A stretch of DNA of 64,000 bases from Planctomycetota bacterium (GTDB taxonomy: Bacteria; Planctomycetota; Phycisphaerae; WQYP01). The position numbers and the translations under genes were made by a program. The notes below the pieces were generated by a model that did no database searches, was not told the origin of the DNA, and saw only the letters and a program-made list of their open reading frames with translations. This document shows, in pieces, positions 1 to 64,000 of the stretch (within the stretch, counting starts at the first letter, position 1; each line of letters starts with the position of its first letter). Where the stretch lies: contig JAJYFE010000003.1 of assembly GCA_021785435.1 (NCBI GenBank), forward strand, positions 1 through 64,000, written 5' to 3'.

Positions 1-237
1 TCGTCCAACCGGCGCGGGCGCAGCGGCGGTTGGCTCACGCCGGATACAGGCGGCGCAGGATTGTCCTCGGGTAAGACCGCGGCGGTGATGATTCGCTCCC
101 GGCTCATTCTTGCTGCAATACCTCCGCTCTTCGCCCTGCTCCGTCTCGATACCGGTTGGCCGGTCCCCGCATTCCCTGTTGCCTAACGTCTTAAGCCTAA
201 CACCTGGAACCTGTAGCCCGTAACCGCACCTCCGGCC

Positions 238-861
238 TCACGGCACACTCTTTAACCGGTAGGCGGCCTTGACGATATCCGAGGACCGCTTCAGAGTCGG
301 ATCAACGCGGCAGGCCCGATCCACCCAGTTTTCCGCCTCCGCCTGGCGCTCCCCCAGCGCCGTCAGTGCCGCAATCGCCTGGCACTGTTCCTCAGAGCGC
401 TCCAGTCGCGCGGGCCCACCACTGCCAGCCGGGCCTGCGAAAGCATCCACCCGGCCGGTTAGTTCCGTGATAATCCGCTCGGCGGTGCGTTTGCCGATCT
501 CGGGCAGGGTGCTTAAAAACCGGCCATCCGCGCGGACGATGGCCGCGGCGACCTGCTCCACCGGAGCCGTCAGCGCCCGGAGTGCCCGGCGCGGACCGAT
601 CCCCTTGACCGTAATAAATAGCTCGAAAAAATCGCGATCCTGCTCGCGTAAAAATCCCAGCAAACGCGGGGTCAGTTGGCCGAAAGCGGCGTTGCCTTCG
701 ATATATTCAATCGTCAACAGGCTGACGCGCTGGCCCACTCGGCGCTGCAAAGGGACGATATCCACCGCCGGCACCAGCACCTCGTACCCAAGGTCGCCGA
801 CATTCACCAGAATCGTGTCCTGGTTTACCGCTGCCACCGTACCGTTCAGCCGGGCGATCAT
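238..861 (-). CDS. ruvA: Holliday junction branch migration protein RuvA
   Basis: 207-aa ORF starting MIARLNGTV..., typical RuvA N-terminus with HhH region (KGIGPRRA); ATG at 861. Confidence 0.88.
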   Translation of the reverse strand: MIARLNGTVAAVNQDTILVNVGDLGYEVLVPAVDIVPLQRRVGQRVSLLTIEYIEGNAAFGQLTPRLLGFLREQDRDFFELFITVKGIGPRRALRALTAPVEQVAAAIVRADGRFLSTLPEIGKRTAERIITELTGRVDAFAGPAGSGGPARLERSEEQCQAIAALTALGERQAEAENWVDRACRVDPTLKRSSDIVKAAYRLKSVP

Positions 862-951
862 GCAGATTGCCTCTCCAGTTCCGTGCCGCTAAGTATACTC
901 ATTCTCCAGACGATTGTCCGAATCAGTGTGGGATGGTCGGACGCAGCCCTT

Positions 952-1383
952 CTACGCAAAAGCCGATTTCGTCCCGGGTGTGCCGCGGCCGAGGCTGAAA
1001 CGGATAGTGCCCGGAGCGCGGGAGGCGTCCCACGCCATCGCCCGGCGCGCGGGCGAAACCGGCGTGCTGTCGCCGTAACAGGCTGACCCCGTCGAAGCCG
1101 CCACCGCATCCAGCGCCGCCAGCGCCTGCGGACCGGTGCTTCCCCGGAAAGAAACGCGGAACGACGGGGGGCGCCAGGCCGGCCTGGCCATGGTTTACAA
1201 ACTCTGCCAGAGCGTCCGGCGAGGCTTCCTGCGGTTCAATGGCGCGGAGTTACTCCAGGATGTTATGGCTGGTGTTAAATATGAGGATGGGATTAACAAG
1301 TTAGCCGCCTGAGACCGTCCGTCCACAACATTGGACAGTAGCCCTGAAGTTATGGGTGGACCGGCTACGGCAGGTCTGGCCAC
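952..1383 (-). pseudogene. Cysteine desulfurase (NifS/IscS-like) C-terminal remnant, fragmented
   Basis: 79-aa ORF ends ...GSACYGDSTPVSPARRAMAWDASRAPGTIRFSLGRGT, matching the conserved C-terminus of class V aminotransferase cysteine desulfurases; only short broken ORFs, no N-terminal PLP domain. Confidence 0.4.
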
Positions 1384-1698
1384 AAGTGCGGATCACCCTC
1401 CACATCGGCAGCGGCTTTTGGCGCTGGCGGCACGAACTGGCCGCCAGACCTGCGCCAGGCCGCCAACGAGCGCCATTTGGAAAACCAATGAAAAATCCGG
1501 GTTAAGGAGCCGGCCAGATTTCTGCGGCAGTGTTCCCGCCCTCTGCAAAAAATTGTTACGCCCCGTTTTCGGTGGCGCCAGCGCGTCGCTTGTCGGCGTA
1601 CCACACCCGCCGGATAATACTTGGACGGCCCTGCGTTTTCAGCGTCCGCTAACGGACCGCCGTGGGGGAATTCGGGTTGTTCTAAGTGGAGATTCCCT

Positions 1699-2661
1699 AT
1701 GCCTTTAATTGACATGCCCCTGGCGCAACTGGAAACTTATCAAGGCCGAAATCCCCGGCCCGCTGATTTCGACGCTTATTGGGATGCGGCCTTGGCCGAG
1801 ATGCGTCAGGTAACGCCGGAGGTTGAGTTTCGCCCCGCCGCGTTCCAGGCCCCGCACGTGGATTGTTGCGATCTATTTTTCACCGGGGTCGGTGGGGCGC
1901 GCATTCATTGTAAATTCCTGAGGCCCCACAGCGCTGGCACAAAAGCCCCTGCCGTGTGCATGTTCCACGGCTACAGCGGTCATAGCGGCGACTGGGCGGA
2001 TAAACTGGCTTACGCCGGCGCCGGGTTCGTCGTGGCGGCGATGGACTGCCGTGGCCAGGGCGGCCTGTCGGAAGACCTTACGCCCGTGCGCGGAACCACC
2101 CATAGCGGCCACATTGTCCGCGGCCTGGAGGACCCCGATCCGCGGCGTTTGCTCTTCCGCTCCATTTTTCTGGATACGGCACAGCTGGCAGGGTTGATCA
2201 TGGCCCTGCCCGAAGTTGATCCGTCACGGGTCTACGCCACCGGGGGTTCCCAAGGCGGCGGCCTTACGCTGGCTTGCGCCGCTCTGGAGCCGCGCCTGGC
2301 TCGGATTGCCGTCGCCTTTCCTTTCCTGTGCGACTATCAGCGCGTGTGGGAAATGGATCTGGCCAAAGACGCGTACCATGAATTGCGCAACTTTTTCCGC
2401 AACCACGATCCGTGTCATCAGCGGCAGCGGGAAATTTTTACCCGCTTAGGTTATATCGACTGCCAGCATTTGGCGCCGCGGATTCGCGCCAAAACCATGC
2501 TGGCGGTTGGTTTGATGGACACCATCTGTCCCCCTTCAACCCAGTTCGCCGCGTACAACAAACTCGTCTGTCCCAAGTCCCGACGGATCTATCCCGACTT
2601 TACCCATGAGCATCTGCCCGGTTGGAATGATGAAATTTTTCAATTCTTCCGCGGGAACTGA
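1699..2661 (+). CDS. Acetyl xylan esterase / cephalosporin-C deacetylase family (CE7) hydrolase
   Basis: MPLIDMPLAQLETYQG... with GGSQGGG nucleophile elbow; GGAG RBS before ATG at 1699 (ORF track start 1621 is probably too early). Confidence 0.8.
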   Translation: MPLIDMPLAQLETYQGRNPRPADFDAYWDAALAEMRQVTPEVEFRPAAFQAPHVDCCDLFFTGVGGARIHCKFLRPHSAGTKAPAVCMFHGYSGHSGDWADKLAYAGAGFVVAAMDCRGQGGLSEDLTPVRGTTHSGHIVRGLEDPDPRRLLFRSIFLDTAQLAGLIMALPEVDPSRVYATGGSQGGGLTLACAALEPRLARIAVAFPFLCDYQRVWEMDLAKDAYHELRNFFRNHDPCHQRQREIFTRLGYIDCQHLAPRIRAKTMLAVGLMDTICPPSTQFAAYNKLVCPKSRRIYPDFTHEHLPGWNDEIFQFFRGN

Positions 2662-2694
2662 AGAGCCGGTCTGGCTGAGGACCCGCAGATGGAG

Positions 2695-3366
2695 TCAGGC
2701 TTCGCGTGCCGCGGTCCACGCCGCAAGTGCTCCGATGGTGCGCTGGAAAATCTCCTGGATTGAGCCGGCGGCGGAGACGGTAATCAACCGCCCCCTGCGC
2801 CGGTAGTAGTTGATGAGCGGCTCGGTGATGCGGGTGTATTCGCGCATCCGGGCCTGACAGACCTCCGGGCGGTCATCTTCCCGTGGCTGGAGCGTGGCCC
2901 CGCACGCGTCGCATTTTCCCGCGCAGCGTGGCGGTTGACTGATCTCGTGGAAAACCGCATGGCAGTGCGGACAGATCCGGCGACCCGCCAGGCGGGCAAT
3001 GATCTCCGCCAGGGGCAGGTCATAATCCAGAACGACATCCAGGTTTATCCGTTGCTGGGTCAGCACCGCGTCAAAAGCCTGGGCCTGGCGCAGGGTGCGC
3101 GGAAACCCATCCAACAAAAATCCCGCGGGGCAACGCAGGCACACCGCGCGTTCCACCACCAAAGCCAGCACCACTTCGTCGGAAACCAGCTGTCCCTGCC
3201 GCATCGCGGCCAGCGCCTCCCGCATCGCCCCATCGACCTGATCGGGATGCAGGGTTTTAGCCGCGCGGAAAATATCGCCGGTGGAAAGATGGCAGGCGCC
3301 CAGGTGAGCGGAAAGTTTTTCCGCCTGCGTGCCCTTACCCACACCGGGCGGGCCAAGCAGAATCAT
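2695..3366 (-). CDS. adk: Adenylate kinase with zinc-binding lid
   Basis: MILLGPPGVGKGTQA P-loop; lid CPHC...CDAC; start taken at internal Met 3366, not ORF start 3471. Confidence 0.9.
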   Translation of the reverse strand: MILLGPPGVGKGTQAEKLSAHLGACHLSTGDIFRAAKTLHPDQVDGAMREALAAMRQGQLVSDEVVLALVVERAVCLRCPAGFLLDGFPRTLRQAQAFDAVLTQQRINLDVVLDYDLPLAEIIARLAGRRICPHCHAVFHEISQPPRCAGKCDACGATLQPREDDRPEVCQARMREYTRITEPLINYYRRRGRLITVSAAGSIQEIFQRTIGALAAWTAAREA

Positions 3367-3781
3367 CCGCCAAACTCGCGGCGGTGCGGCGGGAGGCTGG
3401 GAGCATCGCCACGCCGGGCCTTGGAGCCACGTGGCACGATCGGAAACCGCGGAAGGGGCGCTTACCGTCATGGCTGGTTCGTCCTCGCCAGAACGTAAAG
3501 GCTTGCCCCTCAGATTGTCCAGACTTGCCCCAACGCACTAAGATAGCGTCGGGTCCTGGCGGATGCAAACGACTAGGGTTATTATGAACTTGGTAACCGT
3601 TCACGGGCTGCCGCGATTGGTGCGGCCCCGCCTGTCGCCGCGGTTCAGTCGCCCCCGGCGACCTGCGGGCGGTGCAACCAACGCCGCGATCCACCGCGGG
3701 CGACTGAACCGGTGAGATACCCCATCGCGGAGTCAGGCGCGAGTCCGGGCACGGTTCCTAAAACTGATCGCGGGAGCCCCC

Positions 3782-4750
3782 ATGAGCTATCGTGAACCGC
3801 ATTGGCGCAGAGAACCTTGGATGCCAATAGCGCCGACGAGGCTGCGGAAACGTATTTCCATACTGCCCACACTGATGACGCTGGGGAACCTGCTCTGTGG
3901 TTTCGCCGCTTTGGGCTACGCCTCCGGCGCCGGCTCGGTGGAGGCGCCCAGCCTCGGCGGGCCGTACGCGGCGGCCGGCTACCTTATCTTCGCAGCGATG
4001 GTTTTGGACATTCTGGACGGCGGCCTGGCCCGGCTGGCCCGCGCCACCAGCGATTTTGGGACGGAGTTGGATTCCTTGGCGGACGTGGTCACCTTCGGCG
4101 TCGTGCCGGCCTTCCTGTGCTTGAAAATCGTCTCTCATGTCCTGGCCGATGGGGGAGCGCCGGCCATCGCGATCAGCCCCGTGGCGGAAAGCATGCTTGG
4201 GCGTTTTTACTGGATTATCGCCGCCATCTACGTAGCCTGCGCGGCGCTGCGCCTGGCCCGGTTTAATACGCTCAATCAACATGGTCTGGAGGCCCACCTG
4301 GCCTTCAAGGGTTTGCCGACACCGGGCGCCGCGGGCGTCGTCGCGGCCAGCGTCATTTTTTTTGAGGCCCTGCGCCCCGGCTCGCCGCACGTTTTTCCGT
4401 TCAATGTTCCGCCGGTGCTGGGGGCGGCGGTCACGAAAATTTTTCCCTACGCCATGCCCGTGATTCTGCTGCTGCTGGCGATTCTCATGGTCAGTCGCAT
4501 CAGTTACGGGCACTTGATCAACCAATATTTACGGGGGCGCAAGCCGTTCTCTTACGTGGTGCGGGCGGTGCTGCTGCTGCTGTTGGTGCTCTGGCAGCCC
4601 CAATTAACCGTTCTGATTGTCATTTATATCTACGCCTTTTACCCGCCGGTTCGCGCGGCCTGGCGGAAACTGCTCCGTCGCCCCGAACCGCCAAGCCTGG
4701 CGGCGGGTATCGTGGGCCGCCGTGCGGAGGACGACTATCCGTCGGTATGA
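3782..4750 (+). CDS. pssA: CDP-diacylglycerol--serine O-phosphatidyltransferase (CDP-alcohol phosphatidyltransferase family)
   Basis: Motif DILDGGLARLARATSDFGTELDSLAD; multiple TM helices. Confidence 0.8.
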   Translation: MSYREPHWRREPWMPIAPTRLRKRISILPTLMTLGNLLCGFAALGYASGAGSVEAPSLGGPYAAAGYLIFAAMVLDILDGGLARLARATSDFGTELDSLADVVTFGVVPAFLCLKIVSHVLADGGAPAIAISPVAESMLGRFYWIIAAIYVACAALRLARFNTLNQHGLEAHLAFKGLPTPGAAGVVAASVIFFEALRPGSPHVFPFNVPPVLGAAVTKIFPYAMPVILLLLAILMVSRISYGHLINQYLRGRKPFSYVVRAVLLLLLVLWQPQLTVLIVIYIYAFYPPVRAAWRKLLRRPEPPSLAAGIVGRRAEDDYPSV

Positions 4751-5493
4751 AAGTCGCACTGATTACGGGTGGTTCCAGCGGCATCGGTGCCGCCACGGCC
4801 AGAGAGCTCCTCGAGCGTCGTTGGGCGGTGGTGCTGGCCGCGCGGGGGCGGCCGAGGCTGGAAGCGACCGCGCACTGTCTGGCCCGGCGCGGTGGTGCGG
4901 TTTTGTCGATCCCCGCGGATGTCAGCCAGCCGGATCAGGCCGAAGCGCTGGTCGCTCAGGCCGCCGCCTGGAAAGGTCGGCTTGACGCGGTGATTAATGC
5001 GGCGGGCGCCGCGCCGCTGGCGCCGTTGGCGCGGCTTTCCGCGGCGCAATGGCGGCGGATTCTCGATACCAATCTATCCGCAGTGTTCCACACCACCCGG
5101 GCCGCTTGGCCGATCTTTGGGCGACAGCACCGCCGCCGGGCCAAAGGTCGGCTGCGGGAGGGCGCCACCGGCTGGACCGGAACCATTGTCAATATTTCCA
5201 GCGAAGCCTCACGCGATCCCTTCGCTGGTTTGGGCGCGTATGGCGCCGCCAAGGCGGCGTTGAATGTGCTCACCCGCGTGATCGCCCGCGAAGGTCTCGC
5301 CATCGGGGTGCGCGCCGTCGCCATCGCCCCGGGAGCGGTGGACACCCCCATGTTCCGCGCCTTGCCGTTCGCCGGCCAAGTGGCGGCGGAGGCGCTGCTT
5401 GCGCCTCAGGATGTCGCCGCCGCCATTGTGGCCGCCCTGGAGGGCAGCCTATGGTGCGCCAGCGGAGAAACTATTTTCATCCACGCCCGCTAA
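4747..5493 (+). CDS. Short-chain dehydrogenase/reductase (SDR) family oxidoreductase
   Basis: MKVALITGGSSGIGAATA Rossmann motif; YGAAK catalytic motif. Confidence 0.85.
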   Translation: MKVALITGGSSGIGAATARELLERRWAVVLAARGRPRLEATAHCLARRGGAVLSIPADVSQPDQAEALVAQAAAWKGRLDAVINAAGAAPLAPLARLSAAQWRRILDTNLSAVFHTTRAAWPIFGRQHRRRAKGRLREGATGWTGTIVNISSEASRDPFAGLGAYGAAKAALNVLTRVIAREGLAIGVRAVAIAPGAVDTPMFRALPFAGQVAAEALLAPQDVAAAIVAALEGSLWCASGETIFIHAR

Positions 5494-5535
5494 CACCCCG
5501 CTAACACCAAGGTGCGGCGGCACCGGAGACGTCCG

Positions 5536-6042
5536 ATGAAACTTTACCTCTGCCGCCATGCCCTGGCGGCCGATGCCAGCGGAAAAGTGTCCGACGCGGA
5601 CCGGCCGCTTACGCCCCAAGGCATTCGTAAATTTCAACGCGCAGCGCGTGGCCTGGCGGCGCTGGAGCCGGGAATTCAAACCATCCTGAGTTCTCCGCTG
5701 GTGCGGGCGCGGCAAACCGCCCGGTTGGCGGCGGAGGCGTTATCATCCGCCAGCGCCGAAACGCCTGTGGTTGCTATCGCGCCGAGCCTGGCCCCGCCTG
5801 GGCGGCTTGATATTTTCTTAGACGGCTTGCGAACGATTAAAGAGCCTGCTGGCGGCGTTATGGCCGTTGGCCACGAGCCGATCCTAAGTCGTTGGATTGG
5901 CCAGCTCTGCTTTGGCCATCCCGGCGCATGTCAGATGAAGAAAGGCGCCGTCGCGGCGATGGATCTGGATCTCAGCGCAGGTCGCGGAACGCTGCTCTAT
6001 TTGCTCCAGCCGGGGCAACTGCGGCGGCTCCGGGCCAGGTGA
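5536..6042 (+). CDS. sixA: Histidine phosphatase family protein (SixA-like phosphohistidine phosphatase)
   Basis: MKLYLCRHA... RH motif of the histidine phosphatase superfamily; ATG at 5536. Confidence 0.7.
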   Translation: MKLYLCRHALAADASGKVSDADRPLTPQGIRKFQRAARGLAALEPGIQTILSSPLVRARQTARLAAEALSSASAETPVVAIAPSLAPPGRLDIFLDGLRTIKEPAGGVMAVGHEPILSRWIGQLCFGHPGACQMKKGAVAAMDLDLSAGRGTLLYLLQPGQLRRLRAR

Positions 6043-6206
6043 GAGCTGGCCCATCCATAACCTTGACCCTTTTCAGCCACTGCGGCCGCCACGATCCCGA
6101 GGCATCGGGATTGGCCTTTCGCGCCCGGCCAATCCCCGACGTTCTGCCGAAAGGTAAAGGATATCTCCTTACGGCCCCTAACGCCATCGTGCTACAAAAC
6201 CGCCTC

Positions 6207-6722
6207 TTAATAGGTGATCACGTGGTGGAGGGCGTAGCCCTGCAGTTTTGCCCGCCCGTGGAGAAAGCCCAGCTCAATCAGCACCGCGATACCGACAATG
6301 TTTCCGCCGAGCGAACGGACCAGCCGGCAGCAAGCGTCCATCGTGCCGCCCGTGGCCAGCAGGTCATCGACCAGCAGGCAGCGCTGGCCTACCGCTACCG
6401 CGTCACGGTGAATTTCCAGGGTGTCCTGGCCGTATTCCAGATCGTAGGTCAGCGCGATTTTAGCTGCGGGCAATTTCTTCGGTTTACGGATCGGCACGAA
6501 GCCGCAGGAAAGCGCCTGGGCCACGGCAGTGCCGAAAATGAAACCGCGCGATTCCGCCCCCACCACCGCCTGAATACCCTTTCCCCGGAACGGATTCGCC
6601 AGCAACTCCACCGCCAGAGCCAAACCCGCTGGATCGCGCAGCAGCGGTGTGATGTCCTTGAAAATAATCCCTGGGCGGGGAAAGTCCGGCACATCGCGAA
6701 TCAGCTGCTTCAACTCCAACAT
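6207..6722 (-). CDS. apt: Adenine phosphoribosyltransferase
   Basis: MLELKQLIRDVPDFPRPGIIFKDITPLL... with PRPP motif LLVDDLLATGGT. Confidence 0.9.
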   Translation of the reverse strand: MLELKQLIRDVPDFPRPGIIFKDITPLLRDPAGLALAVELLANPFRGKGIQAVVGAESRGFIFGTAVAQALSCGFVPIRKPKKLPAAKIALTYDLEYGQDTLEIHRDAVAVGQRCLLVDDLLATGGTMDACCRLVRSLGGNIVGIAVLIELGFLHGRAKLQGYALHHVITY

Positions 6723-6733
6723 ACGCCAAGCCT

Positions 6734-7867
6734 CTATTCCAGCACCAGGTCGTCCCGGTGCACCACTTCGTCATACCAGGTTTCGCTGTCCAGCAACTGT
6801 GAAAATTCCCGCGACTTATGTCCTTTGATTTTTTCAACATCGTCGCGGCTGTAGTTACTCAAGCCGCGGGCGATGACCTGACCGGTGCTATCGACAATGG
6901 CCACCGCGTCACCGGGGGCGAAATCGCCGCGGGTTGTGACGATGCCGCCGGCCAGAAGCGATTTATTATTTCGCAACGCCGCCGCGGCCCCCGTGTCCAC
7001 CGTAATGGCGCCGCGGGTCCGCGCGGTCAAGCTGATCCAGCGGCTGCGGGCGGAAAGCCGGCGCTGCGCCGGTCGCAGCAGGGTGCCCAGTTCTTCGCCG
7101 GCCAGCAGACGCTGCACCACATTGGGCTCCTTGCCATTGGCGATCAACACCGGTTCGCCGGCCGTCCGTACCACGGCTGCGGCGGCGAGTTTTGCACCCA
7201 TGCCCCCGGAGCCGCGCGGGCTGCGCTCGGGGCGCACCAGATGCGCCACGCTGGCATCCAGGGTTTCCACCAGCGGTTGCACCCGGCCGGAGCCATCTTG
7301 CAGGCCGTCGACGACGGAAAGCAGAATCAACAAATCCGCCTGCAGCAGATTCGTCACGTGAGCCGCAATAAGGTCGTTATCGCCAAAGCGGATTTCGTCC
7401 ACGGTCACCGCGTCGTTTTCGTTGATAATGGGCAGGGCGCCGCAGCGGTGCAGCGCGTGCAGGCAGTTCCGCAGATTCAGGTACCGTACGCGATCCTCAA
7501 AATCACGCCGGCTCACGAGAATCTGGCCCGCGTGCAGGCCGTGTGGCTGCAAGGCCGCGGCGAAACTGTTGATCAACCGGCTCTGGCCGATGGCCGCGGC
7601 GGCCTGCAGCATCGGCAGGTCCTTCGGCCGCTTGGTCAGCGCCAGCTCGGTCATGCCCGCGCCGATGGCGCCGCTCGACACCAGCGTTACGCGAATATTC
7701 CGCTGGCGCCACACCTGCGCTACATCCGCCGCCAACTGCGCGATAATGCGATGATCCAGTCGATCGTCCGCACCGCACAAGGCGTTGGTGCCGATTTTGA
7801 CAACGACGGCGGAAATATTCGCCAACAGCGCCGCCCGCGACGGAATTTTGGTGGTGCTTTCCATCAT
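6734..7867 (-). CDS. proB: Glutamate 5-kinase with C-terminal PUA domain
   Basis: AAK-family kinase N-terminus (VVKIGTNAL) plus C-terminal PUA-like region; 377 aa. Confidence 0.9.
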   Translation of the reverse strand: MMESTTKIPSRAALLANISAVVVKIGTNALCGADDRLDHRIIAQLAADVAQVWRQRNIRVTLVSSGAIGAGMTELALTKRPKDLPMLQAAAAIGQSRLINSFAAALQPHGLHAGQILVSRRDFEDRVRYLNLRNCLHALHRCGALPIINENDAVTVDEIRFGDNDLIAAHVTNLLQADLLILLSVVDGLQDGSGRVQPLVETLDASVAHLVRPERSPRGSGGMGAKLAAAAVVRTAGEPVLIANGKEPNVVQRLLAGEELGTLLRPAQRRLSARSRWISLTARTRGAITVDTGAAAALRNNKSLLAGGIVTTRGDFAPGDAVAIVDSTGQVIARGLSNYSRDDVEKIKGHKSREFSQLLDSETWYDEVVHRDDLVLE

Positions 7868-7942
7868 GACGATGGTATTATTGCGTCAAGGTGAGGCGGA
7901 CGCTACCCGTCGCGGACTGATGGGGTTTCCGGGAAATTCACG

Positions 7943-8218
7943 CTAGGAGGCGGAAGGAGCAGCCCCCGGGGCCGGGGCTTCCGGCTCGATGGACACCTTA
8001 CGATTGGGGGCAAAATGAACCCGTCCGCCAGTCAGCGCGAACAAGCTGTCGTCGCGGGCCACGGCCACATTCTTGCCGGCGCGGAACCGTGTGCCGCGTT
8101 GCCGCACCAAAATGGACCCCGCGGTGACGCAGGCACCGGCGTACGCCTTAATGCCGAGATATTGCGGATTGCTGTCCCGACCGTTATGGGTCGAGCCTTG
8201 ACCTTTTTTATGCGCCAT
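7943..8218 (-). CDS. rpmA: 50S ribosomal protein L27
   Basis: [28 protein letters not shown]... classic L27; start at internal Met 8218. Confidence 0.9.
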
Positions 8219-8445
8219 GAGGCTGCTCCTGTCCAACCAGGGTTGGTTCGTTTGGCCCAAACCCGTGCCAAACCTACAGTTTAGTCCATCGCCGGGGTAT
8301 TTCAACTCTTCGCGGAACCCCACCACGCAGAACCTCAGACCGTCGCGGGGCGCCAGCCGGGGCGTTCAGTCAGTCCTTCTGTCTTCCGGTAGAATACCTT
8401 CACCATGCCGGGGGGCATGCAGCCTGACATCCACGGAGCGGTTCA

Positions 8446-9962
8446 TGGTTGCCGGGAAGGGTTTATACATCGACGGGAACTGGCGGGCGGGTGAGGCTGT
8501 GGGCTTCGCCTCGTGCTGCCCTTGGGATGGGGAACCCCTTTGGCGGGGCGCGGCGGCTTCCACCGCCCAGGTTGACGCCGCGGTCCGCGCGGCCCGGCGG
8601 GCCCTGCCGCAATGGGCCGGGCGCAGTGTGGCGGAGCGGCGAAAAGTCCTGGCCGCCTTTGCCGACCAACTCGAGGCCAACCGGGCGAATCTCGCCCGTA
8701 TCATCGCTCTGGAAACCGGCAAGCCACTCTGGGAAGCGGACACCGAAATCAGTTCCATGATCGGCAAACTACCGCTGACGCTGGAAGCCTTTCAGGAGCG
8801 GCGAAGCCATCGACGGATAAAGCTAGCGGAGGCCACCGGGGAGACGTTCTATAAGCCGCACGGCGTGACGGCGGTCTTCGGCCCGTTCAACATGCCCGGC
8901 CATTTGCCCAATGGCCACATCATGCCCGCGTTATTGGCGGGGAATACCATCATCTACAAGCCCAGCGAATTGACGCCCTGGATGGGGCAGTACACCGCAG
9001 AACTTTGGCAAAACACCGGCTTGCCGCCGGGTGTGCTGAATCTGGTTCAGGGTGGCCGTGAAGCCGGGGCGGACCTGGCCAGTCATTCTGAATTGGACGC
9101 TATCTTTTTTACGGGCAGCTTTGCGACGGGGCAGGCACTGTTACAGATGAGTCTGCCGTTTCCGCAGCGGATGCTGGTGTTGGAAATGGGGGGTAATAAT
9201 CCGCTGGTGATTTTTGACTGCGCTGAGATCCAAGCCGCCGCGTATACCACGGTCATATCAGCGTTTCTAACCGCGGGGCAGCGTTGCACGTGCGCCCGGC
9301 GGTTGATTGTCTCCGATGACGCCGCGGGTGAACGCCTGATCGCCGCGGTCGTGGATGGGACCCGGCGTATACGCCTGGGCGGTCCGTTGGACCAGCCGGA
9401 GCCATTTATGGGGCCGGTGATCACCGCGGCGGCGGCGGAAAAAGTGCTGGCGGCTCAACGGGCGTTAATTGCACGAGGGGCACGTCTGCTGCTGGAGGCC
9501 AGGCGCCCTGACGTCCGACGGCCGGCCTTGCTTTCCCCGGGCATATTGGATGCTACCGCCGCCATCGATCGGCCCGATGAAGAGGTTTTCGGCCCATTGC
9601 TGCAGGTGATTCGCGTGGCGGATTTTGCCGCGGCGTTGCGTGAAGCCAACCGGACCCGATTCGGTTTAAGTGCCGCTTTACTAAGCGATCGTGCGGACCT
9701 GTGGGGACATTTCCGCAATGGCATTCGCGCCGGGGTGGTCCATTTCAATCGTCCCACGAACGGCGCCAGCGGGGCCTTGCCCTTTGGCGGGGTTGGTTGC
9801 AGCGGCAATCATCGCCCCAGCGGTTATTGGGCGGCGGATTATTGCTCGTATCCCGTGGCGTGCGTGGAAACGCCGCGCCTCGCCATGCCGAAGCAGCCGC
9901 TGCCAGCGTGCCTGGAAGACGGACCCTCAGGAGCAAGATTAAGTGCAGGAGAACGCATATAA
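8446..9962 (+). CDS. astD: N-succinylglutamate 5-semialdehyde dehydrogenase (aldehyde dehydrogenase family)
   Basis: MVAGKGLYIDGNW...; GPFNMPGHLPNGHIMPALLAGNTIIYKPSELTPW closely matches AstD; followed by astB. Confidence 0.75.
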
Positions 9963-10195
9963 TGGCCCTTAACGGAGGTTTCGCCTTGCGATCTTACCCG
10001 GCGGTTGTGGAAAAAGGCCGGGACACGGGTTTGGATGTAGGTTATGTTCCGGGTTTTGTCGGCGCTCATTCCCAAGGGGCTACGCTCGACGAATTGCAGC
10101 GGAATCTCCAGGAAGTCATCGCGATGCTCTTGGAGGATCCAAGCGTCGAGGCGGAAAGCGACTTCGTCGGCATCCAAGCGGTACAGGTGGCGTGA
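9962..10195 (+). CDS. hicB: HicB-family antitoxin (UPF0150-like)
   Basis: MALNGGFALRSYPAVVEKGRDTGLDVGYVPGFVGAHSQGATLDELQRNLQEV..., typical HicB N-domain; ATG overlaps astD stop. Confidence 0.7.
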   Translation: MALNGGFALRSYPAVVEKGRDTGLDVGYVPGFVGAHSQGATLDELQRNLQEVIAMLLEDPSVEAESDFVGIQAVQVA

Positions 10196-10197
10196 CG

Positions 10198-10422
10198 ATG
10201 CCCAAGCCGCCTGTTTTAAAACCACGCGAGGTGATTACCCTGCTGGAATCACGCAGATTCGTGGCGGTTTGACAGTGTGGATTTCACATCCACTACCGGC
10301 ATCCCGATGGTCGGGCTACTACGGTGCCCTTCCATCCAGAGCGCGATATTTCTCCACTGTTGCTGCGTCCGATCGCCAAGGACATGGGCTTAAGGTGGGA
10401 GGAATTCACGCCTAAGATATGA
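10198..10422 (+). pseudogene. hicA: HicA-family mRNA interferase toxin with in-frame TGA at codon 25 (10270-10272)
   Basis: MPKPPVLKPREVITLLESRRFVAV*QCGFHIHYRHPDGRATTVPFHPERDISPLLLRPIAKDMGLRWEEF, collinear with HicA in a single frame; TGA sits where HicA normally has Arg (CGA). Confidence 0.7.
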
Positions 10423-11759
10423 GCCATACCCGGGAAATCAACTTTGATGGCATCGTGGGGCCGACGCACCATTACGCGGGTCTGGCCTGGGGGAATCTGG
10501 CCGCGCAGCGGAATCGGGGCCGACGCTCGAACCCGCGCCGGGCCGCGCTACAGGGGTTGGACAAGATGCGGCTGTTAATGGAGCTGGGCGTGGCCCAAGC
10601 CGTCCTGCCGCCGCACGAACGACCGTATTTGCCGCTGCTGCGGGCGCTGGGCTATCGCGGCTCCGAGGGGCGGATGCTCGACCAAGTCGCGCGGGAGGCG
10701 CCGGAACTGCTGGCCATTTGTTCCAGCGCGGCGGCGATGTGGGCGGCCAATGCCGCCACCGTGTCGCCTTCCGCGGATACCGCCGACGCCCTGGTGCATA
10801 TCACGCCGGCCAATCTCGTCGGCCAACCGCACCGCAGCATTGAAGCGCCCGTGACCACGCGCATCCTACGCCGCATTTTTCACGATCCGAAGCACTTTGT
10901 GGTGCACGATCCCATTCCCGCGGCGGTCGGCTGGCGCGATGAAGGGGCCGCCAATCATCTGCGTCTGACGCCACAACATCACCAGCGGGGATTGGAAATA
11001 TTTGTCTTTGATTCGGGTGAACCATTTCTCCAGCGGCCCTGGCTGCATCGCTTTCCCGCCCGGCAGAGTCTGGGCGCGTCGCTGGCCGTGCGGCTTCGCC
11101 ATCGGCTGGCGAAACGCGCCACACTGGCCGTACAGCGCAAGGCCCAGGGTATTGACGCCGGGGCGTTTCATAACGATCTCGTGGCGCTGGGCAACCAGGA
11201 CTTACTGCTGTATCACGCCGAGGCTTACGAGCCGCCGGTTATGCGGGATATCGCCCGGCAATATGGACGTCTGACCGGCGCTGAGCCGAGGCTCATCGCC
11301 ATTAACCCGGAGCGGCTTTCGTTGGCGGACGCGATCCAAAGCTATTTTTTTAACAGTCAGTTGGTAACTCTGCCCGACGGCGCCTTCGCTTTGATCGCCC
11401 CGATGGAATGTCGGGCCCATGCTGCGGTCAGGGGGCTGGTCGAGGAACTCACGCAGCGCGGCTTATGGCGCCAGGCGCATTTTGTGGAGGTCCGCCAAAG
11501 TATGCGCAATGGTGGGGGACCGGCGTGTCTGCGACTGCGCGTGGTGTTAGACGACGGGGAACTGGCGGCCATGCATCAGGGCGTGCGGCTGTCCGAGCGG
11601 TTGTATGAGCGCTTGCGGCGGTGGGTGCAGCACCATTATCGTGAAGCGTTGCACCCAGCGGACCTGGCCGATCCACAGCTGCTGCGTGAAACGCGGGTGG
11701 CGCTGGAGGAATTAACGCGGATTCTCGGCTTGGGACCGGTCTATGACTTTCAGCGCTGA
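10419..11759 (+). CDS. astB: N-succinylarginine dihydrolase
   Basis: MSHTREINFDGIVGPTHHYAGL...NPRRAALQGLDKMRLL...PHERP, hallmark AstB N-terminus; 446 aa. Confidence 0.88.
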   Translation: MSHTREINFDGIVGPTHHYAGLAWGNLAAQRNRGRRSNPRRAALQGLDKMRLLMELGVAQAVLPPHERPYLPLLRALGYRGSEGRMLDQVAREAPELLAICSSAAAMWAANAATVSPSADTADALVHITPANLVGQPHRSIEAPVTTRILRRIFHDPKHFVVHDPIPAAVGWRDEGAANHLRLTPQHHQRGLEIFVFDSGEPFLQRPWLHRFPARQSLGASLAVRLRHRLAKRATLAVQRKAQGIDAGAFHNDLVALGNQDLLLYHAEAYEPPVMRDIARQYGRLTGAEPRLIAINPERLSLADAIQSYFFNSQLVTLPDGAFALIAPMECRAHAAVRGLVEELTQRGLWRQAHFVEVRQSMRNGGGPACLRLRVVLDDGELAAMHQGVRLSERLYERLRRWVQHHYREALHPADLADPQLLRETRVALEELTRILGLGPVYDFQR

Positions 11760-12720
11760 CGAGGGCGTGACTCAGAAACGTTCGGCGCTGGCGCTGCTGT
11801 TCGGCGGGGCTGGCCTGATCGTCCTGTGGGAACTCCTGCTGTGCGTGGCGGTGCGGGGCTGGCTCCGCGGAACGGCGGTTGCGGTGGCGGGACATTTTGT
11901 CCGGGTCCACATGACGCCGCTGGCGTGGACCACTTATTTAGCCGTGCTCTGTGGTCTGCTGGGTTGGCTGGTCCCCACTTTCCGTCCGAGCCGCTGGCGC
12001 TATCGCCTGGTTCTCTGCTGGCTCTGGTCGGTGCCGGCCTGGTGTTATTTCGACTGGCTTAATTTCTATTTCATGCGCAACCCCGCCACCGGTCTGCATG
12101 CCTGGGAATATCAGGGTCTGCCGGCGAATCCGGTGGACCGATTCATCGGGTATCTCTTGGCTTTCGGCGCCATCGCCCCGGCCATGTTTCTGACCGCGGA
12201 AATCTGGTTGCGCCTGGGCCTGAACAAAATCCAAACCGCCGGCGTGTCCATTGGGCCGAAGGCGCGGACCCTTGGTGTCGCGGGCGGCGTGGTCTTTTTC
12301 CTGGCCCCGTTTTTCCTGCGCAGTCCCAGCGCCAATCTACTGATCTGGATGAGCCTGATTTTTCTTTTAGACCCGATCAATTTCCGCCTGGGGCGGCCGA
12401 GCATCGTTGGTGACTTGCGCAGTGGCCGCTGGGGCCGGATGCTGGCCTTGATGGCGGGGGGGCTGACCTGCGGCTTCCTGTGGGAGTTCTGGAATTATTG
12501 GGCGATCGCGAAATGGACTTACCATCTGCCATTTCTGGGCGTTTGGCAACACTGGCGCTATTTTCAGATGCCGGTCCTGGGTCTGGCCGGTTTTCCCGCC
12601 TTTGGCGTAGAAGTCTGGGTGATGTGGCAATTCAGTCTGGTGCTGTTGCATCCCATCGTGGAAGGGGAATGCCGCCGCGACGACGGCGGGGAACACCGAG
12701 ACTTTTTGGAATGCATCTGA
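11743..12720 (+). CDS. Polytopic membrane protein of unknown function
   Basis: 325-aa ORF, Trp-rich, several predicted TM segments; overlaps astB end by 17 bp. Confidence 0.5.
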   Translation: MTFSADEGVTQKRSALALLFGGAGLIVLWELLLCVAVRGWLRGTAVAVAGHFVRVHMTPLAWTTYLAVLCGLLGWLVPTFRPSRWRYRLVLCWLWSVPAWCYFDWLNFYFMRNPATGLHAWEYQGLPANPVDRFIGYLLAFGAIAPAMFLTAEIWLRLGLNKIQTAGVSIGPKARTLGVAGGVVFFLAPFFLRSPSANLLIWMSLIFLLDPINFRLGRPSIVGDLRSGRWGRMLALMAGGLTCGFLWEFWNYWAIAKWTYHLPFLGVWQHWRYFQMPVLGLAGFPAFGVEVWVMWQFSLVLLHPIVEGECRRDDGGEHRDFLECI

Positions 12721-12741
12721 CCGAGTGGCGAAACGCCTGGC

Positions 12742-13431
12742 TTAGCCCTTGTGCACCCAAATCCAACGGCGAGCGGTCGGGTCAAATTGTTGAATCCACG
12801 CCCCGACGGGAGCGAATTTAACCCGGAATTGAAAATAAATCGCACCGATCTGCGCCACCGTCGTATCCTGCTGCCGGGCCCGCAACTCATAAAGCCTTTT
12901 TCGCCAGCGATTGTCCGAGCGCACAAAGCGCGCGTCGGAGGGGAAGAGTTTTTTCCGCGCCACCATATAACCGGTATGCGCCTCGCCGGTCAGGTGGGCG
13001 GCCAGCAGTTGGTGGCAGCGATGGAAATCGGCCCGTAGATGTTCCAATATCACCGGCAGACGGGACGGAGCGACATCCGCAAAAATCACCGGTCCGCGCG
13101 GGTTTAGCCGGCCCCGGGGCGCCAGACGCAACGAGCCGGCACCCGGCGCGGATCCGGGGGAGGGATGCGGCGCTGAAGCCGGGTGCGTGGCGGCGGTAGC
13201 CTGGGCCTTGGCCGTACCGGCAATGAAGTCCATGTCATTTTGCGCTTGGCGTTGAATCACCAGGGTGAGCTTGCCGTTCAGATTGACGTTGACCTCCAAC
13301 GGTTTCGGCTGGCTGATCACCACCTCGCTATGGGTGCGGAGGCATCCGCCCACAGCAAGGAGGCCGCCCCAAAGCATACCGGTGCCGATTATTCGCAATC
13401 CATTCATCGCAGGTCCTCGCATTATTTCCAC
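12742..13431 (-). CDS. Putative lipoprotein (lipobox LAVGGC)
   Basis: N-terminal signal MNGLRIIGTGMLWGGLLAVGGC; no recognised domain. Confidence 0.45.
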   Translation of the reverse strand: MEIMRGPAMNGLRIIGTGMLWGGLLAVGGCLRTHSEVVISQPKPLEVNVNLNGKLTLVIQRQAQNDMDFIAGTAKAQATAATHPASAPHPSPGSAPGAGSLRLAPRGRLNPRGPVIFADVAPSRLPVILEHLRADFHRCHQLLAAHLTGEAHTGYMVARKKLFPSDARFVRSDNRWRKRLYELRARQQDTTVAQIGAIYFQFRVKFAPVGAWIQQFDPTARRWIWVHKG

Positions 13432-13455
13432 ATCCCATTTTAACCGAATTCCGGG

Positions 13456-14508
13456 TTAGCCGCCGGAGAAGCGGCGGGTCAGGGTGAGCAGCCGGCGCAG
13501 AGTCAGGTGCCGCACGGGTATCGTCAGGTTCACCCGGCGAAGATCGCCGGGTTTAAACAGAATTTTCTTACCGCCGAGTACGATGACCCGTGGCTTCAAA
13601 TGCAGCGGATTACCCGGTCCGCGCAGAAAAGCACATTTAAAGGTCATGGTGTCAGCGGCCAGTGAAACCCGCACCACCTCCCGAGTGAAGGGATAATCGT
13701 GCAGATCGTCGGCCATCGCATTGGCCAGCGGCTGGCCATAGGTGCCGGCCAAAACATTTCGCAGCAGCGGCACTTGGTGGAGTTGTAGAAATCCACCCGC
13801 CCGCCCAGTCAGTTTGATATTCCCGGTCACCCCACCACGCCAGTTGAAAGCCAGGTGCGCCTGGAGTGTTCCGATCCCGACCACATTGACGCGGCCAGGC
13901 GCCAATAAGGCGAAAAGCCGTTGCTGGGAAAAATGAGTTAACACGATGGTCGCGGCACCGCGCCGTGGGACCAGATCGAATTCACCCGTGACCCGCAGTT
14001 GTCCCGTTGCCCAATGCGCCGCACCGCGCGTGATCGTCAAGCGCTGATGACGCAATCGCCAGGCCAGCGCGCCCTGATGAACGACTTGTCGGCTGATTTT
14101 TAGCGATGCGAAGGTCAACGCACCGCGGCGTATGGTCAGGTGGGGTGGTTGGCCGGTGCGATGCCAAAAGGCGAGATCGCCATCCAAGGACAGGCGTGTG
14201 AAGGCGAACTGGCGCGGACTGGCGGCCGGCCAATCCACCGTCTTTGCGGCGATATGAAAATGTCCCTGGGCTGAGATAATTTGTTGTGGCCCCAGCGTTT
14301 TAATCGCGCCGGTGAAGATGATGGTCCCATCGCCAATATGCAACTTTTCCCTGGCCCATGGCAGCGGCGGCGGCAGAGCGCGGATGGCTGGGGCAGCGGC
14401 CGAGGCCACGGGGGTATTCAGGCCGGCGATCACGGCAGCGCCGGCCATAAAGCGAGCCGTCAGTTCGTGGACCATAGTGGGGCATGATACCAGAGGCGAA
14501 TTTGACAT
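13456..14508 (-). CDS. Hypothetical secreted or periplasmic protein
   Basis: 350-aa ORF with hydrophobic N-terminus; no recognisable motif. Confidence 0.45.
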   Translation of the reverse strand: MSNSPLVSCPTMVHELTARFMAGAAVIAGLNTPVASAAAPAIRALPPPLPWAREKLHIGDGTIIFTGAIKTLGPQQIISAQGHFHIAAKTVDWPAASPRQFAFTRLSLDGDLAFWHRTGQPPHLTIRRGALTFASLKISRQVVHQGALAWRLRHQRLTITRGAAHWATGQLRVTGEFDLVPRRGAATIVLTHFSQQRLFALLAPGRVNVVGIGTLQAHLAFNWRGGVTGNIKLTGRAGGFLQLHQVPLLRNVLAGTYGQPLANAMADDLHDYPFTREVVRVSLAADTMTFKCAFLRGPGNPLHLKPRVIVLGGKKILFKPGDLRRVNLTIPVRHLTLRRLLTLTRRFSGG

Positions 14509-14529
14509 GTGTCCCGGACAAGCCTAGTA

Positions 14530-14730
14530 TTCCTGCAAGTTGGCAATACCATCCGGGAGGCGCCGACGTAAGCGCCGCCAGGGAAGCCGGTGCGAAACCG
14601 GCGCGGGTCCGCCACTGTAAATGGGCTGGCAGGCTGCTGCAAAAGCCCCGTGGGAATGAGGACGCGGGATTTCGGCCGGAGCCGAGGCGTCCAGAGCGAG
14701 CCGTATTGAGCCAAATACGAGCGCGTCTGG
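14530..14730 (+). promoter_or_regulatory. Cobalamin (adenosylcobalamin) riboswitch upstream of cbiX
   Basis: GGGAAGCCGGTGCGAAACCGGCGCGGGTCCGCCACTGTAAATGGG contains the B12 box (GCCACTG) and conserved GGTG..GAAACCGG core; sits in the 5' leader of the cbi operon. Confidence 0.7.
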
Positions 14731-14870
14731 ACAACGCAGGCTTCGGCAGGAAGACTCGCCCGTATTCTGCGGGAGATTTACCGCAGCCGGCCCGGACGTT
14801 TCCAAAGCCACTCGGCTCCGCAAAGCCGGGGAAGGTGAAACGCCCGGGAGAAGAGTGATTTTTTCGGCCC

Positions 14871-15968
14871 ATGAGCCAGGATACCTGCCCGGATGGTTCG
14901 GCGATGTTACTCCTCGGAAATCAGGAGGATCATCCGGTGACCAGGACGCTTGATGTCGTCATCGTAGGCCATGGCAGCCCGGAACCGTTGGCGAATGAGC
15001 AATTTGAAAAGCTCACCGCCGCCTATCAAGAACGGCACGCGGACTGGGTTATTCATCATACCTACATTGAACTGGCCGAACCCCTCTTGGAACAGACGCT
15101 GCGGAAGGTCGCACAAAGCGGCGGCGAAACCGTGGTTTTACTCCCCTTGATTCTGCTGCGGGCCGGCCACATGAAGCATGACATTCCCGAAGGTCTCAGC
15201 AGGATCCGCGCGGCTTTCCCGCACCAGCGTTTCCTGGTCGCGGAGCCGCTGGACGTCGACGCACAGATGGTGGAAATCATTCGTCGGCGGGCCACGGAAT
15301 GTGGCGTGCCGGCGGGCCGGCCTTTTGTCAACGGCCAGGCGCCGGTGGGGCATGCCCCGCGGAACGAAAGCGTAGTGCGAAAGGCGGAAAACTCAAGTGG
15401 AATCGTAAGCACCGCGTTTCATTCCGATGGCGATCGGGATGAAACGGCGAGGCGGGCGGCAACGGCGGCCGGCGGGGTCCCGCCCGCCATTGCGAATGGG
15501 TCGAAACCGGGCCATCGGAAACCCATTTCGGACACAGCGGTCATTTTTGTAGGTCGTGGTTGCAGCGACGCCGACGCCAACAGCAATGTCTGCAAACTGG
15601 GGCGTCTGCTGGCGGAAGACTGCGGCGGGGTGCCGGTGTTTCCATGTTTCATCGGCGTGACGCGGCCCTCGCTGGAGGAAACGCTCCATCTGGCGGCGCT
15701 GACCCGTCCCCGGCACATGGCGATTATTCCATATTTTCTCTTCCATGGCGTGCTGGTGAAACGGATCCATGAACAGATCCGGCAATTCCGCGCGGCCCAT
15801 CCGGAATTTTCGATCCAGATCGCCCGCCACCTGGATGACGGACAAGGAAATTTATTCGACCTGATGAATAAACGTGTCGCGGCAGCACTGGTGGTCTCGG
15901 AGGGTGCCCATGGGCAGCTATCCTGTACCTTGGCCCCGGCGAAGGCGGAGGTGAGTTTCCCGATGTGA
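14871..15968 (+). CDS. cbiX: Sirohydrochlorin cobaltochelatase, long two-domain CbiX
   Basis: Two CbiX repeats: DVVIVGHGSPEP... and AVIFVGRGCSDADANSNV... Confidence 0.8.
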   Translation: MSQDTCPDGSAMLLLGNQEDHPVTRTLDVVIVGHGSPEPLANEQFEKLTAAYQERHADWVIHHTYIELAEPLLEQTLRKVAQSGGETVVLLPLILLRAGHMKHDIPEGLSRIRAAFPHQRFLVAEPLDVDAQMVEIIRRRATECGVPAGRPFVNGQAPVGHAPRNESVVRKAENSSGIVSTAFHSDGDRDETARRAATAAGGVPPAIANGSKPGHRKPISDTAVIFVGRGCSDADANSNVCKLGRLLAEDCGGVPVFPCFIGVTRPSLEETLHLAALTRPRHMAIIPYFLFHGVLVKRIHEQIRQFRAAHPEFSIQIARHLDDGQGNLFDLMNKRVAAALVVSEGAHGQLSCTLAPAKAEVSFPM

Positions 15969-16148
15969 GCGGTTTTCAAAAATATGGCCTCGTGTGGGAA
16001 ATTGAGACCTGCTCAAGCACCGGAATTTATCCTGATGGAAAGTCACCACCGCGCCTCCGCACGCGGATGGAGCTTTTAAGAGCCGCGGTACACCTAGTGC
16101 TCTGTTCCACCCCTCATTACAGATGGAACAAAGCCCTAGATCAGGGTT

Positions 16149-16898
16149 GTGACAGAGGGTTGCGAGATGGCGATAGCACGGCATGGGCGCGTGATCGAAA
16201 ACCAGGTGTTGAACGCCACCAGCCGGTTGCTGCGCGTGCAGCTGATAGAGGACGGGGGCCCCGAACTCCACGCGGGGCGATATATTATTGTGGATTCGGG
16301 GCGGCGTGCCCCCAACGGCAAAATCGTGAAAAGAGCCTATTCCCTAATATCCGTCGATGCTGGCCGCCGGCGGATGGAACTGGCCGTTAAAAGGATCGAT
16401 GGCGCGGGCGGCTCCGCCTACATGCACCAGCTGGCCGCCGGCGCGGAACTGACGTTCAGCGGGCCGTGGGGACGGTTTTTTGTGCCCCCGGAGTCCGCCT
16501 CGCAGCGGATGGATGTGGTCGTGACCGATACCGGGATTACCTGTGCTTTGGGATTGCTGGCCAGCCTGCCCGCCGGTGCGCCGCCCGCGGCGCTACGCTT
16601 GGTATGGCTGGCGGCGGGAAGAGATTACTTTCTGGAACCGGAATTCGTGGAGCGCCGGCTCCCGGCAGGCTTGGGCGGTTTTGAGTTCATTGCCTGTGAA
16701 TCCGTAGGCGATCCCCGGCGCCTCGCCGCGGCCCAACGGGCGCTGGATGGCCGAAGGGATCGGTCCGACCGCCTTTTTCTCGCCGGTGACGGCGCGGTGC
16801 TTGGGCCTCTGCGCGACACAGCGCGGAACCATGGCCTGCCGGAAGATCGCATTTATCTGGAGTGCTACTTTAATAATCCGGCAAAAAAAACGGCTTAG
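16149..16898 (+). CDS. Ferredoxin-NADP reductase-like FAD/NAD(P)-binding oxidoreductase in the cbi operon
   Basis: RAYSLIS (RxYS FAD motif) and VVVTDTGITCALG nucleotide-binding segment; possible start at 16167. Confidence 0.55.
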   Translation: MTEGCEMAIARHGRVIENQVLNATSRLLRVQLIEDGGPELHAGRYIIVDSGRRAPNGKIVKRAYSLISVDAGRRRMELAVKRIDGAGGSAYMHQLAAGAELTFSGPWGRFFVPPESASQRMDVVVTDTGITCALGLLASLPAGAPPAALRLVWLAAGRDYFLEPEFVERRLPAGLGGFEFIACESVGDPRRLAAAQRALDGRRDRSDRLFLAGDGAVLGPLRDTARNHGLPEDRIYLECYFNNPAKKTA

Positions 16899-17003
16899 CC
16901 GCCAAGGTCGCCACTCGCAGCTGCGGGTGGAAACCCGCGACCGTTTGACATTCGTCTCCCTGACGGCCGCAGGCCTGCGATCCCGTGGCTGCCGACTACA
17001 TCC

Positions 17004-18959
17004 TTGGCGGTTGGGTATGAAAGATGCGGGGTAAGAGCAAAAAAGAGACGGACTACGGATAACTACGAAACCAAACTTCCCCGGCAGCGATGGCATGAGG
17101 GCTTCACCACGGGCGCCTGCGCCGCTGCCGCGGCCAAAGCGGGCGCCCGCGTGCTGGTGCGCAACGTTACCCTGGCCGAAATTGCAACCACCCTGCCGAA
17201 TAAACGCCAGGTCGTGTTCGCCCTGAAACGCTGCCAGCGCGACGGCCCCCGGGCGCTGTGCAGTGTCGTGAAGGATGCCGGCGACGATCCCGACTGCACG
17301 CATGGCGCGGAACTGGTGGCCCACGTGGAGATGAAAACCGAACCGGGCGTGGTACTCCGCGGCGGGCCGGGCGTAGCCACAGTCACCAAACCGGGGCTGG
17401 GGCTGGAAGTCGGCGGGCCGGCCATTAATCCCGTCCCCCGCCGCAATATCACGGAAATGGTGTTGGAAGAACTCGCCGGCAGTCCCTACCGCGGCGCCCT
17501 CGTGACGATCGAGGTTCCCGGCGGAGAAGCCCTGGCTAAGAAAACGCTCAACGCCCGTCTCGGGTTACTGGGCGGTATTTCAATCCTCGGCACCACGGGA
17601 ATCGTCAAGCCATATTCCACCGCTTCCTGGAAGGCCAGCGTCATTCAGGCGATTGATGTGGCGGCGTATCGGGGCGCCCAGGCGCTGGTGTTTACCACGG
17701 GGGGACGTTCCGAGCAGGCGGGGATGAAGTTGTTCCCCGACCTGGCCGAGGAGCGATTCATTCAGATGGGCGATTTTGTCGGCATCGCCTTTCGTCACGC
17801 GGCGGCGAAAAACATCCCCCGGGCCATCCTGGTGGCGATGATGGGCAAACTGTCCAAGATCGCCGCGGGAATCACCTACACTCATGCCCGCCAGGGCGAA
17901 GTCGATATGCATTTTCTGGCCGGACTGGCGGCGGAGCTGGGCGGATCGGAATCGCTGCAACGGGAAATCCGCCAGGCCAACACCGCCCGGCAGGTACTGG
18001 ACCTGGCCCGCACGTACGGCCTCTGGCAATTGCCTGATGCGCTCTGCCGCCACGCCGCGGAAAAGCTCCGGCATCATGTAGAGCGGCGTCTGGCGGTGGA
18101 AGTGTGTCTGGTTGATTTCGACGGCGCCCCGCTGGGGAGATATCCAGCGCTCGGCGCTCAGCCGGCACCGGAAGTCGCAGCCGGATCGCTGAAAGTTGAT
18201 AGCGGACGGTCGAAGGCCGACTGCCAACTATTCGAGGTTAAAGGAGGTGCGAATATGGAACCCGCGGTGCTCCATGATATGCGTCAGATGACCGGTCGGG
18301 GCCGGGCCATCGAGGATGAAAGTTTCAGCATCATCGACCGCGAAGCTGGCCCGCATTGTTTCCCACCCGATCAATGGGAGGTGGTACGCCGGGTGATTCA
18401 TTCCACGGCGGATTTCGAATTCCTCCAATTGCTCGCTTTCCATCCCGACGCCATTCGCGCCGGCGTAACCGCCCTGCGCCGCGGCTGCCCGATTTTAATC
18501 GATGTTAAAATGATTGCCGTGGGTTTGAATGAAGAGCGCCTGGCGGCCTACGGCTGCCGAATTTACCAGTATATTTCCGATGCGGAGGTCATGGCCGCCG
18601 CGCAACGCGAAAATTCCACCCGGGCCATCGAAGCGATGCGGAAAGCCCATCGGGAAAAGCAACTCGATGGCGCCATCGTAGCCATCGGCAACGCCCCCAC
18701 CGCTCTGCTGGAAGTGGTGCGGCTGGTGAAGGAAGAAGCGGCCCGGCCGGCGCTGATCATCGGGGTGCCGGTGGGATTCGTTTCCGCGCCGGAATCCAAG
18801 CAAGCCGTGGCCAGCCAGCCGACCGTCCCGTGGATCGTATCCCGCGGCCGCAAAGGCGGCAGTCCCATCGCGGTGGCGATTATACATGCGTTGCTGCGGT
18901 TGTCGGTGGAGCCAGCCGTCAGCAAGCCACGATCCACGCTCCGTCAGGCTGTTTCCTGA
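17004..18959 (+). CDS. cbiD-cbiC: Fused cobalt-precorrin-5B C1-methyltransferase (CbiD) and precorrin-8X methylmutase (CbiC)
   Basis: N-terminus GFTTGACAAAAAKA is CbiD; C-terminus (HSTADFEF...AIGNAPTAL) is CbiC/CobH; start codon uncertain (TTG at 17004 in ORF track). Confidence 0.8.
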   Translation: MAVGYERCGVRAKKRRTTDNYETKLPRQRWHEGFTTGACAAAAAKAGARVLVRNVTLAEIATTLPNKRQVVFALKRCQRDGPRALCSVVKDAGDDPDCTHGAELVAHVEMKTEPGVVLRGGPGVATVTKPGLGLEVGGPAINPVPRRNITEMVLEELAGSPYRGALVTIEVPGGEALAKKTLNARLGLLGGISILGTTGIVKPYSTASWKASVIQAIDVAAYRGAQALVFTTGGRSEQAGMKLFPDLAEERFIQMGDFVGIAFRHAAAKNIPRAILVAMMGKLSKIAAGITYTHARQGEVDMHFLAGLAAELGGSESLQREIRQANTARQVLDLARTYGLWQLPDALCRHAAEKLRHHVERRLAVEVCLVDFDGAPLGRYPALGAQPAPEVAAGSLKVDSGRSKADCQLFEVKGGANMEPAVLHDMRQMTGRGRAIEDESFSIIDREAGPHCFPPDQWEVVRRVIHSTADFEFLQLLAFHPDAIRAGVTALRRGCPILIDVKMIAVGLNEERLAAYGCRIYQYISDAEVMAAAQRENSTRAIEAMRKAHREKQLDGAIVAIGNAPTALLEVVRLVKEEAARPALIIGVPVGFVSAPESKQAVASQPTVPWIVSRGRKGGSPIAVAIIHALLRLSVEPAVSKPRSTLRQAVS

Positions 18960-18981
18960 CCGCTTCATTGGACCGCCGGTT

Positions 18982-20211
18982 ATGAAAAAAGCTTTAACCA
19001 TCATCGGCATCGGTGACGACGGCTGCCGGAGTTTGACCAGCCGGGCGATGAACGCAGTGGCGCAGGCGCAGGTGCTGATCGGCGGTCAACGGCACCTGGC
19101 GTTTTTTCCGGAATTTTCCGGGCGGCGGCTGGCCCTGCAAAACGGCATCGGCGAGGTGATCCGGCAATTGCCCCAACTGTGCGCTGAACAAAATGTCTGC
19201 GTGCTGGCCTCGGGTGATCCGCTGTTCTTCGGCGTGGGCAGTCTGGTGCTCAAGGCCGTCGGCCCCGAGCATGTGGATATTGTGCCGCACGTCAGTTCGA
19301 TGCAATGGGCGTTTGCCCGCATCGGCCAGAAATGGGATGACGCGGCCTGGATTTCCGTGCACGGCCGCAGCCGCGAAGGATTCGTCACTCGGCTGCATCG
19401 CCTGCGCAAAGTGGCGTACCTGACGGACGCGGAGAATTCGCCGTCGGTCTTGGCCGGGGAAATGCTGCGGCTGGGCCAAACCGGCTGGCGGGCCTGGGTG
19501 TGCGAAAACCTCGGAGGCCCGGACGAGCGGATCCGGGAATTCACGCTGGCCGCGCTGGCCGCCTGCCGTGATATTGGAGCTTTGAATATCCTGATTCTGC
19601 AGCGCACCGATCCGGATTGGCGGTCTCCGCCGGCGTTGGCGTTTATTCACGAAGACGATTTCGCCAAACGGATGCCGAAAAAAGGACTGATCACCAAGCG
19701 GGAAGTCCGCACTCTGGCGCTGGGAGCGTTGCGCTTGCGGCCCGACAGCGTGCTCTGGGACATCGGGGCCGGGTCCGGATCGGTTTCCATTGAAGCGGCG
19801 TGGTTGGCATACGAAGGCCGCGTGTACGCCGTGGAGGTGGATCCGGAAGGGGTGGAGATCTGCCACGAAAACATCCGGGCGTACGGTGTGGACAACGTGC
19901 GGGTGATCGCGGGGCGGGCGCCGGAGGCGCTGGCCGCACTGGAGGCCCCGGAGGCGGTTTTTATCGGCGGCAGCCAAGGATCGATGCGGGAAATCCTGGC
20001 GGTGTGTCTGGAGCGCCTGCGGCCCGGCGGACGGCTGGTCAGCACCGCCATTACGCTGGAAAACGTCGGCGAAACCTACCGCGCCTTGCGCGAACGGGGG
20101 TTGACGCCGGAAGTGCTGCTGGTGAACGTCTCCCGCGGCGCTCCGCTGGCGAAGTACGTGCGTTACGAGGCGCTTAATCCGGTGCATATTTTTACGATTG
20201 AGAGGCCATGA
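18982..20211 (+). CDS. cbiET: Precorrin-6Y C5,15-methyltransferase (decarboxylating), fused CbiE/CbiT
   Basis: MKKALTIIGIGDDG... tetrapyrrole methylase domain followed by a SAM MTase (WDIGAGSGSVSIE). Confidence 0.85.
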   Translation: MKKALTIIGIGDDGCRSLTSRAMNAVAQAQVLIGGQRHLAFFPEFSGRRLALQNGIGEVIRQLPQLCAEQNVCVLASGDPLFFGVGSLVLKAVGPEHVDIVPHVSSMQWAFARIGQKWDDAAWISVHGRSREGFVTRLHRLRKVAYLTDAENSPSVLAGEMLRLGQTGWRAWVCENLGGPDERIREFTLAALAACRDIGALNILILQRTDPDWRSPPALAFIHEDDFAKRMPKKGLITKREVRTLALGALRLRPDSVLWDIGAGSGSVSIEAAWLAYEGRVYAVEVDPEGVEICHENIRAYGVDNVRVIAGRAPEALAALEAPEAVFIGGSQGSMREILAVCLERLRPGGRLVSTAITLENVGETYRALRERGLTPEVLLVNVSRGAPLAKYVRYEALNPVHIFTIERP

Positions 20212-21014
20212 AATACGGAAAACTCTATGGCGTAGGCGTCGGGCCGGGGGCCTGCGACCTGATGACGCTGCGCGCGGTGCGGGTGCTGCGGGAAGTCCCG
20301 GTGATCGCGATTCCCCAACGTTCCCGCTGGGATGAATCGGTGGCGTGGCGCATCGCCGCCGCCCCGGTGGGCGCCGTCGCGGGCCAGGAACGCCTGTTTC
20401 TGACGTTTCCCATGACCAAGAATCCGCAGCGCATCGCGCCGGCCTGGGATGCGGCGTTTACGCAAATCGGCCAGCGCCTGGAGGCGGGTAAATCGGTGGC
20501 CTTCATCGCCGAAGGAGATCCGCTGTTTTACAGCACGTTTATCTACCTGCATCAACAGGCCCCCACGCGCTGGCCGGGCATTGAGATTGAGATTGTGCCG
20601 GGGGTCTCATCCATTTCGGCGGTGGCCGCGGTAACCAGCGATCCCATCGCCGACGGCCAGGAGCGCGTGGCGATCATTCCGGCCAGTTACGGCCTGGAGG
20701 ATTTACCGGACATCCTGGAGCGCTTCGACACGGTGCTGCTGCTGAAGGTCAGTTCGGTGATGCCGCGGGTCGTGGCCGCTTTGGAAAAAGCGGACCTGAT
20801 CGATCGTGCCGTTTACGTATCCAAAGCGACGATGGCCGATCAGAAAATTGTTGCCGACCTGCGGAGCATTCGTAACGACCGCTGCGACTATTTTTCGATG
20901 GTGGTGGTGTCGCGCAAACATCGCAACGGCGTACTGGCCGGCCGCGGGCGAGCCGCAGTCGGCGCTCCGCGGAAAGCGGACCGGGATAGCGCGCTGCTGA
21001 CTGCGGAACGCTGA
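20208..21014 (+). CDS. cbiL: Cobalt-precorrin-2 C20-methyltransferase
   Basis: MKYGKLYGVGVGPGACDLMTLRAVRVL..., tetrapyrrole methylase. Confidence 0.85.
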   Translation: MKYGKLYGVGVGPGACDLMTLRAVRVLREVPVIAIPQRSRWDESVAWRIAAAPVGAVAGQERLFLTFPMTKNPQRIAPAWDAAFTQIGQRLEAGKSVAFIAEGDPLFYSTFIYLHQQAPTRWPGIEIEIVPGVSSISAVAAVTSDPIADGQERVAIIPASYGLEDLPDILERFDTVLLLKVSSVMPRVVAALEKADLIDRAVYVSKATMADQKIVADLRSIRNDRCDYFSMVVVSRKHRNGVLAGRGRAAVGAPRKADRDSALLTAER

Positions 21015-21035
21015 ATCCGAACTATCAGGTGCGGG

Positions 21036-22175
21036 ATGCCAGTTGCTGCTCAACGCCAACCTTTAGCCATCTACGCCATCACCCGTCACGGCGTGGAACT
21101 CGCCCGGCGGCTGGGCGCCGCCCTGCCGGATGCGCACACCTATGTGTCCGATAAATTTTTGGCGCAAGCACCCCCGGGGGCCAGGCCGCTGGCCCGGCCC
21201 ATGGGGCCGGCGCTCCAGGCGAATTTCACCACCTACGACTGCCACGTCTTTATCATCAGCGTCGGCGCCGTGGTGCGGATGATCGCGCCGCTGCTGCAAA
21301 ACAAGAAAATCGATCCGGCGGTGGTGTGTGTCGATGATGCGGGACAATGGGCCATCTGCGTGCTTTCCGGCCACGTGGGCCGCGGCAATGCTTTTACGGA
21401 GCGCGTGGCCGCGGCCTTGGGCGCCCAGCCCATTATTACCACCGCGTCCGATGTCCGCGGCACCCTGACCGTGGATATCCTCGGACGACAACTCGGCTGG
21501 ACGCTCGATGATCCCGACCGCAACATCACGCGCGGCTGTGCCGCGGTGGTCAATGAGGCGCCGGTCATGTTTATCCAGGAAACGGGTGAACCGGATTGGT
21601 GGCCGGCCGATACGCCGCTGCCGCGGGGGATTTCCTATACCCGTTCGCTGGACGCCGTGAATCCCGATCAATTTGAAATATTGCTCATCGTGACCGACCG
21701 CGACCTTCGTGCCACCCATCCGCGGCACTTCGAACGGGCGGTCATCTACCGCCCGCGCAGCCTGGTGCTGGGACTGGGCTGCGACAAGGCCACGGCGCCG
21801 GCTCTGGTGGAGCGTGGGGTGCGGACGTTGTTGCAAGAACACCACTTGAGCCTGGCCTGCGTCCGCAGCGCCGCCACGATCGATCTGAAAAAAGATGAGC
21901 CGGCTCTGGCGGCCTTGTGTGAAAAATATCGCTGGCCGCTGCAAACTTACGCCGCGCGCCAGTTGGATGCGGCCGTAGGTGTGGAAAATCCTTCCGCCAC
22001 CGTCAAAAAATATGTCGGCACGCGAACCGTGGCGGAGGCGGCGGCGCTATTGGCTTCCGGTTCGTCCCGTTTACTCGTGCCCAAGCAGACCTATACCGAA
22101 CCGGGCGCCGGCCGCTCCATGACCTTGGCCGTGGCCCGCATTCCCTTTCCCGAACGCGAGGTGTGGCATGCCTAA
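21036..22175 (+). CDS. cbiG: Cobalt-precorrin 5A hydrolase
   Basis: 379-aa CbiG-like sequence (AIYAITRHGVELARRL...; ITTASDVRGTL). Confidence 0.8.
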   Translation: MPVAAQRQPLAIYAITRHGVELARRLGAALPDAHTYVSDKFLAQAPPGARPLARPMGPALQANFTTYDCHVFIISVGAVVRMIAPLLQNKKIDPAVVCVDDAGQWAICVLSGHVGRGNAFTERVAAALGAQPIITTASDVRGTLTVDILGRQLGWTLDDPDRNITRGCAAVVNEAPVMFIQETGEPDWWPADTPLPRGISYTRSLDAVNPDQFEILLIVTDRDLRATHPRHFERAVIYRPRSLVLGLGCDKATAPALVERGVRTLLQEHHLSLACVRSAATIDLKKDEPALAALCEKYRWPLQTYAARQLDAAVGVENPSATVKKYVGTRTVAEAAALLASGSSRLLVPKQTYTEPGAGRSMTLAVARIPFPEREVWHA

Positions 22176-23022
22176 AGGCATTCTATCCGTGGTGGGCATT
22201 GGCCCCGGCCACGATCGTCATATGACGCCGGCGGCGCTGGAAGCGATCGCCCAGGCCGACCTGGTCGTCGGCTATGGCACGTATATCCGTCTGGTGCGGC
22301 ACTTGCTCAGCGGCAAGGAAATCATCCGCACCGGTATGACCGAGGAAATCGGCCGCGCCCGGACCGCTGTGGAACGGGCCCGGGCCGGCGGCCACGTGGC
22401 GTTGATCTCTTCCGGCGATGCCGGCGTTTACGGCATGGCAGCGTTGGTGTTTCAGGTGCTCCGGGAATTGGGCTGGCGTCGGGAAGCTTCGCCGGAGCTG
22501 CGCCTGATCCCCGGCATCACTGCGATCAGCTCCTGCGCCTCCCTGGTGGGCGCTCCGCTGGGACATGATTTTTGCTGCATCTCGCTGTCCGATCTGCTCA
22601 CACCTTGGGCGGCCATCGCCAGACGCCTCGAAGCCGCGGCCAGCGCTGATTTCGTAATTGGTCTGTACAATCCCGCCAGCGGCCGCCGCACCCGGCAGAT
22701 CGTCGCGGCCCAGGAAATCATCAAACAATATCGCGACGGCGGGACACCGGCGGCCCTCATCAAGAGCGCCTACCGCAAACAGGAACATATTGTGCTGACC
22801 GATCTCAATCATCTGCTCGATTATGAAATCGGCATGTTGACCACCGTGATCATCGGCGCCAGCCACACTTTTCTGTTTGAAAATTATCTGGTCACGCCGC
22901 GGGGATACGGCAATAAATACACCTGGGATGGCCAAGTGCTGCCGGGCCAGCGGCCGGGGCATTCGCTGGCGACTCCGGCGGCGCCGGAACCGGTGGAATC
23001 CCTTTCCGGGGAGGAGGAATAA
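22168..23022 (+). CDS. cbiH: Cobalt-precorrin-3B C17-methyltransferase
   Basis: MPKGILSVVGIGPGHDRHMTPAALEAIAQADLVVGYGTY... Confidence 0.85.
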   Translation: MPKGILSVVGIGPGHDRHMTPAALEAIAQADLVVGYGTYIRLVRHLLSGKEIIRTGMTEEIGRARTAVERARAGGHVALISSGDAGVYGMAALVFQVLRELGWRREASPELRLIPGITAISSCASLVGAPLGHDFCCISLSDLLTPWAAIARRLEAAASADFVIGLYNPASGRRTRQIVAAQEIIKQYRDGGTPAALIKSAYRKQEHIVLTDLNHLLDYEIGMLTTVIIGASHTFLFENYLVTPRGYGNKYTWDGQVLPGQRPGHSLATPAAPEPVESLSGEEE

Positions 23023-23444
23023 TGGCGCGAGTGGGCCGGCTGGCCGGCGCCATTCTGGTGGAAACGGCCAGCCGCTATTTCCTGGTCGGTGATGTGAAGG
23101 AACCGTGTGACTTCGGGCGTGCCGGCTTCCAGAATCCCGGCGCCATCGAACCGCTGGTCCGGCCGTATATTGAACTGACCCCGCTGCGGCCGATTACTCT
23201 GGCGGCGCCTTATCTGACGCTGCGGACGGAAGGCGCGACTCTGGCGGAGTTGCTGGCCCGGCGCTTGCTTATCGAACGCAATGGTTCAGTCAGCGAACGG
23301 CTCTGGCGTTTGGTTTGCCGGGGCGGTGCGGACCAGGATGACTTACCGCCTCATGGGCCGGCCGTCGTTGACGCGAACTGGCTCGGCGAAATTCCGCCTG
23401 GCGTATGGCAGGTGGTGCGCGACGCGGTGCTCCGTTGCACGTAA
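23022..23444 (+). CDS. Hypothetical 140-aa protein embedded in the cbi operon
   Basis: ATG overlaps cbiH stop (TAATG), GGAGGAGGAA RBS; no recognisable domain. Confidence 0.45.
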   Translation: MARVGRLAGAILVETASRYFLVGDVKEPCDFGRAGFQNPGAIEPLVRPYIELTPLRPITLAAPYLTLRTEGATLAELLARRLLIERNGSVSERLWRLVCRGGADQDDLPPHGPAVVDANWLGEIPPGVWQVVRDAVLRCT

Positions 23445-23544
23445 GTTATTGGCGGGCATAACTCCCGGTGGAGGCGTCGCCCGGGAGACTTCCACCGGGG
23501 TGGAATTTACGCTGGTCGGTCCAGTCCCGTTTTCAGGAAAGCGC

Positions 23545-24411
23545 ATGAAAGTTTACATCATCGGCGCCGGGCCCGGTGCTCCGGGCCTGCTTACCATACG
23601 GGGCGCGGAACTGATCGCCCGCTGCCCGATCATACTCTATACCGGCTCCCTGGTTTCGCCGGAAGTTCTACGCGGCGCCCAACCGGGCGCCCGTATCCTC
23701 GACTCCGCCGGCATGACGCTGGACGAAATCGTGGCGGTCCTCAAGGAAGCGCGCGACCTCGACCAGGATGTGGCGCGTGTCCACACGGGTGATCCGTGCC
23801 TGTTTGGAGCCGTGGCGGAGCAAATCCGGCAGCTCGAGCCGTTGGGCATCGCCTGGGAAATCGTGCCGGGGGTCTCCTCGTTCACGGCCGCGGCCGCGGC
23901 TTTGGGAAAAGAATTGACGCTGCCGGAGCTTTCCCAAACGGTGATTTTAACCCGCGCTGCCGGCCGCACGCCGATGCCGGTGACCGAGGAATTGGCTGAT
24001 CTGGCCCGCCACCGCGCCACTCTCGTGCTGTTCCTGAGCATCAATCTGTTGGCGAAAATCACGCCCGCCCTGGCCGCGTCGTACGGCGCAGATTGCCCCG
24101 CGGCGGTGGTGCATCGCGCCTCCTGGCCGGATCAAAAAATCATCACGGGAAGACTGGCGGATATCCACGCCAAGGTGCGGGCCGCCGGCATTACCAGCCA
24201 GTCGATTATCATTATCGGCCGGGTTCTGACGGCGACGGAATTCGCCGAATCGCGCCTCTATGCCGCGGATTTCACGCATGGTTTCCGCAAGGCTAAACCC
24301 CGGCGCGCTAAAGCCGGGCCTGGGTCGGCCGACCCCGGCGCCGGCCGCCGGCGCTGTGGAGGTCCGCGGCCTCGGGACGAGATCCGCGCTGGCCCGCAAC
24401 CCAATATGTAG
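23545..24411 (+). CDS. cbiF: Cobalt-precorrin-4 C11-methyltransferase with Arg/Gly/Pro-rich C-terminal tail
   Basis: MKVYIIGAGPGAPGLLTIRGAELIARCPIILYTGSLV...; ATG at 23545. Confidence 0.85.
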   Translation: MKVYIIGAGPGAPGLLTIRGAELIARCPIILYTGSLVSPEVLRGAQPGARILDSAGMTLDEIVAVLKEARDLDQDVARVHTGDPCLFGAVAEQIRQLEPLGIAWEIVPGVSSFTAAAAALGKELTLPELSQTVILTRAAGRTPMPVTEELADLARHRATLVLFLSINLLAKITPALAASYGADCPAAVVHRASWPDQKIITGRLADIHAKVRAAGITSQSIIIIGRVLTATEFAESRLYAADFTHGFRKAKPRRAKAGPGSADPGAGRRRCGGPRPRDEIRAGPQPNM

Positions 24412-24594
24412 CCCTCGACTCTGCCGGGGGTAACACTCCGCCGGACATCGGAATCTTTGGGCCGAACCCCATCTTCGCGTCGCACGAAGAAATGGGGAGG
24501 CGATGATACGGGAATAAATCATCGGCCTCCTGCTCGCCGCAGATGCACTTCGGCCCAGCTGGACAGAAACCCATCCGGCGGCTAGAAAAGCGGG

Positions 24595-25329
24595 ATGTTA
24601 GCTACCTCTGGTGTTGGAATGGGCGCGGCGATAGCGGCGGGCGGGGCCGCAACTCTGCTGGCGTACAGCGTTTTTTATTCAGGCAGTCAGGTTTTCGCCC
24701 CGGTCATCCGGCGGCTCTGCGACCATCGCGCCGTGGCCCTGACCTTTGATGACGGACCTTCACCCGTTTTCACGCCTCGGGTTCTGGAGATCCTGGCGAA
24801 GCATAACGCCAAAGGGTCGTTCTGCCTCATTGGCCGCAACGTGCTTCGCCATCCGGCCCTGGCCGCGCGCATCGTGGCTGAGGGCCACACGGTCGTGAAC
24901 CATAGCTGGGATCATGACCATAATGGGATCTGGAGATCGCGGGCGTATTGGACCGACCAGCTGGAATGGACCAGCCGCGTGATAGTGGACACAACTGGAA
25001 AGAAACCGGCCCTGTTCCGCGCCCCCATGGGCTTCAAAACGTGGCCGCAGTCCTGTGCGGTCAAGCGCGCCGGTTTGCACTATCTCGCGTGGCGCGTCCG
25101 GGGTTGGGACACGCTGAACTGGGCGCCCGAAACGATCGTACGAATTATCACCAGTCAGCTTCGCGGTGGCGATATTGTGACTCTGCACGACGGCCTGGAG
25201 CCAGCCCGTCGGGCCTCTTCGCAGGAACGCACCGTCCAGGCGCTGCCGCGGATTATCGAAGCCATCCAGCGCCGCGGCTGGCGTTGCGTAACCCTGGAAG
25301 GCAACCTGCCCTTGGCGGTGTACGGATAG
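24595..25329 (+). CDS. Polysaccharide deacetylase (NodB-homology, CE4)
   Basis: ALTFDDGPSP...; HTVVNHSWDH motif. Confidence 0.75.
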   Translation: MLATSGVGMGAAIAAGGAATLLAYSVFYSGSQVFAPVIRRLCDHRAVALTFDDGPSPVFTPRVLEILAKHNAKGSFCLIGRNVLRHPALAARIVAEGHTVVNHSWDHDHNGIWRSRAYWTDQLEWTSRVIVDTTGKKPALFRAPMGFKTWPQSCAVKRAGLHYLAWRVRGWDTLNWAPETIVRIITSQLRGGDIVTLHDGLEPARRASSQERTVQALPRIIEAIQRRGWRCVTLEGNLPLAVYG

Positions 25330-25347
25330 CACGGGTATAAATGGGCG

Positions 25348-26379
25348 ATGCATTCCAAGCTCCCTTTAGGGTACGCCAGGGTTACCTGCGTGATGGGCGC
25401 CGGCGCCATGGGCACGCTTTGCGCTGCGATTCTGGCCCGAGGGGGATATCGTGTGCGTCTGTGGGGGCGGCGCCCCGAACATATCGCCGCCCTTGCCGCG
25501 CAGCGCGAAAACCTTCGTTATCTGCCCGGCTTACATCTGCCGGAATCCATTGAATTAACTACCTCTGCGGAGACGGCGCTGCGCCAGTGCGGCTTGATTA
25601 TCTGCGCCGTACCCGCCCAGCACATCCGTGCGGTCATGGGGCAGTTCCGGGCGGTGATCCCCGCCGGTGTGCCCATCGCCAGTGTCGCCAAAGGCATCGA
25701 AAACCAGACCCTGTTACGCCCCACCGAGATTATCACCGACGTTCTCGGGGACCGGCCGGTGGTCGCCATCTCCGGACCTTGCATCGCCGGAGAACTGGCC
25801 TGCGGCCTGCCTACCACCTTGGTGGCGGCATCGACCGATGAAACACTCACCGCCCTTATTCAAACCATGTTTACCACCACTTATCTGCGGATCTATCGCA
25901 ATGCGGATTTACGCGGCGTGGAACTGGCGGCGGCGATGAAAAACGTGGTGGCCATTGCCGCCGGGATCCTGGACGGCCTGCAAGCCGGCACCAATGCCAA
26001 AGCGGCGCTGCTCACGCGGGGTCTGGTGGAAATTACGCGCTTAGGCGTGCTGCTGGGCGCGCAGGTTGAAACCTTCAGCGGCCTGGCCGGCCTGGGCGAT
26101 CTGGTCACCACCTGCTTTGCCGTGCAGGGGCGCAATCGCACGTTGGGTGAGCATATTGGCCGCGGTTTATCGCCGTCGGCGGCGCTGCAGGGTATGACCG
26201 GGGTGGTGGAAGGTCTTCCGACCACGAAAAGCGTGATGGATCTGGCGCGGCGGCAGCGCGTCGAAATGCCCATTACCGAGTGCCTTCACGCGGTGCTGTT
26301 TGAGGGCAAAAAGCCGCGCGAAGGCATTGCCGACCTGATGAGCCGTCAACCCCGTCATGAGCGCGACCGGTGCGTCTGA
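25348..26379 (+). CDS. gpsA: NAD(P)H-dependent glycerol-3-phosphate dehydrogenase
   Basis: VMGAGAMGTLCAAILA Rossmann motif; GLAGLGDLVTTC; true start may be downstream of 25348. Confidence 0.85.
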   Translation: MHSKLPLGYARVTCVMGAGAMGTLCAAILARGGYRVRLWGRRPEHIAALAAQRENLRYLPGLHLPESIELTTSAETALRQCGLIICAVPAQHIRAVMGQFRAVIPAGVPIASVAKGIENQTLLRPTEIITDVLGDRPVVAISGPCIAGELACGLPTTLVAASTDETLTALIQTMFTTTYLRIYRNADLRGVELAAAMKNVVAIAAGILDGLQAGTNAKAALLTRGLVEITRLGVLLGAQVETFSGLAGLGDLVTTCFAVQGRNRTLGEHIGRGLSPSAALQGMTGVVEGLPTTKSVMDLARRQRVEMPITECLHAVLFEGKKPREGIADLMSRQPRHERDRCV

Positions 26380-26685
26380 ATCGGGCGTGGCAATCCGGCG
26401 GACCAGCTACAGCATTTCGGGCTGGGTCCACCGGGGTGGATCTTCGCCCTGCGGCTGGAGGGGGGCCAGGAGCACCGCCGACCATCCAACGATTCCTTCC
26501 GCGTTCCCACTTGGGAGGGGCGCCGCGCCCGGCGCCTCGGTAACGCCAACCTCTCGCCCCATCCATCGGCGGGCAGACTTGGTTGAGCCGCCTGGAGAAT
26601 GTCCTGGCGGCGACTGGCCGGCTTCCGTGGCGTTAAAGGGCCGGTCAGACGTCCGCGGTGGGGTTCGGCTCTAGGCCAGAGATTG

Positions 26686-27756
26686 TCACGCCCCCTGAAT
26701 CCGCCTTGGCGCGGCGCTGGGCAACGGCGAGGCGTATTGGTATTTCGGCTCCCGTTTCTGGCGCCGCAGAATCGGAATAAGTTGCTTCCATGTGGCGTAC
26801 AGGCCGTGCGGGCACGGCGGCAGGTCGGCTTTAATCAGGCGGTGCAGCCGGCCCAGATTGTAGCATGGCACGGCGGCGTACATATGGTGCTCCGTATGGT
26901 AGTTCATATGCCAGTAGAGAAAGCGCACCACCGGACTAAGAATGATGGTCCGGCAGCAGAGCCGGAAGTCCGGCACGTTATCCTGCAAGCCGGCGTGTTG
27001 CGTGTTGTTGCAAAGATACAGCAGCCAGCCGCCGTAGAAGGGCGCCAGGGTGATCACCACCGGCAGCAGCCACCAGCCCATGACCAGTGCGACGACCACG
27101 ATAGTCAGTTGACCCGCCAGCACCAGGCGGGCCCAGTTGAACAACTGCCTCCGCCGAGCCGGCTCGGATTCCGTGAACAAGGCGTTTTCCCATTCGTCTT
27201 TCAATTGGCCCCGCGCCAACCGGATAGTGTTCTTAAGCGTATAGTAAAATCCCCGCGGGCTGATCAACGCATTTTCCAGAAAGCCGGCCAGCGTTAATTT
27301 CATCGGCAAAACCACTTCCAGATCGTCCGGTGGATGCAGCGTGTACTTGTGGTGCTCCATGTGGCTGGCCCAGAAAAGGTGGTGATTCAGCCAACCCAGA
27401 AAACTGAAAACGCGGAGAAAAAAGCGGTTCAGCGCACGGGTTTTGAAAACCGAATCGTGCACCAATTCGTGGAAACCATTTAGCAGGAAAGCCCAACAGG
27501 TGCCGTGCAAGAAGAATAATAACAGCACGACGGGCCACGGCAGGCGGCCGGCGGAGAAGTAAGCGGCGGAGCCGGTGACGGCCAACACGCCCAGATACCC
27601 CCCCGTCTGGAAAAGACCTTTCCAGTCACTGCGGCGGTTCAATCGGGCCAGGTCTTCGCGACTGACCGGTGAGCGGTACCAGGTGATGCGCCCAGGCTTG
27701 GATTCCACTTCCTGTGGCGCTGTCTTCATCGGCCAGATGCTCCCCGTAATCCACAA
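26686..27756 (-). CDS. Membrane fatty-acid desaturase
   Basis: Three His boxes HELVHD, HMEHH, HTEHH; TM segments. Confidence 0.8.
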   Translation of the reverse strand: MWITGSIWPMKTAPQEVESKPGRITWYRSPVSREDLARLNRRSDWKGLFQTGGYLGVLAVTGSAAYFSAGRLPWPVVLLLFFLHGTCWAFLLNGFHELVHDSVFKTRALNRFFLRVFSFLGWLNHHLFWASHMEHHKYTLHPPDDLEVVLPMKLTLAGFLENALISPRGFYYTLKNTIRLARGQLKDEWENALFTESEPARRRQLFNWARLVLAGQLTIVVVALVMGWWLLPVVITLAPFYGGWLLYLCNNTQHAGLQDNVPDFRLCCRTIILSPVVRFLYWHMNYHTEHHMYAAVPCYNLGRLHRLIKADLPPCPHGLYATWKQLIPILRRQKREPKYQYASPLPSAAPRRIQGA

Positions 27757-28232
27757 TCGAAAGCCGCCATGATCCCTGCCGGCATAATAGAATCGTAGGA
27801 TGCCTGACGCGGCCCAGTCAAGCGGGCGTAGCCATCATGGCTGGCCAAGCCAGAGCGGCGTGCCAACCCCGGCCTCCGCTGCCAAGCCGTTCGGTCCGCC
27901 AGTGGGCGGGCCGGCTGGGGCGAGTCGCCTAACGGCCTTTCGGTGGCGACCCGGTGAACGACCACGCCGGGATCCCGGATGCCGCGCCGCCCCGCGGCGC
28001 GATCGCGATCCGAGGTGTCCCCGGTTCACCGCGTTGAAACGCGGTGCGGCTGCCGCACCACGACCACCAACGTAGAAACCCGAGACCTATAGAGCCGGTC
28101 ATACCGCCGCGGCAGGTCCCTGCCTGCAAAATCCGCTGGCAGCCCGTCCAGCGGCTTTTAAACCTGCGGTGGACACCGGGATCGCGCCCCCCTATAAGAG
28201 ATGCCCGTAGCGTGTAGGGATGTGATTCGTCG

Positions 28233-29507
28233 ATGGTGAGAGGAAATTGGTGCGTCTATGGCGGCCTGCTGCTGGAAGGGCTGTGGATGGTGGAATTGGT
28301 GCTCGCCGCCTGGGGGGCGTGGGTGGCGCACTTTTTCGGTCGGCGCATGGCGCGCGTGGCCGCGCGCCCCCTGGGTGAGACGTTTCCCCGCGTGGCGGTG
28401 ATTGTACCGATCCAAGGATTGGAGGCCTACACCGCCACCAACATCCAGGCCTTGCTGGCTCAGAACTATCCGCATTACCGCCTGATTTTCGCGGTGGAAT
28501 CGATGGCCGATCCGGTTTGCGGGTGGTTGCGGAAATTGGCTGCGACGCAGCCCGCGGGCCGGGTGGACGTCGTATCCGCCGGACCAGCGCAAACGCGCGG
28601 CCAGAAAGTGCACAACCAATTGGCGGCGATCGCCCGAACCACCGCGCACGACGAGATTCTGGCTTTCATGGATGCCGATGCCAAACCGAATCCCAACTGG
28701 TTGCACGCTTTGGCGCTGCCGCTGACGTACGGCCCCCATATTGGGGCGGTCACCGGCTACCGCTATTATGTGCCGATGTCCGAACATCCCGCGAACGCGG
28801 TGGCGTGCGTGATGAATGCCATGGTGGGCAGCTTGCTCGGACCGTACCGGCGCACAGTAGCCTGGGGTGGGACGATGGCGATTCGGCGCAGCGATTTTTT
28901 CAAGTATGGTGTCTACGACGGCTGGCAGGGCGCTTTAAGCGACGACTATGTACTCTCCGACTATGTGAAACATAAAGCGCACGCGAAAATCCATTTCGTA
29001 CCGCAATGTCTGGTCGCTTCGCCAGCCTGGTTTGGCTGGGCGAGCCTAACCGAATTCGCCGTGCGCCAATACCGTATCACGCGGGTTTGCGCCGGCGGCC
29101 TGTGGTGGCTGGCTTTGGCCGGCGTGGGGTTGTATTGGTTTACGCTGCTCTCTTCGGCGACGACGGCCCTCATCGCGGGGATGGATGGACGGAGTTGGTG
29201 GTGGCGGCCGGCGCTGGTGTTTGTCGCCTTATATGGATTAGGCTTGATCCGCGGCGTGATGTTGCGGCGGACGGGCCGGCGGCTATTGCCGGAACATTGG
29301 CCGCGGATTCAGCGGAACTGGTTTTGGTTCACCCTCGGCCTGCCGGCCGTGCAGGCGTTGACCCTGTTTTTCCTGCTCCGCTCCGCTTTCGGCCGGCGCA
29401 TCACCTGGCGCGGCATACGCTACGAAATGATCAGCCCCACGGCGACGAAAGTTCTTGGTCGACCCGGTATGATGAAAGGTTCAGACCAGGAGGCAGCGCG
29501 GCGGTGA
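28233..29507 (+). CDS. Family-2 glycosyltransferase (ceramide-glucosyltransferase-like, membrane-anchored)
   Basis: RVAVIVPIQGLE...; DADAKP (DxD); C-terminal TM helices. Confidence 0.7.
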   Translation: MVRGNWCVYGGLLLEGLWMVELVLAAWGAWVAHFFGRRMARVAARPLGETFPRVAVIVPIQGLEAYTATNIQALLAQNYPHYRLIFAVESMADPVCGWLRKLAATQPAGRVDVVSAGPAQTRGQKVHNQLAAIARTTAHDEILAFMDADAKPNPNWLHALALPLTYGPHIGAVTGYRYYVPMSEHPANAVACVMNAMVGSLLGPYRRTVAWGGTMAIRRSDFFKYGVYDGWQGALSDDYVLSDYVKHKAHAKIHFVPQCLVASPAWFGWASLTEFAVRQYRITRVCAGGLWWLALAGVGLYWFTLLSSATTALIAGMDGRSWWWRPALVFVALYGLGLIRGVMLRRTGRRLLPEHWPRIQRNWFWFTLGLPAVQALTLFFLLRSAFGRRITWRGIRYEMISPTATKVLGRPGMMKGSDQEAARR

Positions 29508-29659
29508 AGCCGAGGCCGGAGAGCAGGTGAACCGGAGAACGGAGACTGCAGGCGCGGCGAGGTTGCAATGCTTGCAAAGAACCGCCCATTGTTGGGGTGG
29601 ACATTCTCCGGCGTGCCGGTTCTATCATCCACCGGCTCTATCCCGATGGATGTCCGGAT

Positions 29660-29744
29660 GCCCGGGTGGCGGAATGGCAGACGCTCAGGACTTAAAATCC
29701 TGTGACCTGTAAAGGTCGTGCGGGTTCGAGTCCCGCCCCGGGCA
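29660..29744 (+). tRNA. tRNA-Leu (anticodon UAA), long variable arm
   Basis: GCCCGGGTGGCGGAATGGCAGACGCTCAGGACTTAAAATCCTG...GGTTCGAGTCCCGCCCCGGGCA folds as a type-II tRNA with 7-bp acceptor stem and anticodon TAA. Confidence 0.85.
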
Positions 29745-30332
29745 GTCAACAGTCATGCGGCTGTACAGGCTGATGGTTAAGACAGGCGTCGAATGCCGGG
29801 CCAATTCCTGGCATGTCTTGACGCTGGCCCCGGATTGCACCAGCCACGAAACGTAACTCACGCGAAGGCAATGGAAATCCGTATCCGCCGTAGAAACGCC
29901 CGCTGCCTGTAAGTCGGCTCGGAACATGTCCGCCACGTCAAAACGCGGCGGTAGGGCGAATACAGGCTTGCCGGCGGCCTTCTGGTGCAGCCATGGCTTG
30001 AGCTTTTCGGCCAGGGCGACGGGTATCGCCTGCCGATTATCGCGACGCCGCTTGGAGTAGGCGGCCTTCACCGTGATGGTGGCCGGGGTATCGTTCAAGT
30101 CAAAACTTTCCGGCATCAGTGTCCGCAACTCGCCTTGCCGAAAGCCTGTGTTACCCGCCACGCGATAAACCATGGCCCGGTCCGTGCCGCTCATGCCAAA
30201 GGCTTCACCGGGTTTGTCGGTGGCGGCGATCAGGGCGGCAAACTTGGCGTGGCTCAACGCCCGGCGGTGAATCTTGCGATCCGATGCGGCCACCGTGGAA
30301 ACCTTCACGGCAATAAGCGTATCGTCGGCCAA
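29685..30332 (-). pseudogene. int: Tyrosine integrase (P4-like), C-terminal catalytic fragment
   Basis: Catalytic-domain residues (TGFRQGELRTL; HCLRVSYVSWLVQSG; LYSR); 3' end reads into the tRNA (GRDSNPHD antisense-tRNA peptide); separated from its N-terminal half by an insertion. Confidence 0.7.
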
Positions 30333-30358
30333 GTGGCCGTTGCGGTGCGGCCAGCGGC

Positions 30359-30535
30359 TAGAGCGTGTTATAAACTTTGAAAACTAGGTTTTTCCGCATC
30401 CAGGGCGGGTTTTGTGCGTTCGCAGAGCCATCCACCCATTGCCTGCCGGGAGGTTGTAAGCCAAAACCACCGTGTTTCCGGCATTTTGGTGGCTTTGGCG
30501 CCTGAAAGTTCATAACACGCTCTAAACCTCTTTGC
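30359..30535. mobile_element. MITE-like ~177-bp element with 21-bp terminal inverted repeats, inserted in the integrase gene
   Basis: TAGAGCGTGTTATAAACTTT at 30359-30379 and its reverse complement AAAGTTCATAACACGCTCTA at 30515-30535 (1 mismatch); flanking TA on both sides. Confidence 0.5.
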
Positions 30536-30952
30536 CGCTCGAATGTGATGGGCCAGGCTCGCTTTCTTGTGGGCTTTGTCCCGCAGCTTGGCAATGGCGG
30601 CATTCAAAGCGGCTGGTTTCAATTGCGACAGCCGCTCCACTTCGCCAAGCATTACTATCCGCTCCGCCCTCTGCTGGACTTGGAAGGCGTAGGCTTCCTT
30701 GCCGTTGCGGGCCAGAATGTCCGCTTCAAATTCGGCCAGGTGTTCCGCCAGCGGCTTGCGTTCGGCGGCGGCAAATCTGTCCATGGCGGCGTCGATGATG
30801 CCTTCCCGGCGGAGCATGGAATCGGTTTGCAGTTTGTTGGCAATCTGCAACGCCATGCCTTTGTCCGTACCGGCAGACTTCGCTTTCCACAAGCCGTCTG
30901 TACCAAGGTGCGAAGCAATCCAGTTTTTCCCACGTTTGTAGACGCTTGCCAT
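30368..30952 (-). pseudogene. int: Tyrosine integrase N-terminal fragment (P4-type, MASVYKRGKNW...)
   Basis: Typical P4-family integrase N-terminus; last ~56 codons are read from the inserted element; frame differs from the catalytic fragment. Confidence 0.7.
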
Positions 30953-30974
30953 AGATCACCGATGCTTTCTCACT

Positions 30975-31271
30975 TCAGCGGTAAATGTCCTTACGATGGC
31001 CGATTTTCAAAACCAGAACCAGCAGCCGTTGGTCGTGAATTTCATACATAATCCGATACGGGCCGACGCGAACCCGCCATAAGTTATCGTCCCCCTGCAT
31101 CTTCACTACGCCGGGCGGACGCGGATCAGACGCCAGCGCGTCGATGCACCGTTCGAGTCTGGCCGTGACATCATGGGGAAGCCTTTCCAACGCTTTGGCG
31201 GCGGCGGCTTTAAGGACGATGCGATAAGCCACGGCCTCAATGCTTCCCCGTGGTGTCGCCTGCCTGGACAT
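30975..31271 (-). CDS. RelE/ParE-family type II toxin
   Basis: 98 aa; ...WRVRVGPYRIMYEIHDQRLLVLVLKIGHRKDIY, typical RelE/ParE C-terminus. Confidence 0.8.
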   Translation of the reverse strand: MSRQATPRGSIEAVAYRIVLKAAAAKALERLPHDVTARLERCIDALASDPRPPGVVKMQGDDNLWRVRVGPYRIMYEIHDQRLLVLVLKIGHRKDIYR

Positions 31272-31518
31272 GCCGGCGCTTGGCTTTCAATCGCGCTTTG
31301 ACAGTTTCCCAAGGTATCTCGCCTTTTTCCTTGCGGGCCTTGAGCGCGGCCTTCAAGTCGGCCGCATCTTCCAGCGCATCCAATGTCCGTAGATCGTCAA
31401 TGCTCACCAGCGCCGCGGTGGGTTTGCCCTTGCGGGCCAAAGGGATACGCTCTCCACCATAAGCCACACGGCTCAAGTAATCCGACAGGTTATTTCTGAA
31501 CGCCACAATACTATCCAT
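31237..31518 (-). CDS. Phd/YefM-family antitoxin
   Basis: MDSIVAFRNNLSDYLSRVAYGGERIPLARKGKPTAALVSIDDL...; overlaps toxin start; start at internal Met 31518. Confidence 0.75.
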   Translation of the reverse strand: MDSIVAFRNNLSDYLSRVAYGGERIPLARKGKPTAALVSIDDLRTLDALEDAADLKAALKARKEKGEIPWETVKARLKAKRRHVQAGDTTGKH

Positions 31519-31735
31519 ACTGCACACTCCAAGTACGCCGCAATTTATAATGTACATTATGTAAACTATCTTGTCAAGTGTTTTTTCATCGGCTCGCAAG
31601 TCACGCCGCGCTATGGCCGGTTGTCTTCGAAAAACGAGCATTCACACCACCCTTGCGAACGGCTGGCGTCGCCCACCGCTCCAGCGGCAGGTTCGGTAAA
31701 GCCGAAACCATTGAAGCAGAAAGACAATCACCATT

Positions 31736-32296
31736 TCATAGCCCCGCCGTCTGGGCGTTGGCTTCCGGTTTTGCCCAATCCATCGTCGTGCTTCCGGCCC
31801 GTCCTGCTGCCGGTGGAGGTGCGATCACGTTTGGCGGTCTAATCCATCGGTAACGATTCGCCTTGCCGCCTGCCACGACACCCGGCGTACCACGTTGCAC
31901 CAAGGCGATCAATCCCGATGCGGCCAGCCTCTGGAAAGCGCGCAGTGCCTCCATGGGCGTTGCAAAACCGCAGTGCTTGCAGGCGGCACGGGTTGTCAAA
32001 AAGAATTCGCCGGGCGGGTTGTTTCCCAATGCTCGGCAAAGCCGTCCCAAGGCGTCCAGCTTCGGCATATCCGGCAGAATAGGTGGTGACTTCTGGGCGG
32101 AGGCGGTGGCGCGGGCGATGGTGGCAGGAAACTTGCGACATTTCCCACCCCGGCAAAACTCTTGCCAGTTGAACTCCCTGTCTTTCGTCCTGATATACAG
32201 CTCGGCCTGCTCGTACCACAAGTCGAATTCGCCGCGGAGAGCCTCCGGTTCCGCGCCGGGGTTCAATCCCTTGAGAATCCCGACCAGTTCAAACAA
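31736..32296 (-). CDS. Hypothetical protein (island cargo)
   Basis: 186-aa ORF, no recognised motif. Confidence 0.4.
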   Translation of the reverse strand: MFELVGILKGLNPGAEPEALRGEFDLWYEQAELYIRTKDREFNWQEFCRGGKCRKFPATIARATASAQKSPPILPDMPKLDALGRLCRALGNNPPGEFFLTTRAACKHCGFATPMEALRAFQRLAASGLIALVQRGTPGVVAGGKANRYRWIRPPNVIAPPPAAGRAGSTTMDWAKPEANAQTAGL

Positions 32297-32299
32297 GCT

Positions 32300-32908
32300 T
32301 TAGTTTCGTACCCCAGCGCCCATGTTACATATGTCGTAAACAGACTTATGTAACAGCACGGCATTGGTAAGGGGCGGGGGAAATCGGAAACTTGGGTCTT
32401 CGGCAAGCTGAAACCATTCCGGGACGATGGTGGGTATCTGGCTGTCAGGTTCTGGCGTCCTTATCCACCGGTAGCAGACGCCCGATTCGTGTTCACTCGG
32501 CGGCAGAATCACGAACCTTCCGTCGGCTTTGAATTCGCCGCCTTGAAAATCTTTGCCGTGGACAGCTTCAGAAACCCTGCCGAAGAAGTGTTTGCCCCTG
32601 AATGTCTGCGACACCGGCAGTTCGGCGGCGATTTCGGCAAACTCGCTTTCCCACATGGCGCATGCAGGCACAACGTCAAAATCCAGCGCCACCAGCCCGT
32701 TGCTGCGTTGTCCGAGCGCTACACCGATCCCAGCAGTGCCAGGACGCGAGAATAGTTCTTCGGTTTGGCGGCGGCCGAGCGGTTCCCGCGTCCAGTACGT
32801 CCATCGGCACCGCGGTATTTTTCCCCGATCTACCGGAAATATGCGCCAGCCCCAAGATTGATAGAGGGCGGCGGTTTCGAGCAACGTAGTAGTGGCGATA
32901 GTGTTCAT
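32300..32908 (-). CDS. Bifunctional DNA primase/polymerase (Prim-Pol) N-terminal domain protein
   Basis: ALYQSWGWRIFPV...ALDFD..., resembles the Prim-Pol family; start assumed at MNTIATT. Confidence 0.6.
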   Translation of the reverse strand: MNTIATTTLLETAALYQSWGWRIFPVDRGKIPRCRWTYWTREPLGRRQTEELFSRPGTAGIGVALGQRSNGLVALDFDVVPACAMWESEFAEIAAELPVSQTFRGKHFFGRVSEAVHGKDFQGGEFKADGRFVILPPSEHESGVCYRWIRTPEPDSQIPTIVPEWFQLAEDPSFRFPPPLTNAVLLHKSVYDICNMGAGVRN

Positions 32909-32912
32909 GGCC

Positions 32913-33224
32913 TCACCGCGCCGGCAGCCCGGCTTCAAACCGCTCCAATTCTTGCGGCGAAATTCTTACGCTTCTCCCGATTTTCACCGCACGAATGTGG
33001 CGCGATGCACATAGCTTCCGAATCATGCGGGCTGACAATGCCAACCGCTCGGCAGCCGAAGCGTAGGTGAAGTAAGGGCGTATGTCTGTGGTGTTGGCCA
33101 TGCTGGGGCACTCCGTGTCCGCCCCGGCGACCACGGCCACCACGGCCGCGAAGTTCGCCCTTGGGCTATGACACCGAGCATCCATCACGTTGGCAGGCAG
33201 AAATTCCGGCGGAATTTCTGGCAA
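32913..33224 (-). CDS. AlpA/excisionase-like HTH DNA-binding protein
   Basis: YFTYASAAERLALSARMIRKLCASRHIRAVKIGRSVRISPQELERF, MerR-type/Xis-like HTH; likely start at internal Met ~33101. Confidence 0.55.
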   Translation of the reverse strand: MPEIPPEFLPANVMDARCHSPRANFAAVVAVVAGADTECPSMANTTDIRPYFTYASAAERLALSARMIRKLCASRHIRAVKIGRSVRISPQELERFEAGLPAR

Positions 33225-33621
33225 CTATTGACTTCTGCATAAATAATACAATAGTCAGGGCAAAAAAGGGGGTAGTTGCGTCTGGTGGATGCACCAGCGC
33301 AGCTCGCCTTATCGAGTCGCCTCCTTCGGCGACTTGGGCTGGGAGGCCCGCAGGCTCCGGAGCGTCCTACGGAGCGCCACGGCCAGGGCGTCGAGATGGG
33401 CGAGGCGTCTTTTCCGGCGGGAAGCCCCACGGGGCGGATAATGCATTCCCCGCCGCGAACGATACCCCCCCCCAGTATACCCCGCGTGGGGAAAGGGTGG
33501 GGAAAACCACTGGCAAAAACGGGATACTACTAGCAGATATGGACATATCTAGTTGATCCAATAAGAATGAAGAAAACCCAATAGGCATAAGGCAAAGCCG
33601 CATGGATATTGGGTTTCGACC

Positions 33622-33705
33622 GGGTGGCGGAATGGCAGACGCTCAGGACTTAAAATCCTGTGACCTGTAAAGGTCGTGCGGGTTCGAGTCCCGCCCCGGG
33701 CAGTC
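33622..33705 (+). repeat. Second copy of tRNA-Leu positions 3 to 3' end (attR); not a functional tRNA
   Basis: Identical to 29662-29744 but 5' end is GA... instead of GC..., breaking acceptor-stem pair 2. Confidence 0.8.
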
Positions 33706-34357
33706 CATAAGTGATCCCATGCTGACCGGTCATCGGATGACCGGCGCCAAGTATGAAACCCGCCAGCCGCGCAGGAAGGCCAGGCTGCTCGGCATGGCGC
33801 CAGGCCCAGGTCCGGCAGGTCCGCGCCAGTCGCTCCAGTTCGGAATCGCCCAAAATGGCCGGTAAGCCATCCGTCTCTGGGACGGCGCTGGATATCTCCG
33901 ACCACCCATCGCAAAGTCGCCACGCCACGCACAATAAAGCCACGGGCGATTTCTGGTTAAAATAGGAGCGGGGCGGTGGCGGCTGGTGTGGCGGGTGGTA
34001 GAGGGTGGCGCTGAAGATGGCTGGGGGTCCGCGAGGAGATAACGGTTACACTCTGGAAAAGAAATTGGCGCCGGCGTGGCAGAAATGCTAAGTAGGAACG
34101 CAGAATGAATGCGGCGATTGAAGCGGGGCGGATCTTCGACCTGCTACCGATTCATTCTGTGTTCCCACTCAATCCCGACCGCTATCGGAATGCTAAGCCG
34201 CAAACGGCTAATAAGCGATAGCCATCGGGATGGATTAACAGCGGCTGGGCCAGGCTTCGAAAACGGCGGCATTGGATCGCGGCGCGCGCGACGCGCGGAG
34301 CGGCGCCAGGGCGATAGGGTCAGGGCCGACGATTCTCGAACCGTCCGATAAGTCGAA

Positions 34358-37300
34358 ATGATCGGGAGACAGGAGCCGATAACAGTGAACCAACCGCCAC
34401 CCATCCGGGAGGGCCAAACCATCACCGGTTCGCTGTTCAGTGAGCCGATGCGGGTGGTGACGGTTCGCACCGAGGGGCCTGACACCTGGATTGCCGGCCT
34501 GGTTGGCCTGCGGAGCCAACGATTTCACGAGGTCACACTGACCGCCGATCAAATCGCCAAGCTCACCATTCTCGATGCCGCGCTCAACTACGCCGGCGAC
34601 GGCCACTTGCTCCGCCTGGGCCTGCAGGCCTATGCGCTGGGCATCGCGTATGAATTCGATCCCTACTTTGGCCTGTCCATTTCCCGCGTGGATCCGCTGC
34701 CGCACCAGTTGGAGGCCGTGTACGACTATCTGCTGAAGCTCGCCCGCGTGCGTTTTCTGCTGGCCGATGACGCCGGGGCCGGCAAGACGATTATGGCCGG
34801 GCTGCTTATCCGCGAACTGGAACTGCGCGGCCTCGCCGAACGCATCCTGGTTGTTGCTCCGGCCAACCTGGCGTTCCAATGGCAACGGGAACTGCGGGAT
34901 AAATTCGAGGCGAAATTCGAGGTCATGCGGGGAACCGATATCCGGGAGCAGTTTGGCTTCAACCAATGGCAGGAAAAAAAGCGGATTATCACCTCACTGG
35001 ATCTGGCCAAACGCGACGACATATTGCCCGGCCTCGGGCAGGCGCACTGGGATCTGGTCATTGTGGATGAAGCCCACCGCATGTCGGCGTCTGATGAAAC
35101 CCACAAAAGCCTGCGCTATAAACTGGGCGAGCTACTCCGCGATACCACCGATCACCTGCTGTTGCTCACCGCCACGCCGCACAAAGGTAACCCTGAAAAC
35201 TTCAGCCTGTTTCTGCAACTGCTCGACCTCGATGCCTATGCGGACGTGAAATCCATCCGCCAGGCGATGGAGCGCCGCCGGGCGCCGTTCTATCTGCGCC
35301 GCACCAAGGAGGCCATGGTCTATTTCCCGCAGCGCCAAGCCGACGGCACCTGGGTGGCCCGGAAGATTTTCACCAAACGCATTCCGCACACCGTGGATTT
35401 TCAGATGGATGGGCCGGAGTTCAAGCTCTATCAGGAGGTCACGCGCTTTGTGAAACGGCACAGCGCCCGGGCGGCGGCGCAGGGGGATGACCCGCGCGCC
35501 CGCGCTGTGGGTTTTCTGATGTCGCTTTATCAGCGCCGGTTGGCCTCCAGCGCCTACGCCATGCGCCACAGCCTGGAAAACCGCGCCCACCGATTGGAAG
35601 ACGGCCTTAAGCATGCCCAGGAGTTGGCCCGCGGAGCGCCGCCGGATTTGCCGTCATCCGAAGAAATCGAAGAAATGGAGGACACCGAACGGGAGCGGCT
35701 GGAAAAAACGTTGGAAGCCATCACGCTGGCGGGTAATGCCGAACAGGTCCGCCTGGAAGTTCAGGAGCTGCGTGAACTTGCCGCCCAGGCCCGCACGGTG
35801 GAGGACGGCGGCGCTGAGGCGAAGCTGTCGCGCCTGAAAGAGCTGCTCCAGAAAGAGGGCTTTTTCGACCGGCCTGACCAGCGCCTGCTCGTGTTTACCG
35901 AGTTTAAGGACACGCTGGATTATCTGGTCGCCAGGTTCAAGGGCTGGGGCTTCAGGGTGGGGTGTATCCATGGCGGCATGAAGCCCGGCTCGCGTGATGA
36001 ACCCGGCACACGGCTCTTCGCCGAGCAGCAATTCCGCGATGGGGCGATTCAGATTTTGGTCGCCACGGAGGCCGCCGGCGAGGGGATCAACCTGCAGGTC
36101 TGCAACATCCTGTTTAACTACGATATCCCCTGGAATCCTAACCGCTTGGAACAACGGATGGGCCGGATTCACCGCTATGGCCAGCACAAGACGTGTCTCA
36201 TATTCAACTTCGTCGCGAGTAACACGATCGAGGGCCATGTTCTGCGGCGTCTGCTGGCCAAGTTGCAGGAAATACGGGACGCGCTCGATGATGACGCCGT
36301 CTTCAACGTGGTCGGCGAAGTGTTGCCGGCCGCGCACGTCGAAAAAGTGCTGCGCGATTATTACGCCGGTAAACTCGGCGATGGCGACCTGGAGGAGCGG
36401 CTGCTGAAAAATGTTGAAGAAGGCCAGTTCCGCGCCATCTGCCAAAACGCGCTGGAAGGCCTGGCCTCTAAAAAGCTCAATCTGCGGATGCTCGTGGAGC
36501 GCCGGGCCTTGGCCCAGGAACGCCGCATGGTGCCCGAAACCATCGCCCGTTTTATCCGCGAAGCAGCGCCCTATGCCCGGCTGGAGCTGAAAACGCTTTC
36601 CACCGTGCCGCATGCGTTCGAGCCGGGCCGCACGCCGCCGGCCTTACGCAGCTACGAACGCGCCCCGGATTGGCGGCTGCCGGCGCTTTCGATCAAGTAC
36701 CCGCGCTGCTCCACGGACCGCGAAGCGGCCGAGAAAAATTCCCTGGAATGGATCACGCCCGGCCATCCACTTTTCGAGGCTATACGGCGGCATACGTCGG
36801 ACCTGGCCGCGGACGCTCTTGGCAAGGGGGCCTGTTTTTACTCGCTGGAGCATGATACCCCGGTACGCCTTGACTTTTATCGCGCCCGCGTGGTGGACGG
36901 GCTTGGGCAGGTCATCCATGAACGGCTCTTCGCCGTGGAAGTGGCCGACGGCAAAGCCCCCGCCATCCGCGAGCCGGGGATCTTGGGCAATTTTACGCCA
37001 GCCCCGGCGCCGCACGATCTGCCTGCGGCAGCCCAGGAGCCGGAGCCAACGGCCTGGCTCCAGAAAACCGCGCTCCAGCCATTTCTGGAGGAAACCCGCC
37101 AAGAGCGGCTGGGGGAAATCGAACGCGTCGCCGAACACGTGAGGCTATCCCTGACCGAGCTCATGCAGAGAGCCGATGACGAAATCGGCAAAGCGGCTAA
37201 TGAGGTGGAGAAAAAGCTGCCCGGCGCGGAGGGGCGGCTTTCCCAGGCGGAAAACCGTCATGCCGAATTGCTGGCCCGCCGGGACCGCCGCCGCCGCGAA

Positions 37301-37798
37301 CTGGAGCGACAACGTTCGCTATCTCTGCAGGCCGTGGAGCGTCTGACCAGTGTTCTGGTTCTGCCGCATCCCGATCGGGATGCGCCGGAGGTGCGCAACC
37401 TCCGGCAAAATCTCCAGACCGAGGCCATCGCCATGCAGGCGGTGCTGGAGCACGAAAAGGCGCAAGGCCGGCAGGTTTATGACGTCCACGAGAAAAATCT
37501 CGGCTACGATATCACCAGTCTGGACTTAGATTCCGGCGAACTGCGGCTGATCGAAGTCAAAGGCCTCGGCGCGGAAAGCGGCTCGGTGCTGCTGACGCCC
37601 AATGAATTACGCGTCGCCCAGGACCGGCCCGAATGCTTCTGGCTCTACGTGGTCACGAACTGCAACGCCCAGCCGACCATTTTCCCACCGATCAAAAATC
37701 CCGCCCGCCTGCCCTGGGGCGAAGTGGTTAAGGTCCAGCACTATGCGATAACGCTTAAAGATATGCGAAGCAGCCTCTCCACGGAGGGAGCAAAATGA
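34358..37798 (+). CDS. SNF2-family helicase with C-terminal DUF3883 domain (defense helicase; DISARM DrmD-like)
   Basis: Walker A DDAGAGKT, DEAH box (VIVDEAHRM), motif VI QRMGRIHRYGQ; C-terminus GYDITSLDLDSGELRLIEVKG...FWLYVV matches DUF3883. Confidence 0.85.
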   Translation: MIGRQEPITVNQPPPIREGQTITGSLFSEPMRVVTVRTEGPDTWIAGLVGLRSQRFHEVTLTADQIAKLTILDAALNYAGDGHLLRLGLQAYALGIAYEFDPYFGLSISRVDPLPHQLEAVYDYLLKLARVRFLLADDAGAGKTIMAGLLIRELELRGLAERILVVAPANLAFQWQRELRDKFEAKFEVMRGTDIREQFGFNQWQEKKRIITSLDLAKRDDILPGLGQAHWDLVIVDEAHRMSASDETHKSLRYKLGELLRDTTDHLLLLTATPHKGNPENFSLFLQLLDLDAYADVKSIRQAMERRRAPFYLRRTKEAMVYFPQRQADGTWVARKIFTKRIPHTVDFQMDGPEFKLYQEVTRFVKRHSARAAAQGDDPRARAVGFLMSLYQRRLASSAYAMRHSLENRAHRLEDGLKHAQELARGAPPDLPSSEEIEEMEDTERERLEKTLEAITLAGNAEQVRLEVQELRELAAQARTVEDGGAEAKLSRLKELLQKEGFFDRPDQRLLVFTEFKDTLDYLVARFKGWGFRVGCIHGGMKPGSRDEPGTRLFAEQQFRDGAIQILVATEAAGEGINLQVCNILFNYDIPWNPNRLEQRMGRIHRYGQHKTCLIFNFVASNTIEGHVLRRLLAKLQEIRDALDDDAVFNVVGEVLPAAHVEKVLRDYYAGKLGDGDLEERLLKNVEEGQFRAICQNALEGLASKKLNLRMLVERRALAQERRMVPETIARFIREAAPYARLELKTLSTVPHAFEPGRTPPALRSYERAPDWRLPALSIKYPRCSTDREAAEKNSLEWITPGHPLFEAIRRHTSDLAADALGKGACFYSLEHDTPVRLDFYRARVVDGLGQVIHERLFAVEVADGKAPAIREPGILGNFTPAPAPHDLPAAAQEPEPTAWLQKTALQPFLEETRQERLGEIERVAEHVRLSLTELMQRADDEIGKAANEVEKKLPGAEGRLSQAENRHAELLARRDRRRRELERQRSLSLQAVERLTSVLVLPHPDRDAPEVRNLRQNLQTEAIAMQAVLEHEKAQGRQVYDVHEKNLGYDITSLDLDSGELRLIEVKGLGAESGSVLLTPNELRVAQDRPECFWLYVVTNCNAQPTIFPPIKNPARLPWGEVVKVQHYAITLKDMRSSLSTEGAK

Positions 37799-38844
37799 AA
37801 TCATTCGAGCACGGCTATCTATTGGATACGGCCATTTCCCACTCGCTACTGAGGTCGATGCGGGTATTGGGGGAATTTCGGGGCCGCGAGAATCTCTACA
37901 CTGAACAATTTCCAGAGGTTCTGGAAACGCTGCGGCAAGTCGCCCTCGTTCAAAGCGCTGAATCTTCCAATCGCATTGAGGGCATTACGGTCCTTCCCGA
38001 GCGCCTCGCCCCTCTGGTAACCAAGAAAACGCAGCCGCGTGACCGGTCGGAGCAGGAAGTGGCCGGTTATCGCGACGTACTGGCCGATATCCACTCCAAT
38101 CACGCGCGCTTGAAGTTATCCACGGACCTCATACTTCGCTGGCACCAGATGATCTACCACTACACCGGCGAGATAGGCGGCGCGTGGAAAACCGGCGACA
38201 ATGCCATCTTGGAAACGCGGCCCGAGGGTCGGCAGGTGGTGCGCTTCCGGCCTGTATCCGCCGTGGGCACGCCGCAGTTTATGCAGCGACTCGTGGAGCT
38301 TTTTCAGCAATCCCTGGCGGAAGCGAAAACCGACCCGCTCTTGCTGGTTGCCAGCGCCATCTTTGATTTTGAATGCATCCATCCATTCAAGGATGGCAAC
38401 GGGCGTATCGGCCGGTTGCTCACGCTTCTGCTGCTCTACCAGTGCGGCTACGAGGCCGGGCGCTATATCAGCCTTGAGCGCATCGTCGAGGAAAGCAAAG
38501 AGACTTACTACGAAGCTCTATATAAAAGCTCGCAGGGCTGGCACAACGGCGAGCATGACCTTCGCCCCTGGTGGGAATATTTCCTGGGCACGCTGATCGC
38601 CGCCTACAACGAGTTTGAATCCCGCGTGGGCACCCTAAGTGGCGCGCGCGGTGCCAAGCGGGAAATGGTGCGCCATGCCGTGGGTCGCCTGCCACAGCGA
38701 TTTACCGTCGGCGATTTGAAGCGAGTTTGCGGCGGTGTAAGTTACCCCACGTTGCAGCGGGCCCTGGCCGACATGCGACGCGAAAAGCTGCTGCGGTGCC
38801 TGGGTCGCGGTCCAGACGCCCAGTGGGAACGGATTGAGGGCTGA
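37795..38844 (+). CDS. Fic-family AMPylase (class II, internal inhibitory SxxxEG motif)
   Basis: HPFKDGNGRIGR Fic motif; upstream SNRIEG inhibitory-helix motif; C-terminal wHTH; ATGA overlap with helicase stop. Confidence 0.85.
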   Translation: MKSFEHGYLLDTAISHSLLRSMRVLGEFRGRENLYTEQFPEVLETLRQVALVQSAESSNRIEGITVLPERLAPLVTKKTQPRDRSEQEVAGYRDVLADIHSNHARLKLSTDLILRWHQMIYHYTGEIGGAWKTGDNAILETRPEGRQVVRFRPVSAVGTPQFMQRLVELFQQSLAEAKTDPLLLVASAIFDFECIHPFKDGNGRIGRLLTLLLLYQCGYEAGRYISLERIVEESKETYYEALYKSSQGWHNGEHDLRPWWEYFLGTLIAAYNEFESRVGTLSGARGAKREMVRHAVGRLPQRFTVGDLKRVCGGVSYPTLQRALADMRREKLLRCLGRGPDAQWERIEG

Positions 38845-38845
38845 T

Positions 38846-39436
38846 ATGATAATCTTATCACGAAGTGGACTGGTGATAAGAATGGATGGAAAAAGATCAC
38901 CAATGACGCTACTATCCCCCAGCCGCAAGATTGTCATCATCGCCGGGCCAAATGGGGCGGGGAAGACAACGTTCGCGGAAGAATTTCTACCGCTGGAGGC
39001 CGGCTGTCCCGATTTTATTAACGCCGACTTGATTGCCCGCGGCCTTTCGCCATTTGCGCCGGAGAGAGCGGCATTCGAGGCTGGACGGATCATGCTGGCA
39101 CTGATGGCGCGCAAGACCGCCGCAGGCGAAAGCTTCGCGTTTGAGACGACGCTCAGCGGTCGGAATTATGCCCACCGCATCGCGCAATGGCGTAAATCCG
39201 GCTACCATGTGAAACTGATCTTCCTGAGTGTGCCCTCGGTCGATCTGGCGGCAGCGAGGGTGCGAGCTCGCGTTGCGCAGGGCGGTCATAATGTCCCCGA
39301 AGATGTGATCCGGCGGCGGTTTAAATCCGGTCTCAAGAATTTCCATGCCACCTATCGTTCACTGGTGGATAGTTGGATTCTTTACGATAATTCCGTAAGG
39401 CCGCCGCGCGTCCTTGAATCAGGAGGAAACCCGTGA
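38846..39436 (+). CDS. Zeta-toxin-like P-loop kinase (AAA_33/zeta family)
   Basis: IIAGPNGAGKTT P-loop, ~195 aa, fold pattern of zeta/PezT-type kinases; overlaps fic stop. Confidence 0.6.
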   Translation: MIILSRSGLVIRMDGKRSPMTLLSPSRKIVIIAGPNGAGKTTFAEEFLPLEAGCPDFINADLIARGLSPFAPERAAFEAGRIMLALMARKTAAGESFAFETTLSGRNYAHRIAQWRKSGYHVKLIFLSVPSVDLAAARVRARVAQGGHNVPEDVIRRRFKSGLKNFHATYRSLVDSWILYDNSVRPPRVLESGGNP

Positions 39437-39645
39437 CCACACGAATGGATACGCAAGACCCCGACATCCTGGGATCGTTGCCGGCGCTGCGAAGGGCCGC
39501 GCACCGCGCTCGCCGCCTGGCCATCCGGACCGGTACGCCGTGCTACATCATGCGCCGAGGGAAAATAGTCAACATTGCCATAAAGCGCCGTGGCGGTGGC
39601 GCTGCGCCGCTACGGTCGCAAAGGCAAACTAAAAGCACCACCTGA
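39433..39645 (+). CDS. Small ORF (70 aa) translationally coupled to the zeta-like gene; possible cognate partner
   Basis: ATG overlaps zeta stop (ATGA); Arg-rich; no recognised family. Confidence 0.3.
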   Translation: MTTRMDTQDPDILGSLPALRRAAHRARRLAIRTGTPCYIMRRGKIVNIAIKRRGGGAAPLRSQRQTKSTT

Positions 39646-39712
39646 CGAAAAGGGGCCACAAAGCTCTGGAAGGGCAAAGGTTTGTGCTGGGCAGGCGAGG
39701 CGGGGAAGGCCG

Positions 39713-41329
39713 ATGAAAGTAGAAATCCCTCCAGACATAGAGGCGCTGATTTCCCGCAGCTATCCAGCGATTCTCGCGACCAAAATTCCGAAAGGCGAGA
39801 ATTTTGACGGTGATGCCGAGGAGCTGCAAACACGCGGTACAGCAATGGTCCGATGGTGTTACGGGATCGGGCTTGGGGGCCAGCAGCTGCCAGCCGGTGC
39901 ACTTTGCTTCCGGTTTACTGCATGCTCGAACCAAGACGGACAGGTCCAGCGGTTCAACGATTACTTCGCTGGCTGCGAACGCCGGAACAATTCACATGAG
40001 TGCGGAATCCCGATCGCGCACATTATCCTGCACATCCCGGGGCCCGATGGCAGCGAGGGTTGGGTCGGCGACTGCGACGGACTGCCGACGTTTAGAAAAT
40101 ATGACCAGTTCGGCTGGGTGCTGGAGGATTCCCTCCAATGGCTGCGCTGGTCGAGAGGCGGCATCGACGATAAGCAAAACGTCCAATCGCTCTGTACCTC
40201 GTGGGACCCGAATATCCACAAGCTCGCCGATTATCTGGGGAAAAACTTTGATCTATCCGGCAATAGCTTTGGGAAAGTGAAGATCGGTATCGCCAATCTG
40301 ACCAATGACTTGGCATCGAAACTTCTGTTCATCCCCGCTAATTCCGCCGGAGCCCATAAGCCCGTCCCCACGCAGGGCGACACCGAGGTCTTGAAGGAAT
40401 TTTACCGTCTTGATGCGGAGTTTTTACCATCCACTCTGAAGCTTCCCGATTGTGAAATCGCAAGCAGCCTGTTCGCCGCGTTGAGCTTCGCCTCCGGCCT
40501 ACGCCTCGGTTTTGCGGCTACCGTGGTTGTTCAAGGCGGCTGCCCGATCTTTCGTGAACTGCGGCCATGCCGAGGCGGCGTGACGGAGGCTCTGTGCGCC
40601 CCGACTGGCGAGGACGGGAATGCGGTAAAAAAGATCGCGTGGCTTTTTCTTCAGAGGCTGGCCGCTGACTTATCCCAGCTCTCACGGAACGATCCGCATT
40701 TCATGTGCACGCATCCGCTCGTCGGCGCTATCCAGAGAATTAACGAGGCGCTTTCCCGGCGCGGCGTGGAACATGGCGATGATCTCTACCTCACCCTCGA
40801 GCGGGCCTGCCTTTTGATCTCGGTGGCAATTGAGGCGGTCAGCAGGTGTTACGAGCCGAACGAAACTGGGGTGACTTGGCGGCCAACAAGAGAAAAGGGG
40901 GATGCTCGGGTCGAGAGGTGGATCGGCTCCAAGGCGTACGGATTGTGGGCCAGGTACCGCCACGCGCTCGCGCACCGGCTCAAGCTCATCGAGAACGATG
41001 CACCGAGCGCCAGTCGCCCTGGGGCGCGCGGCCAGGGCGCTGCCGCGCTCTCCGATGTCGTCCGCGCGTTTTTGGAGCGCGGCTCTGAGATTAACGGCCG
41101 GCTGCGCGACCTGTGGACCTATGAGCGGTTCCTGATGACGGCCTTTAACCATCTGGTACTGCGCGTCATCGGCTACGACGGCAAGGCAACTGATTGGATG
41201 GACAAGCCGGTGTCATTATACCAGATCAACGGTGGCAATGCACCGGCGCCCGAACTCAATAGTCTTAACAGAACTTTCTCGTCAGCGGACCAGCCCCGCG
41301 ACAGCACAGAAGCGGAGGGGCAACCTTGA
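39713..41329 (+). CDS. Hypothetical 538-aa protein, no recognisable domain, immediately upstream of and overlapping the MTase
   Basis: GGGGAAGG RBS then ATG at 39713; stop TGA overlaps TTG start of DUF1156 gene. Confidence 0.5.
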   Translation: MKVEIPPDIEALISRSYPAILATKIPKGENFDGDAEELQTRGTAMVRWCYGIGLGGQQLPAGALCFRFTACSNQDGQVQRFNDYFAGCERRNNSHECGIPIAHIILHIPGPDGSEGWVGDCDGLPTFRKYDQFGWVLEDSLQWLRWSRGGIDDKQNVQSLCTSWDPNIHKLADYLGKNFDLSGNSFGKVKIGIANLTNDLASKLLFIPANSAGAHKPVPTQGDTEVLKEFYRLDAEFLPSTLKLPDCEIASSLFAALSFASGLRLGFAATVVVQGGCPIFRELRPCRGGVTEALCAPTGEDGNAVKKIAWLFLQRLAADLSQLSRNDPHFMCTHPLVGAIQRINEALSRRGVEHGDDLYLTLERACLLISVAIEAVSRCYEPNETGVTWRPTREKGDARVERWIGSKAYGLWARYRHALAHRLKLIENDAPSASRPGARGQGAAALSDVVRAFLERGSEINGRLRDLWTYERFLMTAFNHLVLRVIGYDGKATDWMDKPVSLYQINGGNAPAPELNSLNRTFSSADQPRDSTEAEGQP

Positions 41330-44300
41330 TCCCCCAATCATGCAGACGTCTCGCCGAAGTGGATTTTCCGATTGCCGCGGTGTCGCGGCATTCGGTGCGG
41401 GAAAAGTCCATCCGGCACGGGCATCCATCCACGCTGCATTTATGGTGGGCGCGGCGGCCGCTGGCGGCGTGCCGAGCCGTGCTGATGGCACTGCTTTTGC
41501 CGGATCCGTGTGATACGCAATGCCCGCAAACGTTCAAAGCCGCGGCACGGCAAATCTTATTGGCGTTTCCGGAGCGGCCCTCGCGCTGGGACCAGGATAT
41601 CCAAAGCGACGAACGCCTGCGCCATGTTCTGCTGCATGAATTCATCGCCGATTTCGCCAACTGGGATCATGCCGCTAATCCGGCGTATCTGAAGACGGCA
41701 CGTGACCTGGTCAAGGCCGCCCATCCGGAAGAAACGCCGCTGGTGGTTGACCCCTTCGCCGGCGGCGGCTCGATTCCACTGGAAGCGTTGCGCATCGGCT
41801 GCGATGCCTTCGCCAGTGATTTGAATCCCGTGGCGTGCCTGATCCTGAAAGTGATGCTGGAGGATATTCCGCGGGAAACCCGCCGCAGAGGCGCGGAGAA
41901 CGCCGAATCATTGGCGGATGAACTCCGCCGAGTGGGGAAGCAGATAAAAGAGGAGGTGGAAAAGGAAGTCGGCGATTTGTACCCCAAAGATCCCGACGGC
42001 GCCACACCGATTGCGTATCTCTGGGCGCGGACGGTTAAATGCGAAGCGCCCAACTGCGGCGCGGAAATACCGCTGGTGCGGTCGTTCTGGCTGTGCAACA
42101 AACCGAACCGCAAACGGGCGCTGCGGTACACGGTGGTTCGTTGTGGCACGGGCTTCCAGCCCGTGAGGGAGGGAAACGGCCATGGGCACGATGCCCATGC
42201 CACCGTTGAGTTCGGAAACGGCCATGGGCAGGATGCCCATGCCACCGTTGAGTTCGAGATTTTCGAGCCGAAATCGGAAAAAGACGTTCCCGCCGGCACC
42301 GTGACGCGGGCCAAGGCGACCTGTCTATGCTGCGGGGCGGTTTTGCCGCCGCAGCGCGTGCGCGCGCAATTGGCCGCCCAGCGCGGCGGCGCGGATGTGA
42401 TATTTGCTTCTGACGCGGGCGATTGTGGCACGGGCTTCCAGCCCGTGATGGATGGAAATGACCATGGGCAGAACGCCCATGCCACCACCATCCAGAAACG
42501 CCGCGGCGCCTACCTGCCGCACTGGACACGCGAGGGGGCGACCTACAGCGTAACCTTTCGGCTCGCCGACAGCCTGCCGGCCAAGGTGCTCGCGGCGTGG
42601 GTCGGGGAGCGTGAGGATATCGTCAAAAGGGCAGCGACCATGGGCCGGCCGCTCACCGACGACGAAATGCGGCGCCTGGACGAGTTGCATTCGCAGCGTA
42701 TCGAAAAGTACCTTGACTCCGGCGCCGGCGAGTGCCAACTGAGGGACCCGCGGATCGCGAATATCGTTCGTGATTCGCTTCTGCATTTTGACGGCGACAG
42801 GTATGACCTGGCCGTATGGTGTGTCATGCCAAACCACGTACACGTGGTAGTTCGGCCCCGCCCCGGCCACGAACTGTCTGATATCCTCCACTCCTGGAAA
42901 AGTTTCACGGCGACAAAAGTCAACCGGCTGCTCGGCCGCACCGGTGCTTTCTGGCAGCCGGAATGTTACGACCACCTGATCCGCGACTGGGATGAACTCG
43001 CGCACGCTGTCGAGTACGTAATGGACAACCCGGGCAAGGCTGGCCTGCGGGATTGGCCCTGGGTCGGCCGCGGCACGGGCTTCCAGCCCGTGATGAACGG
43101 AAATGACCATGGGCAGGATGCCCATGCCACGACGCATGTGCCGCAACGCGTTGCTGGCGCGCGGATGTTGGCCGTGGTGACGCTCAAGCCCGGCCAGCCG
43201 GGCCGGCATTATCGCCTGCCAACCCCACCTGATTATCAGGCCGTCCGGAAGGCGCAGGATCGGCTCAAGGCCATTCTCGACGAATGGGAGCGGGGCGGGA
43301 AGAAGGGGCTTTGCCCCGTGCCGGATGAGCCGACGCCCGCCGGCGGTGGCTCCGGTGCCGGCCGCGCCTTCAGCGTCCAAAAATACGGCATGCTCCAGTG
43401 GGGCGACCTTTTCACGGCGCGGCAGAAGGTGACGCTGGTGCCCCTGGCGGCCGGCGTTGGCGCCGCAGCTCGCGAAAATCCAGCCTTGTCGAAGCTGTTA
43501 GCGTGCGCGCTGGGCATATTTGCGCGATCATGCAATGGTAACGCACGCATGCACCCGAACAGCTCCGTTGCGCCAGCCTTCGGAATGCAGACGCTTCCCA
43601 TCACCTGGACTTTCCCTGAGACAGTCATATCCGGCGGACGATCAGAGCACTTTGATGGAGCCCTCCGGCTTGTTGGGGACGCGCTCGACGGCCCCGGTAT
43701 CCCGGCGCGCAGCGGCGGGCAAGTTGAGCAGGCTGACGCGTCGGAAGTTCCCCTCCCCAGCGGCTCATCCAGCGCGTGGTTCACGGACCCGCCATACTAC
43801 GACGCCATCCCCTATTCCGATCTTTCGGACTTCTTCCTGGCGTGGCTCAAGCGCTGCCTTCCGGGCAACGGCGGCCTGCGCGACCCGTTCGACCCCGCCA
43901 ACAGGTTATCACCGAAATTACGCGAGGCCGTCCAGGACGAAACCAAAGTGGACAGCGGCCGACCAAAGGACCGTGCATGGTTCGAGGAGAAAATGGCGGC
44001 GGCTTTCGCCGAGGGCCGCCGTATTCTCCGTGACGACGGGGTCGGCTGCGTGGTATTTGCGCACAAGACCACCGAAGGCTGGGAAGCCCTGCTCTCCGGT
44101 ATGACCCGCGGCGGCTGGACGGTCACCGGTTCCTGGCCCATCGCCACGGAAATGAGCTCGCGCCTGCGCGCCCGCGACTCCGCCGCCCTTGCCACCAGCG
44201 TGCACCTTATCTGCCGCCCGCGGCCGGATGACGCGCCGGTGGGCGATTGGGGCGAGGTTCTGCGCGAATTGCCCAAACGCGTTGGCGACTGGATGGAACG

Positions 44301-45192
44301 GCTGCAAGGCGAAGGCATTCGCGGGGCGGATTTGGTGTTTGCCTGCATCGGACCGGCGCTGGAAATTTTCAGCCGCTACCGCAAGGTTGAAACCGCCGAT
44401 GGTCGGGAAGTGAAATTGGCCGAATACCTGGAAAAAGTCTGGGAAGTGGTTGGCCGTACGGCGTTGGAAAACGTCTTAGGCTCGGCGGAGGCGAAAGTGC
44501 GTAACGGCGCCGCGGGGGCATTGGAAGAAGATGCCCGGCTGACGGCCCTGTTTCTGTGGGCACTGCAAAGCACGGATGTTAAAGCCCCAGCCGATCGGTC
44601 CGATCCGTCCGGTTCGTCTGATGACGCCGAGGCCGACGAAAACGACGATGAGGACGCCTCCGCGCCTCGGCGTTCCAGCGGCTTTTCGCTCGTTTTTGAC
44701 GTCGTCCGCCGGTTCGCCCAGCCATTGGGGGTAGACCTTTCCAAATGGGAAGGGCGGATCATCCAGACCAGCAAAGGCGTGGTGCGGCTTCTGCCGGTTG
44801 GCGAACGGGCCAAGCAGCTCTTTGGCGAAGAAGGCGCCGCGGTGATGGCCAGCCGGCTGGAAAGCTGGGCCGATCCACAGCAAACGCTGTTTCCAAAAAA
44901 TGAGGCCGACTCACCGCGGAGGCGCGGAGGACGCGGAGCTGAAAAAAGCATTCGGGAGGAGGAAGCTTTGCGGATTCGTGGTGAAATCCAGGCCACCACG
45001 CTGGACCGCGTTCACGCCGCCATGCTGCTGCAGGCCGGCGGCCAGACCAACGGCCTGCGCGCCCTGATTAAGGCCGAACAGCAACGCGGCCCGGATTTCC
45101 TGCGGCTGGCCAATGCCCTGTCGGCGCTTTATCCTTCTGACAGCGAAGAAAAGCGATTATTGGATGCCATGCTGTTGGCCGTGCCGAGGTAA
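41326..45192 (+). CDS. DUF1156-family N6-adenine DNA methyltransferase (DrmMI/PglXI-like) carrying in-frame REP and RAYT insertions
   Basis: N-terminus ...VREKSIRHGHPSTLHLWWARRPLAACRAV is the DUF1156 signature; MTase motif I VVDPFAGGGS and motif IV TDPPYY; 1288 aa versus ~1000 expected. Confidence 0.8.
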   Translation: MIPQSCRRLAEVDFPIAAVSRHSVREKSIRHGHPSTLHLWWARRPLAACRAVLMALLLPDPCDTQCPQTFKAAARQILLAFPERPSRWDQDIQSDERLRHVLLHEFIADFANWDHAANPAYLKTARDLVKAAHPEETPLVVDPFAGGGSIPLEALRIGCDAFASDLNPVACLILKVMLEDIPRETRRRGAENAESLADELRRVGKQIKEEVEKEVGDLYPKDPDGATPIAYLWARTVKCEAPNCGAEIPLVRSFWLCNKPNRKRALRYTVVRCGTGFQPVREGNGHGHDAHATVEFGNGHGQDAHATVEFEIFEPKSEKDVPAGTVTRAKATCLCCGAVLPPQRVRAQLAAQRGGADVIFASDAGDCGTGFQPVMDGNDHGQNAHATTIQKRRGAYLPHWTREGATYSVTFRLADSLPAKVLAAWVGEREDIVKRAATMGRPLTDDEMRRLDELHSQRIEKYLDSGAGECQLRDPRIANIVRDSLLHFDGDRYDLAVWCVMPNHVHVVVRPRPGHELSDILHSWKSFTATKVNRLLGRTGAFWQPECYDHLIRDWDELAHAVEYVMDNPGKAGLRDWPWVGRGTGFQPVMNGNDHGQDAHATTHVPQRVAGARMLAVVTLKPGQPGRHYRLPTPPDYQAVRKAQDRLKAILDEWERGGKKGLCPVPDEPTPAGGGSGAGRAFSVQKYGMLQWGDLFTARQKVTLVPLAAGVGAAARENPALSKLLACALGIFARSCNGNARMHPNSSVAPAFGMQTLPITWTFPETVISGGRSEHFDGALRLVGDALDGPGIPARSGGQVEQADASEVPLPSGSSSAWFTDPPYYDAIPYSDLSDFFLAWLKRCLPGNGGLRDPFDPANRLSPKLREAVQDETKVDSGRPKDRAWFEEKMAAAFAEGRRILRDDGVGCVVFAHKTTEGWEALLSGMTRGGWTVTGSWPIATEMSSRLRARDSAALATSVHLICRPRPDDAPVGDWGEVLRELPKRVGDWMERLQGEGIRGADLVFACIGPALEIFSRYRKVETADGREVKLAEYLEKVWEVVGRTALENVLGSAEAKVRNGAAGALEEDARLTALFLWALQSTDVKAPADRSDPSGSSDDAEADENDDEDASAPRRSSGFSLVFDVVRRFAQPLGVDLSKWEGRIIQTSKGVVRLLPVGERAKQLFGEEGAAVMASRLESWADPQQTLFPKNEADSPRRRGGRGAEKSIREEEALRIRGEIQATTLDRVHAAMLLQAGGQTNGLRALIKAEQQRGPDFLRLANALSALYPSDSEEKRLLDAMLLAVPR
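42143..42256 (+). repeat. REP-like composite hairpin cluster inside the MTase gene, in-frame (35 codons)
   Basis: Hairpin A GGCACGGGCTTCCAGCCCGTG plus duplicated hairpin B GGCCATGGGCA(C/G)GATGCCCATGCC followed by accgttgagttc twice. Confidence 0.6.
42425..43140 (+). mobile_element. REPtron: REP-associated tyrosine transposase (RAYT / IS200-like Y1 TnpA) flanked by same-orientation REP hairpin units, inserted in-frame in the MTase gene
   Basis: HUH motif VMPNHVHVVV and ...FWQPECYDHLIRDWDELAHAVEYVMDNPGKAGL (catalytic Tyr); REP units 42425-42484 and 43082-43140; possible ATG at 42448; no stop before the MTase resumes. Confidence 0.65.
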
Positions 45193-45200
45193 AGGACCTA

Positions 45201-46276
45201 TGTTGCGATTCGAACACATCAACATTCGTGGGTTCAAGTCCATTGAGCGATTGGAGGATTTCGCGCTCGGGCAGCTCAACGTCCTCATTGGCGCCAACGG
45301 TGCGGGTAAAAGCAACTTTGTGGAGTTCTTCCGGCTCCTCGGGGCGATCCGCCAAGGGCGGCTGCGAGCGTACATGGAGCGAAATGCCCCGGCGGACGGC
45401 TATTTCTACAAGGGCATAAAGCAAACCCGGCGCCTTGAGGCCGCGCTGGATTTCGGCATGGGCAACGGATACAGCTTCTGCCTTGAGCCGACCGCGGACG
45501 GAGGCGTGCTCATTGGGGATGCGACAGACTACCGTGGGCTAGGCGGTCAAAGTCCCGAGGTCGGCCATGCGTACCCAGTGAACGACCGGGAATCGCAGAG
45601 CGCTTCGTTCTGGATGGCGCCTGGAGTGCCTGATTGGCAGGTTTATCACTTCCACGACACCAGCGCAACCGCCGGCATGCGCCGCGAAGCCGGCGTCGAT
45701 CAGGCGGAAGCCCTGGCTCCGAACGGCGATAACCTGGCGGCGTTCCTCTTGGCCCTGCGTGCGCACCACGGTGAAAGCTATCAGCTCCTACGCCAGACGG
45801 TGCAGCGAGTGATGCCGCATTTCGATGACTTTGACCTTCGGAAGCGCGATGGGAAAAACGAGGAACTGGTCCGGCTGACCTGGCGTCAGAAAGGCTCGGA
45901 CTATATCTTCCAACCGGGCCACCTTTCGGACGGCACCATTCGCTTTATCTGTCTGGCCACCGCGCTGCTGCAACCCAACCCACCCGCGACCGCCGTTTTT
46001 GACGAGCCGGAACTGGGGCTGCACCCGGAAGCGCTGGTTATTCTGGCCGGCCTGTTTCGGTCGGCGTCAGCTCGGATGCAGATCATCGTGGCCACGCAGT
46101 CGCCGGTTTTGCTGAATGAATTCGAGCTGGCGGATGTGATCACCGTCGACAACGTCCAGGGCGCGACGCAGTTTAACCGGCTCGATAAAGAAGCCCTGCG
46201 CCAGTGGCTGGAGGACTACACCCTCGGCGACCTGTGGCAAAAACGAACGCTGCGTGGAGGCGTGAACCATGCTTGA
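45201..46276 (+). CDS. AAA/ABC-type ATPase (AAA_21-like), AbiLi-like
   Basis: Walker A GANGAGKSN, Walker B AVFDEPELGLHP; 358 aa; 8 bp after MTase stop. Confidence 0.8.
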
Positions 46277-46955
46277 GGTGCTGGTGCTTTGCGAGGGTCA
46301 GACCGAACGGGAATTTTGTAACGGCCTGCTCAGCCCCCGCTTGGCCGAACACGGGGTCGCTATGAGGGCTACGTTACGTGGCAAGCCGCAGCGGAAACGC
46401 GGTGGAATGTGCGGATGGGATGTGTACCAACGGGAGTTGATCCGTCTGCCCGGTGGGCGGAGGGACTGTCACGTGGCGGTGCTGGCCGATTATTACAAAA
46501 TGGATGGCACCTGGCCCGGCCGCCCGGAAGCCCCGAAGCGAGACCCGCTTGAAAGGGGGCGGTTTGTGGAGCAGTCGTTGCGTCAGGCGATGGAGCCAAG
46601 ACTCGGATCGCGGTTCCATCCGTGCGTAGCACTGCACGAATTTGAAAGTCTGATGTTCGTCTCGCCGCGGATATCGGCCGACACCCTCAGTCGGGCCGGA
46701 TCGGGCGGCCATTCCGCCGGCCTGGCGAAGGACCTCGCCGCGGTAGTCGCCGAATTCGACGGCTCGGTGGAACTTATCAACGACTCCGAAGTCGGCGCGC
46801 CGTCCAAGCGGCTCCAGCAGCTTGTGCCTGGTTATGATAAGGTCGTTTTCGCAACGCTGGTCGCCGGCGCCGTCGGTATCGACAATCTGCGTAAGGGGTG
46901 CCCATGGCTTGACCGCTGGCTTGACGGATTGGAAAAATGCGCCAGCCAGCGATGA
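46269..46955 (+). CDS. DUF4276-family protein (AbiLii-like)
   Basis: MLEVLVLCEGQTEREF N-terminus typical of DUF4276; overlaps ATPase stop by 8 bp. Confidence 0.7.
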   Translation: MLEVLVLCEGQTEREFCNGLLSPRLAEHGVAMRATLRGKPQRKRGGMCGWDVYQRELIRLPGGRRDCHVAVLADYYKMDGTWPGRPEAPKRDPLERGRFVEQSLRQAMEPRLGSRFHPCVALHEFESLMFVSPRISADTLSRAGSGGHSAGLAKDLAAVVAEFDGSVELINDSEVGAPSKRLQQLVPGYDKVVFATLVAGAVGIDNLRKGCPWLDRWLDGLEKCASQR

Positions 46956-47121
46956 GGTTGCGGAGTAGCGGCAGGCGAAAACTCAATTGCCTTGGCCGAC
47001 CACGGTGGTAGGGCCGCCGGACCGCGGTCAATCGCCACCTCGGCGGCAAGAGAACGGCGCCCTCGGGGGCGAACGTGCCCCCGACTGGCCAAGGCGGTCC
47101 TGGCGCTTTATCCTGACGGTT

Positions 47122-47466
47122 ATGAGAACGCGCCGAAAACAGGGCGTTGCCACCGCCTCTTTGATCCGCCGCATGGTCCGGCGGATGGTGGAGCAATTCC
47201 ACCCGGAACAAGTCATTCTCTTCGGCTCGTATGCCCGCGGCGACGCCAGACCCGACAGTGACGTGGATTGACTGGTGGTGATGGAGGTACAGGGGGCGAA
47301 GCGGGAGAAGGTGCTGGAGATACGGAGGGCTTGGGGTGGGTTCGAGGTGGCGGAGGACGTGCTGATAAGCCGCCCCGCGGAGTTCGCGTGGCGCAGGCTA
47401 TACCCCGGCACCATCGAACGGCCGGCCCATCTGGAAGGAAAGGTGCTGTATGCCCGGCACCGGTGA
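47122..47466 (+). pseudogene. Minimal nucleotidyltransferase (MNT, HEPN/MNT antitoxin type) with in-frame TGA at 47269-47271
   Basis: ...ILFGSYARGDARPDSDVD*LVVMEVQG...: GSxARG/DxD NTase motif, then TGA exactly where Leu of DVDLLVV is expected, then the rest of the MNT domain in the same frame. Confidence 0.65.
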
Positions 47467-47615
47467 TCTTACTGTGGTCGTCGCGGAATGGGTAGCCAAG
47501 GCAGAGGGCGACCTTAAAACTGCCGTGCACACCTTGAAGTTGGGGCCGGAATGTCCGACGGAAACTGTCGCATTTCACGCCCAGCTGTGCCACGGGGATG
47601 TTCACCGCGGAGGGC
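47450..47615 (+). pseudogene. HEPN-domain toxin N-terminal fragment, truncated by the downstream GxxExxY gene
   Basis: ...VAEWVAKAEGDLKTAVHTLKLG...VAFHAQ matches the HEPN N-terminal helix; sequence after AFHAQ is replaced by the start of the next gene. Confidence 0.45.
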
Positions 47616-48035
47616 GCAGAGGAAAGCGACAGGCAGGACCTGACGGGAAGGATAATCGGGGCGGCCATTGAAATCCACAAGACGATTGGGCCTGGACTGC
47701 TGGAATCCGCCTACGAAGAATGTATTGCCCATGAGATGAACCTTCGGGGTTTGAACTTTGACCGGCAACGGCCGGTTCCCGTTGCCTATAAGGACGTGGG
47801 ATTGGATTGCGGATACCGCCTGGACTTTTTAGTTGAAGAGGCTGTCGTGCTCGAACTAAAGGCAGTTGAGGCAATCCAACCCATTCACGAAGCCCGGTTA
47901 TTGACCTGTCCGAAGCTCGGGGGTTGGATCGTCGGCTTGTTGATCAATTTCAATGTTCCAGTTCTCAAATCCGGCATCAGGCGCGTTGTTCTTGATTATA
48001 AAGAGCCCTCTGCGTGCTCCGCGCCTCCGCGGTGA
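47598..48035 (+). CDS. GxxExxY-family protein (PD-(D/E)XK-like nuclease superfamily)
   Basis: IIGAAIEIHKTIGPGLLESAYEECIAHEM...DCGYRLDFLVEEAVVLELKAV...LLINFNVPVLKSGIRRVV, matches the GxxExxY family. Confidence 0.8.
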   Translation: MFTAEGAEESDRQDLTGRIIGAAIEIHKTIGPGLLESAYEECIAHEMNLRGLNFDRQRPVPVAYKDVGLDCGYRLDFLVEEAVVLELKAVEAIQPIHEARLLTCPKLGGWIVGLLINFNVPVLKSGIRRVVLDYKEPSACSAPPR

Positions 48036-48047
48036 ATGGAGTTGATC

Positions 48048-50972
48048 ATGGAACCCTGGTACAAAATCACCACGCCGCGTAAGGAAGTGCGCGAAGGCCG
48101 GTCGTTCAACCCGGATGAATTCGCCATCCACTTAGAGCAGGTCATCGGCAAAACCGCGCCGGAAGATTACCGTGACCCGAAGCAATTTTTCGCCCGGACC
48201 TGCTTCACGCGGGCATTGCGCGAACATGCGGGTATGGTGCTGCGCCGGCTGGCCGGAGAGACCGTAAACACGGCGCCGGTGATGACGCTGATTACCCAGT
48301 TCGGCGGCGGCAAAACCCACACCCTGACGGCCCTTTACCACCTGGCGGTCAGCGGGGCCAAAGCGGCGGATTATCCCGGCATTGGCCAGCTGATAGGCCA
48401 AGCCGGCCTGGCCGCTGTGCCGGAGGCGCGGGTCGCGGCGTTCGTGGGCAACGCCTGGGACCCGAAAGCTGGCCGTGAAACGCCATGGATTGATATCGCC
48501 TGGCAGTTGGCCGGTGAAAAGGGTGTGGCCGAATTAGGAAACTCCGCCCAGACTACGCCGCCGGGGACGGAGGCGCTCCATCGCGTCTTTAAGGCGGCCC
48601 ATGCGCCGGTGCTGCTGCTGTTTGACGAGGTGCTTAATTTTCTCAATCGCCACCGGGGCATGGCCGATCAATTCCATGCTTTCATTCAGAATTTGACCGT
48701 GGCGACCACCGGCGCCACGCGCGGCGCCGCGGTGATCAGCCTGCCGCGGAGCCAGGTGGAAATGACCGATTGGGATATGCAGTGGCAGGACAAGATCACC
48801 AAGGTCGTCCGGCGCGTGGCCAAGGACCTGATTGCCAACGATGAGGCGGAAATCAGCGAGGTGGTGCGGCGCCGGCTTTTTGAGGATCCCCAGACCGAGG
48901 AAGCCCGCCAAACCCTGGAACGGGCGCGGAAAACCGCCGCCCGGATCTATGCCGACTGGTGTTTTGAACGCCGGGCGCAACTGCCGCCGGAATGCACCGC
49001 GGTGGATACCTCCACCACCCAGTCCAAGGCCAGGGATTTCCTGCGCGGCCGCTTCGAGGCCTGCTATCCATTTCATCCGGCTACGCTCTCGGTGTTCCAG
49101 AGAAAATGGCAGTCGCTGTCCCAGTACCAGCAGACGCGCGGCACGTTGGCCATGCTGGCCCAGTGGATTTCCTGGGCTTACAAGGATGGCTATGCGCACG
49201 CCCGGCGCGAGCGGCTGCTTACCCTCGGCTCGGCGCCGCTGCAGGTGCAGGAGTTCCGCGCGGTGGTGCTGGGGCAGTTGGGAGAGTCACGCCTGGAGGC
49301 AGCCATCGGCGTGGACATTGCCGGCGAGCAAGCCCACGCCCGCGCCCTTGATGCGGACGCCAAAGGAGCGCTGAAGGACATTCACCGCCGGGTGGCGACG
49401 GCGATATTCTTTGAGTCGTCCGGCGGTCAGATTGACAAAGTGGCCCATCTGCCGGAGCTGCGTTTCGCGCTCGGCGAGCCGGAAGTGGAAACCACCACGG
49501 TGGACAGCGCGGTGCGCGCCCTGGAGGATCGGTCGTATTACATTCGCACCGTTGGCTCGGACGGTTTTCGCATCGGTTACGAACCCACGATGAAAAAGGT
49601 GGTCAGCGACCGCCGGGCGTCGCTGGATGAAGAATCCGAAATCAGGCCCGCCATGCGGAAACTCGTCGAAGAGCAGTTCCGCCGGGGGGCCAGCGTACCG
49701 GTCATTCCCTTCCCGGCGGACGGGGCAGCCGTCCCGGACAATCCGAAGCTGACCCTGGTGATCCTGGACCCGACGCAGGAATGGACGGGCAATGGAGTCT
49801 GGCGCGAACAGCTTGCCCAGTGGACGCGCCAGCGCGGCCAATCGCCCCGGCTCTATCCGGGCGCGTTGGTCTGGTGCCTGAAGAAGCCCGGCCGCGATCT
49901 GCGCGAAAGCGTAGAGCTTTGGCTGGCGTGGAAGCGCGTGGAGCGGGAGATGGCGGAAGGAACGCTTGGCGAAGCCCGCGAGCGCGCTGAGTCGGCTGAA
50001 CTTCATTCGAAGGTGGTGGCGGCCGAGGCGGCGGCCAAAGACGAAGTGTGGGGCGGATACCGTTTCGCCGTCCTGGCCGAGGCCAGGGAGTCGGTCGCCG
50101 AAGGAGGCGACTCAACAAGGCAAGGCGGCCTGAAAGTTATAGACCTCGGTGCCGGCCATTCCTCCAGCGGCGAGACGCTGTGCGGCCGGGTTATCACCGC
50201 TTTGAAATCCCAGGCGATTCTGAGCGAATCGGTCGGCGCGGGCTATATCGAACGCAACTGGCCGCCGGCGCTCAAAGAAGCTGGAGCCTGGCCGCTGGCC
50301 AGCCTGCGACAGAGCTTTTTGAACGGCGCCCTGACGCGTCTACTGGACCCGGATGCCACCTTGCGTGGCAAAATCGTCGAATTCGTCAGCAAAGGTGATT
50401 TCGGTCTCGCCTCTGGCCCGCAGCCGGGCGGCGGCTACGAGCGCCTCTGGTACGCCGAGTTGCTGGCCCCGGACGAGGTCGCCTTTGAACCGGGCGTATT
50501 TCTGCTGACCAAAGCCAAGGCCCAGGCGATCAAGAATATTGCCGAGGCAGAATGGTTTGCCGTCAGGGGCGACGGCGCCGCATCCGCTCGCCCCGCCAGC
50601 GGGCGGGCAGGCTTTGTCGAGTCGTCTCCTTCGGCGACCGGCGGGGGCATCCGCTCGGGCGAGCTTTTCAGACCGCAAGCCGGAAACGAAGAGGTCCAAA
50701 CCAAAGGCGGGCAACCGGAAGCCGCCTGCCCGGCGGAGTCCGCCGCAACCGAGGCGCGTAAGAACTATCGGATCGTCGGCCAGGTGCCGCCGGAGCTTTG
50801 GAACCGTCTCGGCACACGGATCTTGCCCAAGCTGCGCAGCGCCGGCGCGGAGCTGCACGTCGGCGTCGAGTTCCAGATCGCCGTGGAGCCGCACGCCGCT
50901 ACCGCGTTCGAGTCCGACATTCATCAGATCCTCGCCGATCTCGGTCTGACCGGCCAGGTGCGAGTGGAATAA
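48048..50972 (+). CDS. DUF499-family ATPase (predicted defense-system component)
   Basis: N-terminus MEPWYKITTPR... and LITQFGGGKTHTLTALYHL (DUF499 P-loop signature); 975 aa. Confidence 0.8.
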   Translation: MEPWYKITTPRKEVREGRSFNPDEFAIHLEQVIGKTAPEDYRDPKQFFARTCFTRALREHAGMVLRRLAGETVNTAPVMTLITQFGGGKTHTLTALYHLAVSGAKAADYPGIGQLIGQAGLAAVPEARVAAFVGNAWDPKAGRETPWIDIAWQLAGEKGVAELGNSAQTTPPGTEALHRVFKAAHAPVLLLFDEVLNFLNRHRGMADQFHAFIQNLTVATTGATRGAAVISLPRSQVEMTDWDMQWQDKITKVVRRVAKDLIANDEAEISEVVRRRLFEDPQTEEARQTLERARKTAARIYADWCFERRAQLPPECTAVDTSTTQSKARDFLRGRFEACYPFHPATLSVFQRKWQSLSQYQQTRGTLAMLAQWISWAYKDGYAHARRERLLTLGSAPLQVQEFRAVVLGQLGESRLEAAIGVDIAGEQAHARALDADAKGALKDIHRRVATAIFFESSGGQIDKVAHLPELRFALGEPEVETTTVDSAVRALEDRSYYIRTVGSDGFRIGYEPTMKKVVSDRRASLDEESEIRPAMRKLVEEQFRRGASVPVIPFPADGAAVPDNPKLTLVILDPTQEWTGNGVWREQLAQWTRQRGQSPRLYPGALVWCLKKPGRDLRESVELWLAWKRVEREMAEGTLGEARERAESAELHSKVVAAEAAAKDEVWGGYRFAVLAEARESVAEGGDSTRQGGLKVIDLGAGHSSSGETLCGRVITALKSQAILSESVGAGYIERNWPPALKEAGAWPLASLRQSFLNGALTRLLDPDATLRGKIVEFVSKGDFGLASGPQPGGGYERLWYAELLAPDEVAFEPGVFLLTKAKAQAIKNIAEAEWFAVRGDGAASARPASGRAGFVESSPSATGGGIRSGELFRPQAGNEEVQTKGGQPEAACPAESAATEARKNYRIVGQVPPELWNRLGTRILPKLRSAGAELHVGVEFQIAVEPHAATAFESDIHQILADLGLTGQVRVE

Positions 50973-50997
50973 CGTCAACACCACTGGCGTCGCCGTT

Positions 50998-51235
50998 TTA
51001 ATATCCCAGCCGGCCGTCCAGGCGCTTCCTTACGGGCGCGGCTCGGACGTGGGGCGTGCGTCCCCTGTGTTAATATCCCAGCCGGCCGTCCAGGCGCTTC
51101 CTTACGGGCGCGGCTCGGACGTGGGGCCTGCGTCCCCGGTTTTAATATCCCAGCCGGCCGTCCAGTCGCTTCCTTACGGGCGCGGCTCGGACGTGGGGCC
51201 TGCGTCCCCGGTTTTAATCCCCCAGCCGGCCGTGG
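50998..51235. repeat. 72-bp tandem repeat, 3.3 copies
   Basis: Unit TTAATATCCCAGCCGGCCGTCCAGGCGCTTCCTTACGGGCGCGGCTCGGACGTGGGGCCTGCGTCCCCGGTT begins at 50998, 51070, 51142, 51214 (partial); no unique spacers, so not CRISPR. Confidence 0.85.
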
Positions 51236-51951
51236 CGGCGGAGATAATCAAAAATTTCCTGCACGCATTGCGCAACACTCTGGCGGTCCGGGTGCAGATG
51301 AATTTCAGGCTGCCGCGGCGCCTCATAGGGTGCATCCACTCCCGTGAAGCCAAGCCCGCCACCCGCGGCCACGGCGGCGCGGGCCTTTTTGTACAACCCC
51401 TTCGGATCACGCCGTTCACATTCTTCCAGCGGCGTGTCGACAAACACCTCCACAAAGTGTCCAGGTGGAACCCGGTGTCGCACGCCGTCTCGATCCGCGG
51501 CGTAGGGGCTGATAAAGCTGCAAACCACAATCATCCCCGCATCGGCGAATAACAACGCCACCTCGCCGACCCGCCGGATATTTTCGGCCCGGTCCCGCGG
51601 CGCGAAGCCAAGATCACGATTCAACCCGTGCCGCAGGTTATCCCCGTCGAGCACATAGGCCGGGTGACCGGCTGCGATCAAGGCGTGCTCCAATTCCATC
51701 GCGATGGTTGATTTGCCGCAGGCGGAAAGGCCGGTCAGCCATACGATGCAGGGGCGGATGCCCCGCACGGCGGCCCGCTGATCGGCCGTCACTTTGGCCG
51801 GATGCTTGGTAATGTTCGTCGCTTTTGTGGTCACAGGATAAATTCCTACAAAGCCTATCGAAACGGAAATATTAGCAATTTCCCGGGTGAAAACAAGCCG
51901 TACAATGGCTCGGTCAGCACTTAGCTTTCGGGCACCACGGCCGAAAGCCAT
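51214..51951 (-). CDS. cysC: Adenylylsulfate (APS) kinase
   Basis: ...GIRPCIVWLTGLSACGKSTIA P-loop and APS-kinase fold pattern; 3' end overlaps the last tandem-repeat unit. Confidence 0.85.
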   Translation of the reverse strand: MAFGRGARKLSADRAIVRLVFTREIANISVSIGFVGIYPVTTKATNITKHPAKVTADQRAAVRGIRPCIVWLTGLSACGKSTIAMELEHALIAAGHPAYVLDGDNLRHGLNRDLGFAPRDRAENIRRVGEVALLFADAGMIVVCSFISPYAADRDGVRHRVPPGHFVEVFVDTPLEECERRDPKGLYKKARAAVAAGGGLGFTGVDAPYEAPRQPEIHLHPDRQSVAQCVQEIFDYLRRHGRLGD

Positions 51952-52483
51952 TCCACCGGGTCGCCGCAGGCGGCTCGCTGCGGCGGCCCGAAGGATCGCC
52001 CGGCCAGGTCACCGGGCGAAAGCCCGGTGCGTCGGTTTCGATGGCGCATCCGGGGCTCTTCGCCAAGCCGAAGTTTATGGCTGGACAGGGCCGTAGGTGG
52101 ATATCCGTACCGCCAATAGGAATCCAACCGATACCGGATAGGTATCTGTCTGATAGTGGGTCGAAAAGTCGGTATTACCGCCAATCGCGCCATTTCCCCA
52201 TGGACGCCACTCGTTCGCATTCGTTAGACTGTCAGGTGAAGTCGGCAGGGATTGAAGTCGATGGGCGTGGCCGGTGTGGCGTTTTGGTGCCGGTTGCGGT
52301 TGGTGAGGTAGCGCCAGGGGTAGGGCGCGCGATAGATTGTGAAATATTGCACGAATAGATTTGTGAAATATTTCACAGAATGGAATATGATGATGTTGCC
52401 AAGCCGGTACGTACCGATGCGCTGGGCCATCGTGCGTTTCCGACCCGATATTGTATGATCAACGTTTTTTTAAGGAGAACCCC

Positions 52484-52951
52484 ATGCCAAGTTTCGTAAT
52501 CGCGGAAAAGTGTGATGGCTGCAAAGCGCTGGACAAAACCGCCTGTCAGCACATCTGCCCCAACGACCTGATGGTCTTGGATAAGCAGAAGATGAAAGCC
52601 TACAACCGCGAACCAGCCATGTGCTGGGAGTGCTACAACTGCGTGAAGATTTGTCCGACCCAGGCGATTGAGGTTCGCGGCTATGCCGACTTCGTGCCGC
52701 TGGGGGCCACCGTGACCGCTATGCGCAGCACCGAAGACATCATGTGGACGGTGCAGTTCCGCAATAAGGAAATCAAGCCCAAGCGGTTTAAGTTTCCGAT
52801 TCGCCGAGGCGTTGGGGAAGGCCAGGTGAAAGCGTTTGGGCACTATCCGACCGGCGACGAGAATCTGAAAAGCGCCACGCTGATGTGTGAGCCAGCGGGT
52901 CTGAACACCGAAAATGGGCCGGTGAAGTTCACGGCGGTTCCAAAGCTGTAA
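52484..52951 (+). CDS. aprB: Adenylylsulfate reductase beta subunit
   Basis: MPSFVIAEKCDGCKALDKTACQHICPNDLMVLD..., two [4Fe-4S] motifs; canonical AprB N-terminus. Confidence 0.85.
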   Translation: MPSFVIAEKCDGCKALDKTACQHICPNDLMVLDKQKMKAYNREPAMCWECYNCVKICPTQAIEVRGYADFVPLGATVTAMRSTEDIMWTVQFRNKEIKPKRFKFPIRRGVGEGQVKAFGHYPTGDENLKSATLMCEPAGLNTENGPVKFTAVPKL

Positions 52952-53108
52952 GCGCGGCGGAGTTGACGGATCGGACGGATGAGTCGGATCAATCGAATCG
53001 GACGGATCAGAAAGAGCCGCGGGGCCGGAGCCTCACGGTGGATAAGAACACACAGGTCGCCGAAGAAGGCGACTCGCCAAGGCGAGCGAGCTATGGAGAC
53101 TTACCAAC

Positions 53109-55001
53109 ATGGCAAACTTTGAAACAGTAACAGTGGAAACCGACCTGCTGATTTGCGGCGGCGGCATGGCGGCCTGCGGCGCCGCGGTCGAGGCTTCTTA
53201 TTGGGCCAAGAAAAATGGCCTGAAAGTGACCTTGGTTGACAAGGCGGTGATGGACCGTTCCGGTGCGGTGGCCATGGGCCTCTCGGCCATCAACCAGTAC
53301 GTGGACCTTAACAGCGGTGCGAATACGCTGAAGGACTATTGCGACTACGTTCGCAATGACCTGATGGGCATTACCCGCGAAGATTTGGTGGCGAACATTG
53401 CCCGCCACGTGGATTCGACGGTGCACCTATTTGAAAAATGGGGTTTGCCGATCTGGAAAGACGCCGAAGGCAAATATATCCACGAGGGCCGCTGGCAGCT
53501 GATGATCAATGGCGAATCGTACAAAGTGATCGTGGCTGAAGCCGCGAAAAACGCCTTGGCCGAAGCCGGCGGGGAGTACTTCGAGCGGGTGTTTATTACC
53601 CATCCGCTGATGGACGGCGACCGCTGCGTTGGAGCCATCGGTTTCAGCACGCGCCAGAATAAGGTTTACGTTTTCAAGGCCAAGGCGACGCTGGTGGCCA
53701 TGGGCGGCGCCGTTCATGTTTTCAAACCGCGATCGACCGGTGAAGGCTTCGGGCGTTCCTGGTATCCGCCGTTCAACTCCGGCGCCAGCGCCTTTTTCAC
53801 CATCTATGGCGGCGCGGAAATGACCTGCCAGGAAGTGCGGTTTATCCCGGTGCGCTTCAAGGATGCCTATGGTCCGGTGGGGGCGTGGTTCCTGCTGTTT
53901 AAAGCGCTCGCCACGAACGCCCAGGGCGGCAATTATATGAAGGAAAACGCCGCGGAACTGGAAAAATGGCAACCGTACGGCAAGGTCAAGCCGGCCCCGG
54001 CCAACATCCGCAATTGGTTGATGATGCTCGATGTGATGGATGGCAAAGCCCCCATCTATATGCAAACCCACGACGCCATCAAGGCGATCGCGGAAAAATC
54101 GCCCGATGAAAAGGCGGCCAGGAAAAAGTTGCGGGAGCTGGAGGCGGAAGCCTGGGAAGACTTCCTGGATATGACTATCTCGCAGGCGATTCTCTGGGCC
54201 GCCACCAACGTTGAGCCGGAGAAGCGGCCCTCTGAGATCATGGCGTGTGATCCCTATTTCATCGGGTCGCACTCCGGCGCCTCCGGGGCGTGGGTCTCCG
54301 GGCCGGAAGATCTACAGAACGAAGCGACCCGGAAGGAGTATTTCTGGGGCTATCCGCACATGACCACGGTCAATGGGATGTTCGCCGCGGGCGACGCTTC
54401 CGGGGCCTCCAGCCATAAGTTCAGCTCCGGTTCGTTCACCGAGGGGCGTCTTGCCGGCAAAGCCGCGATCGCGTACATCGCCGATCATACGGCCGCGCCG
54501 AACGTGGATGGCGCTCAGGTCGAGAGCCTCAAGGCCCAGATACTCAAGCCGTTGGATACCTTCGCCCAGCACAGCAAGACGACCACGGATCCGGATGTGA
54601 ACCCGAATTATATTCGTCCGACGCAGTTCATGTATCGGCTCCAGAAAATCATGGACGAGTACGCCGGCGGCGTGTCCAGCCAGTTTAAGACCAGTGGAAA
54701 ACTGCTGGAAAAGGGCATGGAATTACTGGGTTACTTAAAGCAGGACGCCGCCTGCCTGGCGGCCGAGGACCTGCATGAGCTGATGCGGTGCTGGGAGAAC
54801 GTGCATCGCATGTTCCAGGCCGACGCCCACATGCGTTCCATCCTGTTCCGTGAAGAAACGCGGTGGCCCGGCTATTACTTCCGGTCGGATAAGCCGAGCA
54901 TGGACAACACCAACTGGCTGGCTTTCGTCAACTGCACTTACGATCGCAAGACGGAGCAGTGGGCCATGCGGAAGCGGCCGGTCAAGTATTTGACGGCGTA
55001 G
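53109..55001 (+). CDS. aprA: Adenylylsulfate reductase alpha subunit (flavoprotein)
   Basis: MANFETVTVETDLLICGGGMAACGAA FAD motif; 630 aa; follows aprB. Confidence 0.9.
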   Translation: MANFETVTVETDLLICGGGMAACGAAVEASYWAKKNGLKVTLVDKAVMDRSGAVAMGLSAINQYVDLNSGANTLKDYCDYVRNDLMGITREDLVANIARHVDSTVHLFEKWGLPIWKDAEGKYIHEGRWQLMINGESYKVIVAEAAKNALAEAGGEYFERVFITHPLMDGDRCVGAIGFSTRQNKVYVFKAKATLVAMGGAVHVFKPRSTGEGFGRSWYPPFNSGASAFFTIYGGAEMTCQEVRFIPVRFKDAYGPVGAWFLLFKALATNAQGGNYMKENAAELEKWQPYGKVKPAPANIRNWLMMLDVMDGKAPIYMQTHDAIKAIAEKSPDEKAARKKLRELEAEAWEDFLDMTISQAILWAATNVEPEKRPSEIMACDPYFIGSHSGASGAWVSGPEDLQNEATRKEYFWGYPHMTTVNGMFAAGDASGASSHKFSSGSFTEGRLAGKAAIAYIADHTAAPNVDGAQVESLKAQILKPLDTFAQHSKTTTDPDVNPNYIRPTQFMYRLQKIMDEYAGGVSSQFKTSGKLLEKGMELLGYLKQDAACLAAEDLHELMRCWENVHRMFQADAHMRSILFREETRWPGYYFRSDKPSMDNTNWLAFVNCTYDRKTEQWAMRKRPVKYLTA

Positions 55002-55084
55002 CCTGGAGCCTGGCCACAGCGCCTAGCGCGGCCGGCGGGTCATGCGGGGCGCTTGTGTGCGGAGGGCGGAGCTGAGGTGCCGCC

Positions 55085-55193
55085 GGGGACACCACCCCCC
55101 ACAAGTGGGGGGCTATATCAGCGCTTACGGCCTGGCCATCGCACGCGGGCTGGTCCGGGGACACCCCCCACAAGCGGGGGGGCTATATCAGCA
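55085..55193. repeat. Two ~37-bp direct repeats, each with a G/C hairpin (CCCCCCAC-AAG-TGGGGGG), downstream of aprA
   Basis: ggggacacc(a)ccccccacaag(t/c)ggggggctatatcagc at 55085-55122 and 55157-55193. Confidence 0.5.
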
Positions 55194-55271
55194 GGGTTGA
55201 CGCCTTGTCGTTACCCGTACGTGCCCGTGGCGGGCCGGGGCGACGGGGTGAAAAAACCGGGCTACTGGTCA

Positions 55272-55568
55272 ATGGATGGACTGAATATGGCGGCGGCGGT
55301 AGAGAAAAACGTGTGTCCGCACTGCGGTTCCCGCCTTCAAAAATGGCGGGTGCCCTCCGGGGCGACGTGGAATGCGGAGTTTTTTCTGGTCTGTTTCAGC
55401 GACCAGTGCCCTTACTACCGCAACGGATGGGCGTGGATGAAAGCGCAATTCAACCAGCACGCTTCCTACCGTTACGTACTGAACCCCACCACAGGGGTCG
55501 GTTCGATGATTCCGGTCTGGTCGGATGACGCCACGCGGGAGCTGATCGTGGAGGCAAGCGATGGATAA
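55272..55568 (+). CDS. Small Cys-rich hypothetical protein between aprA and qmoA
   Basis: 98 aa, CPHCG...CFSDQCPYY; no assigned family. Confidence 0.4.
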   Translation: MDGLNMAAAVEKNVCPHCGSRLQKWRVPSGATWNAEFFLVCFSDQCPYYRNGWAWMKAQFNQHASYRYVLNPTTGVGSMIPVWSDDATRELIVEASDG

Positions 55569-56598
55569 CGCGAACGGCCAATTCGGTTGCGCCGGCGCCG
55601 CGGTTGGGCCGGAGAAGATCAGCGCGGACCTGGGGCCTTTGGGTTGGAACGACACCTTCCGATTTGCCTGTCACCGCGGTTTGCCGTGCTTTAACCGCTG
55701 TTGCGCGGACGTGAATATTTTTCTATCGCCCTACGACGTGCTGCGGATCAAGCATCGGCTCGGGCTGACCTCCAGCGAGTTTCTGGAGCGGTATGTCCTG
55801 CTGCCGGTTGAGAAGTCGATGAAAACCCCCGTCGTTCTGCTGAAGATGAACGACGATGCGCCCCGGACCTGTCCGTTTCTGACCTCCCACGGCTGCGGCA
55901 TTTATTCCGATCGGCCTTGGCCGTGCCGGATGTTTCCCCTGGGGCTGGCGGCCCGCCGGGATACGCCGGACGGCTGGCAGGGAGAGCGTTTCTATTTCCT
56001 GCTGCGGGAGGAGGTTTGTCGCGGGTTGCACGAGCCGCGCCAATGGACCGTGCGCGACTGGTTCGATGACCAGTCCATTCACGATTATGACCGGTGGGGC
56101 GAGGCCTTCAAGGAACTTACCCTGCACCAGTTCTTCGAGACGGGTGGAGAATTACCGCCGGCGAAGTTGGAAATGATGTTCACCGCCTGCTACGACCTGG
56201 ATAAATTCCGGCGTTTTGTTTTTGAAAGTACGCTCTTGCAGCGCTTTGAAGTGGATGAGGATTTCATCGAAGAAATGCGCCGCGATGACGAAACCCTGCT
56301 GCGTTTCGCCCTGCTCTGGCTGCGGTTCAGCCTGTTCGGCGAGCGGACCATGAAAGCCCGGCCCGAAGCCGTGGCAGCGGTCCGGGGGCGCACGCAGCGG
56401 TCGGCCGCATCGAATGGTCCGCCACCGCGGGCATGGCCGCCGGCGGGGCAGGGCAAGACCGTAGCCCCAGGCGTCAGCGCGGGGTCCGGCGCTCCGGAAG
56501 CGCCGCAACCCGTCGCTTACGCTCCGGGCGATGAAGCCGGCGGTTTGGCCCGCCAGAGCCTGGACCAGGTCGGGGCGGATCAAGGGGGCGTACCATGA
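55561..56598 (+). CDS. YkgJ/UPF0153-like Cys-cluster (Fe-S or Zn) protein with low-complexity C-terminal tail
   Basis: CHRGLPCFNRCC and CPFLTSHGCGIY cysteine clusters. Confidence 0.5.
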   Translation: MDNANGQFGCAGAAVGPEKISADLGPLGWNDTFRFACHRGLPCFNRCCADVNIFLSPYDVLRIKHRLGLTSSEFLERYVLLPVEKSMKTPVVLLKMNDDAPRTCPFLTSHGCGIYSDRPWPCRMFPLGLAARRDTPDGWQGERFYFLLREEVCRGLHEPRQWTVRDWFDDQSIHDYDRWGEAFKELTLHQFFETGGELPPAKLEMMFTACYDLDKFRRFVFESTLLQRFEVDEDFIEEMRRDDETLLRFALLWLRFSLFGERTMKARPEAVAAVRGRTQRSAASNGPPPRAWPPAGQGKTVAPGVSAGSGAPEAPQPVAYAPGDEAGGLARQSLDQVGADQGGVP

Positions 56599-58019
56599 AC
56601 GCCAACGGGTCGGCGTGCGACGTGCTGGTGATCGGTGGGGGCGTCAGCGGCATGACCGCGGCCATTGAGGCTTCGGAGGCCGGCGTGCAGGTGCTGCTGG
56701 TCGAAAAGAATCCGTATCTGGGGGGGCGGGTGACAGCGCTGAATCAGTACTTTCCGAAGTTGTGCCCTCCACAGTGCGGACTGGAGATCAATCTCCGTCG
56801 CATTCGCACCAGCCCGCGGATCCGCACGATGACCTTGGCCAGTGTCGAAAAGGTCAGCGGCGGGGCGGGGCATTATCAGGTAACCATCCGCCGCCAACCC
56901 CGTGGGGTGAACGCCAAATGTACCGGATGCGGAGCCTGCGTGGCGGCCTGTCCCGTGGAACGGTCCGATGCATTCAACTTCGGTTTGAGCCGCACCAAGG
57001 CCATTTACTTGCCGTACGCGATGGCTTGGCCATTGCGTTACGTCATTGACGCGGCGGTTTGCCCGGGCCGCAGCTGCGGCAAGTGCGTGCCGGCTTGTCC
57101 TTACGGAGCCATCGAATTGGATGGACAACCCGAGGTCATGGAGCTGCCGGTCCGGGCGGTGATCTGGGCCACCGGTTGGAACCCCTATAACGCTGCGCTC
57201 ATCGACGGCCTGGGTTTTGGTCGTTACCCGAACGTCATCACCAACGTGATGTTGGAGCGGCTGGCGGCCCGGAATGGTCCGACGGGCGGCAAGATTCAGC
57301 GGCCATCGGATGGTTCAGCCGTGCAATCCGTCGCTTTCGTGCAGTGTGCCGGATCGCGCGACGAGCATTATCTGAAGCACTGTTCGGGCGTCTGTTGTAT
57401 GGTCTCGCTGAAACAGGCCCGTTACGTTCGGGAGCAATATCCGGAGGCTAAGATAAGCATTTTTTATATCGATTTGCGCACGCCGGGCCGGAATGAGGAC
57501 TTCCTGGCCTGGGCCCAGGCGGACGAAAAGATCGAATTCATCAAAGGCAAGGTGGCCAAAGTTACCGCGGCCAGCGGCGATAGCGACCTGGTGGTCGAAG
57601 CGGAGGACACTCTCGCCGGCCAGCGCATCAGCCGGAAGGTGAACCTGGTGGTGTTGGCCACCGGCATGGCGCCGGCGCTATCCGCTGAGCCGATCGCGGG
57701 CGGGGTGGCGTTGCAACGGGACCAACACGGATTTCTGGCGGAGGAACAACGCCAGGCGGGCCTGTTCGCAGCGGGCTGCGCCAAGCGGCCTGTGGATGTT
57801 GCCGAGTGCGTGCGTGACGCCACCGGCGCGGCTTTACAGGCCATCCAGGAATGCCATTTCTCGGGTGCGTCGGGGGCGCCTGCGGATAATGAAAATGTCG
57901 GCAACGCTGAATATACAGCCCCCGATCGAGGAGTCGCCTTTGGAGACCTTGCGGGGGTGGCGCCCCCGTCGACGCCTCAACCCGCCTCTTTTCAGAGCAG
58001 GGAGTACACCCGTGGATAA
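56595..58019 (+). CDS. qmoA: Quinone-interacting membrane-bound oxidoreductase subunit A (HdrA-like flavoprotein)
   Basis: VLVIGGGVSGMTAAIEASEAG FAD motif; HdrA-like Cys motifs; precedes qmoB. Confidence 0.8.
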   Translation: MNANGSACDVLVIGGGVSGMTAAIEASEAGVQVLLVEKNPYLGGRVTALNQYFPKLCPPQCGLEINLRRIRTSPRIRTMTLASVEKVSGGAGHYQVTIRRQPRGVNAKCTGCGACVAACPVERSDAFNFGLSRTKAIYLPYAMAWPLRYVIDAAVCPGRSCGKCVPACPYGAIELDGQPEVMELPVRAVIWATGWNPYNAALIDGLGFGRYPNVITNVMLERLAARNGPTGGKIQRPSDGSAVQSVAFVQCAGSRDEHYLKHCSGVCCMVSLKQARYVREQYPEAKISIFYIDLRTPGRNEDFLAWAQADEKIEFIKGKVAKVTAASGDSDLVVEAEDTLAGQRISRKVNLVVLATGMAPALSAEPIAGGVALQRDQHGFLAEEQRQAGLFAAGCAKRPVDVAECVRDATGAALQAIQECHFSGASGAPADNENVGNAEYTAPDRGVAFGDLAGVAPPSTPQPASFQSREYTRG

Positions 58020-58023
58020 CGCC

Positions 58024-60276
58024 ATGAAAAACATCCACGTCTGGATCTGTCGGGGCTGCGACATCGGCCAGTCGTTGGACCTTGCCGCCCTGGAAAAAGT
58101 GGCCAAGGCCGCTGGCCATCGGGACCTGTCGGTCGCCTGCCATAGCCACGACTGTCTGTGCGGGGAAGCGGGGGCCGGGCAGCTGGCCCAAGCGGTGCGC
58201 GATGGCGCTAAAGCGCTGGTGGTGGCGGGCTGCTCGCCGCGGTTTAACGCCGATCAATTCACTTTCGATGGGTGCTTTACCGAGCGGGTGAATCTGCGCG
58301 AATTAGTGGTCTGGAGTCATCCCGCCCATAACGAAGACACCCAGATGCTCGCGGAAGACTATCTGCGGATGGGCATCGCCCGCGCCGGCAAAGCGATGAT
58401 TCCCGAACCGTTCCGGACGGAAATTGACAAGACCATTCTGGTCGTGGGTGGTGGGCCGACGGGCATGACGGCGGCGGCGGAAGCGGCGAAGGCGGGGTAT
58501 CAGGTGGTCCTGGTGGAAAAGGAGCCGCAACTTGGCGGCTGGCTGAAGCGCTTCAGCCGGCTGTTTCCCAAGCAGGCGCCGTATCGCGAGCTGGAGCCGG
58601 CGGATCTGGAGGGATACATCCGGCGGATTCAGGCGGATAAGCGCATCACCGTCTGCTGCGGCACGACGCTGGAGAAGGTCACGGGGGCGCCCGGTCAATT
58701 CGATGTGACGCTTAGCGGCCCTGGCGTCAGCCGGCGGATTCGGGTGGGAGCTATCGTCCAGGCTACCGGGTGGAAGCCCTACGACGCCACGCGGCTCGGT
58801 CACCTTGGTTACGGCCAAAGCCCCAACGTGATCACCAACGTGCAGATGGAGGAGCTGGCGGCCTCCGGCAAGATCCTCCGTCCCTCCGACGGTCAGCCGG
58901 CCCGACGGATTGCGTTCATCCAGTGCGCCGGGTCACGGGACAAGAATCATCTGCCGTATTGCTCGGCCGTCTGTTGCCGGGTGTCGCTCAAACAGGCTTT
59001 GTGGGTGCGGGAATTGGATCCACAGGCCCAGGCGTACATTTTTTACAAGGACATCCGTACCCCCGGGCAATATGAAGATTTCTACCGCCGCGTGCAGGAA
59101 GACCCGGGCATTGCGCTGACCAAGGGTGAGGTGGTTTCGGTGGAGGCCGCCGCGGGGGGAAACCTGATCGTTCACGTCAATAACACGTTGCTTGGTCCGC
59201 ACCTTCAGGTCGAAGCGGAGTTGGTGGTGCTGGCCACCGGCATGACGCCCGTGGCCGCGGATGGCGAAGCCATCCGCCGCCTCCGTGACGCGCAGGCGGT
59301 TATCGCCAAAGGCGAGGCGGGGGCGCAGTGGGACGCCGCCCAAGTGGCGGTGCGGGAATTGGCCGCGCACGAGGGTACCGCCATTCTCAATTTGGGCTAC
59401 CGCCAGGGACCGGATTTGCCGGCGCTGAAATACAGTTTCCCGGATTCGCACTTTATCTGCTTCCCGTATGAGAGCCGGCGGACCGGCATCTACGCCGCCG
59501 GTTGCATGCGCGCTCCGCAATGCACCGCGGCGAGCCGGCGTGACGCCACTGGGGCGGCGTTAAAGGCCATTCAGACGGTCGAACTGGCCAGCCGCGGAAT
59601 GGCCGTGCATCCGCGCTGGGAAGATCAGAGCTATCCCGACTTTTTCATGCAGCGGTGCACCCAGTGCAAGCGGTGCACCGAAGAGTGCCCGTTCGGCGCG
59701 CTGGACGAAGATCCGAAGGGCACCCCGCTGCCGAATCCCACCCGCTGCCGGCGGTGCGGCATCTGCCTGGGGGCCTGTCCGGAGCGGATCATCTCGTTTA
59801 AGGATTATTCCATCGACATTGTCTCGACCATGATCAAGTCCGTGCCAATCCCCGACCAGTTTGAGGAAAAGCCGCGGCTGCTGGGTCTGGTCTGCGAAAA
59901 TGACGCCTATCCCGCCCTGGATACCGCCGGTCTGCAACGCATTCCGCATAGCGCCTTTATCCGCTTTATTCCCGTGCGGTGCCTTGGTTCGGTGAATGTG
60001 GTATGGATTGCCGACGCCTTGGCGCGGGGGTTTGACGGCGTGCTGCTGGTCGGCTGCCAGTCGGGCGAGAACTACCAATGCCACTTTATCCGGGGCAGCG
60101 AATTGATGAAGACCCGCGGCCAGAACATCCGCGAGAAGCTGAAACAATTGGCCTTGGAGCAGGAGCGGGTGCGGGTGGAGGAATTGGCGATTTCAGAATT
60201 TCACCGCCTGCCGCAGATTGTCAATGAATTCGTGGAACAGATTCAGGAAATCGGCCTGAATCCGTTCAAGGAGTAA
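58024..60276 (+). CDS. qmoB: Qmo subunit B (HdrA-like with MvhD-like C-terminus)
   Basis: MKNIHVWICRGCDIGQ...; second FAD motif ILVVGGGPTGMTAA; multiple Cys clusters. Confidence 0.8.
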   Translation: MKNIHVWICRGCDIGQSLDLAALEKVAKAAGHRDLSVACHSHDCLCGEAGAGQLAQAVRDGAKALVVAGCSPRFNADQFTFDGCFTERVNLRELVVWSHPAHNEDTQMLAEDYLRMGIARAGKAMIPEPFRTEIDKTILVVGGGPTGMTAAAEAAKAGYQVVLVEKEPQLGGWLKRFSRLFPKQAPYRELEPADLEGYIRRIQADKRITVCCGTTLEKVTGAPGQFDVTLSGPGVSRRIRVGAIVQATGWKPYDATRLGHLGYGQSPNVITNVQMEELAASGKILRPSDGQPARRIAFIQCAGSRDKNHLPYCSAVCCRVSLKQALWVRELDPQAQAYIFYKDIRTPGQYEDFYRRVQEDPGIALTKGEVVSVEAAAGGNLIVHVNNTLLGPHLQVEAELVVLATGMTPVAADGEAIRRLRDAQAVIAKGEAGAQWDAAQVAVRELAAHEGTAILNLGYRQGPDLPALKYSFPDSHFICFPYESRRTGIYAAGCMRAPQCTAASRRDATGAALKAIQTVELASRGMAVHPRWEDQSYPDFFMQRCTQCKRCTEECPFGALDEDPKGTPLPNPTRCRRCGICLGACPERIISFKDYSIDIVSTMIKSVPIPDQFEEKPRLLGLVCENDAYPALDTAGLQRIPHSAFIRFIPVRCLGSVNVVWIADALARGFDGVLLVGCQSGENYQCHFIRGSELMKTRGQNIREKLKQLALEQERVRVEELAISEFHRLPQIVNEFVEQIQEIGLNPFKE

Positions 60277-61571
60277 TGGGCGTGGCCAGCATCAAGCCAT
60301 CCCTGGAGTTCAAGCGAGACCTGGTTGAATTCGGAGCCAATACGTTCAACCAGTGCTTTCAGTGCGCCACGTGTTCGACGGTTTGCCCGCTGTCGCCGGA
60401 AAAGGACCCGTTTCCCCGCAAGGAAATGCTCTGGCTGCAGTGGGGGTTGAAAGACCGGTTGATCCGGGATCCCGATATATGGTTGTGTCATTATTGCGGC
60501 CAATGTTCCCAGCACTGTCCGCGTGGCGCCAACCCCGGGGAAACGATGATGGCCCTGCGCCGGTGCGCGATCACACGCTACGATTGGACTGGGATTTCGC
60601 GGCGCCTGTATCGGTCCGTCTGGTGGGAAGTGGGGGCGGTGGTGGCGGTGGGTTTGCTGGTGGTGGCCTTGTTCGCACTTTCCGGGGCGTTTACCCCGGC
60701 GCGAATGGTCACCACCCGCGTGGCGATGGGAACTTTTATCCCGGTGCACTGGGTTCATATCTCCGACTGGGTCTTGGCCAGCCTGCTCACCTTTTTCCTT
60801 CTGACCAATTCCCTGCATATGGCCCGGCTGATGTTGGATGGCTCCAAACCACCCTGGTCGGTGTACGTCCGCCAGTTGAAGGTACTGCTGGCCCAGGCGC
60901 TCGTGCAGGCGAAATGGCGGAATTGTGAAAAGCCCAACCGCTGGCGGAAGCACTTTATACTGGTCACGGGCTACGTGACCATGTTCGTGCTGGTCATGTT
61001 TTTCCTACCGTGGCTGCAGGTCAATGGCCCGCGTTTCACGTTGCTGAGTTGGCTGGGCTATTACGCGGCCTTCGCCATCCTGTATTATTCTGGCGACGCG
61101 ATGATCAGCCGTTGGCGCAAACGCGAGGAGATGCACCGCTTTTCCCACGCCTCCGACTGGATGTTTTTAATTCTGTTGTTTTTGACCGCCCTGACCGGCA
61201 TTTTGGTCAACGCGTTCCGCCTGCTGGACCTGGCGTTGCCCGCGTACCTGACTTATGTCATTCATTTGGCCATCGCGGTGCCCATGCTGGTTGTGGAGGT
61301 TCCCTTTATGAAATGGGCCCACCTGGCCTATCGGCCGCTGGCCATTTATCTGAAGGCCGTGAAAGAGCAGACGCGGGAGCTGGAAGGGGCGGGGCGGTTG
61401 AGGGCCCTGCCGATGGCGACCGGGATAAGCGCGGGAATCGGCGCTCCGGCTGTATATAGCCCCCGGTCCGCACGGTGGTGGATCCGCTTCGGCGGACTTG
61501 CCGGGGGTGGACCTTCCGGCGGCGCTCCATCCCGGCGTTTTCAAGACGAATCACACGCCAACCAACGATAA
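60276..61571 (+). CDS. qmoC: Qmo subunit C (HdrC/HdrE-like, Fe-S plus membrane haem-b domain)
   Basis: CFQCATCSTVCP and CHYCGQCSQHCP ferredoxin motifs, then TM helices. Confidence 0.75.
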   Translation: MGVASIKPSLEFKRDLVEFGANTFNQCFQCATCSTVCPLSPEKDPFPRKEMLWLQWGLKDRLIRDPDIWLCHYCGQCSQHCPRGANPGETMMALRRCAITRYDWTGISRRLYRSVWWEVGAVVAVGLLVVALFALSGAFTPARMVTTRVAMGTFIPVHWVHISDWVLASLLTFFLLTNSLHMARLMLDGSKPPWSVYVRQLKVLLAQALVQAKWRNCEKPNRWRKHFILVTGYVTMFVLVMFFLPWLQVNGPRFTLLSWLGYYAAFAILYYSGDAMISRWRKREEMHRFSHASDWMFLILLFLTALTGILVNAFRLLDLALPAYLTYVIHLAIAVPMLVVEVPFMKWAHLAYRPLAIYLKAVKEQTRELEGAGRLRALPMATGISAGIGAPAVYSPRSARWWIRFGGLAGGGPSGGAPSRRFQDESHANQR

Positions 61572-61582
61572 GGAGAATCTGT

Positions 61583-62803
61583 ATGAGTCCGATTAAACCC
61601 CATGGATCCGCAACGCTCCATCCCCTGTATGTCGCCGATGGCGCCCAACGGGCGGCCCTGCTGGATGCCGCCAGAAGCCTGCCGAAACTGGTGGTATGCT
61701 CGCAGGCGGCCGCCAACGCGGTGATGCTGGGCAGCGGCTATTTCAATCCGCTGACGGGTTACATGAATTTAGCTGATTCCCTGGCCGTGGCTGAAAATAT
61801 GCGGACCTCCGGCGGCCTGTTCTGGCCGGTCCCCATTATCAATGCGGTCAAGGATGCCGAAGCCATCCGCAGCGCCAAGCGTATCGCCCTGCTTGATCCC
61901 AATGTCGAGGGCAACCCCGTCCTGGCCATTCAGGACGTTACCGCCATCGACCAGGTCAGCGAGGCGCAGATGAAGCGGATAAGCGAAAAAGTGTTCCGCA
62001 CCACCGATCCGGCCCACCCGGGCGTAAAAAACTTTTTAGCCGCCGGAGCTTGCTTTATCGCCGGACCGATCCAGGTGCTGAATTACTCGTATTTCGCGGC
62101 ACAATTTCCAGAGACTTTCCGCACCGCCGGTCAGATTCGCGAGATGATCCGCCGGAATGGCTGGAACAAGGTGGTCGCTTTTCAGACGCGTAACCCGATG
62201 CACCGGGCCCATGAAGCGTTGGTCAAAATCGCCATGGAGCGCGTGGGGGCCGATGGGGCGGTCATCCACATGCTGCTGGGCAAACTGAAGCCCGGCGACA
62301 TTCCCGCCGAGGTTCGCGACGCCTGCATCCGCAAAATGGTCGAACTTTATTTCAAGCCCCGTACGGTGGAGATCACCGGTTATGGTTTTGACATGCTTTA
62401 CGCCGGCCCGCGCGAAGCGGTGCTGCACGCTGTCTTCCGCCAGAACATGGGCGCCACGCACTTGATCGTCGGGCGGGATCACGCGGGAGTGGGCAGTTAT
62501 TACGGACCGTTTGACGCGCAAAAGATTTTTCACGAGGAAGTGCCCGCCGGGGCTCTGCAAATTCAGATTTTCGAGGCCGACAACACCGCTTATTCGAAGG
62601 TGGTAGGCGAAGTAATCATGATGCGGGAGGCTCCCGCGGGGCATAAGAAAGAGGATTTTGTCATGCTTTCGGGCACCAAGGTGCGGGAAATGCTGGCCGC
62701 CGGGCAGAATCTGCCGCCCGAATTCGCCCGGCCGGAAGTGGCCAAAATCCTGATGCATTATTACCAGCGGGAAAAGGAAGCGGCCGCCGCGGGCGTGACG
62801 TAA
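61583..62803 (+). CDS. sat: Sulfate adenylyltransferase (ATP sulfurylase)
   Basis: QTRNPMHRAHE motif and GRDHAGVG motif; 406 aa. Confidence 0.9.
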   Translation: MSPIKPHGSATLHPLYVADGAQRAALLDAARSLPKLVVCSQAAANAVMLGSGYFNPLTGYMNLADSLAVAENMRTSGGLFWPVPIINAVKDAEAIRSAKRIALLDPNVEGNPVLAIQDVTAIDQVSEAQMKRISEKVFRTTDPAHPGVKNFLAAGACFIAGPIQVLNYSYFAAQFPETFRTAGQIREMIRRNGWNKVVAFQTRNPMHRAHEALVKIAMERVGADGAVIHMLLGKLKPGDIPAEVRDACIRKMVELYFKPRTVEITGYGFDMLYAGPREAVLHAVFRQNMGATHLIVGRDHAGVGSYYGPFDAQKIFHEEVPAGALQIQIFEADNTAYSKVVGEVIMMREAPAGHKKEDFVMLSGTKVREMLAAGQNLPPEFARPEVAKILMHYYQREKEAAAAGVT

Positions 62804-62816
62804 ACCGACGCCGCGC

Positions 62817-63716
62817 GTGGCGGGGGGAGTTGGTTCCCACCAGACCGGGAGACGCCAAATGCGCTGGCCCTGCGTGCTGTTCATTCTCAAGGTCGCCGCG
62901 GCTTCGCTGCTCGGCGGCGTGATCGGCGCCATCAGCGGATTGGGCGGCGGTATCGTCATCGTACCGGTGCTCACGCTGTTCCTGCGCATACCCGTCGAGC
63001 AGGCCATCGGCGCCAGCGTGGTCTCGGTGATCGCGGTATCCAGCGGGGCCGGCTCGGTGTACGTGCGGGATCACATTACCAATGTTCGCATCGCCATGTT
63101 CCTGAATTTCTTTACCGTGGTGGGGGCGATCCTCGGGGCCGGCGTGCTGGTCAAGTTTCTGAATGACAACAGGCTCGAGATTCTGTTTGGCCTGACCCTG
63201 CTGCTGTCTCTGCTTCCCTTGCTGGCCCGAATGGCCGAGGAGCTGCCGCGGGGGGTGAAAAAAGATGATCGCTTGGCGCGCTGGCTCCAGATGCGGGGCT
63301 CGTACTTTGACCAAAGATTGCAGCGGGAGGTCCCGTATTGGGCCGAGCGGATTCCGACGGCCAGCGGGGTAATGACCGTGGCCGGATTGATGGCGGGAAT
63401 TCTGGGTATCGGGGCAGGTGTGCTTAAGGTGCTGGCTTTGGAGACGGGGATGCGTTTGCCGGTGAAGGTATCCACGGCCACGAGCAACTTCATGATCGGG
63501 GTGACCGCCGCCGCCGCCGCGGGGGTGTATTTGCACCGCGGTTTGGTGCTGCCGTTCGTGGTGGTGCCGGTCGCGGCCTCGGTGCTCCTGGGGGCATTAC
63601 TGGGCACCAAGATGATGGAGCGGATGTCCAACGTTTTGGTGCGAAAAATATTCGCAGTGGCGTTATTGGTTATGGGCGTGCAAATGCTGTTGAGCGGATT
63701 GGGTATGACGGTCTAG
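62817..63716 (+). CDS. tauE: TauE/SafE-family sulfite/anion exporter
   Basis: Multiple TM helices, GGGIVIVP motif repeated in both halves; start may be 62859. Confidence 0.75.
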   Translation: MAGGVGSHQTGRRQMRWPCVLFILKVAAASLLGGVIGAISGLGGGIVIVPVLTLFLRIPVEQAIGASVVSVIAVSSGAGSVYVRDHITNVRIAMFLNFFTVVGAILGAGVLVKFLNDNRLEILFGLTLLLSLLPLLARMAEELPRGVKKDDRLARWLQMRGSYFDQRLQREVPYWAERIPTASGVMTVAGLMAGILGIGAGVLKVLALETGMRLPVKVSTATSNFMIGVTAAAAAGVYLHRGLVLPFVVVPVAASVLLGALLGTKMMERMSNVLVRKIFAVALLVMGVQMLLSGLGMTV

Positions 63717-63785
63717 GTCGTACGTTGGGCAGCGCGGCGGGCGGCCGACCGTGGTGCGGTCGGTGGCGTGGGGTGGAGGCGCATT

Positions 63786-64000
63786 ATGCCTTGGGCATGT
63801 TTCTTTTGTCTGCTGAAGATCGCCGTGGTTTCCCTGCTCGGCGGGGTGATCGGCGCGATCAGCGGGTTGGGTGGCGGCATCGTGATTGTGCCGATGTTGA
63901 CGCTATTCATGCATCTGCCCATTGAGCAGGCCATCGGCGCCAGCGTGGTCTCGGTGATCGCGGTATCCAGCGGGGCCGGCTCGGTGTACGTGCGGGATCA
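63786..64000 (+). CDS. Second TauE/SafE paralog (5' part; runs off the window end)
   Basis: N-terminal 70 aa near-identical to the upstream tauE, including an identical DNA stretch (63931-64000 = 62996-63065). Confidence 0.7.
   Translation, partial: MPWACFFCLLKIAVVSLLGGVIGAISGLGGGIVIVPMLTLFMHLPIEQAIGASVVSVIAVSSGAGSVYVRD

What the first reader, a model, noticed from the sequence alone, without database searches (positions are those of the whole stretch)
42143..43161. REP hairpins and a RAYT-like Y1 transposase embedded in-frame, with no stop codon, inside the DUF1156 methyltransferase ORF
The MTase ORF runs continuously for 1288 codons. Between MTase motifs I and IV it contains two foreign in-frame segments. 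The first is a 105-bp REP hairpin cluster (42143-42256) with a duplicated B hairpin and duplicated 'accgttgagttc'. The second is a 744-bp block (about 42418-43161). That block is a RAYT/IS200-like HUH transposase (HVHVV motif, YVMDNP tyrosine) bracketed by two further copies of the same ~60-bp composite hairpin unit in direct orientation. Both insert lengths are multiples of 3. The RAYT reads in the host frame. Each REP unit carries ATG codons in that frame. No stop separates the RAYT from the downstream MTase segment. The alternatives are a chance frame-preserving REPtron insertion, selection to keep the MTase ORF open, or a genuinely chimeric MTase-transposase protein.
Basis: seen in the sequence. 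Interest (0 to 1): 0.85.

Follow-up and report, generated by a model that had tools for sequence, protein, structure and literature searches.

The report
Transposase embedded in-frame in methylase gene
A small selfish element, a hairpin-flanked tyrosine transposase gene, sits inside a bacterial anti-phage methylase gene without breaking its reading frame, and this transposase family does the same in dozens of other genes, some of them normally essential, a habit I found described in no paper.

Summary
ORF 41326-45192 (+, 1288 codons) is HmaB, the DUF1156 adenine methylase of an Hma defence system. It carries two in-frame foreign segments between methylase motifs I and IV.

- Site A (42143-42256) holds a GTGG-tagged inverted REP dimer with no transposase. 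Its second hairpin lies in a 42-nt tandem repeat.
- Site B (42425-43130) holds a RAYT (TnpA-REP-like Y1 HUH transposase) between two 61-nt copies of the same dimer, 645 nt (215 codons) apart.

Both sites are loops between confidently modelled beta strands.

Three further alleles, at least 98% identical and from other assemblies, keep both inserts in frame. The methylase core evolves at dN/dS 0.11-0.18, so the interrupted gene is under purifying selection.

This is not an ancient fusion. The 84%-identical relative has other repeats and no RAYT at these loops. In 19 further HmaB homologues, RAYTs that do not form a single clade sit at site A. One relative is frameshifted at the junction.

The same RAYT family sits in frame in HsdM, HsdR, Mod-like and Type ISP enzymes, DinG-like helicases and aminoacyl-tRNA synthetases, among others. 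That covers 14 of 61 metagenome loci and 57 of the best 150 cluster representatives.

Best reading: a REPtron-like selfish element tolerated in permissive loops and filtered by selection on the host gene. In-frame REPs are known. I found no description of in-frame RAYTs.

The parts
41326..45192 (+). hmaB: DUF1156 N6-adenine DNA methylase ORF (1288 codons, TTG start), interrupted in frame by the elements below
   Evidence: DUF1156 E 1e-22. (PADLOC HmaB E 4e-96). (homologues 50-85% identical). (dN/dS 0.11-0.18 among four alleles).
41749..41772 (+). Methylase motif I, DPFAGGGS (aa 142-149)
   Evidence: Read from the translation. Nearly invariant in alignments A1 and A4.
43786..43800 (+). Methylase motif IV, DPPYY (aa 821-825)
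   Evidence: Read from the translation. Invariant in A1 and A4.
42143..42256 (+). Site A insert, a REP dimer without a RAYT. It comprises the GTGG tag (42143-42146), hairpin A (42147-42165), hairpin B (42181-42199) with CCAC (42200-42203), and a second hairpin B (42223-42241) with CCAC (42242-42245). It encodes CGTGFQPVREGNGHGHDAHATVEFGNGHGQDAHAT.
   Evidence: Alignment A1 shows a loop of about 7 residues here in uninterrupted homologues. In the AF2 model it lies between strands E264-271 and E307-313 with pLDDT below 50.
42172..42255 (+). Two copies of a 42-nt tandem repeat (hairpin B plus the native GTTGAGTTC). The copy number is polymorphic among alleles at least 98% identical: 1, 2 or 3 copies.
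   Evidence: spacing 42. (P0511 has 1 copy, the window and P0513 have 2, P0512 has 3).
42425..42485 (+). Left REP dimer of the site-B element: GTGG tag, hairpin A (42429-42447), hairpin B (42463-42481), CCAC. It holds an in-frame ATG at 42448.
42490..43071 (+). RAYT (TnpA-REP-like Y1 HUH transposase) core, aa 389-582. The HUH motif HVH is at 42835-42843 and the catalytic Tyr codon is at 43015-43017 (EYVMDNP).
   Evidence: (free-standing homologues up to 70% identical). (profile against 4ER8, E 3e-9). (AF2 pLDDT 85; Foldseek top hit 4er8_A, E 5e-8).
43070..43130 (+). Right REP dimer of the site-B element: degenerate tag GCGG, hairpin A (43074-43092), hairpin B (43108-43126), CCAC. It lies 645 nt (215 codons) downstream of the left copy and holds an in-frame ATG at 43093.
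34358..37798 (+). hmaA: SNF2-type helicase of the same defence system, the presumed restriction partner
   Evidence: PADLOC HmaA E 2e-173. (DrmD-like).
48036..50972 (+). hmaC: DUF499 AAA+ ATPase of the same system
   Evidence: HmaC E 2e-91. (DUF499_antiphage).

Best explanation
A REPtron-like selfish element has colonised two surface loops of HmaB, the adenine methylase of an Hma (helicase-methylase-ATPase) anti-phage system.

The element is a RAYT, a Y1 HUH tyrosine transposase of the TnpA-REP kind. It is flanked on each side by a 61-nt inverted dimer of GTGG-tagged REP hairpins. These dimers are the family's small non-autonomous repeats, which are dispersed through Planctomycetota and allied genomes. 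One loop (site B) holds dimer-RAYT-dimer. The other (site A) holds a dimer alone, with a slipped 42-nt repeat.

Shown: the element has no stop codon in one sense frame, and its period is a multiple of three, so the methylase frame runs through it.

Inferred: the gene is translated into one 1288-residue polypeptide. In that protein the RAYT is an extra globule on disordered, hairpin-encoded linkers at the tip of a beta hairpin of the target-recognition insert, and methylation still works.

Inferred: the in-frame state results from a filter. Insertions that break a methylase whose partner nuclease is present, or that break an essential gene, are lost. The copies that remain are therefore intergenic or in frame in permissive loops.

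The repeats and the RAYT turn over quickly at the same loops. The way they insert was not established. One possibility, consistent with the direct dimer repeats but untested, is that a circular 'RAYT plus one dimer' intermediate integrates at a dimer already resident in the loop.
For: Anatomy and identity of the RAYT:
- Anatomy.
- Pfam and NCBIfam matches.
- A profile hit to E. coli TnpA-REP 4ER8, with the HUH and Y-x-x-x-N-P motifs aligned.
- AF2 model of pLDDT 85 whose best PDB match is 4er8_A, followed by IS200/IS605 TnpAs. The hairpin-coded ends have pLDDT 44-62.

The hairpins are REPs:
- The conserved left boundary is GTGG + CACGGGC-TTCCA-GCCCGTG in 127 dispersed copies, usually followed by a second stem-loop ending GTGCCAC.
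- The exact 21-mer is found in more than 120 loci, mostly of Planctomycetota, with some Verrucomicrobiota and other phyla.
- The loops are conserved while the stems covary between hosts: CACGGGC, CACAGGC, GCGGGC and ACAGGC.
- The GTGG variant of the GTAG tag is described for Opitutus terrae (PMC3733652).

Free-standing RAYTs of this family are commonly flanked by the same kind of dimers in direct orientation, and their ORFs often read through the dimers.

The host gene is alive:
- Four alleles from four assemblies keep both inserts in frame.
- The methylase core has dN/dS 0.11-0.18 at dS 0.04-0.08.
- hmaA and hmaC are intact neighbours.

The sites look like loops: confident strands flank both inserts, and the inserts themselves have low pLDDT.

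It is not an old fusion:
- The 84% relative L001 has a different palindromic repeat at site A, and two hairpins with different stems and no RAYT at site B.
- The embedded RAYTs do not form a single clade among free-standing ones. The window's RAYT is nearest to free-standing P0121 at 70% identity.
- RAYT identity and methylase identity are discordant, for example 88% against 69%.

Filter:
- Relative L124 is frameshifted at the right junction.
- The five free-standing loci tested are intergenic, not out-of-frame intragenic.

Generality:
- In-frame RAYTs occur in N6_N4 methylases, HsdM, HsdR, a Type ISP enzyme, DinG-like helicases and ValRS.
- 57 of the best 150 cluster representatives are 420 aa or longer with an internal RAYT. 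They include aminoacyl-tRNA synthetases, GcpE, CPSase and MetH.
Against: - There is no expression or protein evidence. Translation through the insert and retained methylase activity are inferred only.
- The full-length AF2 model is poor overall (mean pLDDT 54.7, catalytic domain below 50). 'Surface loop' therefore rests on local secondary structure and on the alignment.
- No copy of these hairpins lies elsewhere in the 64-kb window or on the allele contigs. I could not show that the family is dispersed in this genome, nor that this genome holds another RAYT.
- No empty site exists among the close alleles, so neither the insertion event nor its target was observed.
- No conserved target sequence or target-site duplication was found.
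- RAYT transposition has never been demonstrated experimentally (my knowledge of the field; PMC8266576 says the dissemination mechanisms of REPs are poorly understood).
- The same loops are hit again and again: site A in 19 HmaB homologues, and one site in five DinG-like genes whose RAYTs are only 49-61% identical. Loop tolerance alone may not explain this. It could mean targeting.
- The spacing between left and right dimers is a multiple of 3 in 12 of 20 free-standing copies (p about 0.013). This hints at adaptation by the element rather than a pure host-side filter.
Confidence: 0.68

Rival explanations
1. The element is adapted to living in frame, like an intein that does not splice. RAYT elements of this family are built to be open end to end and with a period divisible by three. 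They reach expression by being translated as part of an expressed host protein, or from the in-frame ATG inside the left dimer. They prefer genes the host cannot lose: essential enzymes and methylases of restriction-like systems. They integrate at REP dimers already resident in such loops, which keeps the frame automatically.
For: - 14 of 61 sampled loci and 57 of the best 150 cluster representatives are embedded.
- The hosts are biased towards restriction-modification and defence genes and DNA or RNA enzymes. Two further copies sit in the spacers of R-M operons.
- The same site is reused by divergent RAYTs in the DinG-like helicases and in HmaB.
- Dimer-RAYT-dimer direct repeats have spacing 0 mod 3 in 8 of 8 embedded copies and 12 of 20 free-standing copies.
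- ORFs of free-standing copies read through the dimers.
- In-frame ATGs lie at 42448 and 43093.
Against: - The enrichment of 0 mod 3 among free-standing copies is weak (p about 0.013, and the copies are not all independent).
- Dimers are read in all three frames in other genes.
- Many free-standing RAYTs stop a few codons after the core.
- The fraction of 57 of 150 is inflated, because each chimaera forms its own 50% cluster.
- The host bias could simply reflect which proteins have tolerant loops, or that defence islands collect mobile DNA.
Confidence: 0.22
2. The RAYT is a domesticated functional domain. It has been recruited by HmaB as a working part of the defence enzyme, for example as a single-strand DNA nuclease or hairpin-binding module. 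On this reading the protein is a true chimaeric methylase-HUH enzyme.
For: - The HUH motif and the catalytic Tyr are intact in all embedded copies examined.
- The RAYT shows few nonsynonymous changes among four alleles (dN/dS 0-0.31).
- Other HmaB homologues carry nuclease-type domains in frame: GIY-YIG in P0010 and P0051, and a DUF559/Vsr-like domain in P0049.
- 19 HmaB homologues carry a RAYT at site A.
Against: - The closest relative (84%) and most homologues lack it.
- It sits at a different loop in the window than in the other 19.
- The embedded RAYTs do not form a single clade and are as close to free-standing copies as to each other.
- The DNA hairpins of the mobile element are retained on both sides.
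- The same RAYT family is embedded in ValRS, AlaRS, GcpE, CPSase and a glycosidase, where a defence role makes no sense.
- The dN/dS estimate for the RAYT rests on only 2-9 substitutions.
Confidence: 0.06
3. The gene is dead, or the arrangement is an artefact. Either the methylase is a pseudogene that happens to stay open in a GC-rich genome, or the assembler joined a free-standing RAYT into the methylase through repeated hairpins.
For: - The window has 62% GC and many long spurious ORFs.
- The two site-B dimers share exact runs of up to 24 nt, which could mislead short k-mers.
- A frameshifted relative exists.
Against: - Four independent assemblies give the same architecture with 2% divergence and no frameshift.
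- dN/dS in the methylase core is 0.11-0.18.
- The other two sense frames of the block carry 8-9 stops.
- Analogous embedded RAYTs occur on contigs of megabase size. P0027 lies on a 4.29-Mb contig whose name (ptg...c) suggests a long-read assembly.
Confidence: 0.03

Closest known systems
REPtron: RAYT / TnpA-REP with flanking REPs (E. coli TnpA-REP, PDB 4ER8; Nunvar 2010, Ton-Hoang 2012, Messing 2012, Quentin 2018 PMC6006769, Corneloup 2021 PMC8266576)
   Same: - A single-domain Y1 HUH enzyme with HUH, WQ and Y-x-x-x-N-P motifs.
- Its best sequence and fold match is 4ER8.
- It is flanked by tagged REP stem-loops that also occur as dispersed short repeats.
   Different: - Here the whole REPtron lies inside a host ORF, in frame and without its own stop.
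- The flanks are complete inverted REP dimers in direct orientation on both sides.
- The tag is GTGG rather than GTAG.
- About 60 extra helical residues lie between beta-1 and the HUH strand.
[quoted passage not shown]
Intragenic REPs and Rickettsia palindromic elements (Ogata 2000; Di Nocera 2013 PMC3733652; Delihas 2011 PMC3184786)
   Same: - Short palindromic repeats inserted in frame in functional genes.
- They encode 20-40 extra residues and are often dimers.
- They are often found in DNA replication and repair genes and in tRNA synthetases.
- The PVC bacterium Opitutus terrae has many of them, including the GTGG tag variant.
   Different: Those cases concern only the small non-coding repeats. 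Here the autonomous partner, a 194-residue transposase, is carried in frame as well, and this happens recurrently in many host families.
Inteins and in-frame homing-endonuclease insertions
   Same: - A selfish gene embedded in frame in conserved, often essential or DNA-handling proteins.
- The same sites are reused in homologous hosts.
- It persists because disrupting the host gene is costly.
   Different: - There is no Hint or splicing domain (Pfam).
- The junction residues are not conserved.
- Nothing suggests removal from the protein.
- The enzyme is a Y1 HUH transposase with DNA hairpin ends.
IS200/IS605 insertion sequences (IS608, ISDra2)
   Same: - A Y1 HUH transposase.
- Subterminal hairpins on the same strand at both ends.
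- These elements use a circular single-strand intermediate, the model for the integration step proposed here.
   Different: - The Y motif is Y-x-x-x-N-P, not Y-x-x-x-Q.
- The two ends are the same dimer rather than distinct left and right ends.
- No conserved 4-5 nt target was found.
- There is no tnpB.
Hma system / DUF499-centred BREX-related systems (PADLOC HmaA/B/C; PMC11232893; bioRxiv 10.1101/2025.10.09.681413)
   Same: The host locus has HmaA, HmaB (N-terminal DUF1156, a target-recognition insert after core strand 2) and HmaC (DUF499).
   Different: - HmaB here carries three kinds of in-frame repeat insertions.
- Other defence genes (SoFic, HEC-01A/B) are nested between the Hma genes.

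Membership tests
RAYT / TnpA-REP (class 2 Y1 HUH transposases) | HUH motif on a beta strand | tested here: met
   MPNHVHVVV, with HVH at aa 504-506. It aligns to LPEHMHCIW of 4ER8. Invariant in A5 and A6.
RAYT / TnpA-REP (class 2 Y1 HUH transposases) | Single catalytic Tyr in a Y-x-x-x-N-P helix, plus the WQ motif | tested here: met
   EYVMDNPGKAG (Y564) aligns to YIYINPVKHG of 4ER8. FWQPE is present.
RAYT / TnpA-REP (class 2 Y1 HUH transposases) | Fold of TnpA-REP | tested here: met
   AF2 model with pLDDT 85.2. The Foldseek top hit is 4er8_A (E 5e-8, TM-score 0.64 normalised to the target), followed by ISDra2, IS608 and IS200 TnpAs.
RAYT / TnpA-REP (class 2 Y1 HUH transposases) | Gene flanked by REP stem-loops of a dispersed family | tested here: met
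   REP dimers lie on both sides. The same hairpin is dispersed in more than 120 loci of other genomes.
RAYT / TnpA-REP (class 2 Y1 HUH transposases) | Curated NCBIfam cut-off for REP_Tyr_transpos (80 bits) | tested here: not met
   The segment alone scores 72.4 bits and the full protein 67.5 bits. The model covers only positions 26-145, and the family has an extra helical insert.
RAYT / TnpA-REP (class 2 Y1 HUH transposases) | Binds and cleaves its REP in single-stranded DNA | not testable with these tools
   This needs a biochemical assay.
GTAG-superfamily REP / REPIN | Tetranucleotide tag at the foot of the stem-loop (GTAG or a variant) | tested here: met
   GTGG is conserved immediately 5' of the stem in 127 copies. 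The GTGG variant is documented for O. terrae GTAG-20 (PMC3733652). The right site-B copy has GCGG.
GTAG-superfamily REP / REPIN | Stable 6-9 bp stem-loop, maintained by compensatory changes | tested here: met
   The stems are perfect and 7-8 bp long. Folding z-scores range from -2.3 to -5.2. The stems covary between hosts while the loops TTCCA and ARGAT stay constant.
GTAG-superfamily REP / REPIN | Two REPs in inverted orientation forming a doublet | tested here: met
   The structure is GTGG + hairpin A, a spacer, then hairpin B + CCAC, with complementary outer arms.
GTAG-superfamily REP / REPIN | Many dispersed copies in the same genome | tested here: inconclusive
   There is no copy outside hmaB in the 64-kb window or on three allele contigs. 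The rest of the genome was not available.
IS200/IS605 insertion sequence | TnpA with a Y-x-x-x-Q motif, distinct left and right ends, and a conserved 4-5 nt target | tested here: not met
   The Y motif is Y-x-x-x-N-P. Both ends are the same dimer. No base is conserved outside GTGG...CCAC.
HmaB methylase of an Hma / DUF499-centred system | DUF1156 N-terminal domain plus N6-adenine methylase motifs I and IV | tested here: met
   PF06634 at E 1e-22. DPFAGGGS and DPPYY are present. PADLOC HmaB at E 4e-96.
HmaB methylase of an Hma / DUF499-centred system | Neighbouring HmaA helicase and HmaC DUF499 ATPase | tested here: met
   HmaA at E 2e-173 (34358-37798). HmaC at E 2e-91 (48036-50972).
HmaB methylase of an Hma / DUF499-centred system | Curated NCBIfam cut-off for DUF1156_antiphage (1000 bits) | tested here: not met
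   It scores 183.6 bits in three stretches. The model appears to describe a different subfamily, and the inserts split the match.
In-frame selfish palindromic DNA (RPE-like) | Repeat inserted in frame in a gene that stays under purifying selection, at a surface site | tested here: met
   It is in frame in four alleles, with core dN/dS 0.11-0.18. It lies between confident beta strands and has low pLDDT itself. The evidence for surface exposure is only model-level.
Intein | Hint domain and conserved splice-junction residues | tested here: not met
   There is no Hint or intein Pfam hit. The first residue of the insert varies (C, S, G) and there is no His-Asn at the end.

The most novel reading that the evidence does not exclude
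This RAYT family has an intein-like way of life without splicing. The whole transposase-plus-REP element is built to be read through. It integrates at REP dimers already sitting in frame in tolerant loops. It persists preferentially in genes the host cannot afford to lose: essential enzymes and the methylases of restriction-type defence systems. It is expressed as part of the host protein.

Filled, REP-only and differently filled versions of the same loop in close relatives would then be the first natural record of a RAYT and its REPs moving as a unit.
Probability: 0.25. Interest if true: 0.85.

Novelty: new variant of a known kind. Interest (0 to 1): 0.68.

Why it matters
How REPs and their RAYT transposases spread is a long-standing open question, and RAYT transposition has never been seen directly.

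These loci show the same protein loops empty, filled with REP dimers only, or filled with dimer-RAYT-dimer, in relatives 84-98% identical. A 42-nt hairpin repeat also varies in copy number between strains. That gives concrete, datable insertion and turnover events to analyse, and substrates to test in vitro.

It also shows that a complete transposase gene can persist inside functional genes, some of them normally essential, without splicing. This extends the 'selfish DNA in protein-coding genes' idea from 100-nt palindromes to an autonomous element.

There are practical consequences.
- Such chimaeras are named inconsistently in databases. Examples seen here are 'transposase', 'adenine-specific DNA methylase/RayT' and 'isochorismate synthase'.
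- Surveys of Y1 proteins have discarded them as fusion or annotation errors.
- For defence-system biology, HmaB and other restriction-modification methylases tolerate 250-residue insertions in their target-recognition region.

Tried and rejected
- Alignment A3 mixed methylases and free-standing RAYTs to give AF2 depth for both. MAFFT spread the RAYTs over the whole length, so I dropped it and ran two separate jobs.
- The word-indexed protein searches with RAYT cores returned only short free-standing proteins. They did not even return the query's own host protein. They therefore could not tell how common embedding is. The exhaustive hmmsearch and the metagenome scan did.
- I looked for RAYTs near the 120 dispersed hairpin-A loci and found none.
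- I looked for a conserved target sequence or target-site duplication next to the dimers and found none.
- The lower synonymous divergence of the RAYT compared with the methylase looked interesting. It disappeared once divergence was seen to be mosaic along the whole gene.
- An intein or intron-like removal was considered and rejected. There is no Hint domain, the junctions are not conserved, and the flanking dimers are direct rather than complementary.
- I tried to assign the RAYT to a Quentin et al. subclass from motifs. NHVH / WQ / YV.xNP fits 2.4 or 2.7 about equally, so I left it open.
- The look-up of encoding contigs had no record for the window's own protein. The source organism is therefore unknown. 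The hairpin's distribution points to Planctomycetota.


Full report
**What is there.** The window holds one continuous ORF, 41326-45192 on the + strand, of 1288 codons.
- Its N-terminus is a DUF1156 domain (E 1e-22). An IS200-like Y1 transposase domain is detected at aa 493-546. NCBIfam's REP-associated tyrosine transposase model matches aa 473-579 at E 1e-18, below its curated cut-off.
- PADLOC calls the protein HmaB (E 4e-96). It calls the ORFs at 34358-37798 and 48036-50972 HmaA (E 2e-173) and HmaC (E 2e-91).
- The host is therefore the adenine methylase of an Hma system. A 2025 preprint calls these DUF499-centred BREX-related systems. It describes their methylase as having a DUF1156 helical N-terminus and a target-recognition insert after core strand 2.
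- Motif I (DPFAGGGS, aa 142-149) and motif IV (DPPYY, aa 821-825) are intact and bracket the region of interest.

**The repeats.**
- A 64-nt unit occurs at 42141, 42423 and 43068, with a partial copy at 42183, all on the + strand. Its two hairpins occur 3 and 4 times, against none expected, and nowhere else in the 64 kb.
- Hairpin A is CACGGGC-TTCCA-GCCCGTG, preceded by GTGG. Hairpin B is CATGGGC-AGGAT-GCCCATG, followed by CCAC. The outer arms are complementary.
- The unit is therefore an inverted dimer of tagged REPs. Folding as single-stranded DNA gives z-scores of -4.3, -4.4 and -2.3 on the + strand.
- The exact 21-mer of hairpin A is present in more than 120 loci of the species-representative genome collection. 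Most are Planctomycetota (Phycisphaerae, Tepidisphaerales, Pirellulales, Sedimentisphaerales). Some are Verrucomicrobiota and other phyla.
- In 127 of these copies the only conserved flank is GT in front of GGCAC, which gives the GTGG tag. A second stem-loop ending in GTGCCAC usually follows.
- Di Nocera et al. described GTAG-tagged REPs whose tag is GTGG in most elements of one Opitutus terrae family.
- Between hosts the loops stay the same while the stems change on both sides: CACAGGC in L002, GCGGGC in L003 and ACAGGC in L001. This is what a structure-selected repeat looks like.

**The two inserts.** I aligned 24 homologues.
- Site A lies after NRKRALRYxVV[RK] and before VEFE[IV]FEPK. Uninterrupted proteins have about seven residues there. 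The window has 35 residues encoded by one REP dimer, whose hairpin B lies in a 42-nt tandem repeat (42172-42213 and 42214-42255).
- Site B lies after QRGGADVIF and before R[IT]GGARMLAVVTL. The window has REP dimer (42425-42485), RAYT core (42490-43071), REP dimer (43070-43130). The two dimers are 645 nt apart, which is 215 codons.
- In the 744-nt block only the host frame and one antisense frame are free of stops. The two other sense frames have 8 and 9 stops.
- GC and GC3 of the RAYT (0.63 and 0.77) are close to those of the methylase (0.61-0.64 and 0.70-0.73).

**The RAYT.**
- A profile of the window segment and 72 free-standing relatives hits E. coli TnpA-REP (4ER8) at E 3e-9. MPNHVHV aligns to the HUH strand and YVLENPAKAG to the catalytic-tyrosine helix.
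- With that alignment AF2 gives pLDDT 85. The best PDB match is 4er8_A (E 5e-8), followed by ISDra2, IS608 and IS200 transposases. The hairpin-encoded ends have pLDDT 44-62.
- Free-standing relatives up to 70% identical are abundant. Named examples come from Phycisphaerales, Coatesbacteria and Hydrogenedentes.
- Their called ORFs often begin or end with the same kind of dimer-encoded peptides (GTGVPPV...HGQDGHAT) on both sides. So dimer-RAYT-dimer in direct orientation, readable through, is a common state of the family.

**Is the host gene alive?** Yes, on current evidence.
- The 90% cluster of this protein has three more members, from ENA ERZ27237177, GCA_027429475.1 and GCA_027334965.1, at least 98% identical. 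All have both inserts in frame.
- They differ in the number of 42-nt hairpin-B repeats at site A: 1, 2 or 3 copies.
- Codon-wise, the methylase core has dS 0.04-0.08 and dN/dS 0.11-0.18. The RAYT core has 2-5 synonymous and 0-4 nonsynonymous differences per pair, giving dN/dS 0-0.31. That is too few changes to say more than 'not obviously decaying'.
- Divergence is mosaic along the gene.
- The full-length AF2 model is poor overall (mean pLDDT 54.7). The strands that flank both sites are confident, with block pLDDT 86-96. The inserts are below 50. Site A sits between E264-271 and E307-313. Site B sits between the VIF strand and E608-620. This fits beta-hairpin tips in the target-recognition insert.

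**Not an old fusion.**
- The closest other homologue (P0002 on L001, 84% identical) has a different palindromic repeat at site A (RRGAESAE...LCG). At site B it has two hairpins with ACAGGC stems and no RAYT.
- Nineteen other homologues in the top 120 carry a RAYT in frame, but at site A. There are two RAYT subtypes and several REP families.
- In a neighbour-joining tree (no bootstrap support) these embedded RAYTs are scattered among free-standing ones. The window's RAYT groups with free-standing P0121.
- One 'free-standing' sister (P0270) really is intergenic, between rplU and an Fe-S gene.
- RAYT identity and methylase identity are discordant, for example P0007/P0065 at 88% against 69%.
- A close relative of P0072 (L124) has the RAYT at site A, but the methylase is frameshifted at the right junction, inside expanded hairpin repeats. 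Broken versions therefore exist.

**Generality.**
- I scanned metagenome contigs for relatives of the window's RAYT. Of 61 full-length loci, 14 (12 non-redundant) have the RAYT frame open for hundreds of codons on both sides.
- Pfam identifies the hosts as N6_N4 methylases (L126, L131), HsdM (L132, L151), HsdR (L146), a Type ISP enzyme (L163), DinG-like helicases (L164, L171; also L148, L168, L170) and ValRS (L129).
- The five DinG-like hosts are 78-87% identical downstream of the insert, yet their RAYTs are only 49-61% identical and have different REP flanks. One site has been filled repeatedly, or its content turns over.
- The five free-standing loci with large co-directional neighbours are intergenic: HlyD|AcrB twice, HsdM|HsdS, Mod|Res, and upstream of a peptidase.
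- An exhaustive profile search of 1.84 billion cluster representatives found 33,293 hits. Of the best 150, 57 are 420 aa or longer with the RAYT internal. These carry Eco57I, MmeI, Type ISP, TaqI and N6 methylase domains. They also carry class I tRNA synthetase, AlaRS, DinG-like helicase, chorismate-binding, GH38, GcpE, CPSase and MetH domains. This fraction is inflated by clustering, because each chimaera is its own cluster. The absolute number of different hosts is large, and several are enzymes that are normally essential.
- The small dimers alone also sit in frame, in all three frames, in genes whose conserved motifs I read as LeuRS, MutS, DnaE, RecG and KdsB (identified by eye, not scanned against Pfam). 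That agrees with the published intragenic REPs.

**Mechanism, and what is shown or inferred.**
- Shown: the anatomy, the identity of the parts, conservation of the reading frame in four alleles, purifying selection on the host, turnover at the same loops, a frameshifted relative, and the recurrence in other hosts.
- Inferred: translation through the insert, retained methylase function, and selection as the cause of the in-frame state.
- Speculative: a circle of RAYT plus one dimer (645 nt) integrates at a resident in-frame dimer. This would produce the direct repeats and keep the frame. Spacing between left and right dimers is a multiple of three in 8 of 8 embedded copies and 12 of 20 free-standing copies (binomial p 0.013). 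This hints that the element itself may be adapted to being read through. I rate that reading at about one in four.

**Literature.**
- In-frame palindromic repeats are well known: RPEs, BRE, BOX and intragenic REPs.
- I found no paper in the held library that describes RAYTs embedded in host ORFs.
- Source databases label such proteins 'adenine-specific DNA methylase/REP element-mobilizing transposase RayT', 'transposase' or 'menaquinone-specific isochorismate synthase'.

**Verdict.** The finding is real and correctly described. It is one instance of a wider and apparently undescribed habit of a RAYT family. I class it as a new variant of known kinds (REPtrons, and in-frame selfish palindromes), of moderate to high interest.

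Noticed in passing
window 41878-41906, 44909-44937 (+), 44657-44672 (inverted partner), 48017-48030 (-): A second repeat family (CCGCGGAGGCGCGGAG.ACGC.GAG, read as 'RRRGAENAE' or 'RRRGGRGAE') is also in frame in hmaB. It adds 8 residues after motif II relative to most homologues. Another copy lies just upstream of hmaC. In the 84% relative L001 a palindromic element of this type fills site A.
   Followed up: partly
window 37795-41329 and 45113-48035: Other defence-type genes are nested between the Hma genes. They are SoFic (37795-38844), a zeta-toxin-like ORF (38834-39436; named from the Zeta_toxin/AAA_33 label of the corresponding L001 gene), an unassigned 579-aa ORF, and the HEC-01A/B pair (AAA ATPase plus DUF4276, 45113-46955). 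There is also a 145-aa ORF (47598-48035) whose counterpart on L202 is PDDEXK_3.
   Followed up: partly
window about 43335-43385 (aa 670-686): The window allele reads TPAGGGSGAGRAFSVQK where the three alleles at least 98% identical read TPPIGTLG----FRVQR. Both versions occur among distant homologues. Twenty-five of the nucleotide differences to each allele fall in codons 627-706. This looks like a recombination patch in the target-recognition region.
   Followed up: partly
homologues P0010, P0051, P0049 (alignment A1): Other HmaB homologues carry further in-frame domains. A GIY-YIG domain lies after YPxDPD in P0010 and P0051 (P0010 also has a RAYT at site A). A DUF559/Vsr-like domain lies at site A in P0049.
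   Followed up: no
L124 5140-8900: A close relative of P0072 has the N-terminal part of HmaB plus the RAYT in one ORF (5140-6705) and the rest in another frame (6702-8900). The break falls inside tandemly expanded right-end hairpins. This is either a frameshifted pseudogene or an assembly error in a repeat.
   Followed up: partly
L139 and L179: Free-standing RAYTs of the same family sit in the spacers of restriction-modification operons: HsdM|RAYT|HsdS and Mod|RAYT|Res. Together with the embedded cases, this suggests an association of the family with R-M loci.
   Followed up: no
L146 and L181 (HsdR host): The RAYT is flanked by arrays of REP units, roughly 5-7 on each side with a 51-nt period (read as GTGFQP.(D/N)EKE.GQDGR). 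L181 has one more unit than L146 on the right. This is a second case of in-frame copy-number variation of hairpin repeats.
   Followed up: no
L202 and L203, left dimer of site B: In two of the alleles at least 98% identical, the left hairpin A of site B no longer matches the exact 19-mer, although the peptide is unchanged. I did not check whether the change is compensated in the stem.
   Followed up: no
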